This document shows, one piece after another, positions 1 to 64,000 of a DNA stretch of 64,000 bases (positions within the stretch are counted from its first letter, which is position 1; every line of letters begins with the position of its first letter). The position numbers were made by a program, and so were the translations under genes. Source of the stretch: Bispira polyomma (taxonomy: Eukaryota); NCBI GenBank assembly GCA_965649765.1, contig OZ287749.1:21142001-21206000 (forward strand), given 5' to 3'. Below the pieces are notes generated by a model. It had not been told where the DNA came from, searched no databases, and saw only the letters and a program-made list of their open reading frames with translations.

Positions 1-469
1 CATCTCCTGGGAGGTTGCTCGTGGAGCATATGCCAGTAATATGCATGATATTGAAGAGGGTCATTTGAGTTGGACCAATGACACAAAATGGAACATGAAT
101 CGGCTTTCTTACTCTCAAGCCCTCATATCCAGTACCACCACACCTTCGACCAGTTCGTTGTCTGCTTCATCTTCAAACAAAAATGAAATGTCTTGCAGGC
201 GTTACCAAAAAAATGATTGCCAACACCAGAAAGATCACGAGGGCAATAACATTACATTTCGACATATCTGTGCCAACTGTTTCCGGCTCAACAAGAGGAT
301 GAACCCACATCCCGAGTCGAATGCTTCAAATTACACGGCCGCCCAACGGCACCCGCGAACGCCCCTCAATAGGGACTCGGACTGCCAGCAGACACCACAG
401 CTACTCGCCTTAAGTTCACCTCCGATGTCGTTATTAACCATTGTGTGCTGCCAGGAAGTTGTGGTTTAA
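1..469 (+). CDS. C-terminal part of gag-like ORF1 of DIRS element 1
   Basis: CRRYQKNDCQHQKDH and HICANC zinc-finger-like motifs; same motif pattern as the gag at 35875-36270 (CRFYQKGSCSHKSDH). Confidence 0.7.
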   Translation, partial: ISWEVARGAYASNMHDIEEGHLSWTNDTKWNMNRLSYSQALISSTTTPSTSSLSASSSNKNEMSCRRYQKNDCQHQKDHEGNNITFRHICANCFRLNKRMNPHPESNASNYTAAQRHPRTPLNRDSDCQQTPQLLALSSPPMSLLTIVCCQEVVV

Positions 470-3130
470 CCAGTGGTTCTAATAAGCCAATTTGTAAAAA
501 TAAAAACAGTTTTCAGTATGATTTCATAAATAATTTTAGTTGTCCACTCAATGAGTCAATTATTCCATTGAGTTATAGTGATGCCAGTAAGACATCCCAA
601 GCATTACCTGCCAGTGTTTCCTTTAATGACTTATGTTTGCAAGACTTGCCTGTTAAATTGAACGTTATGAACTCTGTTCAGTGTGATAATTATGGTCAAA
701 AACCATCAGCTGTCTTTCATACAGTAGACGTTTATGTTAGCACCAGTAATTTTAAGTCTGATTGTCTAACTTATTGCTATATCGTTTGTCATGATGAGTC
801 ATGTATTTCAGGTGTATACAAATGGACTTATGGTTTAAATATGTGGTACTTACAACAAACCCCTTACATTCTGGATCACATATGGCCATTATCCTATGTG
901 AACACCACTTGTGCCACGACACTCAATCACACTCAACCAAATCAGTCAAAAAACCGTGCAAAACTTAATGTGGCACATACACACACAAAAATTGGACAAA
1001 CTTTCTATTATACAGATATCATTGACAAGATTTGCAAATCAAATTTTCAACACCAGAGCAATTCAGATTGTAACCATCAAGCTCCCTTACCCCTTGAGCA
1101 TCAATTTGATCAAGGTGATGCACTAGTACATAATGACAAGGTTATGAGTCAAAAATCTAAATTAGTGCATAATGAAACTTCTAGGATTCAAAAACCTATA
1201 TTGGTGCACCATGATACTTCTGTGATTCCGAAACCTACATTAGGGCATAATGAAACTTCTATGATACAAAAACCTATATTAGTGCACAATGAAGATTCCA
1301 TTATTCAAAAACCTATATTTGTACATAATGAAGACGTCATGATTAATGACATCTTACCACCTCAATCATCAGATACTAATGTGGACAATGTCACACATGA
1401 ATCCTTTCTTATTTCTAGAGACAGAACTTGTGGCTTCATACCACACAGACAGAACAGTTTTAAATTTGTGGGTCCAGACAGACAACCAGTTCTTATAACT
1501 TCTTATGACAAACTCATTGAGATTGCAGACATTGTTAAGAACTCTGGATTTCCCAACTATAAACAAGCCAGGATACCACTTAAGAGCACCCTCAAAGTTG
1601 AAAATTGGAAGAAATACCTGACCGATTATCCTGACAACATCATATTACAATATATTGAATTTGGTTTTCCCATTTCATTGTATGATAGAGATAGACTGAC
1701 AGTCAAAAATGTTAAGAACCATTACTCAGCAAAAACTTTTCCAGAAGCTGTGGACAGATATTTTGTCACAGAACTTGAACGAGGTACTCTAGTGAGTTCA
1801 TCTAATTCTGACCTTCATCCTGATATACACTGCTCTCCACTTTTGACTGTGCCTAAGGACACTGACAAGCGCCGTCTTATATTGAATCTTTCTCACCCAG
1901 CAGGCTACTCTGTAAATGACTGTACTGTTAAGTCCAAGTATGACACAATCGACTTCACTTTGAAATTACCCACTATTGACCAAAGTATGGACATAGGACC
2001 TAAGGCGACCTTAGCAAAGGTGGACGTTGCGCACACATTTAGGAACCTAAGAATAGATCCTTATGACTGTTTGAAGCTGGATTATATATGGAAGGAGCAG
2101 TGCTTTATTGACTTAAGTCTGACTTTTGGTCTCACTCATGGCACTGCTGCTTTTATGATGACCTCAGATTGTGTTACTTACATCATGAAACAAAAAGGTT
2201 TCACAGTTATGAATTATATAGACGATTTTTTGCTCATAGAACACGAAAGCCTTATCCTACGAAACTTTACAACAGATACTAACAGACTTAGGTCTTCCCA
2301 TTAACCCCAATAAGTTAGTACCTCCCAGCAAGCGGGTCACATGTATGGGCATTGTTATAGACATCCAACAAGAAACCCTCAGTATAGATAAGGAAAAATT
2401 AAATTCAATTCACAATACTTGCTTGGAGTTCAAACACCTGGGGAAAGTTCGGAAACAGAAGTACCAGTCGTTACTCGGCAAGCTATTGTATATACATCGA
2501 TGTATCAAACCTTCTAGGATTTTTATGAACAGAATGCTTGCTTTGCTACGTCAGTCTACAAGTCGTAAAGTTATCATTCTAAACGGTGAATTTCATAAAG
2601 ACTTACAGTGGTTCCTGTGTTTTCTAAAGCGGTTCAATGGTATTTGCAAGTACAGTTACTTAAACCAAGATAATGACATTTTATTACAGGTTGACGCCTG
2701 CTTATCAGGCATAGGGGGCATTTCAGATGACAAAGTGTTCAGGGTTGCTCTCCTTTCCTTCAATTTTTCCATTGTGCATTTTGAAATGGTCAGTGTTTTA
2801 ATAGCCTTAAAGCTATGGGGCCATGAATGGGAAAACAAAAAACTTAAGATACAATCTGACAACATGGCTGTGGTGGCTGTTGTGCAGTTTTCTAAAACTA
2901 GAGATGATTATCTCGGACTATGCCTCCGTAATATATGGTAAATCTGCGCTACTAAAAATATTGACTTAAATATCAGTCATATTCCAGGCAAAGACAATAT
3001 AATTGCAGATGCGTTATCTCGGTGGTATGAATCAGTGCATCATGCTGATTATGTAAAAAATATTATTATGGGCAACTTCATCTTGTATGACGTCCCCATT
3101 GACTTATTTACCCTTGACAGTTATATATAA
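445..3130 (+). pseudogene. RT/RNase H ORF2 of DIRS element 1, with a frameshift near 2250-2300 and a stop at 2939-2941
   Basis: DIRS RT motifs GFP, HCSPLLTVPK, RRLILNLSHP, AKVDVAHTFRN, LTFG, YIDDF; RNase H continues in ORF 2345..2941 and past its stop to TAA at 3130. Confidence 0.85.
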
Positions 3131-3136
3131 TTTCAG

Positions 3137-4116
3137 ACACTTCCTTACTTGCCACTTCACTGGTGCAAGATGCATTTAGACGTTTAGAACGGAGTCACAG
3201 ACCAAGAACACAGAAACAGTATGACAACCAGTTTCGATTGTTTCTGAGTTTCACAATTTATTATGACTTACAACAGACTTTTAGTTTCAACAGTATCATA
3301 GCTTTCTTTGAATTCTTGACTCAATCAGGAATTTCTTACAATGTCGTCACAAATTACCTTTCAGCTTTAAGACACAAAACTAAAGTGCTGAACATTCAGA
3401 ACACTGGGCTTTATGATCCCAGATTACCTTTATACACCAGATCCTTAGAGATCACTTCCAAGTATTCACCCAAGGTCAAAGGGGTTTTTGACTTAACTCA
3501 ACTCTTACAAATTTCTCAAGCATGTGAACAACTTCAGTATCCTGAGTTATTTAGGACAGCTTTTTTGTTTGCATTCTTTGGTTTTTTACGAATATCAAAT
3601 TTGACTCCCTCTTCAGGTACCCCCTTTGACCCCACTAGACATTTCACAAGGTCAGATATCTTATTTGCTCCTCCTGGTATTCACTTCATTATAAAATGGT
3701 CTAAAACAAATCAGGCTAGGACTTCTCCTGATATCATACAATTACCTTCCCTCAGCAATTCTTGGCTGTGTCCTGTTAGGGCTGCAAAGTCCCTTTTTCA
3801 AAAATATCCCCTTGGACCCATGGATCCTCTTTTAGCAAATCCTTCAAACACATGTCTTTGCTTAACAGACAGCAAGTTAAGATCTACATTAAAACTTATC
3901 CTTAATCAGCTAAACATCCCCACTGAAGGTCATTCTTTTCATTGTTTCAGGCGCTCTGGCGCCTCTTTAGCTTTCAATTCCAACATAAAACTCCAGCACA
4001 TACAAAAACATGGGTGCTGGAAGTCAGATGCAGTGTGGACTTATTTAAAAAATACTTCTCACGCTTCTTCTATCATCCCTACCACTTTTGCTTCTATTGT
4101 CTCTAAAGATTTATAA
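3137..4116 (+). CDS. Tyrosine recombinase of DIRS element 1 (reading frame intact, no ATG; preceded by a tttcag acceptor)
   Basis: Catalytic motifs FLRISN, KWSKT, HCFRRSGA, HGCWKS and WTY all present in ORF 3163..4116. Confidence 0.9.
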
Positions 4117-4220
4117 ATTAATATCCCAAACTGCATCTGACCTTTTACCTTTCAAAACCTCACACACAAGGTCAAACTACCATCTTATGACCTTGACCTC
4201 AAACGCATTTCACTCGGCTG
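4103..4220 (+). repeat. Split direct repeat B1 of DIRS element 1
   Basis: 118 bp, nearly identical to 5224-5341; overlaps the YR stop codon. Confidence 0.9.
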
Positions 4221-4711
4221 TCTTCGTCACTGCCACGAAGTAGCATGGCTAGTCAGCCATGGAAATGCTATACTTTACTGTACTTCTATTTTCAAACTAC
4301 TTGCTTATCACAGTCACTCCTCACCCCAACGCTGCATTCAGATAACACTCCCTCCACTCTCCTCGGCATTTTCCCCTTTTCTTATACTCTCACTGATAAG
4401 TCAGAAGACAAATCCTTCTTACTCTCCCCATCGCTTTGGTGGTGCATTCAGATAACACAGCCTCCACTCTCCTCGGCGTTTCCCGCCTTTCTTATACTCT
4501 CACTGATAAGTCAGAAGACAAATCCGTCTTACTCTCCCCAGCGCTTTGGCGCCCTTTCTAGGATAAGCTCATTATTAAGTCAGAAATCAAACTAACAACA
4601 TCAAAAATCTCCCAACCCTCCTCCCTTGTACATATTTGTAAAATATCCAAGGATTGTGGGCTTAATACTCACTCCTTTGCCTTAGGGCTTTAATTCTTTA
4701 AATTTGTTTAA

Positions 4712-5077
4712 GCTATGATTGGTTATTTGTTACCATATTGCTTACCTTTTCTGTTTAGCTATGATTGGTTATGTTTACCATATTGCTACAGTAGCTCTTT
4801 AATTCACTAGTTATATGTACCATATTGCTGTACTAGCATGTTGTTTTATTTTGTAGTTACCATTGGTTATATCTACCATATTGCTTTATTTTCTTATTTT
4901 TAGCCATGATTGGTTATACTTACCATATTGCTACCAGCATTTTATTCTTCGTCATCATTGGTTATATTTACCATGTTGCTTTATTTTCTTAATTTTAGCT
5001 ATGATTGGTTATGCTTACCATATTGCTATTAGTTTTTTATTCTTAAGTCATCATTGGTTATATTTACCATGTTACTT
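4712..5077. repeat. ~48-bp-period tandem array, about 8 units with core ATTGGTTATnTTACCATATTGCT
   Basis: Units visible at ~4714, 4761, 4807, 4860, 4905, 4955, 5000 and 5050. Confidence 0.85.
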
Positions 5078-5223
5078 TGTCTATGAGTTACCTTACTGTT
5101 ATATTTTCTCTTATGTGTTGGTTTTTTTTTTAAAACCCTTTACTTGCCTATTGGCATGTTAAAATTTTAGTTCTTATCTAAAATTTTCTGTATAGTTGTA
5201 CATAGAAGCTAAACATTTATAAA

Positions 5224-5341
5224 CTAAAGATTTATAAATAAATATCCCAAACTGCATCTGACCTTTTACCTTTCAAAACCTCACACACAAGGTCAAATTA
5301 CCATCTTATGACCTTGACCTCAAACGCATTTCACTCGGCTG
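5224..5341 (+). repeat. Split direct repeat B2 (3' terminus) of DIRS element 1
   Basis: Near-identical copy of 4103-4220; unrelated sequence follows. Confidence 0.9.
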
Positions 5342-5379
5342 AATGTATTTTGTAGCATAGAATACACTGATGTGCTCCC

Positions 5380-6030
5380 TGGCTGAAAATAAAGGCTACA
5401 TTGAAAATACAATAATAAAGTATGGTAAACAGGCAAATTGTAACTACCCAAAATTACATACTTATACCAGACCTGCTTGTGTTGGTGGACTTCCAAAAAG
5501 TTTTTATCTCTGTATCTTTAGATATTTTGGTATTTATTTTAGATTTGGTCATACAAAATAAAATTGAGTAAACTTCTCAATACCAACATCATTGCATCAG
5601 TGGTCCAACATGGCATTCTTGTAGAACCAGTTAGTGTTCAAAGATGTAGCAGACAAGGAGATGAAATTTCTCCTGATAGCTCTTTCCATGCCCAAATTCT
5701 AAATATAATGATGAGCGATAATGAATGCATCAAAAGTATTACAATAACTAATTTGGAAATAAAGTAACACAGTTCGCCGATAACACAACTATATTACCCA
5801 ATTGAATCAATGATTCCTTAAAGGCAGCTCTAAATACTCTAAAATTTTAGTAACTTTTTATCCTAAGGATTAATACAGAAATACTCAGATAATTTGGATA
5901 GGAAAAAAAGAGACTTGCTCTTGACATATTAGAAGTAGATAGACCCCTGAGTTGAGAAGTTATTGAATTATCTATACTGGAAATAAAAGTTATATTTTTT
6001 GTGAAAAATTATTTGGATACCAATTGAATG
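5380..6030 (+). pseudogene. Degenerate L1/Tx1-type RT fragment
   Basis: GYIENT, LLNTNIIASVVQHG and RCSRQGDEISP resemble L1/Tx1 RT motifs (RYIGEN, RQGCPISP); many stops. Confidence 0.6.
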
Positions 6031-6104
6031 TAGTAAAAGGCAATTATGTTTCCTTTAAGTTTTGATTGTTGACTAAATTGATACATGAGACCATGTGTTT
6101 TAAG

Positions 6105-9100
6105 AACCCTGACAGCTCATCCCCACCTCGCAGGGACACCAGCTGACAAAGGACAAGCAGAAGAGATGAAACAGTTCTGGGAAGATCAGGGTCTGAAGTC
6201 CTGGCTGACCCCTTATAAGGTGTTGTTGTCATATCCAAATAAGGACAAACCCAACAAAATTGAGCTGCAAGATGGTTCAGGAAGTGCCCTATTTACAACA
6301 CAACTGGTGGAAAAGATCTTAAGACCAGATCAAAACCAGAGTGATGTGGTCCCACCTTTTAATGCTTTCTCAGGAAAAGGTATGCCACAGGTAAGTATAT
6401 ATATGAAATAAATTTAGTTCCTCCTCATAGCAAAGTTCATCAAAGTATCCACATAAATCTCAAAGCCTTTAAAATAAGTCATCTAGGTTCTCCAGATATA
6501 TTCATATATTTCCATAAGCAACAACATTTAATTCACTTATAAATCTAAACATCAATTTAGTTATTGCTTGATTTTGTATGAAAGATAGGGATGCTGACAT
6601 TTGAGGGATTCAATGAGAGGTCATATTTCGACAGACACAAAGAAAAAACACTTCAAAGCTCAACAATTTGTATTCAAGTTACCTTTGACATTGGTCAACA
6701 GTTAATATTATATGTTCCATGCATTTGTTACCAGCTGATTAAGCTGTGCCACTACAAAAGGTCTGTATTGGATAATCTGTTCTTTTTTCCACCGAATTAG
6801 GGTTCATTGGTGTATGTCAACTATGCAAGAGTGGAAGACTTCAACTTTCTGAAGGAAAGAAAGTACATGGACTTCACTGGTAAAATATGCATTGCCAGAT
6901 ATGGGAAGATCTTCCGAGGAGACAAGGTTGGTATTATGGAACAGATTTTTACTGCTGTTACAATTATTCATATAACTTTATTATTATATTACGACTTACT
7001 TTTTTGGAAATTTATAAAATATTTGTTATATCTGCAAGGCATATTGTTATTCCTCTTTTGTAAGTAAAAATTCTTATTGTAGTTTTTATATCACAAGTAA
7101 AGCTTTCTCACCAGATTAGATTAACTTGGGTTTACATTGTTTTTAACACGTCCATTGTCATATCATGATGGGCAGTTCACAGGTGGAGCAAACAGGGTAT
7201 TTGGTTAAGGTTTCTGCTCTGCAAACCACAGGCCTTCTTCAAGTATACTGCTAACATCCCCACATACATGCCCAGATTCGAACCCATGACTACAAAAATG
7301 GATGGCTGGTGTGGTACCACTACATTACTAAAGCCTTTACTTTGTTGCTAGGAGTTGTGTCTTTATATAAATTGGAAACATGGATCACAATGTTTGGCAT
7401 TGATATACCAGCAACAGTATCATTGTGCACATCGAAAGTGCAGATAAAACATGTGAAATCCAACTGTAGATAAGACATTGATTCATTTTTTACAAGGCTT
7501 ACAAGGCAGAACATTTTGGCTGTATGGGGCTGATCCTTTATACAGACCCCAAAGACTATGCTGTGGATCAGCTTGGTGATCAGGTTTATCCAAATACCTG
7601 GTGGCTACCTCCCTCTGGGGTCCAAAGAGGCCTTTTAAACAATGGCAAAAGTGATGCTCTCACCCCAGGATACCCTTCAATAGGTTTATGTTTTAACATT
7701 TTGATTTCGCTGTCTGTTCGTGGAAGTAATATATGTGTAGTTTGAATTTAGTTGGCATTTACATCATTTTCAAGAGTTTTTGTCATATCGCATGACATGG
7801 CCAGGCCAGATTCAGTGGTGGCTAAAGTACTGTAAACCACCGACCTATGGCAAGTACCTGAGAAACTTTCCCACATGAAAGAATGAATGGGCTGAGGTTG
7901 GTTACTAGTTAAATGTAGCATTATCCTATTGCTTGTTATTGATGAGTAAAATATGCAAGAGTAACTAATTTGAATGGTTTTTTTAATTTAGTTTCAAGTT
8001 AACAAGTGTTGTTTTTTACAACTAACCTCGGATAATCAATATTACGTTTACACACGAATAGTAGGATGTTGTTTTGCTTCAATTATACTTTTTAGAATGT
8101 ACTTTACAGTAGAAGTTTGAGGTGTAAAAAAAAGTTTGTGGTATTTTAAAGACAGATGTAACTAACAGACCACATATTCAAAAGTCACTGTTTTGTCTAT
8201 GTTTGTGAATGAAAGGCCTTTCAAGATCAACATTCTGAGCTAAGGTAGAAAAGACCAAGTTACAAAATTTTTAAAATATTAAAATGTCCTTACTTATTTT
8301 ATCACTCATCTTATTTGGATTGTCTGACTTACTATAGAGAAACGTTTAAGCAAAAATGGTAAGTTTCATAACTGGCTATCATGTGCATTACTTTCATGAG
8401 GGAACTACTATTTCGAAAAAAAAATAGAAAGAGAAGCAGTACATGTTATAAACTTGGCAATCTGAGTTATACTTAGAACAAGGAAATGGCAACTTCACAT
8501 TGGCAGACTTTGACCAATACAAACTGATCCATGCCGCAAAGCGAAGTGTTTTAGTTCATTATAAATACAAGAAGAAAGATGGGGCCATTCCTACACAATA
8601 AGAGAAAACAAAAACATCGGACTGCGTCAATAGATCGGATTAATCCAGGCCTTTGGACCTCATTTCTAGGGAAGTAATGCTGAGCGGTTTGGAGCCAGTG
8701 GACTTATCCTGTATACAGATCCATCAGACTATGGATCTAGTGATGGAGTCCAGCCATATCCCACCTCCTGGGGGCTCCCCAGTTCTGGGGTACAAAGAGG
8801 GAATGTAAGAAGAAGTGTAGGGGGCAGAAGTGGGGACCAGCTGACCCCTGATATGCCGTCTATAGGTGGTTAACTATTACTATCGGAGTTGTGTTTATGA
8901 TCGGTTTCACTCAGCATGGTTTGTGTTATTGTATTTATAAAGACGCTTCATTACCTTTATTTACTTTAAACAGGTTGACTAGTTCAGAGTTACTTTACTG
9001 GCTTTACAAAAGTGATAAAGTCTCAATGATAATTGGTAATAAAGTAATAACCTTGACACACAAGGGTTTCAGATTGTTTTTTTAAAAATAATAGGAAAAA

Positions 9101-12100
9101 ATTTAATTTCCAATAAAGGTTTTTTCTATCTTTCATTAATAACACTAATCTATAGTTTATCTTTTAAGCATAACCACACCTGCTATTTAAATCTGTCACC
9201 AATATATTGTAGCAATAAATGTCAAATTCGATATCATTAAAGAGAATATATTACACCTGCCAAGTGATTTAGACCTTATTGTTGTGCTGCTTACATGTGT
9301 CATTACATCATTAGCATTCCACCAGTTTGCAAGGGGTTGTGACAGGTTTATAGTACAAATGGCATTATTACTGTGATGTGCCTTGTAGGCCAAAACGGTA
9401 GAATACTTTGGCAGCCAGAGGTCTTATTTTGTATACTGATCTATAGGACTATGGGCCTCTTAATTCGGTAGAAGGCTATCCGGATACACAGTGAATACCA
9501 AGTTCTGGGGTACAAAGATGGTCTGTCCGTAGAAGTATTGGTGGTATTTTGGGAGACATGTATAAATATATATATATATATATATATACTGTCCACCAGT
9601 TTACAAAGAATCACAGGTTTATAGTGCAAATAGCATTAGTACTGTAATGTACTTTGTAGGCCAAAATAGCTGAAGACTTTGGAGCCAGAGGTCTTATTTT
9701 GTATATTGATCCATGGGACTATGGGCCTCAAAGTTTAGTACAAGCGTATCCAAATACGTGGTGGTTACCAAAGTCTGGTGTACAAAGAGGGGCTGTCCGG
9801 AGAAGTATTGGAGGCATTTTTGGTGACATGCTGACTCCNNNNNNNNNNNNNNNNNNNNNNNNNNNNNNNNNNNNNNNNNNNNNNNNNNNNNNNNNNNNNN
9901 NNNNNNNNNNNNNNNNNNNNNNNNNNNNNNNNNNNNNNNNNNNNNNNNNNNNNNNNNNNNNNNNNNNTAATGATATTCTGTATAGGGTGCAGTTCTAACT
10001 CTACACTGCCACTCCATACTTAGGACACTATGTAGATTTAAAACACGAAAATAATGCTGAAGTATTAATCATTAGTTTTTAACTTTATCCTGCCAGTCAA
10101 CATTAGAACATGATGTATGTTTAGAACAGCAAAATAATGCTGAATTTCGAATCATTAGTTTGTAGTACTTGTAGTACTTGTAGTCATTCTGTAAGTTTAT
10201 GCACTTTACACCAGATATACTAATCTTTTCAATGTCTATTACTATTCATTTTACATTACACTCTATTCTCAACTAACATATAAGTATAAGGTCCACATTA
10301 GCACCAGCCTCAGTTGCATCAATGATTCATTGCATGGTTTTACTAAATGCATTTTAAATGTATTACAATCACAAAACTATTAGTTGTATAACATTGGACG
10401 GTCTTGTTAAAAACAATTAAACCTGTTTCACGAAATGACATATACTATTCAGAAAACATGGTCAATTGATTCTATATTTCAGAGATTATTGTATTTCATA
10501 CTTTCTTGATATCAGATCTGAACCCTTCACTGATACATTAGGAATATAAGCAAACACAACTTTTGAAAAATTCGATCACCCCAACCCCACCCCAAAACAT
10601 GAAACTCCTTAATTATTAGAGGTTCATAGTGCTCAACCAAAGCAATTAAGACAATGTAGTTTTTTTCTCATATTCAGTGAGCAATGATGGGAAATATATA
10701 GCAATATATAACATTTTGCTACAAAGTTTCTAAGATGGCCAATTGATCATAGATCATCAAGTGAGTTTCTACATGAAACCTACATTTTCTTATCGTACCT
10801 TATCTTACTGTAATTACAATCAGCCATTTAAGACGTTCAATAGGTGATACCTCAGTTATACTGTCACTGGCTATCATTATATTTAATAATATTTTACATG
10901 AACTGTGAATCCAACTGTTCACATTTGTCCACCTATAATAATTTCATTCAGCAGCAACAAAAACTATCACACTATTAAAAAAAACCCATTTACCTTTCTT
11001 AACACCTATCTCCATTGTCACATTTTATTAATATTTTACCCTGTCCACAGCTAAGTACACAAAAGTATATTCTACAGCCAATAACCACACAGTAAAGCTA
11101 ATTATGCAATATTTTCCAATGATATGGGGGTGGTCAAGGCGGTCAGTTTACATGGGTCATACTCAATTTATATTCCACTATAGTCATCGCCTTACATGTA
11201 AGTTGCATTCTAAACCCACATCTAATTCGACTACAACTTGTTCTTTGTACTACTAGTGCATCTTTTGACAATTGTAAAATATGCTATGGTCAGTAGAATC
11301 ACTTGTGGACTAAGTGAAGAATGTATCACATTCTAAATTAGGTATACTAAGGCGATCACAGGACGAGTGATACACCCGACTAACACCACAGGGCATTCTT
11401 TATTCATCTTCTATGCAATTTTACCAATGACAACACATTGTCGACCCAGGACATTTTGATGTGGCTTCCTCTGCTGTGAGCGATCATTAGCGGCTATCTA
11501 GATAATAATAAAATGTCGCCACCGATCATGTGAGGGTTGTACAATGATACCATTTCAAGATAGTGGAAATGGTAGCCAGGCCTAAAGTGGGAAGCAGATT
11601 GGAAATGGAGTACCAAAGCTTTTGGTGGAGTCTGCGCAAGTTTATCACTATCGTACCACAGTGATTTACAGGTAATGCAGCCTATGACTTAGATGCAGGC
11701 ACAAAACAGATATTATGATGACAAAACATTTATCATTTATTTACCTGATGTCTAGGGGTATAAATGTATCCCGTTAAATGATTTATATTTTCAGGGTCGT
11801 CAAGCAGAAAGGTTTGGGGCAGCAGGCCTTATACTCTATTCAGATCCATTTGATTATGCCAATCCGGAATCTCAGGATGCTTATCCTGACTCCTGGTGGT
11901 TACCACAATCTGGAGTACAAAGGGGATCCACCTCTCTTGATGGAGATGTGTTAACACAGGGCTTTCCTTCTATAGGTCAGCAACACTCAGTTCTTATCTC
12001 AGCATACATACCTCTGGATACCAAACTACAACAAACAACAATAAGTTTTTATCAATAACAGTTAAGTTGTCACATAAAGAAAGACTCTTTTAATATTTCA

Positions 12101-15100
12101 AATCAACAACATTAATTTCCCCAACAAAACATTGGAACATTAATAATAGTCAATTACCTCCTGATAGTTATTAATGACAAGTAAATTATTTTTGCAGTAC
12201 TTACTTGATCATGGGAAAGTGTGAAATACTAACAGCATGTTTGCATAACTAATAAAAAGATCAAACTGCACCACTACATTGAAAGGTTGCACATTAAATA
12301 ACAACACAAACAACAAAGTAAAAACTATAGTAATTAGATGACATAATCTCTATTTTACCGTAGATATAAAATTTTGCAATTTAATGTGATGTTTTCTCAG
12401 TCATCAATATTTCAATATTGCAACATATCTTCTTTTGAATTTATTTTATACTACAAGCAATTACTGTATTCTTCCATTTAAAAGTTTTAATTTTAATGGT
12501 TAAGTAAAGAGTGACTCAATTAAATATATAAGCTAAAAAATTTAAAGATTTTGTTTTCTATATGACACATTTCTGTATTCCTTGTCTACACTGTACTCAT
12601 GCTGTCCACATTTCTTCCACAGAGAGTGCCTACAGGATCAAAGAAGAAGATGCAGGCTTGCTGACAATCCCTGTCCATCCAATCAGCTATGGCGATGCCC
12701 AAATACTGCTTCAGTAAGGTTTAATTGGGTCTTTAGGGGAATGGTGTGATAAAATCCTACAAAATAAATAATAATTGTGTCAAGAAATCAGGAAATATAA
12801 CACAACTTAGTTCTCATTAATCGTTTTATCATTGAACAAAAATAGTGTTGTTACAATTCATAAAGGAGGATCGCTGAGACACTGCTAAGGGTAAAGTAGG
12901 TTTTCACTGAAAGACTATCATGAACAATGCTTATGATGGTATATATGAGAAGCTATAATCAAAATTAACTTTTGGTTTTTGAGCAGTTTGAGTGAAAACT
13001 AGCACCAGTGTCTACTTGTCAGAGAGGTCTAAACAAATCTTTTGTTAGAAATATGGCCCTAGCCATGTATCATTGAATTCATTCATTGAATTTCTTCCAG
13101 AAACATGACAGGAGAGGAGGCACCGGAAGACTGGCAAGGTGACCTGCCCATTACATACAGACTGGGACCTGGCTTTACAAACAGTGACTGGTAAGTGACT
13201 ACTTTACTGGATAAGTTGTAATAAAATACAAATAAAAGCCCCCCACCCCCTTCTTTTGAAAAATCACTCAATTATTTTTTTTAATCATTTTTCAAATTTT
13301 AGCACCACCCTACAATTAAAATAATAAAGTGATGTTGAATTTATTACGGCAATAGGACAAGTGTTATAGCTTGAAAAACAATACCAAACAATTGTACTTA
13401 ATCAAGATTTAAGTAAAGTTTAAGGTTTGTTCTTTAGTTGTAGTTTTACTTGAGCAGTAGCAAAAACGCCCCACATAAACCATTAAATATCTAAAATGTT
13501 GTACCACTTGGTAATTATTGATACAATTTCAAATGAAATGAACTCCAGTAATTTATGTTATTTGTTAAGGATTTTTATTAAAGAATGTGTGTTTCCATAT
13601 TGACAATTAAAACTTGCAATTGAAACTACTACTTTGTATAAATTTTGTGAACAAATGATATTTCTTTTTTTTTTATTGGTTTATAGGTCTGTAAAAATGT
13701 TTATCAATACAGAAAACAAAGTGGCCACAACTTACAATGCATTTGCAATGATAAAGGGATCCATAGAACCAGGTATACTTAACCTGTTCTATATCAAATA
13801 AAAGTTCTGCCAATACAATTTAATAGTTTGCGTATAAGTTAGGCGAATGAGTATTACAGGTATTTGTTGACTGAACATGTTAATTGCAGCTTTGAATTAT
13901 AAAGCAAAGTATAATACAACAAAAGTCTTTTTCTTGACTTTTTTTAATGGACATTAAGATTTAATATAAAGTAAAAAATAACAAGGTAAACCTCTCTCAA
14001 AGCTTTATTACTCTGTGCAAATGTATTTTTTAATCCTCCAGACAGATATGTGTTACTTGGCAATCATCGTGATGCCTGGGTTTTTGGGGCTGTGGATCCT
14101 TCCAGTGGAACGGCCACCATGTTGGAATTGTCACGTGCCATGGCCAAGATGGTGAAAGAAGGTAAACCAGAATGCATCAGATATGGCAATTGTGTTTTAG
14201 AGTGTTACTACACTTTCGTATACTAATTAATATTTCTATTTCAAATTGTAAATTAAAATCTTTATTGAATCCCATGTTTAAAATCTTGATTTAGAACTAA
14301 ATATTTTGGTACATATACTTTTTCTACTGGTAAGCATGCTTCAGTTTATTTTCACTTGAAACTTCAAAACACTGAGTATATATTATACTTGTGTTAATCA
14401 GGATGCCTGCTGACAAATAACACTAAGCTTTTAATACTATATACTTTGGTAGTAACAGTTTCCTATTGTTTTAGGTTGGCGTCCGAGAAGAAGCATACTT
14501 TTCTGTAGTTGGGGAGCTGAGGAGTATGGATTAATTGGTTCTAGAGAATGGGTAGAGGTAAGTACAGTTACTAGTGAGGACTTAAATTGTGTCTTAGTAA
14601 TGCTATGTTTTCTTATCGTTACTTAGGTATGTATAGTTAGAGGTGTTTTAAATGAGGTTTTGAATGTTTTATTTAAATAACTGAATTTGTATCCCAGTAT
14701 AATTAGTCACTTAATTTCAATAACAGAGAGGACATTTGAGAGGCATACCTAGTATTTACAGGATTTTACTCCGATTTATTGTACATGATAAAAAAACCAT
14801 GAATTTTAATCAGCTTTTGAAAAAGGAAACAGTTATAGAATAATTGGTGTTTTTTTAGTTATATCATTCAATAAATATAGGAAATGGATAGCATAAAACA
14901 TTTGCAATCAAGCAGATAATAATATATGGTCAGGTTTGTAAAAAATTGTTTCAATGATATGTTTAAACATTTATTTTGTTGTATTTTGTTAGCAATATGG
15001 GAGCATGTTATCAGACCGAGCAGTTGCCTACTTAAATGTGGATATTGCTGTACAAGGTAAGTGGAATTACATAATTATCTTATTATGAAAAAAGTTTGCA

Positions 15101-18100
15101 CATCATTAAGCACCTGCTACGTTTGTTAAATTTAAATGATGAAGATAAAATGTGCAATATGTATGAAAAGAAAAGCATAATTACAGAAAAAACTCCCAAA
15201 ATTAGCAGACACAATCGTGGGTACAATAAAGGGATTCATTAAAAAATCCTCCGTATATTAATGTGGTGCTATTTTAAGACAAAGGTGTTGCATCCCCTTT
15301 TTCAGGAAACTTTACCTTCAGAGCAAGGGCATTACCCATCATAGAAGACACACTGTATGAAGTGGGTAAAGTGGTGAGTAAAGTGTCTATACTTACAGAG
15401 TTGTCTCTCAACTAGTCACATAGAAAATGACTTGTGATTACAGATTATTACTGTTTGTAATGTATTCACAACATAGTATATTAATTAATATTTCATCAAT
15501 GATTCCTGTTTACATTATCACCTGTTCTTTAATAGTGACATCTGTAATTTATAAAATAACACGCATCACTTATTCAACACCTATTTACAATACCATATTC
15601 ATCAATATAGCTTAGCATTTCCTTGGTCATTTCTATTTATATTACAATTTTTATTTATAATACCTCTTTAATAATATCATTTGTTAGCTGTGCTTATTGC
15701 GCTAATAATAATGTAGCTTAATATTTTATCAGTTCACCTATATGCTCAGGTACCAAACCCTGATGAGAAAGAAAAACAGGCAGGCCGGGAGACACTTTAT
15801 GACACCTGGGCATTAAGGTACTCTGCTAAAGACACCAATGGCCAGGAGACTGGGGTGCCTAAGTAAGTATGTTTTGTTAAGATAGAGCAATAACTTTACA
15901 ACTCATCAATTTCAAGGTAAAAAGTAAAACAATATTAATACAAGTTAAGTATGAAATATATCAATCTCAAAATGAAGCGCATAAGTATCAAATATGACAT
16001 AAATATCATCATAAGGACAATGCTAACAATTTATTTTTCAAATGTCTGTATTATTTTTCCCTGTTTATTTTTATACAGATACACTTCAACAAAAATGGCC
16101 TAAAATATTTTTTAATGCAGATACATTTCAACAAAAGAGGCCTATAATAAAAATTGATGCATCTTTAGAAAGTAATATAATAAAAATTTTCCAGCTGCAT
16201 CGAGTGCTTTAATCAATAGACCATACCCTCTGTGTAAATTTTTCCTTCAGGATTCCGATCCTTGGTTCAGGTAGTGACCATGCCCCCTTCATTAATAAAG
16301 TGGGGGTGACCTGTGTAGATTTACGTTATCACTATGATGAATCACTGGGAATCTCCTCCTACCCACTCTACCATTCGGTGTATGAGACATTTCACCTGGT
16401 CAATGATATTATGGACCCCACATTTGCAGTGAGTTACTATTTACACCATTTAATATCTTACAATTATTTAATTATCTTGTTTTATCGAGATACATCAGAA
16501 ATATGAAATATTTATTGTAATAAATATATAAATATTTATTTTATTATTTGTATAAAAGTAGAATCTATTGTAATATATTTGATACATGTACATATGAAAA
16601 GAAATCACAAATCCTTGTCAAAAATGTTGTGATGACTAAATCATACATATTTAGGGAATTCACTACAATATATTTTCAACATTGCTGTTTTAAACTTTAA
16701 TTAAATAGAATCTTAGTGGACATAATAAGTTATTGTTATTTGTGAGGAAGTCAGGTTTATGAAGATTATATACCACACATTCATAAAACAGACAACATTC
16801 CTACCACTATATTGCCAGCTGTCTAATTTTAATGTTGCTGTAATGAATATTGTCAGTTTCACAAGGCCACAGCTCAGTTCTGGGGAGAACTCGCACGACG
16901 ATTGGCTGACAATTATGTCCTACCCTATGATGTCAGACATTATGGCAAAGCATTAAGGGGGTTTCAGTCAAATGTTATGGATAACATTTACAATTTTGAT
17001 GCGAATGGCCTGGAAATAGAACTTGCTGAACCACTTAGTAAGTACACACTTTTCTATACATGGCTTCCATATTACGTAATATACATAAACACGTAACCAT
17101 ACACATAATCTGTGTTTGTATTTAAAGTGATTGCCTCATAATAAGTGAACTAGCTTCTGCTATATATTTATCACATGGACTTTGTATTTTCAAAATGTGC
17201 CATCTTAAAAATGTCACATTTTTTTATTTCCAGGATTCCTTGATGAAGCTATCTTTAAGATGATAACAGTTACGGAAGGGTTTAACAAGAAGCTCTTGAA
17301 AGTCAACAAGGAAAAGTAAAGAACTATCTTACATTGTCCACTTTAAACAAGATGACCTTCTTTAATCCTTTTTCTTTAGAGTAAAATTAATATTTACTTC
17401 ACACTTTTCACAACCATTAGTGTCTAACATGGAAAAATACATCTGATGATCACCACACAAAGGAAAAATAACAGAATTCTATTTGGGGTTTGACTGTTTT
17501 TGTAAATATCAAGAGGTTTAGATTTTCAAAGTATAAAGCTAATTCATATCGTACTCTTACTTCAAAAGTCAATTAATGTGCAGTTATAGGTAGTTAAGAT
17601 AAGAACTAAAATCCACCTAACAGTCTATAATGAAAAGCAAAGAGAGTTCCAACTGGTTGTCTCTTAGATAACTTTAAGTGGTCGTGGTCTGATTTTAGAG
17701 GACACAATTTGTGTAGATTTTGACTAAATACAGGAGTTTGTGTCCTCCTCCCTTGATACAGTAAAATCCTATATTATTTTATTTTTAATGAGTTTCATTG
17801 TTAGAGCAGAACTAGATAGACAAATTTTGAACTGACTAGGTTACTATATTACAAGTTATATTATATTACAAGTTACCAGTATATTCCCACTGTTTCTAGT
17901 GCGGTAGAAGTGCGTATGTTAAATGATCAGATGTTAAGGCTGGAGAGAGCCTTTATCAACCCAGGAGGACTTCCACACAGACCCTTCACCAGGTAAATAT
18001 CACATGGAGAGTAGGTTGTGTGTGACTTGTCAAAGTGTGTAGTAAAAAGCATTATATGTACAGTGTATTGATGTTTCATTGCACACTAGATAAATAAATA

Positions 18101-18788
18101 AAAAAATTCTGAACTACAGAAAACAATTGAAATTACAGATAAAGAACAAAAGCAATTGGCAAAATAGAATTTTAATGAACATATATTTGAAAGAAACAGG
18201 CATGCTTTTAAAACTTTATTTGATTAAATACATACATGTTTTACACAGTCAATGTAATATCCTGGGTGTAAATATATAGTAATCCAATTGCTACTAAATG
18301 TTTCTGACTTAACTGGTTCACCTCTCTCTGTGTACTACCAGTTTTATTTTAATGACAGGATAAATAAAAAAAATATTAGAAAAAAAGAAATTAATGAAAA
18401 TAAAAGCAAAACAACCCTGTTCAAAAGAAAAACAATTTGAATATAAACCAGAATTAAAGATATACTTAAAAACCCTTGTCATAATATACATTTTCGAGCC
18501 CATACATTTTCCCCTTTTTCCTCAGAAATGTAATATTCAACCCCTACTATGATATGTATTTTACTGTTGTTTCCCAGAAATGTGATCTTTGCACCCAGTG
18601 CCCACAACAGCTATGCAGGGTCCAGCTTTCCTGGTGTTGTGGACACCCTGTTTGAGATCAATAAGATATCTCCTGTGGATTATTATAAAAGGCTAGAAGA
18701 GGTGAGGAAACAGATATCTATTGTCACATTCTACATCCAGGCAGCAGCAGCAATACTGCAGGACTATGATGGATTTCAGTTCTCTTAA
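6105..18788 (+). CDS. Glutamate carboxypeptidase II / NAALADase-like M28B metallopeptidase (FOLH1/NAALAD2 family), 5'-incomplete. Exons: 6105-6390, 6801-6926, [one of 7497-7683 / 8670-8865 / 9660->gap / 11795-11975], 12623-12713, 13101-13190, 13687-13772, 14042-14161, 14475-14557, 14993-15056, 15306-15373, 15750-15862, 16251-16428, 16857-17037, 17234-17315, 17900-17992, 18578-18788
   Basis: All introns GT-AG and phase-compatible. Motifs [40 protein letters not shown] (Zn ligands), [12 protein letters not shown] (catalytic EE), [45 protein letters not shown]; AATAAA near 19314 and 19368. Confidence 0.95.
7110..7335 (-). mobile_element. Old tRNA-derived SINE remnant
   Basis: B-box GGGTTCGAATC on the minus strand; body resembles the other SINE-like sequences in the window. 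Confidence 0.45.
7497..7683 (+). CDS. Alternative PA-domain exon A (187 nt)
   Basis: acaag|GCT...ATA G|gt; [21 protein letters not shown]...[28 protein letters not shown]; open frame. Confidence 0.9.
7742..7885 (-). mobile_element. SINE central/3' remnant
   Basis: aaaccaccgacctatggcaagtacctgagaaactttcccacat resembles invertebrate SINE core sequences. Confidence 0.45.
8670..8865 (+). CDS. Alternative PA-domain exon B (196 nt)
   Basis: ttctag|GGA...ATA G|gt; [21 protein letters not shown]...[33 protein letters not shown]; open frame. Not in the ORF track. Confidence 0.9.
9389..9557 (+). pseudogene. Dead alternative exon C (frameshifted, truncated copy of exon D)
   Basis: Shares ~65 nt of upstream intron and its exon sequence with exon D; +1 insertion (ggcagccagagg); ends in an (AT)n tract. 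Confidence 0.8.
9660..9838 (+). CDS. Alternative PA-domain exon D (3' end lost in the N gap)
   Basis: ttgtag|GCC; [21 protein letters not shown]...[26 protein letters not shown]; open up to the gap. Confidence 0.85.
9839..9967. other. Assembly gap (N run)
   Basis: Run of N. Confidence 1.
11795..11975 (+). CDS. Alternative PA-domain exon E (181 nt)
   Basis: tttcag|GGT...ATA G|gt; [21 protein letters not shown]...[28 protein letters not shown]; open frame. Not in the ORF track. Confidence 0.9.
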
Positions 18789-19427
18789 GTAGTACAGACA
18801 GTTAAGACAGATATATATTGGGGGATAATTGTAATGGCGTCTCTTAGTTCTGCTTATTTAAAAGTGTATCCAACATGCAATGTTGAATGAAAGTACTTCA
18901 ATATATGTGGATATGTATTTAGTCCTGATTGAATATTTTTCTTATTGATTCAGAGTTTCCAGATTTATAAGTTAGCAGAATGAAATTTTAATCACTAAGA
19001 GAACTTATACCTTTGCATTGTATCATTATGTATACAGAGGGAATGAAATATAATATGACATTTTATCAAAACTTGATCTACAGTATTATTTAATTGTACA
19101 AAATAGGTCATCATTTTTTACTTTACTTTTTGATGAATAACATTTTTGTCAAGTAAACTTTCTCACATGAAATTAATTAAACAATCAAGGTAATCAATCA
19201 ATATCTTTGTATTTGCAATTATACAAATCTATGATTTAATTAATCACTTTTTTTGCATGTGTAAACCCTGTATTCACGACTTTCCTTCCTACAGAGCAGT
19301 GCATTGAAGCTATAATAAATGTTGTTAGGATAGTTTATGTGAAGTTTGATATTGTGTTATAATACCTGAATAAATGAGTTGGCAAAAATATTGAAATAGT
19401 TTTACTTCAATAAACATAACACATATT

Positions 19428-19579
19428 CTAGCTTAGGTTAGGATTTAAAACAGATCAATACACATACAGGTACTGCCTTTCTATCAATTTTATTAATATT
19501 TTTTAACAACATTATTAAAAAAGTTGTTAGAAAGGCAGTACCTATATTTGTATTGAACTCATTTAAACCCTAAGACTAG
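19428..19579. repeat. Palindromic fold-back (MITE-like), ~70-bp arms
   Basis: caatacacatacaggtactgcctttcta is mirrored by tagaaaggcagtacctatatttgtattg. Confidence 0.8.
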
Positions 19580-19845
19580 GTATACCCCATTTACCATAAT
19601 TACAGCTTGTCAGTATTTTTTTAGATAAATGACATTGGTTTTATAGTCCTATCTAAAGTAGATTTGCAAAAACAAATATTTGAGTTGAGCCACAAATATC
19701 CTCTTGTGGGGTGAACCAATAATATATACTAATTAAGGTAGAACTATGTGGTTCCTTGTCTGGTTTGAAGATTATTACTCCTACTAACTAAATGTTAGTA
19801 AAATTTGTGTTGGGATATGGATAATTTCCAGTCTAATGTCAAACA

Positions 19846-20096
19846 TTGAATTGAATTTGAATATTTTACGTCCACTCTAGTACCTGTTTAGGTTATATTG
19901 GGACGGGCAGTTGGAAACGCTGGAGGAAACACTGCATACAGTTGATCAAGGTTCTGCACTGAAACCAGCGGCCTACAGTGAGGAACTACCACCTTTCCCA
20001 CATAGGTATCAGGGATTCGAACTCCTGCCACCCAGAGGTGAGAGACCAGTGATTGTGAAGCGCAATGCTTGCTAACCACTAGACCACCGCGGCCCC
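19846..20096 (-). mobile_element. Full-length tRNA-derived SINE with 13-bp TSD
   Basis: A box TGGTCTAGTGG, B box GTTCGAATCC, (TTCAA)n tail; TSD ctaatgtcaaaca at 19833-19845 and 20097-20109; highly similar to 42521-42779. Confidence 0.92.
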
Positions 20097-21296
20097 CTAA
20101 TGTCAAACAAAGTAAAGATAAATAAGAATCACATGTGGAAATGCATTAAAACGTATAGGTACCAAAGGCAAAGGAAGTAGTTATTAAGACAGAAAAAACA
20201 AAAATTTAAAGAGTTAGGGAATACCAGTTTAATACCACAACAGTCCAATCGGATTTTAGTCAAAATGCAGGTTGCGAAATATGAAAAAATGGTTTTCTCA
20301 ACCTGAATGAGGATGAATGAGGAAAATTGGAATCTTTTGGGACGGAGGAAGGCTAGCAATTAGGTATTTCAAATCAGCTGCATTAATTTACATTGCTGAA
20401 AAATAGATGACTTAAACATATGTATGCTTTGGTTTCTCATTACAAGCCTACATGAATAAAATGACTAAAATCTCCATATCAATCAGGATCTTTAAAATAC
20501 AACATCAAACAAACTTAACTACACTCAGTTAAAGCTGTTGATTTAGATAGCATTAATAGATATTTTTAAGAACAAGCTGTAGCAGATAAGATTAATAGAC
20601 TGTTTTGGTATAGTACAATTGCTATGATATATAGCTGTACATTTATAAACCCATTGTTATAACATTTCATTTTATTAGTTTAATCTGCTCTTCCAAACAA
20701 GTCATGGCAACATCTGTTATTAGCTGCTGGATTTGTAGTCTCAATTTATATGACATTATTATAGGCTTTTTACTTAGATATCACACTAAACCAAGTAAAA
20801 AAGAGGCTATTGCTATCAAGGGGCATCAGTGTGTGGTAGGCTGTGGGATGGCTCTTGAGTGTCCATAGTCTAACACAGGAGGCAGATGAGACTGTGTCAC
20901 AGAGGTTACTAGAGGAGATTAATGTCGAAAATATCAGGGAGTATTTAAGGTTAGTATAGAGATTATTTGGGGCAAAATGTCAAGTATGTAAAGGGAATAT
21001 TAGGAGACATATAGTATAAGTACATTATGTCATAGGGGGAAATGTTATATACAAGAAAAACATAAAAAATGCGGGTAAATACAAGGCATATTTGGGGAAA
21101 AATGTCAGATATATATACAAGACGTATCAGGGATCATATGAAGTACATGATCTCAGTAGTCATGGAAAAACCCCAGATATGTGAAGAAATCTTTGGAGCA
21201 AGTAATTGGTATAAATATCATGTCAGTACTAAAGAGAAGGTTAATGATGAATCTTTATGATAAACATAAGTATCGAAATATTCTCTAGCTTACAGT

Positions 21297-22050
21297 ATGT
21301 GTAAGGCAGGGCCCCAACTCTGGCGCTCTCAGTTCTGGGGGACCAGTCTTAGCTGGCCTGCTGAGGATTCATCCGCTCTCCCGTCAAGTACAGGTTCAGA
21401 TATTGTTTCTAACCAAATATTGTTGCAGCTTCCGTCCTTGGCACAAATGATGGAGCGGATGGACCAGAGAGTTCAGCAAACGGAGGCAGCACTGGCGGCG
21501 GACGTCCACAGCAAAAGTCAGGCTAGTAATGTTTCAAATTCTGTTGTTTCTAATAGTTCTGTGAGCAATGATACCAGTGAAGTTTTGTCCACTGAAAATG
21601 TAATTTCCAGTGTAGACTTCTTACGCAAGAACACTCAAATTCAAAGTCAAGTTGAACTAAGACTAGCCGAGTTAAAACAACTAAATGAAAACCCACAGCA
21701 AGGTAAATTAAAATCACAAACGGGGGGGGGGGGGGGGGGGGGGCGTCGACGTTCTAGTCAAATGCGTTGTAGAATGGCCCCAAAACCACGTCTTGACGGG
21801 CAGTTTCAAATCCAGGCCCACATATGATGACTTATCAGTCAACCAGTGGGTATGCGGTTTCACCCGTATAATTCAGGAAGAGAAGTCAAACGAGATTAGG
21901 GAGATTATCTTAGACTATATGGCAAATTTGATGGAAGACGCGGAGGACTTCTTGTGGGAATCGGCAAAAGCTTGCCAGGCTGTCGTGCTCACCCACATGG
22001 AGATGGGTAAGGTTAAATGGTCAGAGGTCGAAAAGCTTGACACCACTGGA
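21297..22050 (+). pseudogene. Isolated DIRS gag-like fragment
   Basis: QVELRLAELKQLN..GKLKSQ.GG and YDDLSVNQWVCGF..LDYMANLMEDAEDF.WESAKA align by eye with the gag at 35435-36270. Confidence 0.75.
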
Positions 22051-22295
22051 TCTGCACATGATGCAGACATTGTTTATCTACCTTATTCCTGCATTTAAAA
22101 AAAGATAGGATGTTTACACTTGACAAAGTCACTGACAGTTCCTGTTTAAAATAAAAACATATAAAAGTAGCCTTCAAAGTTCAATGATTCACATCTAAGT
22201 AACCTTAATATTTGCAAACAGAGGATTTTTCATTGGTTAAGCTTTGCCACTAAAAAGTTCTGCATTGGATATTCTGTTCTTTTCCTCTGAATGAG

Positions 22296-23628
22296 GGTTC
22301 ATTGGTTTATGTCAACTATGCGAGAGTAGAAAACTTCATCTGGCTCAAGGAAGAAAAGAACATGGACTTCTCTGATAAAATCTGCATTGCCAGATATGGG
22401 AAGATTTTTCAGAGGAAACAAGGTTAATGTTGTTGAACAGATTTACTAATTTGAACAAATTTTATTGCATCAACAAGTAGCAGCAATTTACAGCAATAAC
22501 AAGAATATAAACATGATTATATCGTTATAATATGTATAACTATGATATTTAACGAAAAGTGACATATCAAATTTTCATTTAACATTTACCAAGTACAAAT
22601 ACACCCTTTCAAATATTTCAACTAGAACTGTTTTTTAAGTTCTAAATTAAACAGCTTGATTCTTACCAGTTAAAAATTAGTTCTGTTTTTAAGAGATACC
22701 TGCAAATGAATTGAATAATTTCATTGAAATTTCCATCTAGCAACAAGGTTGCAGTTAATTTGCATCACTGCTACTTATAATCCTAACTAGAAAAAAGAGT
22801 TGCATATTTCTAGATATGAATAAAATGTAGGTAACATCTGGTAACTCTGTGAGCATCAAGAAGAAAAATCATAAAATCAAATCATTTTTATAATAGCTCA
22901 TTTTTAGCTCAAGCAAATAGAACTACTCAGAACTGATTCACTGAGTAAAAAGATATTTTTCATACTGGCTAATCCATGGTTAGCCATCTTCAATGGTACA
23001 ACAATTGTACCAAAAAAAATAATTATAATTTATCATTTTACGATGCCCGACCAAAGGTATTATGAGAAGGAAAATTCACAACAAACCATGGAGTCTTTAA
23101 TGCAAATTGGGGCATCGTTGGTGTAGAGGTTGTACTATTGCCCCAACTTCTGCATTTGTGGGTGGAAATCCCAGCCATTACATCATTTTTTACATGACTT
23201 TGTGTATTGTCAATTATTTCCACCAATATGTTTATTACAGGTATTTATATAGTACAATACCATGGATAAGTATTTGCTATGCACGTTTACCTATGTCCAA
23301 GTATGTTATCCTTATAACATTGTACCACTGTTTATTCCACAACAAAATACTATACAGACAAATCAGGATCTGGATAGAAGGTTAAAACAGATGAACAGAG
23401 CTTCACACAGAGTTCAGTTATATATTTCTACCACATTATCACAAGAATTATAGATGCCATTAGATATGTGGCCTGTGTCCTAGAGGATACCAATATTAGG
23501 CACACTATTAAGACGACACATGCATTTGTAATTTCCAGGTGTTTCCTGGTGGTTGCCACAATCTGGAGTACAGAGGGGAACCACCTCTGTAGCTGGGGAT
23601 GTGCTAACACCGGGATAACCTTCCATAG
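22296..23628 (+). pseudogene. Dead partial duplicate of the GCPII-like gene (two exon remnants)
   Basis: 22296-22422 is a frameshifted copy of exon 6801-6926 with similar upstream intron. ~23530-23628 reads [27 protein letters not shown] (exon E-like) with a stop and a destroyed donor. Confidence 0.85.
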
Positions 23629-23730
23629 TTCAGTGACACTTTTCTCTCCGAAATACAACAAAAATATGTTGTGATCAAAGCAATTAAGCAAGAGAAATTT
23701 CAATCATCAATGTTAATTTCCCCAGGAAAA

Positions 23731-26700
23731 CTTTTTTTTTCTTTTTTTTTGTATTCATTTCTTTTTTCACAATATACATAGCACAATTTTAAACAGCACT
23801 TCACAAATTGTGTATCTTGCTTCTTATCTAATATTTAAGGTTGTATACAACCATCTTTGTTTCTCAAGCCAAAATTGTAAGAACAATCGAATAAGTAATG
23901 CTCTATGGTATCAACTAAATTACAATAATTACATGTGGGAGTATCCTTTATATTCCATCTTTTTAAATTTAAGCTCCAATTCAGAATTCTGTTTACTATT
24001 TTGTATTGAAAGGTTTGCAGAACCTACTCTTTTACCATACTGTGAATTGCCTTAAATATTTGATTCCGTGGTGCTACCTCCATAAAAGGAAAAAGATCCA
24101 CCCATGTATCAATTGCAGTGGGCTTTTTAAGTTTACAGTTAATAACTTCCCAGTAGAGCTTTGTTATTAATTTTTGATATTTTTTTACCTATTCCATTTA
24201 CATTGACCATTGGTTCTCGTGTTACTTCTATGTCAGTAATAGAATTATTTTAAACTTTTTCTTGCCATGATATAGGCATTGCACTAAAAATGGTGTGTAG
24301 GCTAGAATACTTGTTCAAATTTGATTCTGCTTTAAGCTGCTCAAAGGTAACAAAATGTCCTTGGTTTGTTAAAAAGTCTTTCAAAATCAAATCCTTAGTA
24401 TGCAACTTAGTTAAGTTGTAGTTTCTTGCCAGTAAAGGCTTTTTATCAGAGCAGATATATTTGTTATCAAAGATGAGTTCATTACAAATATCTTATATTG
24501 TTCTGGGGGGTCGTCCATTTATCTCTTGCCAGCTTTCAAACAGTTGTTTATGAAAAAAGGGTTTTGCATTTGTCTCAATAAAAATTTGGTAGTTTATTTT
24601 TTATTCTCTGTCTACCTATATTTAACAGATGCTATGTCAAATATTGCCACTTTCCTGTCTCTGAGTTACACCCTAATAGTTTTTTACCCACTTTATTTTT
24701 GATGCTGTGTGTATTGTGTATATATCTGACATTCTGAGTCCCCCCTTGTCATAATTTGCAATAATTGTGCTACATATTGACATTAAATATGTGATCTGAG
24801 GTAACACTAAAGCTTTCATTATTAAAATTTTACCTTGGAGGGATAAATTTCGACAGCTCCAAATTTGTAGTATTTTTTCTATATTTGGCAATTTTTCACT
24901 ATAATTTAAAGATATTGCTTCACTCCTGTCATATGAAAACCATATCCCTAGTGTTTGAAGTAAGACCGGTTTATGGTTATTTTGGATAAATCCCTTGGCA
25001 ACTTAAAATTTTTTAACTTCATTTTCCAATTGGAATTGCTTCTGTTTTGGTTATTTTAAGTCCAGAGCAGATTTGAAACTTTTCCAAGACTGAGATCAGA
25101 TTCATTATAGAGTTGAAATCACTTACCTGTTGTGTCATCCGCTAACTAACATATTTTATATACTTTTTTTCCACCACAATTCCTTCTATGTCTTTATCAT
25201 TCCTAATTTTTATTGCCATAATTTCAGTAACTATAATAAATACGAGCGCAGATATTGGGCATCCTTGCCTAATTCCTCTAGTCAGTTTAAACCAATTGGA
25301 AAAGTATCCATTATTACTGACACATGAGGATATATTTGTATATAGTATCTTTATCCATTGCAAAAACGTAGTTCCAAAATTGAAAGCTGCCAATGATTTG
25401 AAGAGAAATGACCAATCTTCACTATCAAATGCTTTTTCGAAATTAACAAGAATAATATAACCCGGTATTTGCTTCAAATCTGTGTATGTCATGATGTCTT
25501 CTATAATTCTGACATTTTCTCCTATATATCTGTCTTTGACATAGCCTACCTGGTCACATTCTATTAGCTTTGGCAAAACTGATTGTAATCTGTTTGCTAA
25601 TGCTTTTGTCAATATTTTATAGTCTGTATTCAAAATTGTAACTGATCGCCAATTTTGTAGGTATCTTAGATCCTTATTTGATTTTGGTATTAGATTTAAA
25701 ACTCCCCTCTGCTGATCCTCAGACAGCAGTTTATTTTCAAATCAATAATTGAAGCTGTCAAACAATAAATTTCTTAGATTTGGCCAAAAGAATTTGTAGA
25801 AGTTTGTGGTAAATCCATCAAAGCCTGATGATTTATCATTTTTTAATTCTTCAAGAGCATTTTCTATTTCATTCATCCCTAAAGACCTGTCACATAACTG
25901 CTTATCAAAATTACTTAACTGAGGAATGTTTTCAGTGTTTAAAAAATCCTTGTAAATTTCATTGTCATCAGATACCTTTTTTGAATATAAGTCTTTGTAA
26001 AAGGTTTTCTCTTCTTCAAGTATTTTTTTCTGGATTGGTTACTTCTGATATGTCTTTTAGAATCAATTTTTTTTATGTATTTCATGTTATAATTCCTTTT
26101 TTCAAAATTTAGGAAATATTTAGCATTTTTTTCCCCTTCTTCAACCCAATGTGCCTTTGATCTTAGAATGATGCCTTCTGCTTTTATGTTTTGTAAGAGT
26201 TCCCATTCTTGTTTTACTTCTATGTATTCCTTAAATTTTTCAGTGTTGTCCTTAATTTCACTTTCTAGTCTTTCTAAGTTTTCTATCAAATATTTCTCTC
26301 GTTACTTACTTTTCCTTGCTTTTGATTTTGAGTATGAAATTGTAACTGACTGTATTTGGCTCTTTGTAAAGTCCCTGAGGGTGTTTTTATTGTTTATATA
26401 GTTAATATTTTTAATATCCTGTAACTCAGTTTTGACCAAATTTGTATATGTCTCGTCAAGTAGCAGATTGTTATTAAATAACTTTTCCCTCTCCGCTGAG
26501 TACTTATAAGTTCTATACTTATTTTAATTATATTATTGTCTGAATTAAAGCTAGGCTTAATGTCACAGCCACATATTTGGTAAGCTATTGAAAGAGATGT
26601 GAGAAAGTGATCTAATCTTGATTGTACAAAGCCTGCTTTTGTGTTTTCTTCTTGTAAATCTAAGCTCTTTTAGATTACGTAATGTCCATATATCCATAAG

Positions 26701-29700
26701 GTGAATTTCATCCATGAAAGAAGTTAAACCCTTTACCTATTGCGATACCGAGTCTTGATTTCCGCCTCTTTTATCTAAACTTTGATTGATACAGGCATTA
26801 AAGACCCCCCCCCCCCCATTACTATGTTTCTTTCTTTCACTGTTCTGTTCAATTACATTTCTTAGATACTGGAGAAATTTGCCAATTTGCTTGATCTTTT
26901 GTTGGAGCGTAAATATTGATTATTGTAAAGGAGTTTTCTTCGATGTCACAGTTTACAGCTATCATCCTACTCTGCATGTCCCTTGTGACCTCTAAAAGAT
27001 TGACCTTTGAGAATCATTTTACTGGTATTAAGAGAGCCGTTCCTTTACTTTGAGATGTCCCATCTGCAAAACATATATTCCCTTCCCACTCTTTTTCCCA
27101 GCTTTGCCTATCTGTTAATACAGAGTGTGTTTCTTGCAAAAGAATCAATCCTGAATTATTCCCTTTAAGCCAATTAAAAACAGACAGTCTTTTTCTCTTA
27201 TCTCTTATACCTCTACAATTGAAAGAGCTGATTCTTATGTTTTCTTTGTTGTCATTTACCTAGTAATATAAATAATCTTTGCTGCTGTCCTTTTTTGCTA
27301 AAGTACAAAAATAGTCTCCCAATCTGCCCCACCAAAGTGTCCTCAATAATTTTTATTTAAAAAAAAAATTTCATTTTACATTTAACCATACAGGAAACAC
27401 AAACATTACAGAAAGAAAACATTAAAAACATGGACACATAAACTACATAACCCATGACTTTCCTTGCACACATAACATGGTTTGTTTAATGTGTTTTCTA
27501 GCACTCTTTTTCAAAGTCATATTTAGTCGAAAAAGAATTTCCAGAGGAAAAAAAAATTGTACTTAATTATATATTTCTCACACAATTTTTGTTCTGTTCA
27601 AGATGCTTTAAGCTGTTTTAAACCAATAACCATTAATGTATCCTATCACATAAACAAAATTTTTGGTCTATTCAAGATGCGTTGAGCGTTGTTGTACTTT
27701 AAAGATACTTTACTAATCTAGTCATATACTTATAGTGTTTTGGCACATTTGAATTTCACCACCCAATTTTTATATAAAAAAACATAATATAGTTAAATTT
27801 TTCCTGAGTTTAGTATGAACTAGTATTTTGAAGTATCTAACAACTTAATATGTTGCTTCCAAATGCCCTATTACAGATTTACCAGGTAATGGAAATGATA
27901 GATTTAACTAATTTCTGAGACACAATATTTCTGTACAAAAGTATAAAAAAATATTGCCCAACATGTGTTACTTCATGATATTTTAATATCCAATAGTTAG
28001 GCAAAGTTTAACAAATAAATAGGTCTCTCTATCTGATTACTCTCAAGTATAAATATTGCTTGCAAATAGCAATCTTATCAGCAATTATAAATGAACTACC
28101 ATTAGTTAAATATATTATTACATTAAGTCAGAACTCAGACTTTCACTGAACAAGCATATCATTATTTTACTCAACTTTAGTTATACACATAGTTCAATAA
28201 TTTGAGATATCAGAAAATAAGTATTAGACATTCTTTTAGTCAATAAAAAGGTTACCACTATGTTTGCAGTAATCATATTTGCTATTAATAATATAAACAG
28301 CTATTGTTGTATTTAGTTATTCATTGTATTACAGTCAATGAAATAATAGATAAAGTGTCACTCACTGTTGATAACATTAGTATAGTCTAAACTTAAACCT
28401 GCTCTTTTTGCAGAGCACCAACCACACGCATAAGGCTTTTGCCCATCAGATTTTCACCCTGCCAATGTTGTTCCTTCCAGATACAAATATCTCCTAGTGA
28501 CAAACAAACACCATTAACTTTGCCATAAACTTGTTAGCTTCAGCAACATTGTCATACCCACTGATCTTCTTTCCAAGTGCTTGATTTCAACAGGATCATC
28601 CACTTCTGCAAATGTTTTAATAAGCTTCTGGGCCCGTATTCTCGAACGTATACTCAGCTTAAACTCATACTCAACTCAAATATAGACTCTGTGGAAATTA
28701 ATGTACATGGAAATAACCTATACTTGTGACCATTCATTTTAATAGAGCTTTCAACACTGAATTCAAATATGAAGTCAGATTTTAGATAGGTTTACTGTAT
28801 GCAGAGTTATAGAGAATCCAGATTTGAGTTGAGTATGAGTTTAAGCTGAGTATACGTTCGAGAATACCAGCCCTGGTCCACAAATATTTGAACTAGTCTT
28901 ATGAAGAGATATTTCTCCATGCTGCTATATTTTTTCACCCTAAATAACGAAGCTGCATCAATGGTGGTTTAATAAGATGCTATGTTGGGAATAGAATGCT
29001 GTTACAGTACCACTGGTTGGAGTAAATAGTTTGTTGAGGTCTAGATGTTCAGGCAACTTTGATAGGTCTCTCAGCCCAAAAGCTCTTCCTTTAACACTGA
29101 GCTTGTCTTCTTTGAGGAATACTTGTGTCTTGTCTTCCTTGCTGAAGGCTGCCTTGATTGGTGCCATCACTGGATACAGCTTTCGCCTGTTTTGTTCTAC
29201 TCCTGCTAAAATATCTGTAGCTGTAAAAATATTTTTATTTTCATGAAGACCTTTTCTTACTTTTAGGATGTTCTGCTTATCTTTGTAGTTTGATAGCCTT
29301 GCTATAACTATGCCACAGATATCCCTTTTGAATGGAGCCAGTCTGTGGATCCTTTCGAATGATCTATTGTTAAACTTGCTGCCTGCATCTAAATATCCAT
29401 TGCAGATATCTACTAGTTTTGTATCTAAGTCTTCAAAAAAATTTTCTATTACATTATGAAACCTGATATTGTTTTTTCTTTGAATTCCTTCCAATTTTTT
29501 TATATGTTCCTGCGTTCTTTGATTCTCCTGTGTCAACTTCTGAACATCACACTCATGTACCTGCTTAACTTGTCTTAAATTTGGTTGCAATTCCACAATA
29601 TCCTGCTAGGTTGCAATTCCACAATATCCTGCTAGGTGTCAAATATTCCTTAAATTTTTCTTTTAGTACTTCCTGAAAGATTTTCTTAAAGTAATCTTAG

Positions 29701-30400
29701 CTTGGTAAGGTCTGAACTTCTGGTGAGAAGGCCATTTCTTTGTTAGGTCTTAGGTCTTTTTAGAGTCTGGGTATGCATTGCCTATATCTCTCACTAGAAC
29801 TTGTATTATACAGTAGTATATTTATAATTTTGTCTTTTAAATAGTATCTTCTAAGTTACACTTTAGTATCCATACTATCCCAATTCGCGTAATCCACTGT
29901 ACACTAATTGTCACAAACATCAATTCTTTGCCAAGAGTTAATTTTTGTCACCTAAATTTCCTTTTTACTACAATGTTGACAGTTTACACCAATGTAGCAC
30001 TAATTTGACCTTATGTTGTGTTCAAAGTGTACAACCACCTTGTACAGTATTAAACGTTTTATAGATGCCCTGTGTGACTTTTATTTCCCTTTATTAAATA
30101 ATGCTTTTTGTTCAAAGCTTAGCCCAGCACAAATACCTTTTACGGTATTGCATGTTTTCAAGGCTCTTTCGTGTCAACTTTTTTATTCTCCAAGCAGTGA
30201 ACTTTTCTCCCTCTGAAATTCCTTTCACCTTTTCCTTCTATTGTTTTGATTCAATTAAATGTTTGTCAGGTAGTCTTTTTAATTGCATAATATGCCCTTT
30301 CACTATTTAAATAAAGTTTTCTCTCTAATAATTACATGTGTAATTTTTCAATGAATGTAAACGGAAAGTTTATATACCTTGGCCTCATGAATTTTGCTAT
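23731..30400 (-). mobile_element. Degenerate near-full-length L1/Tx1-clade LINE
   Basis: ORF1 remnant 28400-29750 (RKNNIRF, ERIHRL, IARLSNYKDK). ORF2 remnant ~24000-27240 with APE (SFNCRGIRD, LLQETH), WVEEGEKNAKYF, DYKILTKALANRL, RGIRQGCPIS, GGL. T-rich 3' tail at ~23731-23765. 5' end approximate. Confidence 0.88.
28631..28872. mobile_element. MITE (Harbinger-like) inserted in L1 ORF1
   Basis: ~50-bp TIRs (ggcccgtattctcgaacgtatactcagcttaaactcatactcaactcaaa) and a 3-bp CTG TSD at 28628-28630 and 28873-28875. Confidence 0.85.
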
Positions 30401-31049
30401 CCAGGGTTAAGCCTTAAAAATCCTCAGTATGAGGGATTGAGTTCTTTCCAGTTTATTTTCGGATACGTAGGCTGCATGCAAGAGGCAAAAATCTCACTTA
30501 TGTAAATATCATATGCTAGAACATTTAAAACTCTTGATGCAAGATGCCATAGAAACCAATTGGGCGACAGTAAAAAAGACCCATAAATATAGTCCACCAA
30601 ACAATGGAGAGGGGGAAGTTTGATTGGAGGCAGTAGATAAAATCCGCATGAGATGTACGCAGTGAACGCTTCAAAGCAACGATAATCAGCAATGGGGTAA
30701 ATATAGTGCGTAAATATAGTGCGTACTGTTATAATTTGACCAAAAAGTTCTTCTCTCACAGGCAAATTGAATGTCATAAGTTTTATAAAAAAACAGGGAA
30801 AAGAAAGACACACCCTGTGTCTCGAAATTTGTAGAAATAAAAGATTATTTCAAGATTGAAATAGTAACTTTCATATGGATATATTAAATTTCATTAGTGT
30901 ATCTAAATCTAGTTTACATTTAAATAATGAAAATGTTATTGATTTTTCTAACGTCATTGACATGATATCAGCCCTGCCAGTTGCAGGACATGATGTTAAT
31001 GATAGTTTTATGAAGATGTGTATAGAGCCACGCACAAAAGCGTGTCATA

Positions 31050-34000
31050 ATTGGTGACATAGTGGTTCCCCCACCCCCTGAACAGTGAGAGCTGGCAAGA
31101 TAGTTTTGTTGGAGAAAAACAAATCCCACACGAAATAGTTAAGAAGGAACAAAGCGTTTTTAATAATGATTTTAGTGGCATTGTTTTTAATGGTGATTTT
31201 AGTCAAAATACAGAGGTTTGTACACCGGATGTCGATAAGTATATACCTTCAGATATTGAAAATTCATTTGAAATTGATGGGTTATACAAATGCTTAGAGG
31301 TGGACAATTCAATAGCAAAATTTTCTGAATGGTCCACTTCCTATGATGAAAACAAATCTATTAGTACTTTGACAGATACATGTGTACACATTACACATAA
31401 CTCTAGAATTTGGCCCAAAACTGACTTCAGTAGTGAAAACTTTTTAATGTACAAGTGTTGTAGCATTTTAATATTCACAAATATGACAACTGATAGAAAT
31501 TCTACTAGTACAGAAGCAGCACAAAGGTTAGCTGAAGTCAATAACACACATGAGTTCTGTCATATTAAAAGGCCAAAACCTTTTCATAAAAATCACACCT
31601 TATTAGGTGCACATATCAAAAGTCCACAAGCGGACACCGACAGGGTGATTGAAAATCAAGAAAGGGGGATCATACTATAAATAGCATTTGCATTCTAAAC
31701 AATATATTTCACTCAACAGTGTTCAATGCACATAAAATGGAACAGCTATTCCATAGAAATGTTGGTTTTATAGCAGATCTTATGCCTAGATCACTCTCTT
31801 TTAGTAGTGGTAACATAATAAAAACTGATAATTTTTTGCAATGGGTTAGTGTTGTACATGAAATGGTGACTGGTACAAATATGCCTAATTATGTGGGAGC
31901 ACGAATAGAAGTGCCTTTAGATCTTAACATAAGTCATTGGAGGACAATGATGAGAAATCATCTAGTCTCTGTTCTAACAGAAAACTTACAGTTCGGATTC
32001 CCCTTATGTATAAATAAACAGACTTTCACTTACAACACTCAGGCAGAGAATCATTCTTCAGCCAAAATATTTCCACTTGATGTCGATATATATTTGCAGA
32101 AAGAATTGAAACATAAGGCTATAGTGGGCCCTTGTAATCAAGAAAGTTCATATTTCACCCATGTTATCTAGGCCGAAGCCTAATGCGTCTATGTGCATTA
32201 TTGTTGATTATCAGTCAATGCAGCTATTGAGGATGACACTTATGACAATTAAAATTTTTTTACTGAAATATCCCACAGTCGATGATATTGTGCAACAAAT
32301 AGCCTAATCAGGATCTGATGTTATTATACAAGGTGGATATAAGCCAAACTTATATAAGTGGATATAAGCCGAACAAACAAGCATAACAGACATTATTCGT
32401 GTCGTCATAACGTCAAAGCGATTCACAGTTTGAAATTATATAGATGACGTGATCGGCATATAAAGTACAGCTGATGCTCAGCGTGCATTTCAAACTTTGA
32501 CGGCTTTATTTCATTATTTGGGATAGCCTCTGAATCCGGATAAGTTGGAAGCCCCGGCTAAGCAATTAGTATGCATGGGCATCAACGTTGATATCACTTC
32601 CGGAATTATTTCAATACCATCTAAAAAACTAGCGGAAATGCAACAAATATGTAAAATTTGGACGTCCAAGACGCATGCTACAAGAAAGCAATTGCAAAGC
32701 TTGATAGGCCATTTGACCTATGCACACAAATGTGTTCAGCCTGCCAGGCTCTTGTGAACTCTATGTTACATCTCTTGAAAACTAATCCTATGGCTGGTAA
32801 AGTTCATTGCCAGAATACTTTTTTCTCGACTTGCGTTGGTTTGTTGAGTTCCTTGCCAAATTTAATGGTAAAATAGTTTTCAATCGCATTAAATCTCAAA
32901 TTGTAATGCATGTAGATGCCTTGTTAACAGGCATAAGGGCTATTTGGGCTGATAATATTTATGCAGCCACTTACCAATTAGAGAAAGTTAGGGGACTCAC
33001 AATAGTGCACCTAGAGATTTTAAATATTGTTATTGCATTTCAAATTTTGACCAAACATTTTCAGCATTGTAAGCTTCAAATTTGGTGTGATAAATTAATT
33101 CTGGAAAATGCAAGATGCATATTTGATGGGTTGTGCGCTTACTCTTTGGAGCTTAACAGCAAAACATGACATCACAGTGCAGTATTCACACATATATGGT
33201 GCAGAAAATAAATTTGCAGATTGTTTATCTCCATGATAATCACCCAAAGTTGATCAGAACGTTGTTCCTTGTTTATTAGACTGTAAATGGTGGCCTGTAG
33301 GGGACACTCTTTGTGAACCAAATTTTCAAATCTAATACTGCATTGCAGGAATGGTGTTGGGTAACAAGTTGCTGAATAATGCTGACAGCAGAATACACAA
33401 TGCCCTCAGACCAGCTATAGCTGCAGCATACAAAGGCAAATTTTATCTTTTTCTTGCCTTTTTCCATTTATTACAAGGTCTCACTTCATACTCTTGATAC
33501 AGTGATTATGCTCTTGGAATATTTGGTCACACAAAACATTTCATCTAGCTCATTGAGAAACTATATCTTGGTGATCAAGCACTTCGCTCAACTTTATGAT
33601 TAACTACAGAATTATTTGGCACATAGGAAAATTGCTCTTTTTATTAAAGCAGTAGCTAACAATTTTCCCAATCAGGGTTGGGCCGATGTAATAGAAGTAA
33701 TAGATTTACTGATATTTCAAAGGAATAGATTTCAAAATTTGAAATGTTATAGTAATAGATTGCAAAGTAATAGATTTTATCTAGTATTTAGATTTATCTA
33801 GTGATCTATCTAGTAATAGATTTTTAGATTAAAATTTTTAGATTTAGATTTATCTAGTGATCTATCTAGTATTAGTTTTTATGTAATACTTTTCTACTAC
33901 TTTCTATTACTTTCTTTGTTTCATTATGAAACATATTTTATTATGCACTTACATTATGACACTGTATGAAAAAAAATATCTTGTGAGATTTCCACCTACA

Positions 34001-35060
34001 GCATAAAGATTTCAAGGATATTTAAATAAATCCTTTTCAACAACCTCACTGACAAGGGACATTTGCAATAATTTGATTCCTCTTTTTAAAATTATTTCAT
34101 GTTAAAATCCCATATACATCTATTTAGATTTTTTTACACTTAAAAGGATTTTTAATTTTTTAATTTTGTAACACTTTTTAAAAAAAAATGAAACCTTATA
34201 TGAACAATATCTTAATATTTAAGAATATGACACTTCTTTGGGACATGCTACTTTTAGATTTAGACCTAGGATCACCTGTTGACGTGTTAATCTGAAGAAA
34301 ATGTTAAAAGAATATTGCCTGTGACAGACTTAGATTCTCAGATATGTTGTTTTTATCTTCTAGTATATATTCTAAAAGTAATAGAAAGCAATAGAAGTAA
34401 TAGATGGCAAAGTAATAGTAATAGTGATATACTTCAAAATTTAAATGTAATAGTAATAGATGACAATGTATTAGTAATAGATGGCATTCCTATAGGGCTA
34501 AAATAAAAGGGGTGTTTAGTATTCATAACATTCAACAAATTTCTCACTGTTGTGACCAGATTGTCAATGGTGTGACTTATAGAGCAATCTTTCTAGTGAC
34601 CTTTTATGGTTTTTTTAGGCTGTCTAACATGCTATCAAATTCCATGTTCTCGCTCGACGTTGGGTCTCATTTTATAGTGGGGGATGTCGTGTTTGCCCCC
34701 CCCCCCCCCCGTGCACATTTATTAGTGAAGTGGCATAAAGCTTCAAATCAATCAAAAACTGTCCAAATACCTGCCATCAGTGACCCCTACCTTTGCCCTG
34801 TTAGTGCTCTTAGAACTTTGATACAGTTCTATCAGCTGCAATTAAATCAACCATTGTTTGTAATACCCAAGGGTTCTAAATTAGTCCCTGTCACTGCTAG
34901 TAAGGTCAGGCTCACTCTGGCTGGAACCTTGGACAAAATTCAATTACCTTATGCTTCATTTTGGTTTTCATGCCTTTTGACGCTCTGGGGCATTGTATGT
35001 ATTTAATCAAAACGTGCAAATACAGAATCACAAAACACCTGGTGGGTGGAAGAGTGACTA
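31050..35060 (+). mobile_element. Degenerate DIRS-order element 2 (RT/RH/YR remnants)
   Basis: QFGFP, NHSSA, YIDD, CMGINVD, LQSLIGHL, VDA..GI, IVHLEILN, YR FFRLSN and LCPV; boundaries approximate. Confidence 0.8.
33673..34491. mobile_element. Non-autonomous insertion with GTAATAG-rich ends interrupting the YR of element 2
   Basis: Removing it restores ...FPNRAKIKGVF; starts CAGGGTTGGG; GTAATAG repeats at both ends. Confidence 0.7.
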
Positions 35061-36929
35061 GAGTGACTACTGCTGCCTCCTTATACCCCGTTCACACTGT
35101 CCGCGTTCTCTAACAAGTTGGACAAACTTCTGAGAACTGGGCAAAAATGAGTGTAGAACTTGGGCAAACTTGGGTGAACGACAAAGTCGAGAGCTCCACC
35201 TAGAAATTTTTGACATGTTCAAAACTTTTTTTTATTGTTTTATGATTTTACATATATCTAATTTATACACCTATACCTTTATACATCAAATTTTACAACG
35301 AGTCAAAATAATATATAGAAAACCCCTAGCGTGTGCGTGCATGTGTCAAGACCGAGTTATTCTATTTTCAGTATAGACTATATAAACAATACAGAAGTAA
35401 TAAATCACTATGCCTAAACATATAAATGTTCTAAGTGTGCCGGAAACCAGTGGGGAAAAACCATCAATTTGTAGACAATGTTCTCGACAATTCCGGGGAT
35501 GAGATGAATAATTCTTATAGTGAAAGTGAACACTCGTCAGTGAAATCAGTGAATATGAAAATCTTAGAAGAATTAAAGGAATTGGGAGGACGAATGTCAA
35601 AAATAGAGCAAAAAGTGAACTATGGTGACACGTTAGGGACTTCGGCTTCGCAGTATGATACTACTAAACCCGCTTCCACATCAAAGTCGACTGCGGAAGA
35701 CGACCTGGTGATCCCTTCCCTGGCAGTATTGAGACGCTCACAAACAGTCCAGTACCAGGTAGATGACAGACTAAAGGAGCTGGCCCTGCTAAATGAGTCG
35801 GGTAGGTTCAAATCCCAAAGAGGGGGTTAGAAACTGTTTATGTTAAGAAACAGATTCCATGGCCTCAAAGTTATGTGTTAGGGGGAAGCAACAAAGGTAG
35901 GGTCAGTTATGATCAGCTTTCAATGGCACAGTGGATAGCTGGATTTAGCGCTATAATACCCAAAGAATCTGATGTGGTTCTCAAAAATCACATGTTAGAT
36001 TACCTGAATGATATAATGGAGGACAGCCATGACTTCTCTTGGTCTGCCGCCAGGGAAGCTCATGCTGTCCTCTTGTGTAGAATGGAAGATGGCAAAGTAA
36101 CATGGGGCGACACACACCAGATTGGAAGAATCAGAAGGGCACATGCCCAAAAGGTATCTCAAAATGTAGGGGGTAGTTCAATTAAAAAATTTGGCAGAGA
36201 AAAAACTACGGCAATCCCGTGTAGATTCTATCAAAAAGGTTCGTGCTCTCACAAGTCAGACCATGAATGAGGGGGTCAGTTGTATTCTCATGTGTGTGTG
36301 ACATGTGCTGGTTATGGCAAACAGCACACAAATCCGGCAAAAGACTATAAGAAAACTTCAAACCAAAACTCAAATTCAAAAAACGATTAGGGCACTGCCA
36401 AGGGGCAGTGCACAAAAGATCAGAAAAAATCAAATATGATGACGCCTTGGAGGTAAAGAAATTTAATACTAGAATATGTGTAAATAGTGAAATGTGTGAA
36501 AGGGCGAGCATGAATTTGAGACACGTCTGGAAGAAAGTAAATCAAATGTCATATGCACAAGTGGTGCAGGAAGGGAATAAAAAGGAAATCAATAACAAAA
36601 ACGAAAAAGTGGAAACAGTCCCCAAAATCAGCTTGTGCTTTCACAAAATGTCAAATAATGCTCATGTAAAAAGCAAATGGTCCAAAAACACCAACAAATG
36701 CATGTTTACAGGAAATGTAAAACACAAATTGTATAAAAACACTAACTAATGTATGTTTACAGGGAATGTCAGGAAATGTCACCCACCAATAAGGGTGAAT
36801 GCTGGCCCAATTGTTTCCAAATGGGTAAAAGGCAACAATAAGGTGGTTATTTCCCCCCTCCCCAGAAAGGTGGTTTCAAAAAACACTCAGCTCGGGGTGA
36901 ACAAATTAAAAATAACACTTTAAGTGGCA

Positions 36930-37375
36930 CACACAACAGGTTTTCCCCCCTAGAACAATTTAAATGTGAAGAAACCATAGTGATGGGAAACTAAGGGGAA
37001 ATAGTAAATGATCCCACTGCGGAACCCCATAAGGGTCACAACATGCCTAATCCAAAACGAACAGATAACTCAAAGAACTAACATAACAGGTTTGTGCCCC
37101 TAGAACAATTTCAGTTTAAAGAAACCATAGTGACGGGTAACCAAGGGGAAACATTAGATGATCCCACTGCGGAACCCCATAAGGGTCACAACATGACTAA
37201 TACAAAACAAACGGGTAACTCAAAGAACCAACACAACAGGTTTCCCCCCTAGAACAATTTCAATGTGAAGAAACCATAATGATAGGTAACCAAGGGGAAA
37301 TAGTAAATTATCCCACTGCGGAACCCCATAGGGGTCCTAACATGTCTAATACAAAACAGATGGGTGACTCAAAAA
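36930..37375 (+). repeat. Three ~150-bp tandem repeats in the pre-RT region of element 3
   Basis: Units begin acacaacaggttt..cccctagaacaattt at ~36930, 37081 and 37231. Confidence 0.85.
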
Positions 37376-40300
37376 ATGAGGTTATTTACACTGCTAAAAC
37401 CAAAGTTAAACTCATGGGATGAGGTGAACTTAACTTAAAAGGGGATAGCAACAGTAATATAAACACTGAGGATAAATATGAGTTCCAATTACAGGTGAAG
37501 CCAAACCACAAGGATCTTATCCGTACAGCAGTAGATAATGCCACCTTCAGGGAATGGTATGACCAAAGCGCTGACAAATTTGGGTTTGTTCCCCTGGGGG
37601 ATTTGAAAATACCAACATGAGACAGGAAAAATAAAAGTAGTGCATCTATGTGCAAACTACATGAGATTATAACAGATGATAAACAGCATAACTTTTGTGG
37701 CTCTCACATACAAATAGAATCTGAATTAAAACCGGACAAATGGGCAGAATTGCTAGGTGACTATTGGGATAAACAACTCCCCTATCCTAATAGGCTTTCT
37801 TTTGACTTTGATTCTGCAAAATTTTACACTAAAGATGTTGAAGCATATTTAGAACAAGAAAAGCAGTTCAAAGCTATACTAGGTCCATTGAGGAAACCTC
37901 CAAAAAACTTACATATATCACCCTTCATGACCAGGGAGAAGCCTGGGGGTGCACATAGAAGAGTTATAATTGATCTCAGCTTTCCTTTAGGTGAATCTGT
38001 CAATGTAGGGGTTCTAAGAAATAGCTACCTAGGCACGCCCTTCATGCTTACCTTACCTACTACAGATGATGTCACAAATAAAGTTAGATGCTTAGCCAAA
38101 AGGCTCCCTTTTGTACAAAATTGATGTCAGCCGGGCATTTCGGCATGTCAAAATGGACCCTAAAGACTATGACCTTTTAGGTTTAAAACTCGACGACTAT
38201 AATGTGGACATGTGCCTGCCCTTTGGGTTCAGGCATGGAAGTGCAATATTCCAACGCCTAAGTGATGCTGTCCGCTTTGTTATGTCTAAAAAGGCTTCAA
38301 AGTCACGAATTACATTGATGATGTCATCGGGTACGGTACGCCCAGTACGGCAGAAAAGTCGTTCAAAATGCTCCATAAATTTTTAGTAAATTTGGCTTTT
38401 GCAATTAGCCAGAAAAAACTTATTAGGCCAGCTACTAGTGTCTGGGTGTACTAATAAACACAGATAATTTCACTGTTTCAATTCTACCGGAAAAACTCAA
38501 TGACGTCAAAAATGTATGCCTAAAGTGGCATAAAAAAACACACTGTTCAAAATGAGATCTCCAATCATTACTGGGCAGCCTACTATAAGTATCCAAGTGT
38601 GTTAAAGTTTCACGCTTTTTTCTAAACAGAATGCTTGATGTACTTCGCTCGGCACATGATGACAGGTCCATACAATTAACAACTGAATTCAAACAAGACC
38701 TTGCATGGTTCAGTAAATTGATTTCACAATTCAATGGTGTTGCTTTCTTCGACCAGAGAATCCTCAAAATAGGTATAGAGCTAGATGCATGCTTGCAAGG
38801 TCTGGGTGGGCGATGGGGTAATCCACAGTCATTAGGGGCTGATTTCGTAGCTGGCAGTATCACACAACTACCCACGGCCTACTGTATATATAATAAAGAC
38901 AAGTTTGGCAACTCGTTTTGTGGGCGAAAATAGGCTCACTTTCTATAACTACAATTTCTCAATAAAACCATTCTTATTGATAAATTTGAAAAGTATTATT
39001 CATACTATCAACTTACTGTTACATTTATGCACAAGTATTGCTAATCCATTAAATATCCAGTAATATGTAACAATTTTGCTGAAAAACTTGTGAAATCTAA
39101 CATCTTCTGCATGACGTCATTTACCAAATTGACAGAAATACGGAAAATACTCTATATACAGTAGGGTCCAAGAAATTTTGGAATCAGTCATTTATTTTAT
39201 GTTGAGAATTGATTAAAATGCAAAGTAATGTCAAAATGAATTCTAAGTAGATAAATTGCATTTGTAAATTAAATTTAATTGAAATTAAGTAAAAAGTATT
39301 AACAATGCTAATCTATGAAGATTAATGAGTCAATTTTTGTCTGCACTATTATCAACCCCAAATAATACAGGACACAACAAAACAAGTTATATTATAGCAC
39401 TTTCTTTATTTCAAACATCATAGATACTTAATTCTGATGTATGCTAACCTAAATTCCAACATCAGTTTACTGAAAGTGTCATGCTTGGTTATAGTAGGCT
39501 AGTATAGTATAGAATTTTTGAAAGGGGGAAATTCCTTTGTTCTTTTTATTGTAAAATTTCACTAGAGATTTTTTTAAGACACAATGTCAATGACTTAATT
39601 TTTATTACAATCATGTTGATACACTATTGTGAAATAAATGCCAGGATAATTATTACTACAGAATAGTCAATGCAATACATTGGTCAACCTAAAGAGGGAT
39701 GATTTTTTAAAACAACAATAAAAGTTATGTAGAGCACTATTGTGCAATGAATCAGAAATAATTTTGGAAGTAATGGATTGCATCAAATAAGGTGAATTTA
39801 TTTTGTGTAAAATTTAGAGGGGAGCAAAAAAATCTAACCACTTTAGGACTGCCATCTCACATTGTGTTAACCTATGTACCTTAAGCATTGTTTTTTGTTT
39901 ATCAATTTATTAAAGTCTGATACTCTTTGCTTTTTCTTCTACATTTTTTTTCCTGCCAGGCTTATTTTTGGGTTTTAGAAATCTGTAAGGCAATGTAGCA
40001 CCACAGCCACCAGTATTAGATTTCTTTGAGACTGTAGTCTCTGTGAGAATAATAGCATTAGTGCTGGTGCCATAAGATGCATAAGTGGGGTCAGTAGAAA
40101 GACCATTTCTTACACCTGTGTTGACAAAAAATATTTTCAATAGGGTCCGAATTTATTCTTGCAGGAACTAAAACAGAGTGACCCCGAGAACTGGTTATTT
40201 TATGAACGGAAATAACTCCCTCCAGAAATGATAAAATGTCTTCCATACACTCCCTGGTAAGCTTGTGTTTGGCCTGAGGTATCTCATTCCAGGTTTGGAA

Positions 40301-41254
40301 AAAAGTTAGAAGCTCATGAATTACTGACAATCTCTTATCAGACACCACATTCAGTGGGCGCTTATCCGAAGCAAATTTCACTAATTTTGATGTATACTCT
40401 AGTAACGGAATCGTACCACTGAGACAGGTTTTAGTTTTTTCTTGGTATTTTCTCATAAGATACAACATTTCTTCATCCAAAACATCTTCAGCTAGTTGGT
40501 TACGCATTTTGGTTGGCCCAGTTAACTCAAAATGATCGTTGGATAACTTTCTGTGAATTTTTAACGGTTGCTTTTCATTAAATTCATGGGCATCTAAGAA
40601 ATGTTGCCATTTGACCGATTGACCATTAACTGTCAAGTCTCGCTTGTCACCATCACTCTTTTCAAGACTGTTACAGATTTTTTTAGGCCATGCTTTATGT
40701 CCATAATGAAAACAATTGACTTATTGGGATTCACAGGATTAACCGCAGTGAAATGACTTTCCAACATATCTGAACTACACAGATTAAAGTGTGTCCTAAA
40801 CAATTGTCTATTTGCTACTGCACCATCTGTGCTAAGATAATCAACAGTGAACCCATATTCCTGTAATTTGTCAATGCCACGCCATAGTAAGAAAAACAAA
40901 TGGTGTGCCTGTGCACATGATACAGGGTAATGGGCAATTGGAAACCTAAAACCAGTATGTCCTAAAAAAAACAAACTGAAGCACATTTTTGGCAAGATCA
41001 AATGTAGTGGTTGGGTTAGTAACTGTATTTGCCAAGTTTCCTAGCTTTCCTAAATCAATGTTCCCAACTAAAACCATTGATTTCCCCCTTTTTACAATTT
41101 GAAGAATTTGTTGAATTGACATTTCGTCAATCAGCAATCCACCATACCATCCCTCTGGTGCTAAATTATGTCGGAGTGCCTCATTCCGCATCCATCGCAA
41201 GATATCATTCTAAAATAAAAGATATTAAACATGATCTCTGCACAATTTGCCTAA

Positions 41255-41560
41255 AGTGAAATAGGACATTTGTTATAGCACACTTACACAACACAGAGTT
41301 GTCTCAAATAAGCTTGCTCATGGGCAGCCACTATAGGTGCTGAGGCTTGCTTGAGGATGACCATTTATCAACGTCCCCCAAGGATCTTTAAGCTGCCACT
41401 GTAGATATTACTCCATGACAGAGGACCGCCATTTTAAGTGGTCATCCGAGCCACTGGGAAAACTTGTGTTCACATCTTGCCCAAGGATGTTATCCCACCA
41501 AATGAAACTAGCGGCTGGTACTAGGAATAGAACCGGGGACCTTCTGATCATTAGACCGTC
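41255..41560 (-). mobile_element. Nin/Deu-domain-like SINE in the transposase intron
   Basis: Minus strand gtggctcggatgaccacttaaaatggcggtcc...ttaaagatcc resembles the Nin/Deu domain; B-box-like ggttctattcc upstream. Confidence 0.55.
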
Positions 41561-42520
41561 CCAGAACATTGAATAAAATAAATGTAACAAATATCATTAC
41601 CATTACATATACAGTACACTAACTTCTCAATTAATAATTGACTGAATAGAGTATATATTACAAAAGACCTAATCTTACCCCTTGAACAGTTCATTATATG
41701 GATGATCTAGGATTCAATCATATTTTTGCAGCTAAACATCTATAAACGCTAATATTATGAAATTAACCAAAGAGTGGATGCAATATCCCTTTCTTATTAA
41801 ATTACATGCATACATTAATATTAGCTTATTTAAAGAAAAGTTGCATGCCTGAAACCCTGGATCTTGATTGGCGCAGTTCTTATAATACCGCATTAGTCGT
41901 CCACTTGGCAAATGAATAAGTCCGCCATCACGAAGCTCATCATAGGCTTTTGGGGAACGACAATATAGGGCTAATGCTGTGGCAATTACTTTTGAATCTC
42001 AACGCCTTCCAGTGGATGGGCAATTCAGATTTTGCAGTTGATCAGCAAACATAGTTCTTAAATCTACTGGTAAGTCCATCTTTAGTAATTGCTGACAAAT
42101 TGTTTCATGATCGGATGATTCATCTGGCCCAAGTTCTATGATTTCTGGCTCTTGTGATGTTTCACAAGATTGGTGTGTGGCTACTGAGTTATTAATACTT
42201 GTTTAATAGGTACTGTGGAAGGTTCATCTTTTACAGAGCATTTAGGATGCATCCTACTGCAAGGATCACAAATAGGGTTATTTTTGTGGATTGGGATTGC
42301 ATATGTACAATGGGAGCTTCGGATACTAATTTCGGGCATGAAATTTTCATCATTTACTTTTGTGATTGTTTGCCATGCAGTATTGGGGAAATATTTGTTT
42401 ACATTAGTTTCATCGCTAACAACTTCCCCAAACAAACACGCAAGCTTTTTGCAATTTTAATAATCGACTTAACACACTCATTTGTCCAGTCATTTCTGTT
42501 GGATATACCAACTGCAAGAG

Positions 42521-42779
42521 AGGGGCCGCAGTGGCCTAGTGGTTAGCAAGCATTGCGCTTCACAATCACTGGTCTCTCACCTCTGGGTGGCGTGAGTTCG
42601 AATCCCGTCGATGCCTATGTGGGAAAGGTGGTAGTTCCTTACTGTGGGCCGCTGGTTTCTCTGCAGAACCTTGACCGACTGTATGCAGTGTTTCCTCCAG
42701 CGTTTCCAACTACCCGTCCCAATATAACCTACGAAAAGGTACTAGAGTGGACGTTAAATATCCAAATTCAAATTCAAAT
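42521..42779 (+). mobile_element. Full-length tRNA-derived SINE with 13-bp TSD, inserted in a transposase exon
   Basis: A and B boxes, (TTCAAA)n tail; TSD ccaactgcaagag at 42508-42520 and 42780-42792. Confidence 0.92.
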
Positions 42780-43309
42780 CCAACTGCAAGAGGGTTAATT
42801 TGCCATTGACAAATTGAAAGATCCCACTTATTGTTCTCAATGGTAATTTGTTTGAGTATTGCATTTCCATTGCTTAAAACATCTGATGGAATGTTAAAGG
42901 ACAAAAATTTATCTCCTCTGTTGGACACAGGGCAAAAATCTGGCAAGATAAAAGTTTGTGCATTTACTACATTATTATTACTTGGCTTCCACTCTAAAGG
43001 GAAAATAGGCTCTACACTCTCTGTTCTTGGATTTCTCTTGGTTTTGGTAGTTTTGAAGCCAAACATAAGACGTACTGTTTTACTCAATGTTACAACAGGA
43101 CATGGTGATAGCCCAACAGACTCAGTTTCTGTTATGTAAGAATTGTATATGTCACTCAGAAAAATGATACTGTTAGCAGCAGTTGAAATATCCAAGTGTG
43201 ATAATATCCTGAAAGTAAGGCAAAAATGTTTGGCTTAAAATGCTAAAGTTAGAATTAAAAGGCTATCACATTTCATTTCAGCTGGAATAAACTATACTCT
43301 AGTTATTTG

Positions 43310-43432
43310 CAGGGGAGTAGCTAGGATTTTTCATTTGGTACTTACTCCCCAATTTATCAAAATATTTGAGAAATATTTTGTTAGTTTTTGTGCTAACATA
43401 AATTCTTGGGTAGTGGTAGTGGTGGTGGTGGT

Positions 43433-43467
<35 letters not shown>

Positions 43468-43556
43468 TCATTATTTTTTTGAATTTTAATATATTTTTTT
43501 CTGTTATTAAATTGGTACGCCTGGGCATACTGGATTCTACACTAGCTACGCCCCTG
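43310..43556. mobile_element. Small MITE with internal (GT)n
   Basis: 15-bp TIRs caggggagtagctag / ctagctacgcccctg (one mismatch); no clear TSD. Confidence 0.65.
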
Positions 43557-43896
43557 TTTTGTGTGGCCCACATTGATGATGCTGAATAAATATATGGATA
43601 AATACATAGATAAGTAAGATAGAAAGTAATTTTGTTAACAGATAAGTAAGGTAGACCCTGCAGGCATGTATCAGGTAATTTCTATGAGAAAAGGCCTGGT
43701 GCAATTTTGTAAATTTGTTCTTATTTTTATGGTTTGAAAAGGCACATCTCAAAGTTACTTGGATATTGTTATATTTAAATCGCCAAATAGAACTGATGCA
43801 AAGCTTTATTGGATATTTTGGTGAACATAGGCAAACAAAGTGGCATCTACAACAAACCTGAATAGAGGATATATTAGTGCATAAAAACTTTACAAT

Positions 43897-46800
43897 ATGA
43901 CTGGAAAGTTAAATGAAAAACAGTTGGAGGCTTATACCATCGCCACTGCAGGGCACAACTTATTTTTAAGTGGTCAAGCAGGTAAGTACAGCAATAAGTT
44001 CATTAAACTTTGAATTTTAATTAGAGACTATTATTATCTGATATTTAAAAAATGATATATATACCTACTATGAATTAAAAATATTTTAAAGATTCCTAAA
44101 AAATAAAAATCAGATATTATAATTGTAGTATGAATTAATAAAATTTTGAATATTCTGAAAATTAAAAAAATTAATGTCCATAGATTAGTGAAGGGGTCAG
44201 TAACGTAAACACAAAAACGATTGCTGCTAGATCACATTATGACAGAAATACCATCTTCAGTCACAGACAACTTTGTTAGGAAGGCCTGATAGTCAATAAA
44301 TTAGCATTTTTACTTATGATGAGTGAAATAATTAAAGGAGGAATTAATTACCAATTCAAGTTCAATTTTATGTATTTCATAAAAACAGTTTAGCAGCAAC
44401 AAATATTACATATAGGAAGTCGTAAAATAGTAACCAAAATATGAATATTTCTCTAAGTACACTCTTCCCAAACATGATAAAATACACATATAAAGGAGAA
44501 ATCCATAGTACAATGTTGTATACCAGAGGATAAAAAAAGACTTCAGCATTATTTTGTATGATTTACTTTTTCAATAAAATTCAATAAACTCTGCTAATTT
44601 TCGGAAATACACAAAGTTAATATATCACAAATTTAACATTGAGTTGTATTCATGTTTTCCAAAAGGTATAAAAACATATTTAAAAAAATAAATCATACAA
44701 AATAATATATATGTTTCCTAAAGTTGTGTAGTGTATACCAGTTCCTAGGAAGATCAAAGCAGTATATATTTTGACATCTTGAACGAGTTCATTAATATCA
44801 AAGCAAGGTGATTAAAGAGATCACCAATATAAACTGTAGTTGGGTAAGTCCTGAGTATAAATAAAAGACCTATTTACTCCCTGGATATACTAATCCATTT
44901 AAAGCAATACCTTTTTTTAAGTAAGGATTAACAATATAGATATGGTTAAAGAATGTAATCAAACTGACTTTACACGAAAAATTACATTATTAAATTTTAT
45001 CTACATTCCATGACCTGGACTGTTGAATGTACACTCTCCACAATATACTCATTGAATCTATACATTCCATGGATGTCAGCTATTGAATGTACACATTCAA
45101 TGACTAGCCTGTGGAATGTACACATTCAACAGTTATCTACTTTCAATACAACATATATAAGTATATAATGTGTATATACATGCTGGATTAATACTGAAGA
45201 TTCCTAAAAATTTAAATTTTTTTTAAATAGATACTGGTAAAACATGGCTGCAAACGAAAATTATGCAAGATTTAGCAAACACAAATAATACCAACGTAGT
45301 TGTCACCTGTGCAACTGGAATTGCAACACAAAATTTCCCGCCAGGAAAAGCCACAACCCTTCACAAATGGAGTGGAATTCAAGATGGGAGATATACCACA
45401 AATGAGCTGAAACGGTTCATTATGGAAAGCGAGGCATTTTCTTCTGTTAAACAAAGAATAATGGACACAAATGTACTGATCATCGATGAAATATCAATGA
45501 TCAGTAAGAAAATGTTTGAGCAAATAGAAGAAGTCTGCAGGTAGGTCTCTTTGAAGAGGTTTTAGTAATCGTTCCAATAAGGTGTTCTTTACAAAAGGTG
45601 AAACAAAATGTATGTGGTCATACACAAGAACAGAAGCCGTTTATTGGGGCTATTAATGCAATATTTTCTGAGATTGCTGAGTTTTAGGCACCTACATTGA
45701 AGATACATGTGTATTAGTTGGGCACTTTCAAGGCGTGTATGAGATACCATGACGAATAGTCTAGTGGTTGAAAAAATGGAAAATGGTAGTTGATTAAGGT
45801 TTTCTGATATGCTTACCACTGGCCTTAATAAAATCTATTTAACTTTCCATCAAACACATTGGCATTCAGATTAGCAACCACATCGACAGAGTTGTGAGCT
45901 CATTGTGCTACCACTGAGACCACCTTCAATCACTAATCAAATTTAGCACTAAGGTTTTGCTTTCAGCTTTAGGTTTATTCGAGGTTCAAAGTTCCCATTT
46001 GGTGGAATTCAGATATTGGCTAGCGGCTCATTTCGACAACTAGCACCTGTGAGAAATACTTTTTATGGTGATGAAGGAGACTATTGCTTCCACAGTAATA
46101 TTTTTCCTCGTGTATTTGCCCATTGTGTTACATTAACAGATGTCATTAGACAAGACGAGCCATTGTGTTACATTAACAGATGTCATTAGACAAGACGAGC
46201 CAGCTCTAATAGAGAAAATTGCAGAAACAGAGAAAGGAATTTTGACAGACAAGTCCATTCGGTTTATAAAGAGTTTAAACAGACCATTACAAGTACCAGA
46301 TAACGATATTGTTAATCTATTTGCGCTAAAATTAGATTGCTTCATGCATAACAACGAAATGCTAGACAAATTGAACACTGAATCCAAATGTTTTAGATCC
46401 AAAGATACGAGATTCGGAGCTGGTGTGAAACAGTCGCACATTGAGCAGAACATTGGCCTTGAAAAAGTAGTACTCCTAAAAGTAGGAGTTCCAGTTATTT
46501 TAACATTTAATGTAAATCTTTCCAAAGGCCTTGTCAATGGACAAAGGGGATTTGTTGTGGGATTTAACGACAATGCGGTGACAGTGGATTTTGGTTAACC
46601 TGGTTTAACAGACGTTGAGATAGCACCATTCACATCTACCACAAATAACCCCATTAGCAAAAGCATGTTGTTTCAAAGAGTGCAAATACCACTTCACCTA
46701 GCCTGGGCTATTTACCATTCGCGACGCACAGGGTATGTCCATAAGAAATGTGTGCATCGATTGCTCCGGTTTTTTTTTTACCGGACCAATTTGCAGTTGC

Positions 46801-48828
46801 TATAGGCCGTGCAATTTCCAGTAAAGGAGCGTGTGTCATAAATTTTAAACCATACCATGTCATAAAACATCCTGACTGTGTAGACACATTTTATTCGCAC
46901 CAGGAATTTCAACCTGCACTTGAAAACGCACTATGCTGCCAGTCAAATTTGAACGACCAAATTCAAGATGCTATAGAGGTAGCTTTGGAAAGAGTGATAC
47001 CTGAAGCGAAAACAGCCCCTGATGTGGATGATGATCTGTTGCAGGATTTTGGTGCAAAGATCGCAGGCACAGATGAAATACCAATACTCCCACTTAAACA
47101 GGATATACTTGATTTTGAACATCTCACTGAACTCACACTGACTCAACAAGACATTCTAAACCCTTGTAGATTTCATACGGGTATGGCTGAATTATTATCA
47201 AATTTTAGTGATTTATAAATAAATGCACTTCAAATCATTTAAATTGTTTATCTCTGTCACTTTGTTAAATATTCAAATGAAGTGTTTTTTTTTCAGGCCA
47301 AAGTGATTCCCAATCCTAAAACTAAAGATTGGACGATGTTTTGTTCCCAAATTTACCAATTTCTTACTTCTGGAGGTCTCTATTCAACAGAGAAATGCAT
47401 ACTCTTTAAAACTACAGCGCCATCAGAGATTCAGCATCAGCTCTCCTTTAAAATTTACCAAGCAGCATGTGAGGCAGTTATGGAGTCCATGGTGCAACAA
47501 AAACCACAAGGTTCAACAGAAGAGTTAGATATAGACAAATCCATGACCAAATATGATGATATAGCCCTGTCAAAAATTAGGTATATTGGCGGTGCATGCA
47601 TAGTGGCTATTAGGAAAAGGTCAGTGGCAGAAAAAATATTGCTTTGTGTTGGGTAATGTTTTGTCCTAGTAATATCTACAAATTGTGCCAAGTCCCAAAA
47701 AGGCCATCAGAAATGCCAAACTTCTGTCCACTCAATGTTTCTGAAATGAATGCCCCCCTCTCATAACTAACTTAATGTCCATATTAGGGAAGCTATACAT
47801 ATGACAAACCCTTGTTTCAAATTTGGTGAAGTTCTTGGTAATTCTTTTTTTTAAATGATAATAGAATAATTTACTTCATATTTTAAAAGGCTAAGCTTTT
47901 TGTGTATTTCCCATTTTCAAAACAAAGCGACATTGGTTATATTTAGTTTCAATGCATATATTTGGCAGAAGAAATTTTAAATTATCCCCATATATAATAT
48001 ATATTTTTAACTTCAAGATTGCAAAGACGAAATCATTCCAAGCCTGCTACGTTTCCTCATCTGGAAACTTCTAAGAGTTCTTCAGATAGAAAGAAGTGTC
48101 ATTTCAGAGTTTAGTGAATTTAAAGAGTCATTAGAAGAGACAGAAAGAAAGCAAAATGAAATTCCAGGATTGACACATATCACTGATGACTATTTTCAAT
48201 TTTTTGTCAGTCTTTTTGACCTTGTGGCATCATATGAAACAGTTGACAACATACACGGACATGGAAGTCGTCTTTTTGATGTTGTTTGTAGTCAGGTTCT
48301 GTCAAACTCACAGATGTTAGATAAGTGGTGTCCCTTGTTTTTCGCATTCCAGTCATCTGCTGATGCAGATGATATTGAAGTGGCCATGATGGAACTGTTC
48401 GAAGATGTTATTTTGCAGTTTGTACGAATTAACCACTCAAACCTTCGAAATACTTTTAAAGAACAACATGTGAAAAAACCAAAGCTTTGAGGAAAGCCTT
48501 AGCAGCACCAACAGAAGCATCAACTTCATCTTTAAAGAGGACTAAACCCTTAAATGAAAATGACAGTTCAGGCAGTGAAAAAGAGGAACAGGAATTTGTG
48601 TGTCCCATGTGCCAACAGGAATGCATAAATGATCCACCTAGTTTTGAAGATCAAAGCATTGAGTACCATAACTGCCATAAATGGCTTCATTATAAATGTT
48701 GTTCGATAAAGGGAACAGAGAGGTTCTTAAAGTCAGAGTATATGATCTGGATATGTTCAATTTGTAAATCCCTAAAAACTAATACTGGAAAAGGCAAGGG
48801 CAGAGGGAAAAAAAGCAAAAAACATTGA
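43897..48828 (+). pseudogene. PIF1-family SF1B helicase with C-terminal PHD finger; spliced (exons 43897-43981, 45231-45541, 45973-~47180, ~47297-47650, ~48018-48828), disrupted
   Basis: LNEKQ..A...GHNLFLSGQA|DTGKT, CATGIA, TLHKWSGI, LIIDEISMIS, PFGGIQILASGSFRQLAPV, IRQDEP, LKVGVPVILTFN..GLVNGQRG, QIPLHLAWA, QFAVAIGRA; CPMC..HNCHKWLHYKC..WICSIC; basic tail KGKGRGKKSKKH. Confidence 0.88.
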
Positions 48829-49688
48829 ATTTTAAACTAATACATACATTTTTGTGCACTACATTGTACTAACTTAGATAAATAACAATAATTTTCATCT
48901 CTTTGAATATTGCTTAAAGAAATATTTCTGTTATAATAAGAAAAATAACAAAATCACTTTAATTGATTCGTATCAGATTTACAGATGCATATGAGTAAGC
49001 AATGGACTTGTTCTACGTTTATTATTTAAAAACAGTACATGTGATAATATATAATAAAGTATATACTAGATATTTGGGTGCCAAACTTTTTGGAGCACAG
49101 TGTACATCACAGACGTACATTTTATTGTGTTAATCAAATCACACTTTTATGCAGAAAAATATTTCACAATCATTAATGTAAAACAATCTACGTATATTTA
49201 CCAGAATGGTAGTTCTTTAGCTGAATTCATAATGATATTTAGACATGTATATTATGAAGTTTATAATTTTATTTGCAAATAATCTGTTTCAAATTTAAAT
49301 GACGGTAATTCTGATCAATCACAGCACATTTGGTTGCTGACGTCATGCAGAGGAGAATCCACAACTTCCTGGAAGAGACAATTTGGATACATGTTTGTGT
49401 TTTGACTAAAAATTTTATACTTTGGAACAGGATTGGTGTATTACTTATCAGGTAAGTTAATTGTATGATTATTCAGCAGTGTTTTGGTGTTTTTCTTTTA
49501 ATTTTTGGGTGTAGATAAGTGAAGAAATTGTAATTATAGAAAGTGACCCTATTTTTGTCCACAAAACGAGTTGCCAAACTTGTCTTTATTATATATACAG
49601 TAGGCCGTGGGTACTTGTGTGATACTGCCAGCTACGAAATCGGCCCCTAGCGACTGTGGGTAATCAGGTGTACACACTTCAACTTCCT

Positions 49689-50106
49689 TTCTTATTTTAG
49701 CCCCCATCTATCCAAATATACATGCTCAGTCAGGACTAGGCGCAGTAACCCTGATAAATTATACCTTAACATTCCCACTTTCGACCCTCGCATCCACAAA
49801 TCCAAAGTTCAGTTCAATCACTGCCTAGCTCATGATGGCCCCCTCATTTGGAACAGCCTACCTGATCATGTTCGCCTGGCTCAAACTTTCTCCTCTTTCA
49901 GGAGTAAGCTGAAGACCTATCTTTTTGAACAGGCTTTTCCATCTTAGCCGTCGCAACCATCTACGGTAGTCTCCCTGGTTACGACTTCCATCCGCCCACT
50001 ATTTTTGATTTGCGATTAACGTTTTGGGTTTGTTGCGCCTTAGAATTTGTTGTACAAAGATTAAGCGCTATAAAAGTACGACTAGATTAGATTAGATTAG
50101 ATTAGA
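49689..50106 (+). mobile_element. 5'-truncated L2/CR1-type LINE 3' end
   Basis: GPLIWNSLPDHVRLAQTFSSFRSKLKTYLFEQAF*; (ATTAG)n tail; candidate ttcct TSD at 49684-49688 and 50107-50111. Confidence 0.8.
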
Positions 50107-50471
50107 TTCCTCTACGCTTTCAAAATTACGCTATTGTTCACTTGGGGATGATCAATATTCTCAGCTATCCGGTTATGGGGGTTGCCATTAGACAGAAAAT
50201 AAAATTGTGGTATTGTGCGACAATCAGGCGGTAGTCTCGGTACTTACCAATGGCAAAACTAGGGATCTTACTCTGACAGCCATGGCTCGAAACATCCAGA
50301 TGGAAGCTGCCAGGGCAGATATTGACCAACGAGTAGTACATGTCTTAGGTAAAAGTAATGAGGTAGCAGACTTGCTATCTAGTTGGGCAATAACCAGTGA
50401 ATCTTCAAACAGATTAAGGAAATTTATAGTAGAACCAATATGGTTACCTGTAGGGGTGGAAGCCACCCATC

Positions 50472-51427
50472 TTGACTGCTGGCAGAGCAGCTGGAAGGGC
50501 TCATACAGCCTTCAGACCCTCCACTCAAAAATCTTATAACTTTATGTTCAGAAACTTCCTAGCTTACTGTGTGTTTGCAAATATTGCAATACAACCAATC
50601 ACGGCTACCATTCACTTATCTTTTCTGGAGGTTTTGGCTAAAAACAACACCTCTCACTCTGGTATAGCAAATTATTTGGCTGCAATCAAGGCAAGGTTAG
50701 CCCTATATGGCCTTGCCACCTCAGCCTTCATGGACACTAGAATAAAGTATTTCCAAAAGGCAATTGCATTGCATAAACCCTTTAAAGTACAACTTAAATT
50801 CATCATTGACATTCCTCTGCTGATCCAAATCATCAAAAAATGTGACTTTATATACATGGGTCAGATCTACAAGGCCATCTACCTCTTTGTATTTTTCTCA
50901 TTCATGAGAATATCAAATTTGGTTCCCCACTCTAACTCTACTTACTCACCCCTACAACACCTAGCCAGAGGTGACATCATATTTGCACCTCCTGGCCTTC
51001 AAGTATTGATTAAATGGAGTAAGACATTACAGAGCAGGGATACAGTTAGACTTTCAAAAATACCCTCACTTAGGGGTTCCCCACTGTGTCCAGTGGCTGC
51101 CATTTCCAATATGCTTGCCATCACTCCTGGTCAAAAAAACTCACCTCTGTTTCAATGTAAAAGCTTGGCCATGTGGCTCCCTATGACTGACACTAAATCG
51201 GGCGTAACTTCGCTATCATTCTTAAAGACCTTGGTTTGCAAAAATTTAACATCACTTTTCATTCTTTTAGACGTACTGGAGCCATGTTGGCCTTTAACAA
51301 CAATGTTTCCAATCAAAATATTCAAAGTCATGGCACTTGGACCTCAGAATGCGTCTGGCGCTACATTACACAAGACCATGACTCCTCTGACCAGATGGCG
51401 TTGGCCTTTCAAAATTCACTACATTAA
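50472..51427 (+). pseudogene. Tyrosine recombinase of element 3, frameshift near 51200
   Basis: FMRISN, KWSKT and LCPV in ORF 50472; HSFRRTGA, HGTW and WRY in ORF 51236. Confidence 0.88.
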
Positions 51428-52605
51428 CCTTCCTCTTGTACCTCCTAGTTGGGGTTTTTAGTTCAGGCAATAATCTTAAATGGCATTTATATACACTATA
51501 TATTAGTCAATACTTAAGGCCACCTTAACTTTACGTAACTTAAACTGTAATCTTAAATGAAGTAATAAGATTCGTAACTATACGTAACTTTAATTTAATG
51601 TAATCTTAAATGAAGTTAAGTCAACATCTTAAACTCAGGCAAGGACTTAAACTCATGCTCTTAACTTCAACATTAATTTAAGGTGGTCTTCATCTTTTAG
51701 TTAATGATATTACAATTTGTACATAATCTGTATATCTAACTTGAGTGAATTAAACTAATATGCCCAAAGAATGGTGTTTTAATTATATATTAATTCATAA
51801 ATCCACACTTTGGGGAAGCACTGTGTATGGTGAGGCCGGGGACTCAGCAGGGTCAGTGCTGCCAAAATATTGCTAAAACTATTCTTCTTCAGTCTCTAAT
51901 TGGCCACACTGGGGTCATGGCCCCAGCTATGGGGTCATAACCCCAGCCATTCCCATTCTTTTCATATAATCCTCATTATAAATTTGTTTACCAAGAAGGC
52001 AATACGCCAATTTTAAATATAAAAGTTTCCCTCCCACCACACCCTTATCATGGTATTATATTATATAATTGTACTGACCAACTATTGTATATGTACGTGT
52101 TATATAGACAAATAAATGTGTATTGTATGTGTACATTATGGCATGCATAGGTTTCAACAAAACCACAGGCTGTAAATAGTGTTCTGTAGTTTCAGGAGAA
52201 GATCACAGAGTACAAGGCAAGCATCATAAAGTATGTTCAAGTGCTGTCACTAGAAACAAGAATCATACCAACTCGATTCGTGTGATGTATTCTTGGCTAG
52301 TTGGATCTACTCTGCAATGGAATGCCCGACTCCTGTGATAAGGGGCTACGTAGTAGTCATTTTAAGGCATAGCTAGATAGGGAGCAGACAGTTGCACGTA
52401 AGAGACTTTTCATGGACTGTGTTGTCTGTATGTGAGTGTATGTGTAGTCTTTTAGCTAGTGGGTTATTATGTTTTACTCTATAGTGTTTTTAGTTCAGAC
52501 AATGAACTTAAATGGTATTTTTATACACTATATATTAGTCAATACTTAAGTCCACCTTAACTTTACGTAACTTAAACTGTAATGTAATCTTAAATGAAGT
52601 AATAA

Positions 52606-52835
52606 GACAATAAATGCCTGTTGGTTTCAAAATAGGGGCACAGTAAATGCTTCTTAGTTTCAAAGATAGGGGTACAATAAATGCCTGTTGGTTTCAAAAT
52701 AGGGGCGCAATAAATGCCTGTTGGTTTCAAAATAGGAGCACAATAAATGCCTGTTGGTTTCAAAAATAGGGGCACAATAAATGCCTGTTGGTTTCAAAAT
52801 AGGGGCACAATAAAATAGGGGCACAATAAATGCCC
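52606..52835. repeat. 30-31-bp minisatellite (~7 units)
   Basis: Repeats of caataaatgcctgttggtttcaaaataggggca. Confidence 0.9.
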
Positions 52836-52974
52836 GTTTGTTTCACAGTTAATGTCAGAAAAATAATAAAAGCCATAAAAATTGTATTTATCTATTTAAT
52901 GAGTTGTATGCATGAATGTATGTATGAGTATTGTATGCTTATGTGAGATTCTCACTAACCAGTAGCACTGCAAT

Positions 52975-53075
52975 CGAAAACCAATTGTATTGGAGGAGGA
53001 AACCAATTGTATTGGAGGAGGAAGCTAATTGTATTAGAGGAGGAAACCAATTGTATTGGAGCAGGAAACCAATTA
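52975..53075. repeat. ~21-bp minisatellite
   Basis: Repeats of ggaggaaaccaattgtatt. Confidence 0.8.
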
Positions 53076-53464
53076 TAAACCACAGACAGACAACAATGAA
53101 AATCTCTGAGGTCTTGGGCTTGAATCCCAATAAAGTGTTAATGTTGGCAGTTATATGCCCATGTTGACCTTGATATTGACCTGGAGGAAAGTTTGGGGAG
53201 CTTTATTGAACATCTTTAATTGGCAATGACACAAGTAATGCTAAACAACAGTACCTAGATTTTTAAGATCTCAATATAAATTAACTTCCACAACTTAATA
53301 CAATTGGCTATAATTTATAATCATAATATCACCTACATGAAAAACGTTGAATCACTGCACAATTACAATGTCAACTTAAATAAATTACAATATTATTGCA
53401 CTATCGAATCACTGTACAATTACAATGTCAAATACAATTACAATGTCATTAGGTAGATGGACTT

Positions 53465-54420
53465 AAATTATATTGCCTTGCCAGGGAACCGAACCGGCCC
53501 CTGAATTCATGTAGTGCCCAGGTAGAGTCTGCCTCTTTCCTGCCTGACTGGCCACGTTCCCACCTCTAGCTAGGTTCATGTTCATGCTCGCCAACTCTTG
53601 GTCATTCTTCCAAGCACCACAAACAAGCCTGTGCTGGTCATCTTCGTAGTCGAGCAGTTCCTAGTGTACTTCTCTGTATCATGCGGCTGAGGATGTTGTG
53701 GAGTGTCACACAGGCTAAGACAATGCTGGTGACAGTAGGTGGTACCTGGGGCATGGTTGTCAGCAGACATCTGAACCAGTTGGCGAGTATCCCAAAGGCA
53801 TTCTCAACCACACGCCTGACCCTTGACAATCTGTAGTTGAAGATGCTTTCTTCACGGTGTATATGCCTGCTACTGAAGGGCTTCATGAGCCAGGTCTTCA
53901 GAGAAAGACATCATCTGCCAGCATGAAGTAAGGTGTGGGCCTGTCGTCAAATGGTAGTTCATCTGCCGGTGGTAACCCCAGAGTATCCCCCTCCACGGCT
54001 GCCTTGAGGTCTGACCCGTTAAAAATCTGGGCATCAGAACAGCTGCCATTACACCCCACATCCACCAAGAGAAATTGGTAGTCTCTGTCCACTAACGCAA
54101 GCATTACTATGGAGTAAAAGTCCTTGTAATTGTAATACAACAAGCCAGAGTTGGGGGGGCACTTGACCGAGACATGCTTCCCGTCCAAGGCCAATGCCTG
54201 GCAAAGACTTCCTCCTTCTGCTACCAATCCTGGGGGTTGTCTGGACACTTCAGGACTTGTTGCTCGTAACAGGAATAGATGGCCTCACACACCAGCGGGA
54301 TGAGAAAGGAGATTGTGTTCTTGGCTACACGGAAGTTATACTGCATGCTTGCATAGGAGTCTCCAGTGGCCAGATACCTCAGGGTCAGGGAAAGCTTCAA
54401 GCCAGGAGAGATTGGTGACT
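53465..54420 (-). pseudogene. PIF/Harbinger (HARBI1-like) transposase remnant
   Basis: ALDGKH, YNYKDFYSIVMLALVD, VDVGCNGSCSDAQIF, ADD.F, FNYRLSRVRRVVENAFGILA; frameshifted. Confidence 0.9.
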
Positions 54421-54648
54421 GGAAGAAGGTTAATATAACAGCTGTACATAATATTATAAATCATGGTTAACTTAAAATAATACATTAACACAGAATTTCT
54501 GTTAAAAAACACACGAATTACTTGTATCAAGTCAGAGATAAACTAAAGTTGTAAAATAAATTTGTCCATACCTGTAATAAACTATTTTACTTACAAATTG
54601 TCTTCCTATTTGTAATAATATGTTTTTTTTTTCAAGTACAAATTACGT

Positions 54649-56018
54649 CATATTGCAATCACACTATTATTTCACCAAAAACACTAGGTAACTTATCGAT
54701 GTTACCTGGTTACCATCACCAACTACCCCTGGGCAGATTCAAAAATCTATACACTTTTATACTGAATGGAATTAAAATATAGTTCTACAGTAGGCCACAC
54801 TAAAATGCTAACTCTTTGATTGGAAGTATTTCCTTATACTGAAAGGAAACTATTCTTATTAATGTTGTGGAAAGCAGATTTCCACGTCTGTTTCATCTGT
54901 ATCTATTAGAGTAGTACTCGTGGTCATTATGAATTGACCAACTACTTTCAATTCTGAATGACTACATTATGGATCTATATTGGCAATGATTTTCACTTAA
55001 AATTATTTTAATCCAAGTTCAAGAGATTGGATCCACTATTGCTCCTCCCGATCCGGCGGAGCCACTCCTGGATCTGCTGGATCCATTTTTCAGCCTCTAA
55101 TGAGAACAGCTACTAGACTGATCCAAATATAATAACAAACACAAAAATATTTATATACGACTCTGTTGGTGATTGTACCCCAATCATTCACATCAAGCAA
55201 CCTTATTCGATTTCACACTGGGTCACCATAGTGATACTGCCTTGAGTACTGCTTTGAATCACCTAGATGTGGAATCCATTACTGCATTCAACACTCCTGC
55301 CACTGGTAAAACCAAAACAGGAACCAATCTGAGCAGTGAGACACTCTTCCTTAGTAGATGATGTGTCCAACAAACTTAAAAGACCAGCTGATAACTCCAG
55401 CAAGTGCACCAAGAGAAGGAGAACACAGTCCCCTCTAGTGAACACTTTACACGGGACCAACATTCTGTGAAAAACATTCCTTTCAGTGTTATGCAATGGC
55501 TATAAGAGGACACCAACCCAGATTCCACCACTAGGCATAGACGCTAGGAATTATATTTTATCTTTGCCTTCCCCACCATACACCCTGCAGGTATCAATAT
55601 ATTTGTGTGAGTGTATGCCCTCTTATCACACCCCTAACCCAGGTGTACTTATTTACTTATTTCAAATATTGGGCACCTCATCAAATGACAGACATGCTTC
55701 ATTATGCTTTGTGAAGTCACAATGTCACACATGACTTACATTGGTGCAACTTACATCATATTGCAATCACACTATTATTTTACCAAAAATACCAGGTGAC
55801 TGATCCATGTTACCTGTTTACCATCACCAACTACCCCTGGGCTGATTCAAAAATCTATACACTTAGTCAGAGTATCATTGATGTTCTCAATATGAGACAA
55901 AATCGTAATTCAGTGCTTACCTGTAATGAACTTAAAGTGATGTTAGAACTCTTTTGTACATGAGTGTTGTTTATAATTAATTGATTCACACTTTTTTTCC
56001 TTTTTTCATTTTTATTGT

Positions 56019-56083
<65 letters not shown>

Positions 56084-56608
56084 TATACTCAATGGAACTG
56101 AAATATACTTCTACAGTAGGCCACGCTAAAATGCCTACTCTTTGACTCTGAAACCTATACTTAGTTATATTTTTTAAAATATATTTCCTTATACTGAAAG
56201 GAAACTATTTGTATTGATATTGTGGAAACCATATTTAAACGCCTGTTCCATCTATATCTATTAGATTAGTACTAATGGTCATTAGGAATTGACCAACCAA
56301 TTTCAATTCTGAATGACTACATTAAGGGTCTATATTGGCAATGATTTTCACTTAAAATAATTTTAATCCTATTTCAAGAAAGAGATTGGATCCACTTTTG
56401 CTCCTCCTAATCCGGCGGAGCCACTCCTGCCACTCCTACTTCATTCATTATGGCATTCATCACCCCTGCCACTGGTACACCCATATCTGCAACCAATCTT
56501 AGCAGTGAGACACTCTCCCCAGTATGATGTGTCCAACAAACTTAAAAGGCCAGCTGATAACTCCAGCAAGTGCATCAAGAGTAGGAAATCATAGCCCCCT
56601 CTAGTGAA
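54649..56608. repeat. Diverged direct duplication of a ~0.8-kb unit (54649-55442 and 55757-56608)
   Basis: Collinear shared blocks from catattgcaatcacactattat to ccctctagtgaa; the second copy contains (TA)n. Confidence 0.8.
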
Positions 56609-58467
56609 GGGTGGGGTGGGAGGTAGGGGGTGGGGGGGAGGTTTTTAATGGCATTTCATATTGATGTTGATGTAGCAGTAATGTTTTATAGGAACTACTG
56701 ACACTGAGGCCTAGAAAGTTCCCACTCATATAAAATACTTTAGTTGCATAAAGAGGTAGGGCTCATTTTGTTATCGCAATCTATAATTTGAAGTAGGGGT
56801 TTAATTTGCTTTAAATTCATACCTGCCTTTTGCTGGCCAGTTCATGTGTTTTGCTTTACTTGCTGCCAACTAACCGAATATTTTGTTCTTTGGCGGAGGG
56901 GGGTGGGGGTGGGGGGCGTTGCTTTATCACCAGCATTGCATTATAAACTACTGAACTGATTATCATGAAATAAGGGAGAGGTATGGGCCAAAGAAGAGTC
57001 TATTAAATTTTGGAGCAGCACTAGATTATAAGGCAAATCCAGGATTTTTTAGCCATTTTTAAAAAATGTGACATCTTGGCAGTGGTATGTTCTCTGCTGA
57101 GTGTCATTATGTGAACATTTGTCAAGCCAATATCAATTTTCAATTTTAAGGTTGTTCTAAGCTATGATATACACATAAAGAATGATATTTACACAGATTT
57201 TGAGCATGGAATCAAGTTTAGGACCATGAATGTAAGGGCCATAAAATGCTAAAATTTTGTCATGGTTTCTAGCATTGTTTGAGTTTTACTATACAAGCAG
57301 CCCGTCAGAACCAAACAATGCTAACTTTAACAAAATCCTTTATAATCATGAATCTTGTGAATAATAGTTTGTTTTTCCTTTGTATTTTGCATTAAATATA
57401 TTTTATTCATGTTTGAACAGTGTACAGAGAATTTCTACTATAAAATGATGCAGGATTGATGAATAAAATTCGTCAAAGACAATGTTTATGGAAACTCGGT
57501 TTGAAGTAGAGGTATGATGATTTAATAAAGCAAAAGGTATACCACAAAACAGCAGTTTACCAACATTGCATATTACTAGGGTTTTTAATTTTATCCCTTA
57601 CTTATGGATGTTTCTGATACTATGCACAGAAAATGGTCACAGAAAAGATACACATATAAAATAAAAATTTGAACAATTGTAAAATTTTTATTGTAATTAT
57701 CTTTTTAGAAGATAATACTTACCTTATCCTCACTAATGCTTCAATTTAGTACACCTAAATATGTTCGACCAAAAAATTACTTAAGTCTTTTTTCTAAGAC
57801 TATTCTTGTAATTTTATTCAAATTATTCTCACCAACCTCACTGTGCATGCGCTGGTGTATTGCCATATTTCCCATCCCCCATAAAATGCATAAGGGGTGT
57901 AAAATATGACAAATCTCTTGCCATATTTTGCACCTCCCGTCATATTTTACACCCCCCTTGCCATATTTTACACCCCCCTCACAAAAGTTGACACTGGACA
58001 TGCATTTTTATTTTCTATTCTAACCTTTTATATTTTCTGTTTTTCTAAATTTTTATACTTATTAATCTGAATTTTGTTTGTTGTAACTAATTATAGATAT
58101 TGAGTCAGTGAGTAAGGTATAATTATTAAATGCTTTGAGATATCTAACTTAAAATTGATTAGGAATTCATTAAGTCTAATGTTAATTGGATAATAGATCT
58201 GTGATTTATTAAGAGACTTTTATTATAGTATGATTTGGCTTCTTGATTGTAACTTTACTGGGCACTTATCAATTAATGAGAGCATGGACATATGACTTTA
58301 TAAGATTATGTTCTTTGAACACCTCAACTACAACAAACTGAGATTTTGTAAATGAGATTAAACAGGGTTGGTCTGTATTTTTGATTAGTTAATTGGATTT
58401 TTTGTATGCACACAAGTTATAGGGGCTTCTGACCTACAACCTAAAATTAGTTTGTATATTGGGGGAT

Positions 58468-58650
58468 CTTTGATAGGAAGAAGACAGGGATAAAGCAGGG
58501 TAGGCTTTATCAAGACTTGATTAGTGTGTGATTACGTTAATTGGATTGTGGTCTTGGGTTAACTTTGATAGGAAGAAGACAGGAATCAAGCAGGGTAGGC
58601 TTTTTAGCACTTGATTAGTGTGTTAGTCTGTTAATTGGATAGTGGTCTTG
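58468..58650. repeat. ~95-bp tandem duplication
   Basis: ctttgataggaagaagacagg...cttgattagtgtgt...gttaattggat occurs twice. Confidence 0.75.
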
Positions 58651-58682
58651 AATATTGTCAATGTGCTACCTTAGGTCATTGG

Positions 58683-61600
58683 ATTAATAATATAATAGTT
58701 TATTTTCGTACTCACAGTACATCGTAACTACATAAATGACAAACAGACAATAAAACAGATTAACTAATTATAACAGCACAGTAAGTATGTATAGAAAAGA
58801 GGTGGTAACTTAAATGTACAATTCTATTCATAATTGATCCTCACATAGATATTTTAGCATAAAATTTATTTCATACCTTGTAAATCTTGTAGTGTTGTTA
58901 TCCCTTAGATACAGTAAGTCTTTAATATTTTCTATAATATGACATTCATTTGCCTCATTCATACCATTTCTACAGGTCTTAAAAATCTGGTTACTGTAAG
59001 TCTCAACAAGTTTATCTTTACCAATATTGACCATTTTTGACATACTATTTATATTATTGCTAACATTAGAACTATTCCCTGACAAAGCCAGCTTAGCACA
59101 AGTAGAGATGACATAGTTAGTACTAGAAATACAACTCTGAAAAAACTTTAAAAATCTCTTATACATCTGCATGTACAACTCTTGGTCATCACATATGGAA
59201 CTAACGTACCTGTTGTGGGTACGTGGAGGTAATCTCCATATTAGCCTGACAGACTTCCTCCAGGCTATTGTGAAATCCTTGAATTCTTTACTATTATAAT
59301 CCCACAAAACACATCCATATAGTGACATACAATATGTTTTGAACAATTTAAACCTGACAAATGAATGGGCCGTAGAGAATATAGATTTTCTACAGTTTGT
59401 TGCTACAGTAAATTTATCCTTAGCGACTTTAACCATTTCATTTTTATTCTCAGACCTAATTTGCAACCCTAAATGAGAAACACTTCTAACAGCTTTAATA
59501 AATATACCATAGTGAGTTATACCAGATATATCATCTCTGATACTACTTTTACTGAACACCACCAGTTGATATTTGTCTGGATTAAACTTGATATCAAAAT
59601 CTGCACCAAATTGGTCACATATCTGTAACTTTATTTCAATACAAGAAACCGTTGGACATAGTAAAATTATATCATCTGCATATCCAAAACTACCCATGTA
59701 CTCATTGCCAATATGACACCCCACACCACTTTTCTTTAATCTCATATACAATTTATCAATGTACAATGAAAACAAAATAGGAGACATAACGCCTCCCTGT
59801 TTAACTCCATTTGAGATTTTAAAATATTTCGAGAAATAACTTCCCCATTTAACATTTATCATTTGACACAAATACATATTCATCATCAATTTTGTAACTT
59901 TAGGACAAAGACCTTTATTAACCAACACCTTAAAAAGTTTTCCATATTGCACACGATCAAATGCTTTACTTGCATCTAATAACATTAAGTACATATTTCT
60001 ACTTTTGTTCATATAATACTGAGTAATTTCATTAATGACAAATGAACATTTTGCTGTAGAATGTTGTGACTTGAAGCCAAACTGATATCTACTTGACTCA
60101 AAGACATGCTTAATCAGTTTTAACAGAACTAAATCAAATAGTTTACCAAAAACACTGCTAAGAGCAATAGCTCTATAATTAGTAGAATTATTCAAAGACT
60201 TTCTCTTATCCTTTGGGATAGGAATAAGTGTTGATTTTAACAATTCTGAAGGTATAACAGTGTTTTAACATTGCACAAAATGCTAATGATATGTAGACAT
60301 ATAGTCTGTGCGTCCCATATTTGATATTATTGGTACAATACCTGTGATCACTATCATATTTTCCTAATTTAAGTTTTTTACTTTCACTTATGATATCTTG
60401 TACAGATATATTATGATCTGAGTAACACTTTCCTGATCACATATATGTCCAATGTTCTCATCAACTATATTTTCTACATTTTTCATTTTACTTTTATCAT
60501 ATAATACGCTGTTGTATAGTGATTTATACTTATTTTCAAATAATTCACAAATATTTTTCAAACCATTGACACCATCAATATTACATGCCACACTACTTTT
60601 ATCACTACATTTAGCCTTTTTTATATTCTTCCAGAAATATTTAGAGTCATTAACAATTAAAGCATCTGCCATTTTATTAGCCCTAATAACATCTTAATTT
60701 TTTTTCACATGTCTGATACCGTAGTGATATTGTGCTCTGGTTTTAACCCGCAAATCAGCAATGATACCATCATGTGGACATTCATTTTCCTTCCATATGT
60801 TATGCCATAATAATGCTTGTTTTCTAAGTTTATTAATATTTTCATACCAGCCTGGAATGCCTTTAAACCTTTTCTTAGCTTTTGGAAAACACTTTTCACT
60901 TGCTGCAACACATGCATTTAATATCTTATTATAGAAAACTATGTCAGAAGATACATCTGTCTGACCGTTACTGTTATTATATAGTAAATTGACAGGTATT
61001 TCAATAACTGACAGCCTCAGATCTAGTTCTGTTTTATAATTATTAATATGAATACAATTTGCTTTATCCCATCTTGCTACTGATGGGGGTGTATTGACCT
61101 CTTCACTAATATCATTGTATAGGACTGGCAAGTCTAATTGTAACACAATGGGAGAGTGGTCAGACATGTTATCTACTTCATGTAATGACATACACATTCT
61201 GACAGAACAATTGAGATTTTTACTAACCATAAAGTGATCAATGATAGACTTGGCATAATTGATTTTACTTTCATAAGTATAGTCAACATCACAACATTGT
61301 AAACTTGTGCAACATTCAAGGCTTTCATTCATCATAAATGTTTTTAATACATGTGTTACTTCTTTGGTAGAGTTATTTGTAAGACTAGCATTAAAATCAC
61401 CACCCAGAATAATAAAAGTACTTTCATTTGTAGAGCATATTGCTGATACTTCGCACAGTACATCACAATATTCCTTTAAATCATTTATTTTCATATATGT
61501 ATTAATTAACAAAACAGATTGTAGCCTAATTTTGAATTTAACAGCACACAATCATTTACTGACTGAGAGTATTGGAGTAACATTTAAATTGATGTTATTC

Positions 61601-63130
61601 TTCCACAAAATTGCTAGTCCACCATATGGTCTACCTGCTATAATAACGTTTTGCTCTATTCCTGAGACACAGTGATGGCTGATATTTGATATGTGTTGAT
61701 TAAATTTACCAAACTGACTTTCTAGTAGCCAGTGCTCTTGTATTAGTATAAAGTCATTATTGTTTATCAGTTTACTTACATATTCTAATCTGCCGTAACC
61801 ACTACCATTACTGTTGTATGATGCAATTGATAGTCTATTATCCATTTTGCGTATGTTGTTGCCCTTGTAATGCATCTGTGTATCTTTTTGGTTGATAGAA
61901 CTTCCTCACTCCTACACCCTCTGGCCATATGTCTGGATCCAACAGTTTTGTCATTTGTGATGAGGGAACTGTAACCATGAATGATTTAAACTTGGCACTT
62001 GGGTGTGACTTTTCAATTATTTTTCTCACAGGAAATCCATTTGATCTAAGATGATTATCCAAATCTGTTTCTTCAGTGGTACGGTCTACACGGAAGATGA
62101 AAACATCCCGGCTCGGTTCTGGAGCACCCTTAAACTTAACATCATTGACTGCAGTTCCTTTACCCATGATTATATTCCTGTTTAATCGGCGTTGTTGATT
62201 CTTACGTTGCTGCCTCTGAAACTGAAATCCTTCACTAATCTCAGAGTCGGGAAGAGTCATTTTACTTAGTACATCACCAACGATAGGTTTATCTGGTTGC
62301 AAGATCTTTGGATGGGAATAAAAGGCTTTAGCTGTTTGGTCTCTTTTAGTGTTGTCAGAGTTAGTTGCTGTGCTGCTCATCACCTTCTGGGCATAGGTCT
62401 GAAACCTGTCATTTGTGGAAATCTTCCTGAATGTTTGCGAAGAGTTTATGGCACTGTGACACGTTTCTGAATCATCTGAGAATGGTTTTATAGTCTGACA
62501 CATTTGCTCCAAATTCTGCTGTTAGTTTTCTAACCGAGTTTCACACCTATTTAATCTGTCCATAAGGTTTAGATTATTCAGTTCTTCAGGATGTGACTGA
62601 GGTATTAATCCCAATGAGTAGGCATTGATTGCAACAATTGGAGACTTCTTTGCTTTATCCAAGGCGATAAGGGCATGTATTATGTCACTTATATTCGCTT
62701 GCATTTCAGATCTTGCAGATGATCCTCTTCTTCTAATGTTATCCCCAATAACAGTAGTACCACAATGTTCCCATAAGGCATTTTTTGCTTCAATGATCTG
62801 ATTCAAATCAAAGTTGCCCTCCACAGCTTTCTACAAATTATCTACAGGACCACTTTGCATGGTAAATATGATGTATGACAGTAGTGGCTGGATAAGTATG
62901 TTTTCTCCTTTGAGTGTGCCACTAACACATCCAATAGCTGATCCATCACAGGACTTGTCATTCCCAGGGGTTGAAGTGGGTGCACACTGTAAAGTTTTCC
63001 TAGCCTGGGAATTCCCCCTCCCTCTTGTTTCCTCAAGCAGAACTTCACTTAAGTAATCCCCATTAATTTCTCTTCTGACTCTTTCACACATAGAACACAG
63101 GTCCAGTTCTGCATATCTGAAGTGCACATT
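58683..63130 (-). mobile_element. Near-full-length APE-type LINE (Proto2/RTEX-like), mildly disrupted
   Basis: ORF1 63127-61838 (SRDVFIFRV..KSFMVTVP..WPEGVGVRKFY). ORF2 61845-58828 with SYNSNG, IQEHWL, GDFN, SDHSP, LDASKAFDRV, GVKQGGVMSP, YADD and WRKSVRLIWRLP. AATAAA plus (TAT)n 3' end. Clade assignment tentative. Confidence 0.85.
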
Positions 63131-64000
63131 GTTACCCCTGACATATATTCACAAGTGTGATATTAAAAAACATCACAAAATACATGTATTTCACAATAAA
63201 ATTCACAAAAGTTATTTATATCATCATATTCCTGAAGTACTATGCAATAATTTTATACATTTTTCATATAGTTCCTTGTTGAAAAACCATTATATTTTCA
63301 GTATTTACTGCTATTACCCAAAAAGTTCTGTTTATTCCTCTCCTCTCCTTAAATTACAAATAGGATGAGGACAGTGATGAATGTGGCTTCCCATTGTACA
63401 TGTATGATAAAATGAGTAAACTGTTCCAGGGTTTTTATGATTTTGATATTTATGTTAAACTTAATAAAATAATGCAGTATTGTCCAAAAGAACTAGGATT
63501 ATATGTAGAAACTATCTGGAATAAGCGCAAGGGATTTATTGAGGAACACTAACTAGTCCAACACAATTGTATAGGTATTTGGATATAGGTGAGTTATAAA
63601 CCAACCAGAGGGCTGGGTAACATTTGTTTTATTATTTTATATCAAATGTATTGATTCACTGGACATTTCCTTATGAACCAATAATTATTCAACCAACAGA
63701 CCACTCAGATAATGTAAGTAGAACTGAGTAACAATAAGACGAAACTACTTCACTGATAAGTGTCCTGGCATCAGTAAATAGTCAACCAAAAAGTTGCTTC
63801 ACTCCATGATAAGTGACGCTGTACTCAAAGGTAAACTAAAGTGACTTCACTGAGTTCGTTAAGAACCAGTAAGCACTCAATCAACAACAGCCTATTCAAA
63901 TTCATGTAAGTAGTGCTGTCTGTTAAGGATTAAAAGAATTACTTAACTGGACATTTTAGTAACACAGTAAGAATTCAACCAGCAACTCCATCCACTCCAA

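Follow-up and report, generated by a model that had tools for sequence, protein, structure and literature searches.

A tandem exon cluster that may exchange one wall of the S1' pocket in an M28B peptidase gene of Bispira polyomma

A gene on the + strand of the window, by which we mean the whole stretch of 64,000 nucleotides of Bispira polyomma DNA analysed here, carries in tandem several copies of a single exon, the one that corresponds to human residues ~214-274 in the apical domain. Judged from its sequence, the gene is an M28B di-zinc exopeptidase of the GCPII/NAALADase group, and this family assignment is not in doubt. We consider it probable, at somewhat better than even odds (roughly 0.55), that copies A, B and E of the exon, and possibly copy D, are mutually exclusive and give rise to isoenzymes differing in their P1' preference.

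The gene displays Pfam matches with one domain per exon in the order PA (apical), Peptidase_M28 and TFR_dimer, as expected of the M28B family, and a PDB search conducted exon by exon retrieved structures of GCPII, GCPIII and NAALADL1 at E values of 1e-9 to 1e-15, with transferrin receptors appearing as weak matches. Human numbering follows the alignment to the full-length human GCPII chain 9hlw_A (750 aa). The 5' end of the gene, corresponding to the membrane anchor, was not located. All features described below lie on the + strand. The cluster is preceded by a constant exon (6801..6926) that ends in phase 0 (AAG/GT) and contains, within an ungapped match to human GCPII 172-215, the codons of Phe209 and Arg210 at 6912-6917. 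It is followed by a constant exon (12623..12713) with a phase-1 acceptor, where the final G of any copy is completed by AG to encode Glu.

Three copies are intact and flanked by an AG acceptor and a GT donor: copy A (7497..7683, 187 nt), copy B (8670..8865, 196 nt) and copy E (11795..11975, 181 nt). All three begin in phase 0, end in phase 1 and measure 3n+1 nt; therefore, only the inclusion of a single copy preserves the reading frame. The inclusion of two copies or of none breaks it, the skipping of all copies leads to a stop 13 codons into the next exon, and the shifted frames of B, D and E run into stops immediately. From sequence, these features support the layout of mutually exclusive exons for A, B and E. 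The public runs containing the stretch are three DNA runs from one study, so that alternative use is deduced from gene structure only. A docking and selector RNA pairing was also considered: the segment 12311-12334 pairs with 7324-7347 and 10238-10257, but a systematic scan yielded no more than shuffled controls and this candidate was rejected.

The two remaining copies are incomplete. Copy D (9660..9838) possesses an acceptor and is readable over 179 nt of its 5' part, as far as GDMLT and two further bases, its 3' end and donor falling inside an assembly gap of 129 N (9839..9967). Beyond the gap, from 9968 onwards, the sequence is similar to the last part of exon B and its donor site but carries indels relative to B, and for this reason the frame and continuity of D across the gap are not fixed by the flanks; copy D is possibly a further alternative exon. 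Copy C (9389..9560) is a decayed young duplicate of D together with ~80 nt of the upstream intron of D. It shares 87% mean column identity with the D unit (~13% divergence), contains a 1-nt insertion and in-frame stops, reads GVQRW for GVQRG, is truncated at a (TA)n run and gives partial matches only by tblastn. The copies match each other well above chance in tblastn (E 1e-14 to 1e-22). A broken E-like fragment is present downstream, at 23544-23627.

Exon B aligns to residues 216-274 of human GCPII (9hlw_A) and places the residue after GVQRG at Asn257, which bears out the claim of a sequence-only reading of this DNA that the swappable exon holds an S1' position. Asn257 is among seven residues given as the S1' site of human GCPII (PMC9976286), and the roles of Arg210, Tyr552, Tyr700, Asn257 and Lys699 have been described (PMC10794815, PMC9768917). 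In a docking and molecular-dynamics study, the backbone amides of residues 261-265 bind the carboxylates of larger P1' groups (PMC8674901). The copies vary mainly at three places: the Asn257 homologue, the adjoining loop of 6 to 11 residues, and another loop at ~235-241. The four-copy alignment and the codon coordinates agree in assigning to the Asn257 position Leu in A (7632-7634), Asn in B (8802-8804), Ala in D (9792-9794) and Ser in E (11927-11929), exactly as that reading had proposed. Its letters for the ensuing loops are also correct, with lengths of 7 residues in A (LLNNGKS), 11 in both B and D and 6 in E (STSLDG). Only at the Asn257 position does each of the four copies have a residue of its own, and this position adjoins the invariant GVQRG. 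The copies otherwise share the scaffold motifs AExFG, GLILYxDPxDY, YPxxW, GVQRG and DxLT; the last includes the calcium-site residue Thr269, kept in all copies, and the calcium-site residues Glu433 and Glu436 are kept in the gene as well.

The family background of this position was drawn from a protein profile search of short reading frames, which collected 93 exon homologues, none of them exceeding 70% identity to copy A and the best reaching ~70% or less for the other copies. The vertebrate-type members (P0055, P0059, P0060, P0067, P0073, P0074, P0082, P0086, P0090 and P0091, with P0059 resembling human GCPII over the aligned stretch) entered only the tally and the tree and were counted with all others. 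At the Asn257 position the 93 homologues carry N (36), T (27), S (25) or A (5) and never L, so the Leu of copy A is a state absent from this sample. The loop lengths of the four copies span almost the whole range of the family (5-13). Since the 257-265 loop is variable across the entire family, some of the difference from copy to copy could be tolerated drift.

This variability leaves room for a reading in which the exons are alternatives whose loops tune some other trait: catalytic rate, pH or ion dependence, stability, secretion or the binding of partners by the apical domain. We regard it as a minority possibility. The loop 258-265 varies widely over the family, the second variable segment (~235-241) is not known to contact the pocket, and the apical/PA domain constitutes a ligand-binding surface in the related transferrin receptors, themselves weak matches here. 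Such a reading has to contend with the fact that the position differing in all four copies is a listed S1' residue, and a replacement of Asn by Leu in the S1' wall is unlikely to spare the pocket.

The older copies carry the imprint of selection. Between copies, identity amounts to 0.66-0.75 at codon positions 1 and 2 versus 0.29-0.51 at position 3; dN reaches 0.30-0.46 and dS is saturated. Copies A, B and E are ~45% diverged in protein, and 27 columns of the copy alignment are invariant. Judging from these patterns, A, B and E have clearly been under long-term purifying selection, since protein motifs are kept where synonymous sites are saturated, in contrast to copy C, which is broken despite its youth. 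The exon-copy tree, which is moderately supported, takes the form (E,((B,D),18-Mb paralogue exons)) and leaves A unplaced; its 66 columns do not suffice to order the events with confidence. The search for orthologous clusters revealed none, and six homologous loci of other, distant eukaryotes each have a single exon copy.

These data also bear on the view that splicing uses a single copy, or a single dominant one, and that the rest are unused relics of local duplication. The single-copy loci of the six distant eukaryotes and the exclusively DNA nature of the public runs are in keeping with it, as is a local duplication that is still ongoing, witnessed by copy C and the E-like fragment. It is nevertheless unlikely, because A, B and E retain an open frame, a length of 3n+1, splice sites and the invariant columns in spite of their protein divergence, while C, which is much younger, has already decayed.

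Outside the swappable exon, the S1' residues and the catalytic centre reside in constant exons and are kept save Lys699. The codons of the zinc ligands His377 and Asp387 are found at 14065..14097 (9hlw_A chain 367-409), and those of the catalytic Glu424, the zinc ligand Glu425 and the S1' wall residues Gly427 and Leu428 at 14519..14533 (9hlw_A alignment). The stretch 16270..16374, in an exon matching chain 511-571, encodes Gly518, Ser at Asn519 (GSGSD), Asp at Arg534 (VDLRY), Arg536, Tyr552 and His553; these human positions were taken from the 9hlw_A ranges, the printed alignment being that of NAALADL1, and they assume a single one-residue gap after position 536 as in the NAALADL1 alignment. 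The last exon (18578..18788, stop codon 18786-18788) corresponds to chain 686-747 and specifies Ser at Lys699 followed by Tyr700 (HNSY, codons 18609-18614). The Ser at 699, the Ser at 519 and the Asp at 534 agree with the earlier proposal, as does the conservation by alignment of Phe209/Arg210, of Tyr552/His553 and of the zinc ligands with the catalytic EE (His377, Asp387, Glu424, Glu425 and His553). Asp453 was placed by an NVD motif and a weak NAALADL1 match (E 0.033, two-row profile) and Arg463 by motif only; PDB searches with the very short Asp453 and Arg463 exons taken singly gave no match.

The gene thus presents the zinc ligands and Glu424 of a competent M28B enzyme, Asp453 by motif and weak match, and keeps the residues of the alpha-carboxylate clamp, Arg210, Tyr552 and Tyr700, a sequence pattern consistent with the M28B carboxypeptidase mode. 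It lacks the pair formed by Lys699 and Asn257 that binds the gamma-carboxylate of a P1' glutamate, residue 699 being Ser and Asn257 occurring in B only. Likewise, the S1 arginine patch (Arg463/Arg534/Arg536) with Asn519 is incomplete, Arg534 being replaced by Asp and Asn519 by Ser. Support for the either-or architecture and the pocket mapping therefore comes from residue alignment, exon phases and the selection pattern.

The Ser at position 699 noted by the earlier reading stands, but the loss of Lys699 is not special to this gene, as all six family members found in the genome are devoid of it. Nematode and fluke orthologues lack it as well (PMC10794815, PMC9768917). The paralogues consist of four tandem genes on contig C2 at 17.96-18.03 Mb and of a fifth at 96.74-96.76 Mb; residue 699 is Asn in the former and Ala in the latter. 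Their single exon of the swappable type reads GVQRG-NVRR(T/S), like B and D, or GVQRG-T. The Arg-Arg pair of B and D is common to the four paralogous genes having Asn at 699, and a basic residue is found at 259/260 in 21 of the 36 Asn-type exon homologues. That the Arg-Arg pair substitutes for Lys699 is a conjecture with which this pattern of paralogues and homologues is compatible.

Human S1' logic would not be transferable if the protein were an aminopeptidase of the NAALADL1 type or catalytically silent. NAALADase L has been described as a likely aminopeptidase, a related fluke M28B enzyme was inactive on peptide libraries, and the related M28B enzymes of invertebrates have no established activity or substrate (PMC9768917). 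Furthermore, three exons find their best match in NAALADL1, and Ser at 519 and Asp at 534 are NAALADL1 states too. The NAALADL1 matches are weaker or absent for the swappable, Arg210, Glu424 and last exons, hence a closer overall likeness to NAALADL1 was not observed. The retention of four zinc ligands and Glu424 by alignment, and of Asp453 by motif and weak match, together with the Arg210 and Tyr700 exons that match GCPII and GCPIII and do not match NAALADL1 at E 0.01 or better, makes this alternative quite unlikely. It is highly improbable that misassembly at the gap, which lies with the (TA)n run among C, D and E, has produced the extra copies. DNA contigs of three runs and two samples cover 6801-7850, 7854-9552 and 9597-9838 with zero letter differences from the window and confirm that copies A, B and C, and D as far as it is read, exist in the DNA; moreover, A, B and E are far too diverged for collapsed haplotypes. 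No polymorphism usable for a selection test was found in the two-sample contigs over 6801-9838.

Under the preferred reading of mutually exclusive copies, an ancestral exon for apical-domain residues ~214-274 would have been multiplied in tandem, and A, B, E and possibly D would have been retained as alternatives of which exactly one is spliced in. The choice of exon would exchange a single wall of the S1' pocket, offering a hydrophobic (Leu), a hydrogen-bonding (Asn) or a small (Ala, Ser) surface. Only one wall would be swapped because the catalytic centre and the remaining S1' residues are encoded by constant exons, the latter including Arg210, Tyr552 and Tyr700 as putative holders of the C-terminal alpha-carboxylate of the substrate. 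The probable outcome would be a set of three or four isoenzymes, carboxypeptidases that differ in the C-terminal (P1') residue they favour. With Ser in place of Lys699, none of them is expected to show the human type of glutamate specificity. The stricter proposal, that a three- or four-way exon cluster exchanges the wall reading the side chain and confers distinct C-terminal preferences, including a Leu257 form not encountered in the sampled relatives, is a genuine possibility that we advance tentatively.

The pocket of GCPII/PSMA, a major target for drugs and imaging, has been the subject of very detailed study. The alternative Asn257-wall exons of this gene could be regarded as a natural experiment that locates the element of the fold responsible for P1' preference, and the exon copies provide ready-made variants for expression and screening. 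If the proposal is true, the GCPII/M28B family would gain its first example of a specificity switch programmed by splicing, and residues 257-265 would be designated as the specificity determinant of orphan invertebrate M28B enzymes. Together with the four tandem paralogues, it would portray one lineage diversifying the same pocket through both gene duplication and exon duplication. A literature search for mutually exclusive exons in glutamate carboxypeptidase returned nothing relevant.

The closest known systems are human GCPII (FOLH1/PSMA) and GCPIII, which have in common with the gene the three-domain build, the zinc ligands (Asp453 here by motif), Glu424 and the alpha-carboxylate clamp. The exon limits at ~214-274 of human GCPII equal those found here, vertebrate-type genomic reading frames ending at the same place. 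The human gene, however, has one exon copy with Asn257, where the present gene has 3-4 putative alternatives bearing Leu, Asn, Ala or Ser; given Ser at 699 and 519 and Asp at 534, its products are not expected to be specific for acidic residues at P1 and P1'. The C. elegans proteins GCP2.1-2.3 and the Schistosoma and Fasciola M28B enzymes keep the zinc site and Arg210 as here; invertebrate orthologues show Ser, Trp or Gly at position 699 and an eroded arginine patch, and nematode proteins have Ser in place of Asn257 (PMC10794815, PMC9768917). These two papers describe no exon cluster in invertebrate M28B, and the splice variants they report for C. elegans alter the termini of the protein and leave the pocket unaffected.

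If its substrate choice does depend on mutually exclusive splicing, this peptidase would join a short list with COQ-2 and ACSL6. In COQ-2 of helminths, annelids and molluscs, the mutually exclusive exons 6a/6e lie near the active site and change the substrate used (PMC7434440); COQ-2 is a polyprenyltransferase with a two-way switch demonstrated by transcripts and genetics, whereas the present 3-4-way cluster is known from gene structure. In ACSL6, a vertebrate acyl-CoA synthetase, mutually exclusive exons swap a segment of the fatty-acid gate domain (PMC1543647), and two variants were shown by transcripts, to be compared with 3-4 copies known here from DNA. Within the genome itself, the four tandem paralogues and the fifth represent gene duplication with one exon copy each, whereas the gene in the window diversifies within one transcription unit.

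The forward strand at about 6082-18788, on contig C2 of a genome of 75 contigs and 1.04 Gb, carries a multi-exon M28B peptidase gene recognized by Pfam and structure matches; residues are numbered here as in human GCPII. The PA, Peptidase_M28 and TFR_dimer domains were matched in that order on separate exons, and an exon-by-exon search of solved structures recovered human GCPII, GCPIII and NAALADL1 with E values of 1e-9 to 1e-15. NAALADL1, likely an aminopeptidase (PMC9768917), was the best-scoring match for three exons. The exons carrying Arg210 and Tyr700 matched GCPII and GCPIII, with no NAALADL1 match at E 0.01 or better, a pattern that favours a carboxypeptidase mode for the predicted product. 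The first exon(s), expected to carry the membrane anchor, were not found in the window upstream of 6082. At the expected place of a first exon lies a 332-aa open frame (3118-4113, forward strand) without a Pfam match, probably left by a mobile element; low-complexity repeats come after it at about 4700-5160.

Five homologous units on the forward strand separate the constant exons 6801-6926 and 12623-12713. Copies A (7497-7683, 187 nt), B (8670-8865, 196 nt) and E (11795-11975, 181 nt) are intact, C (9389-9560, about 172 nt) is decayed and D (9660-9838, 179 nt read) is interrupted by an assembly gap at 9839-9967. Each of A, B and E follows a pyrimidine-rich AG, starts in phase 0 and ends as ATAG/GT in phase 1; the upstream constant exon ends in phase 0, and the downstream one offers a phase-1 acceptor where the last G of the copy and AG form a Glu codon. 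All three lengths are 3n+1, and a shift of one base brings a TAA at the third codon of B and early stops in D and E, so that the message stays open only when a single copy is included. Skipping all copies leads to a stop after 13 codons in exon 12623-12713. Such dependence on single inclusion is a typical hallmark of mutually exclusive exon clusters.

Copy D is a candidate exon whose donor end would lie in the gap, the true length of which may differ from the 129 N displayed. The Ala257 and Arg-Arg letters of D come from actual reads; the sequence ends in GDMLT and two bases of a Pro codon, and the letters beyond the gap resemble, with indels, roughly the final 15 bases of exon B and its donor region. 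Comparison of the gap flanks found no placement that would complete D as a 3n+1 exon ending at a GT donor. A (TA)n run at 9553-9596, where public contigs break, separates the end of copy C from the D unit; the gap follows 240 nt further on, and the region is hard to assemble. In the intron between A and B, 7821-7922 is a short repeat of very high copy number; in each of the three DNA runs its contig word depth exceeds that of the flanking sequence about 4000-fold, with many loose ends.

An assembly artefact as the source of this layout is ruled out, since contigs from three DNA runs and two samples reproduce 6801-7850, 7854-9552 and 9597-9838 with zero differing letters; over these intervals they provide no polymorphisms for analysis. 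Among public sequencing runs the stretch was matched in DNA runs and in no RNA run. Copy C is broken: it matches the D unit at a mean column identity of 87%, including some 80 nt of upstream intron, and already displays a one-base insertion, in-frame stops, GVQRW in place of GVQRG and (TA)n at its end. By contrast, A, B, D and E share 53-68% pairwise protein identity and 27 invariant columns, with identities of 0.66-0.75 at codon positions 1 and 2 and of 0.29-0.51, near random, at position 3 (dN 0.30-0.46; dS saturated or undefined). The contrast with C speaks for A, B and E being functional exons rather than relics, and for D having been one at least until recently.

Residues 3-64 of exon B align to 216-274 of 9hlw_A (750 residues), the reference for native numbering, which places the residue after GVQRG at Asn257. 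The sequence-only reading had reported Leu, Asn, Ala and Ser there in A, B, D and E, followed by loops of different length, and both observations hold: up to the conserved D-x-L-T the loops count 7, 11, 11 and 6 residues, for 9 in human and 5-13 among 93 exon homologues. As the loop varies across the family, not all copy differences need be adaptive. The constant exons keep Phe209/Arg210, His377/Asp387, Glu424/Glu425/Gly427/Leu428 with the calcium ligands Glu433/Glu436, Gly518, Arg536 and Tyr552/His553, and the last exon keeps Tyr700; Asn519 is changed to Ser, Arg534 to Asp and Lys699 to Ser (within the Gly518-His553 exon, positions derive from 9hlw_A ranges and the NAALADL1 alignment, assuming a one-residue gap after 536). 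The mapping bears out the three substitutions and the retention of Glu424/Glu425, Phe209/Arg210 and Tyr552/His553 that had been proposed. Retention of the zinc ligands stands by alignment for His377, Asp387, Glu425 and His553, whereas Asp453 is supported by an NVD motif together with a weak match to NAALADL1. Arg463, of the arginine patch, is assigned by its motif.

The S1' site of GCPII comprises Gly518, Phe209, Arg210, Lys699, Leu428, Tyr700 and Asn257 (PMC9976286). Five of these seven residues lie in constant exons and are kept here; residue 699, likewise constant, is changed, and residue 257 belongs to the swappable exon. According to docking and dynamics, the backbone amides of Leu261 to Gly265 bind the carboxylates of larger P1' groups (PMC8674901), and the indel-rich loop after 257 would therefore also border the pocket. 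By homology to human GCPII, the variable residues do not fall far from S1'. The layout is best explained by a single gene coding for several peptidases that differ in their S1' walls, a reading given a probability of about 0.55; exon choice may thereby switch the substrate.

Contig C2 also carries four tandem M28B paralogues on the reverse strand (17.956-18.033 Mb; loci L005-L008, L014-L017 and L021-L025), paralogue fragments with stops (18.087-18.094 Mb; L019, L024 and L027) and a fifth paralogue with Thr257 and Ala699 (96.74-96.76 Mb). Each of the four has one copy of the swappable-type exon, reading GVQRG-NVRR(T/S). Residue 699 is Asn in these four, Ala in the 96.74-Mb paralogue and Ser in the window gene; Lys699 is missing from every M28B family member found in this genome. 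The Arg pair of B and D had been suggested to replace the lost Lys. As a private compensation this was rejected, because the four paralogues read NVRR and because Lys or Arg occupies 259/260 in 21 of the 36 exon homologues of the Asn type. The distribution fits a basic residue at 259/260 possibly standing in for Lys699; copies A and E and the 96.74-Mb paralogue (Thr-Val-Phe, Ala699) have none there. Further downstream in the window, a piece at 22296-22412 (forward strand) shares 79% protein identity with exon 6801-6926, and about 1.1 kb beyond it an E-like half-exon (23544-23627, forward strand) reads GVQRG-T with an in-frame TAA. No further exons of the gene were found beside these pieces, which form a partial, broken duplicate of it.

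The 93 homologues are short reading-frame proteins and include vertebrate-type matches, one of them resembling human GCPII. Across the set, GVQRG is followed by Asn in 36, Thr in 27, Ser in 25, Ala in five and Leu in none; by this measure, Leu257 of copy A is a new state and Ala257 of D a rare one. Six loci of other eukaryotes (L029-L035), none a close relative (best identity to any copy about 60-70%), carry the exon once, flanked by the same neighbours. The exon limits are common to vertebrate-type sequences, and the duplicated unit is thus an ancestral exon. In the exon-peptide tree, B and D pair first, joined next by the 18-Mb paralogue exons and after them by E; support is moderate, A stands as a long unplaced branch, and the 66 columns are too few to settle the order. 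The tree hints that the cluster may be at least as old as the 18-Mb paralogue duplication. Two of the other species' M28B loci contain long minisatellites made of coding-exon pieces: in L030:4396-8609 an 82-nt unit, copied from where the first large exon ends, recurs about 50 times in tandem, and in L031:5816-9560 the units are 57 nt long and come from the WGAEEEG...REWVE catalytic exon.

In nematode and fluke orthologues, Lys699 is replaced by Ser, Trp or Gly, and Asn257 can be Ser (PMC10794815; PMC9768917). Invertebrate M28B members are without known substrate, the Fasciola enzyme being inactive on libraries (PMC9768917). A literature search found no paper linking mutually exclusive exons to the M28B/GCPII family. 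The principle of exon-swapped specificity is already known from COQ-2 (PMC7434440) and ACSL6 (PMC1543647), in both of which mutually exclusive exons choose the substrate.

What the first reader, a model, noticed from the sequence alone, without database searches (positions are those of the whole stretch)
38824..49658. P/Galileo-type cut-and-paste transposon carrying a PIF1 helicase-PHD gene
Seen: exact boundaries (136-bp TIRs starting CAC, 7-bp TSD ggtaatc, host RNase H frame restored on removal) enclose two divergent intron-containing genes, a P-type DDE transposase and a PIF1 helicase fused to a long C-terminal region ending in a PHD finger. Established: Galileo-type P elements have long TIRs and 7-bp TSDs; PIF1 helicases in eukaryotic TEs are typical of Helitrons (fused to an HUH Rep); the helicases known in DDE elements (AcademH, KolobokH) are RecQ-like. 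No HUH Rep is visible here. Inference: possibly an undescribed two-gene P lineage with helicase-assisted transposition or gap repair and chromatin-mark reading. This copy is inactive.
Basis: partly seen in the sequence, partly recalled or inferred. Interest (0 to 1): 0.85.

Follow-up and report, generated by a model that had tools for sequence, protein, structure and literature searches.

The report
Split P transposase with helicase partner
This is a dead copy of a widespread marine-animal jumping gene related to the fruit-fly P element, in which the cut-and-paste enzyme has lost its tail domain and that domain now appears to sit on a second protein, a DNA-unwinding motor, so the motor is probably a built-in part of the jumping machinery.

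The parts
38816..38823 (.). left target-site duplication, GGGTAATC (8 bp)
   Evidence: family TSD is 8 bp in 14 of 16 copies
38824..38959 (+). left terminal inverted repeat, 136 bp, starts CACAG
39910..41209 (-). transposase last exon: RNase H fold with D-D-E, DxxH motif and GTP-binding insertion; ends about 75 aa after the catalytic E, with no CTD; frameshifted in this copy
41850..43208 (-). transposase middle exon: RFX-like winged-helix candidate (weak), CxxC motif, P-type HTH; donor site uncertain by 6 nt; first exon not identified; no THAP found
   Evidence: (RFX E 0.016)
42521..42779 (+). SINE-like repeat inserted in the transposase exon of this copy only; sister copies carry a copy of the same repeat in helicase intron 2 instead
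   Evidence: (second copy at 19851-20096)
43310..43556 (.). small insertion with CAGGGG..CCCCTG inverted ends in the transposase upstream region, also present in the family consensus
   Evidence: sequence, consensus
43897..43981 (+). helicase exon 1 (start codon to first half of Walker A)
   Evidence: sequence; model
45231..45540 (+). helicase exon 2 (Walker A second half, Walker B)
   Evidence: PF05970 E 5e-12
45973..47180 (+). helicase exon 3 (motifs III-VI, 2B domain, linker); frameshifted in this copy
47297..47619 (+). helicase exon 4: helical bundle and start of the P-CTD-like domain (RYIGG motif)
   Evidence: CTD-region HMM hit 47309-47623, E 4e-15
48018..48828 (+). helicase exon 5: rest of the P-CTD-like domain (to about 48478), then PHD finger (about 48601-48765) and basic tail
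49523..49658 (-). right terminal inverted repeat, 136 bp, ends CTGTG
49659..49665 (.). right target-site duplication, GGTAATC (7 of the 8 bp)

Best explanation
A lineage of P-superfamily cut-and-paste transposons with a split transposase. Gene 1 makes the catalytic core: HTH, RNase H with DDE, and the GTP-binding insertion. Gene 2 makes a Pif1 helicase fused to the transposase C-terminal domain (CTD) and usually a PHD finger. Shown here: the anatomy, transposition with TSDs, the absence of the CTD from gene 1, a CTD-like fold on gene 2, and long co-inheritance. Inferred: the CTD docks in trans where Drosophila TNP's own CTD sits (between one subunit's RNase H and the other's GBD, on the looped-out single strand and the target DNA), so the helicase is a subunit of the transpososome. 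The most likely job (inferred, about even odds among the jobs) is to unwind or remodel the cleaved ends, or to strip the strand-transfer complex so that the gaps can be filled. The PHD may bias where on chromatin this happens (untested). The window copy is dead.
Confidence: 0.7

Rival explanations
1. Accessory helicase outside the transpososome. The transposase works without a CTD. The Pif1 fusion is only recruited to element DNA by its CTD-like domain, and it promotes repair of the donor break by long-tract copying from the sister chromatid, which raises copy number.
For: Pif1 helicases promote repair synthesis and fork progression (review abstract PMC8998199). These elements are long, 6.6-22 kb. 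Co-inheritance and selection fit this reading equally well.
Against: It requires every transposase of the lineage to have dispensed with a domain that contacts transposon and target DNA in the Drosophila structure, while the same fold is kept next door.
Confidence: 0.2
2. The helical domain is not the P CTD; the match is a common helical arrangement. The element is a P element with an unrelated Pif1-PHD accessory gene.
Against: Rank 1 of 48,161, with the whole target domain covered and a 3-Z gap to the next hit. The hit is the one protein predicted in advance, and it complements the truncation exactly.
Confidence: 0.07
3. Passenger cargo: a host Pif1 gene or a Helitron fragment captured by one family and carried along without function.
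For: Six two-ended deletion derivatives that lack the helicase core still spread.
Against: The pair occurs in molluscs, an annelid, a cnidarian and a hemichordate in four arrangements. It forms one clade, co-diverges and keeps its motifs. The helicase is far closer to human PIF1 (E 7e-30) than to the Helitron Helraiser (E 1.5e-5). Deletion derivatives can be moved in trans.
Confidence: 0.03

Closest known systems
Drosophila P element / THAP9 transposases (PDB 6P5A, 6PE2)
   Different: No THAP domain found; the transposase lacks the CTD; a CTD-like domain is on a second gene fused to Pif1 and PHD; TIRs are 56 bp to 4.1 kb rather than 13-31 bp (PMC7776569).
Galileo (P superfamily, Drosophila)
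   Same: Long TIRs (PMC3573991 abstract); single relatives in Porites and Glandiceps show 7-bp duplications, and Porites has 4.1-kb TIRs.
   Different: This family makes 8-bp TSDs; no THAP found; second gene present. The 7-bp Galileo TSD and its one-gene layout are from my own knowledge.
AcademH and KolobokH
   Same: DDE transposons that encode a helicase.
   Different: Other superfamilies. KolobokH has RecQ (PMC9587614); AcademH makes 9-10-bp TSDs (PMC10045372), and its RecQ-like helicase is from memory because the paper is not held. Here the helicase is SF1B Pif1 and carries a transposase domain.
Helitrons
   Same: Pif1-family helicase inside a transposon (PMC8788227).
   Different: No HUH Rep; TIRs and TSDs present; DDE transposase; helicase closer to cellular PIF1 than to Helraiser.

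Membership tests
P superfamily | RNase H DDE core with GTP-binding insertion, P-like fold | tested here: met
   PF21787 and PF21788 over cut-off; 6P5A/6PE2 best fold hits
P superfamily | D, D, C/DxxH, E residues | tested here: met
   DEM, DG..N, DxxH, D..EN.F aligned across elements; Capitella and Porites sequences are partial
P superfamily | TIRs with 8-bp TSD | tested here: met
   14 of 16 copies here; also L042, L043, L044, L048
P superfamily (canonical P/THAP9) | N-terminal THAP domain | tested here: inconclusive
   no THAP hit in this or 10 longer homologs; a weak RFX-like hit instead; first exon not identified
P superfamily (canonical P/THAP9) | C-terminal helical domain on the transposase chain | tested here: not met
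   absent from the transposases; present on the helicase protein by fold
P superfamily | GTP dependence and 17-nt staggered end cleavage | not testable with these tools
   biochemical
Galileo | 7-bp TSD | tested here: not met
   1 of 16 copies
Galileo | phylogenetic placement with Galileo transposases | not tested
   no Galileo sequence was returned by any search
Helitron | HUH Rep fused to the helicase; no TIR or TSD | tested here: not met
   helicase starts at the N-terminus of a 918-aa protein; no Rep hit in it or in 9 homologs
Pif1 (SF1B) helicases | motifs I-VI and 2B domain | tested here: met
   motif III reads GSF in this family against GDF in most relatives
AcademH / KolobokH | RecQ-type helicase with an Academ or Kolobok transposase; TTAA or 9-10-bp TSD | tested here: not met
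   Pif1, P fold, 8-bp variable TSD

The most novel reading that the evidence does not exclude
An undescribed, old lineage of animal P elements in which the transposase is split in two and its C-terminal DNA-binding domain carries an ATP-driven Pif1 motor into the transpososome as an obligatory subunit, so that a step Drosophila P leaves unexplained or to the host (end remodelling, complex disassembly) is done by an element-encoded helicase.
Probability: 0.5. Interest if true: 0.9.

Novelty: new variant of a known kind. Interest (0 to 1): 0.82.

Why it matters
In the papers found here, helicases in DDE transposons are RecQ-type accessories of unknown role, and Pif1 in transposons is described as particular to Helitrons (PMC8788227, PMC9587614). 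Here a Pif1 is tied to a P transposase by what looks like the transposase's own missing domain, which gives a concrete, testable reason for the pairing. The review of P transposition (PMC7776569) says it is unclear how the ends reach their looped-out shape, and that disassembly and repair at the target have not been investigated. A natural two-component P system lets those steps be separated by ATPase-dead and CTD-only variants. It also means that many 'PIF1-like' gene annotations in bivalves and other marine invertebrates are transposon genes.

Tried and rejected
Galileo type: rejected on TSD counts. Nested Helitron or one-off capture: rejected. Domesticated host gene in Mytilus (VDI39104, L047): no transposase or matching TIR in 41 kb, but also no CTD-like domain, so it reads as an element remnant joined to other exons; left open. 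Sequence-level searches for the CTD link were blank: PDB sequences, Pfam, ESM Atlas features, Foldseek, Atlas shapes. A search for an unsplit ancestor returned only two Mytilus PIF1-PHD proteins (the word search was saturated, so this is weak). The careful tree did not finish; quick trees are quoted. No Helitron or named animal host Pif1 sequence was in the trees. No RNA run holds the stretch; the DNA contigs laid only show that the family is present in two samples. The AcademH paper is not held. A joined consensus model of the transposon's genes was used only inside local scripts, for alignment, trees and mutation counts.

Full report
OBSERVATION. The longest inverted repeat in the window joins 38824-38959 and 49523-49658, 94% complementary, with ends CACAG..CTGTG. 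Removing the element restores an interrupted frame of a decayed retroelement. Inside lie a minus-strand transposase and a plus-strand helicase, head to head. The window copy is dead: frameshifts and stops in both genes, and a 272-bp repeat inserted in the transposase.

FAMILY IN THIS GENOME. The TIR finds 44 matches (a lower bound). They resolve into 16 two-ended copies of 5.2-11.5 kb, single-ended pieces and four miniature elements. Ten copies are near full length and carry both genes; six are internal deletions lacking the helicase core. The 15 aligned copies are 96-99% identical to each other, and the window copy is the most diverged. TSDs are 8 bp in 14 copies, 9 bp in one and 7 bp only in the window. 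There the flanks fit an 8-bp site that lost one G (inference). The family therefore follows the P rule of 8 bp (PMC7776569), not the Galileo rule. A local consensus gives open frames: 796 codons for two transposase exons (first exon not found) and 918 codons in five exons for the helicase. Mutations private to single copies are neutral (omega 0.86 and 1.05). Mutations shared between copies are depleted of amino-acid changes in both genes (0.51 and 0.55; helicase core 0.38; p about 0.03), so the helicase was under selection while the family was moving. The signal is modest.

THE PAIR IS OLD AND WIDESPREAD. I fetched loci for six transposase homologs, and all six had the helicase alongside: two ENA assemblies, Pecten maximus, Dreissena polymorpha, Capitella teleta and Porites lobata. 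Of three genomic loci fetched for helicase homologs, two had the transposase (Pecten, Glandiceps talaboti); one, in Mytilus, had neither transposase nor TIR. All eight paired loci have inverted repeats starting CACAG; four have 8-bp TSDs, two have 7-bp TSDs and two show none. Gene order varies: divergent here, tandem, convergent, or transposase nested in a helicase intron. Among 80 metagenome loci, 16 of the 19 with 2 kb or more downstream carry the partner, always as a separate gene on the other strand; some of these loci are near-duplicates. Across nine elements, transposase and helicase identities co-vary (Mantel p 0.007), and the same four sister pairs appear in both trees. The helicases form one clade apart from fungal, choanoflagellate and bacterial Pif1 (SH-aLRT 100 and 97, quick trees). 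No Helitron was in the trees, but by sequence the helicase is much nearer human PIF1 (E 7e-30) than Helraiser (E 1.5e-5). Walker A and B and motifs III-VI are kept.

HOW IT MOST LIKELY WORKS. In the Drosophila strand-transfer complex, the CTD lies between one subunit's RNase H domain and the other's GTP-binding domain. It binds the looped-out single strand of the transposon end and reaches toward the target DNA (PMC7776569). A transposase without it should be incomplete. The simplest reading is that the partner protein supplies the domain in trans and so brings Pif1 onto the ends (0.7). Pif1 enzymes are 5'-to-3' helicases (abstracts) and clear proteins from DNA (own knowledge). Its likely job is to melt or remodel the cleaved ends, or to take the product complex apart for gap filling; I cannot choose between these. 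The rival is a role only in copying the element back into the donor break (0.2). None of these steps is shown.

COMPARISON AND NOVELTY. It works like a P element and meets the core, motif and TSD tests for the superfamily. It fails the single-chain CTD feature of canonical P, and THAP was not found. It is not Galileo by TSD, not a Helitron, and not AcademH or KolobokH. Nine paper searches found no description of a P element with Pif1 or of a split P transposase. Repbase, Dfam, the AcademH paper and most subscription journals could not be read, so the two-gene layout may already be catalogued. Two unchecked first-reader notes from other windows of this genome mention the P + Pif1 pair; they are not independent support. 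I rate it a new variant of a known kind, interest 0.82.

LIMITS AND HANDLING. No RNA data. Spliced genes were searched exon by exon by reference; the joined step was left out of all database searches and folds, and a joined consensus of this DNA transposon was used only in local scripts.

Noticed in passing
window 35400-38823 and 50190-51460: The host of the insertion is a decayed retroelement with gag-like, RT, RNase H and tyrosine-recombinase-like frames (DIRS/Ngaro-like by motifs; only weak Pfam hits).
   Followed up: partly
window about 49690-50050: 3' end of a very high-copy LINE-like repeat inserted about 30 bp from the right TIR.
   Followed up: no
G000 C2:81.48 Mb, C8:53.47 Mb, C4:47.33 Mb, C10:30.02 Mb; C3:102.22 Mb; C8:41.18 Mb; C5:25.81 Mb: Further, more distant families in this genome with transposase and helicase adjacent: three sets in tandem order, one with the helicase upstream. 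Coordinates only.
   Followed up: partly
G000:C1:54437258-54448076 (L017, L018): Youngest-looking copy: both known transposase exons are open, and the helicase frame is open except for a 4-bp loss near its 3' end; it has a 9-bp TSD.
   Followed up: partly
L048 (Pecten) 9134-25114; also L052, L055, L058: In some families the transposase gene lies inside an intron of the helicase gene, on the opposite strand.
   Followed up: partly
L050 (Porites) 4470-26705: Foldback-like relative with 4.1-kb TIRs that include the start of the helicase gene.
   Followed up: no
L036-L039: 271-336-bp miniature derivatives; three share the same flanks, so they seem to have spread inside another repeat.
   Followed up: no
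homologs P0058, P0068, P0072, P0081, P0113: Many helicase partners have an extra short helical module between the CTD-like domain and the PHD (SAP-like by eye, not tested); absent in this family. P0341 ends in a homeodomain-like hit instead of a PHD.
   Followed up: no
L011-L014 (C7:22.32 Mb and C7:20.29 Mb): Two copies 2 Mb apart share the same TSD and near flank, so they may be one insertion duplicated later.
   Followed up: no
window 58828-61551 (minus): Non-LTR retrotransposon with endonuclease and RT frames.
   Followed up: no
window 44909-45131: 222-bp insertion with an internal inverted repeat in helicase intron 1, private to this copy.
   Followed up: no
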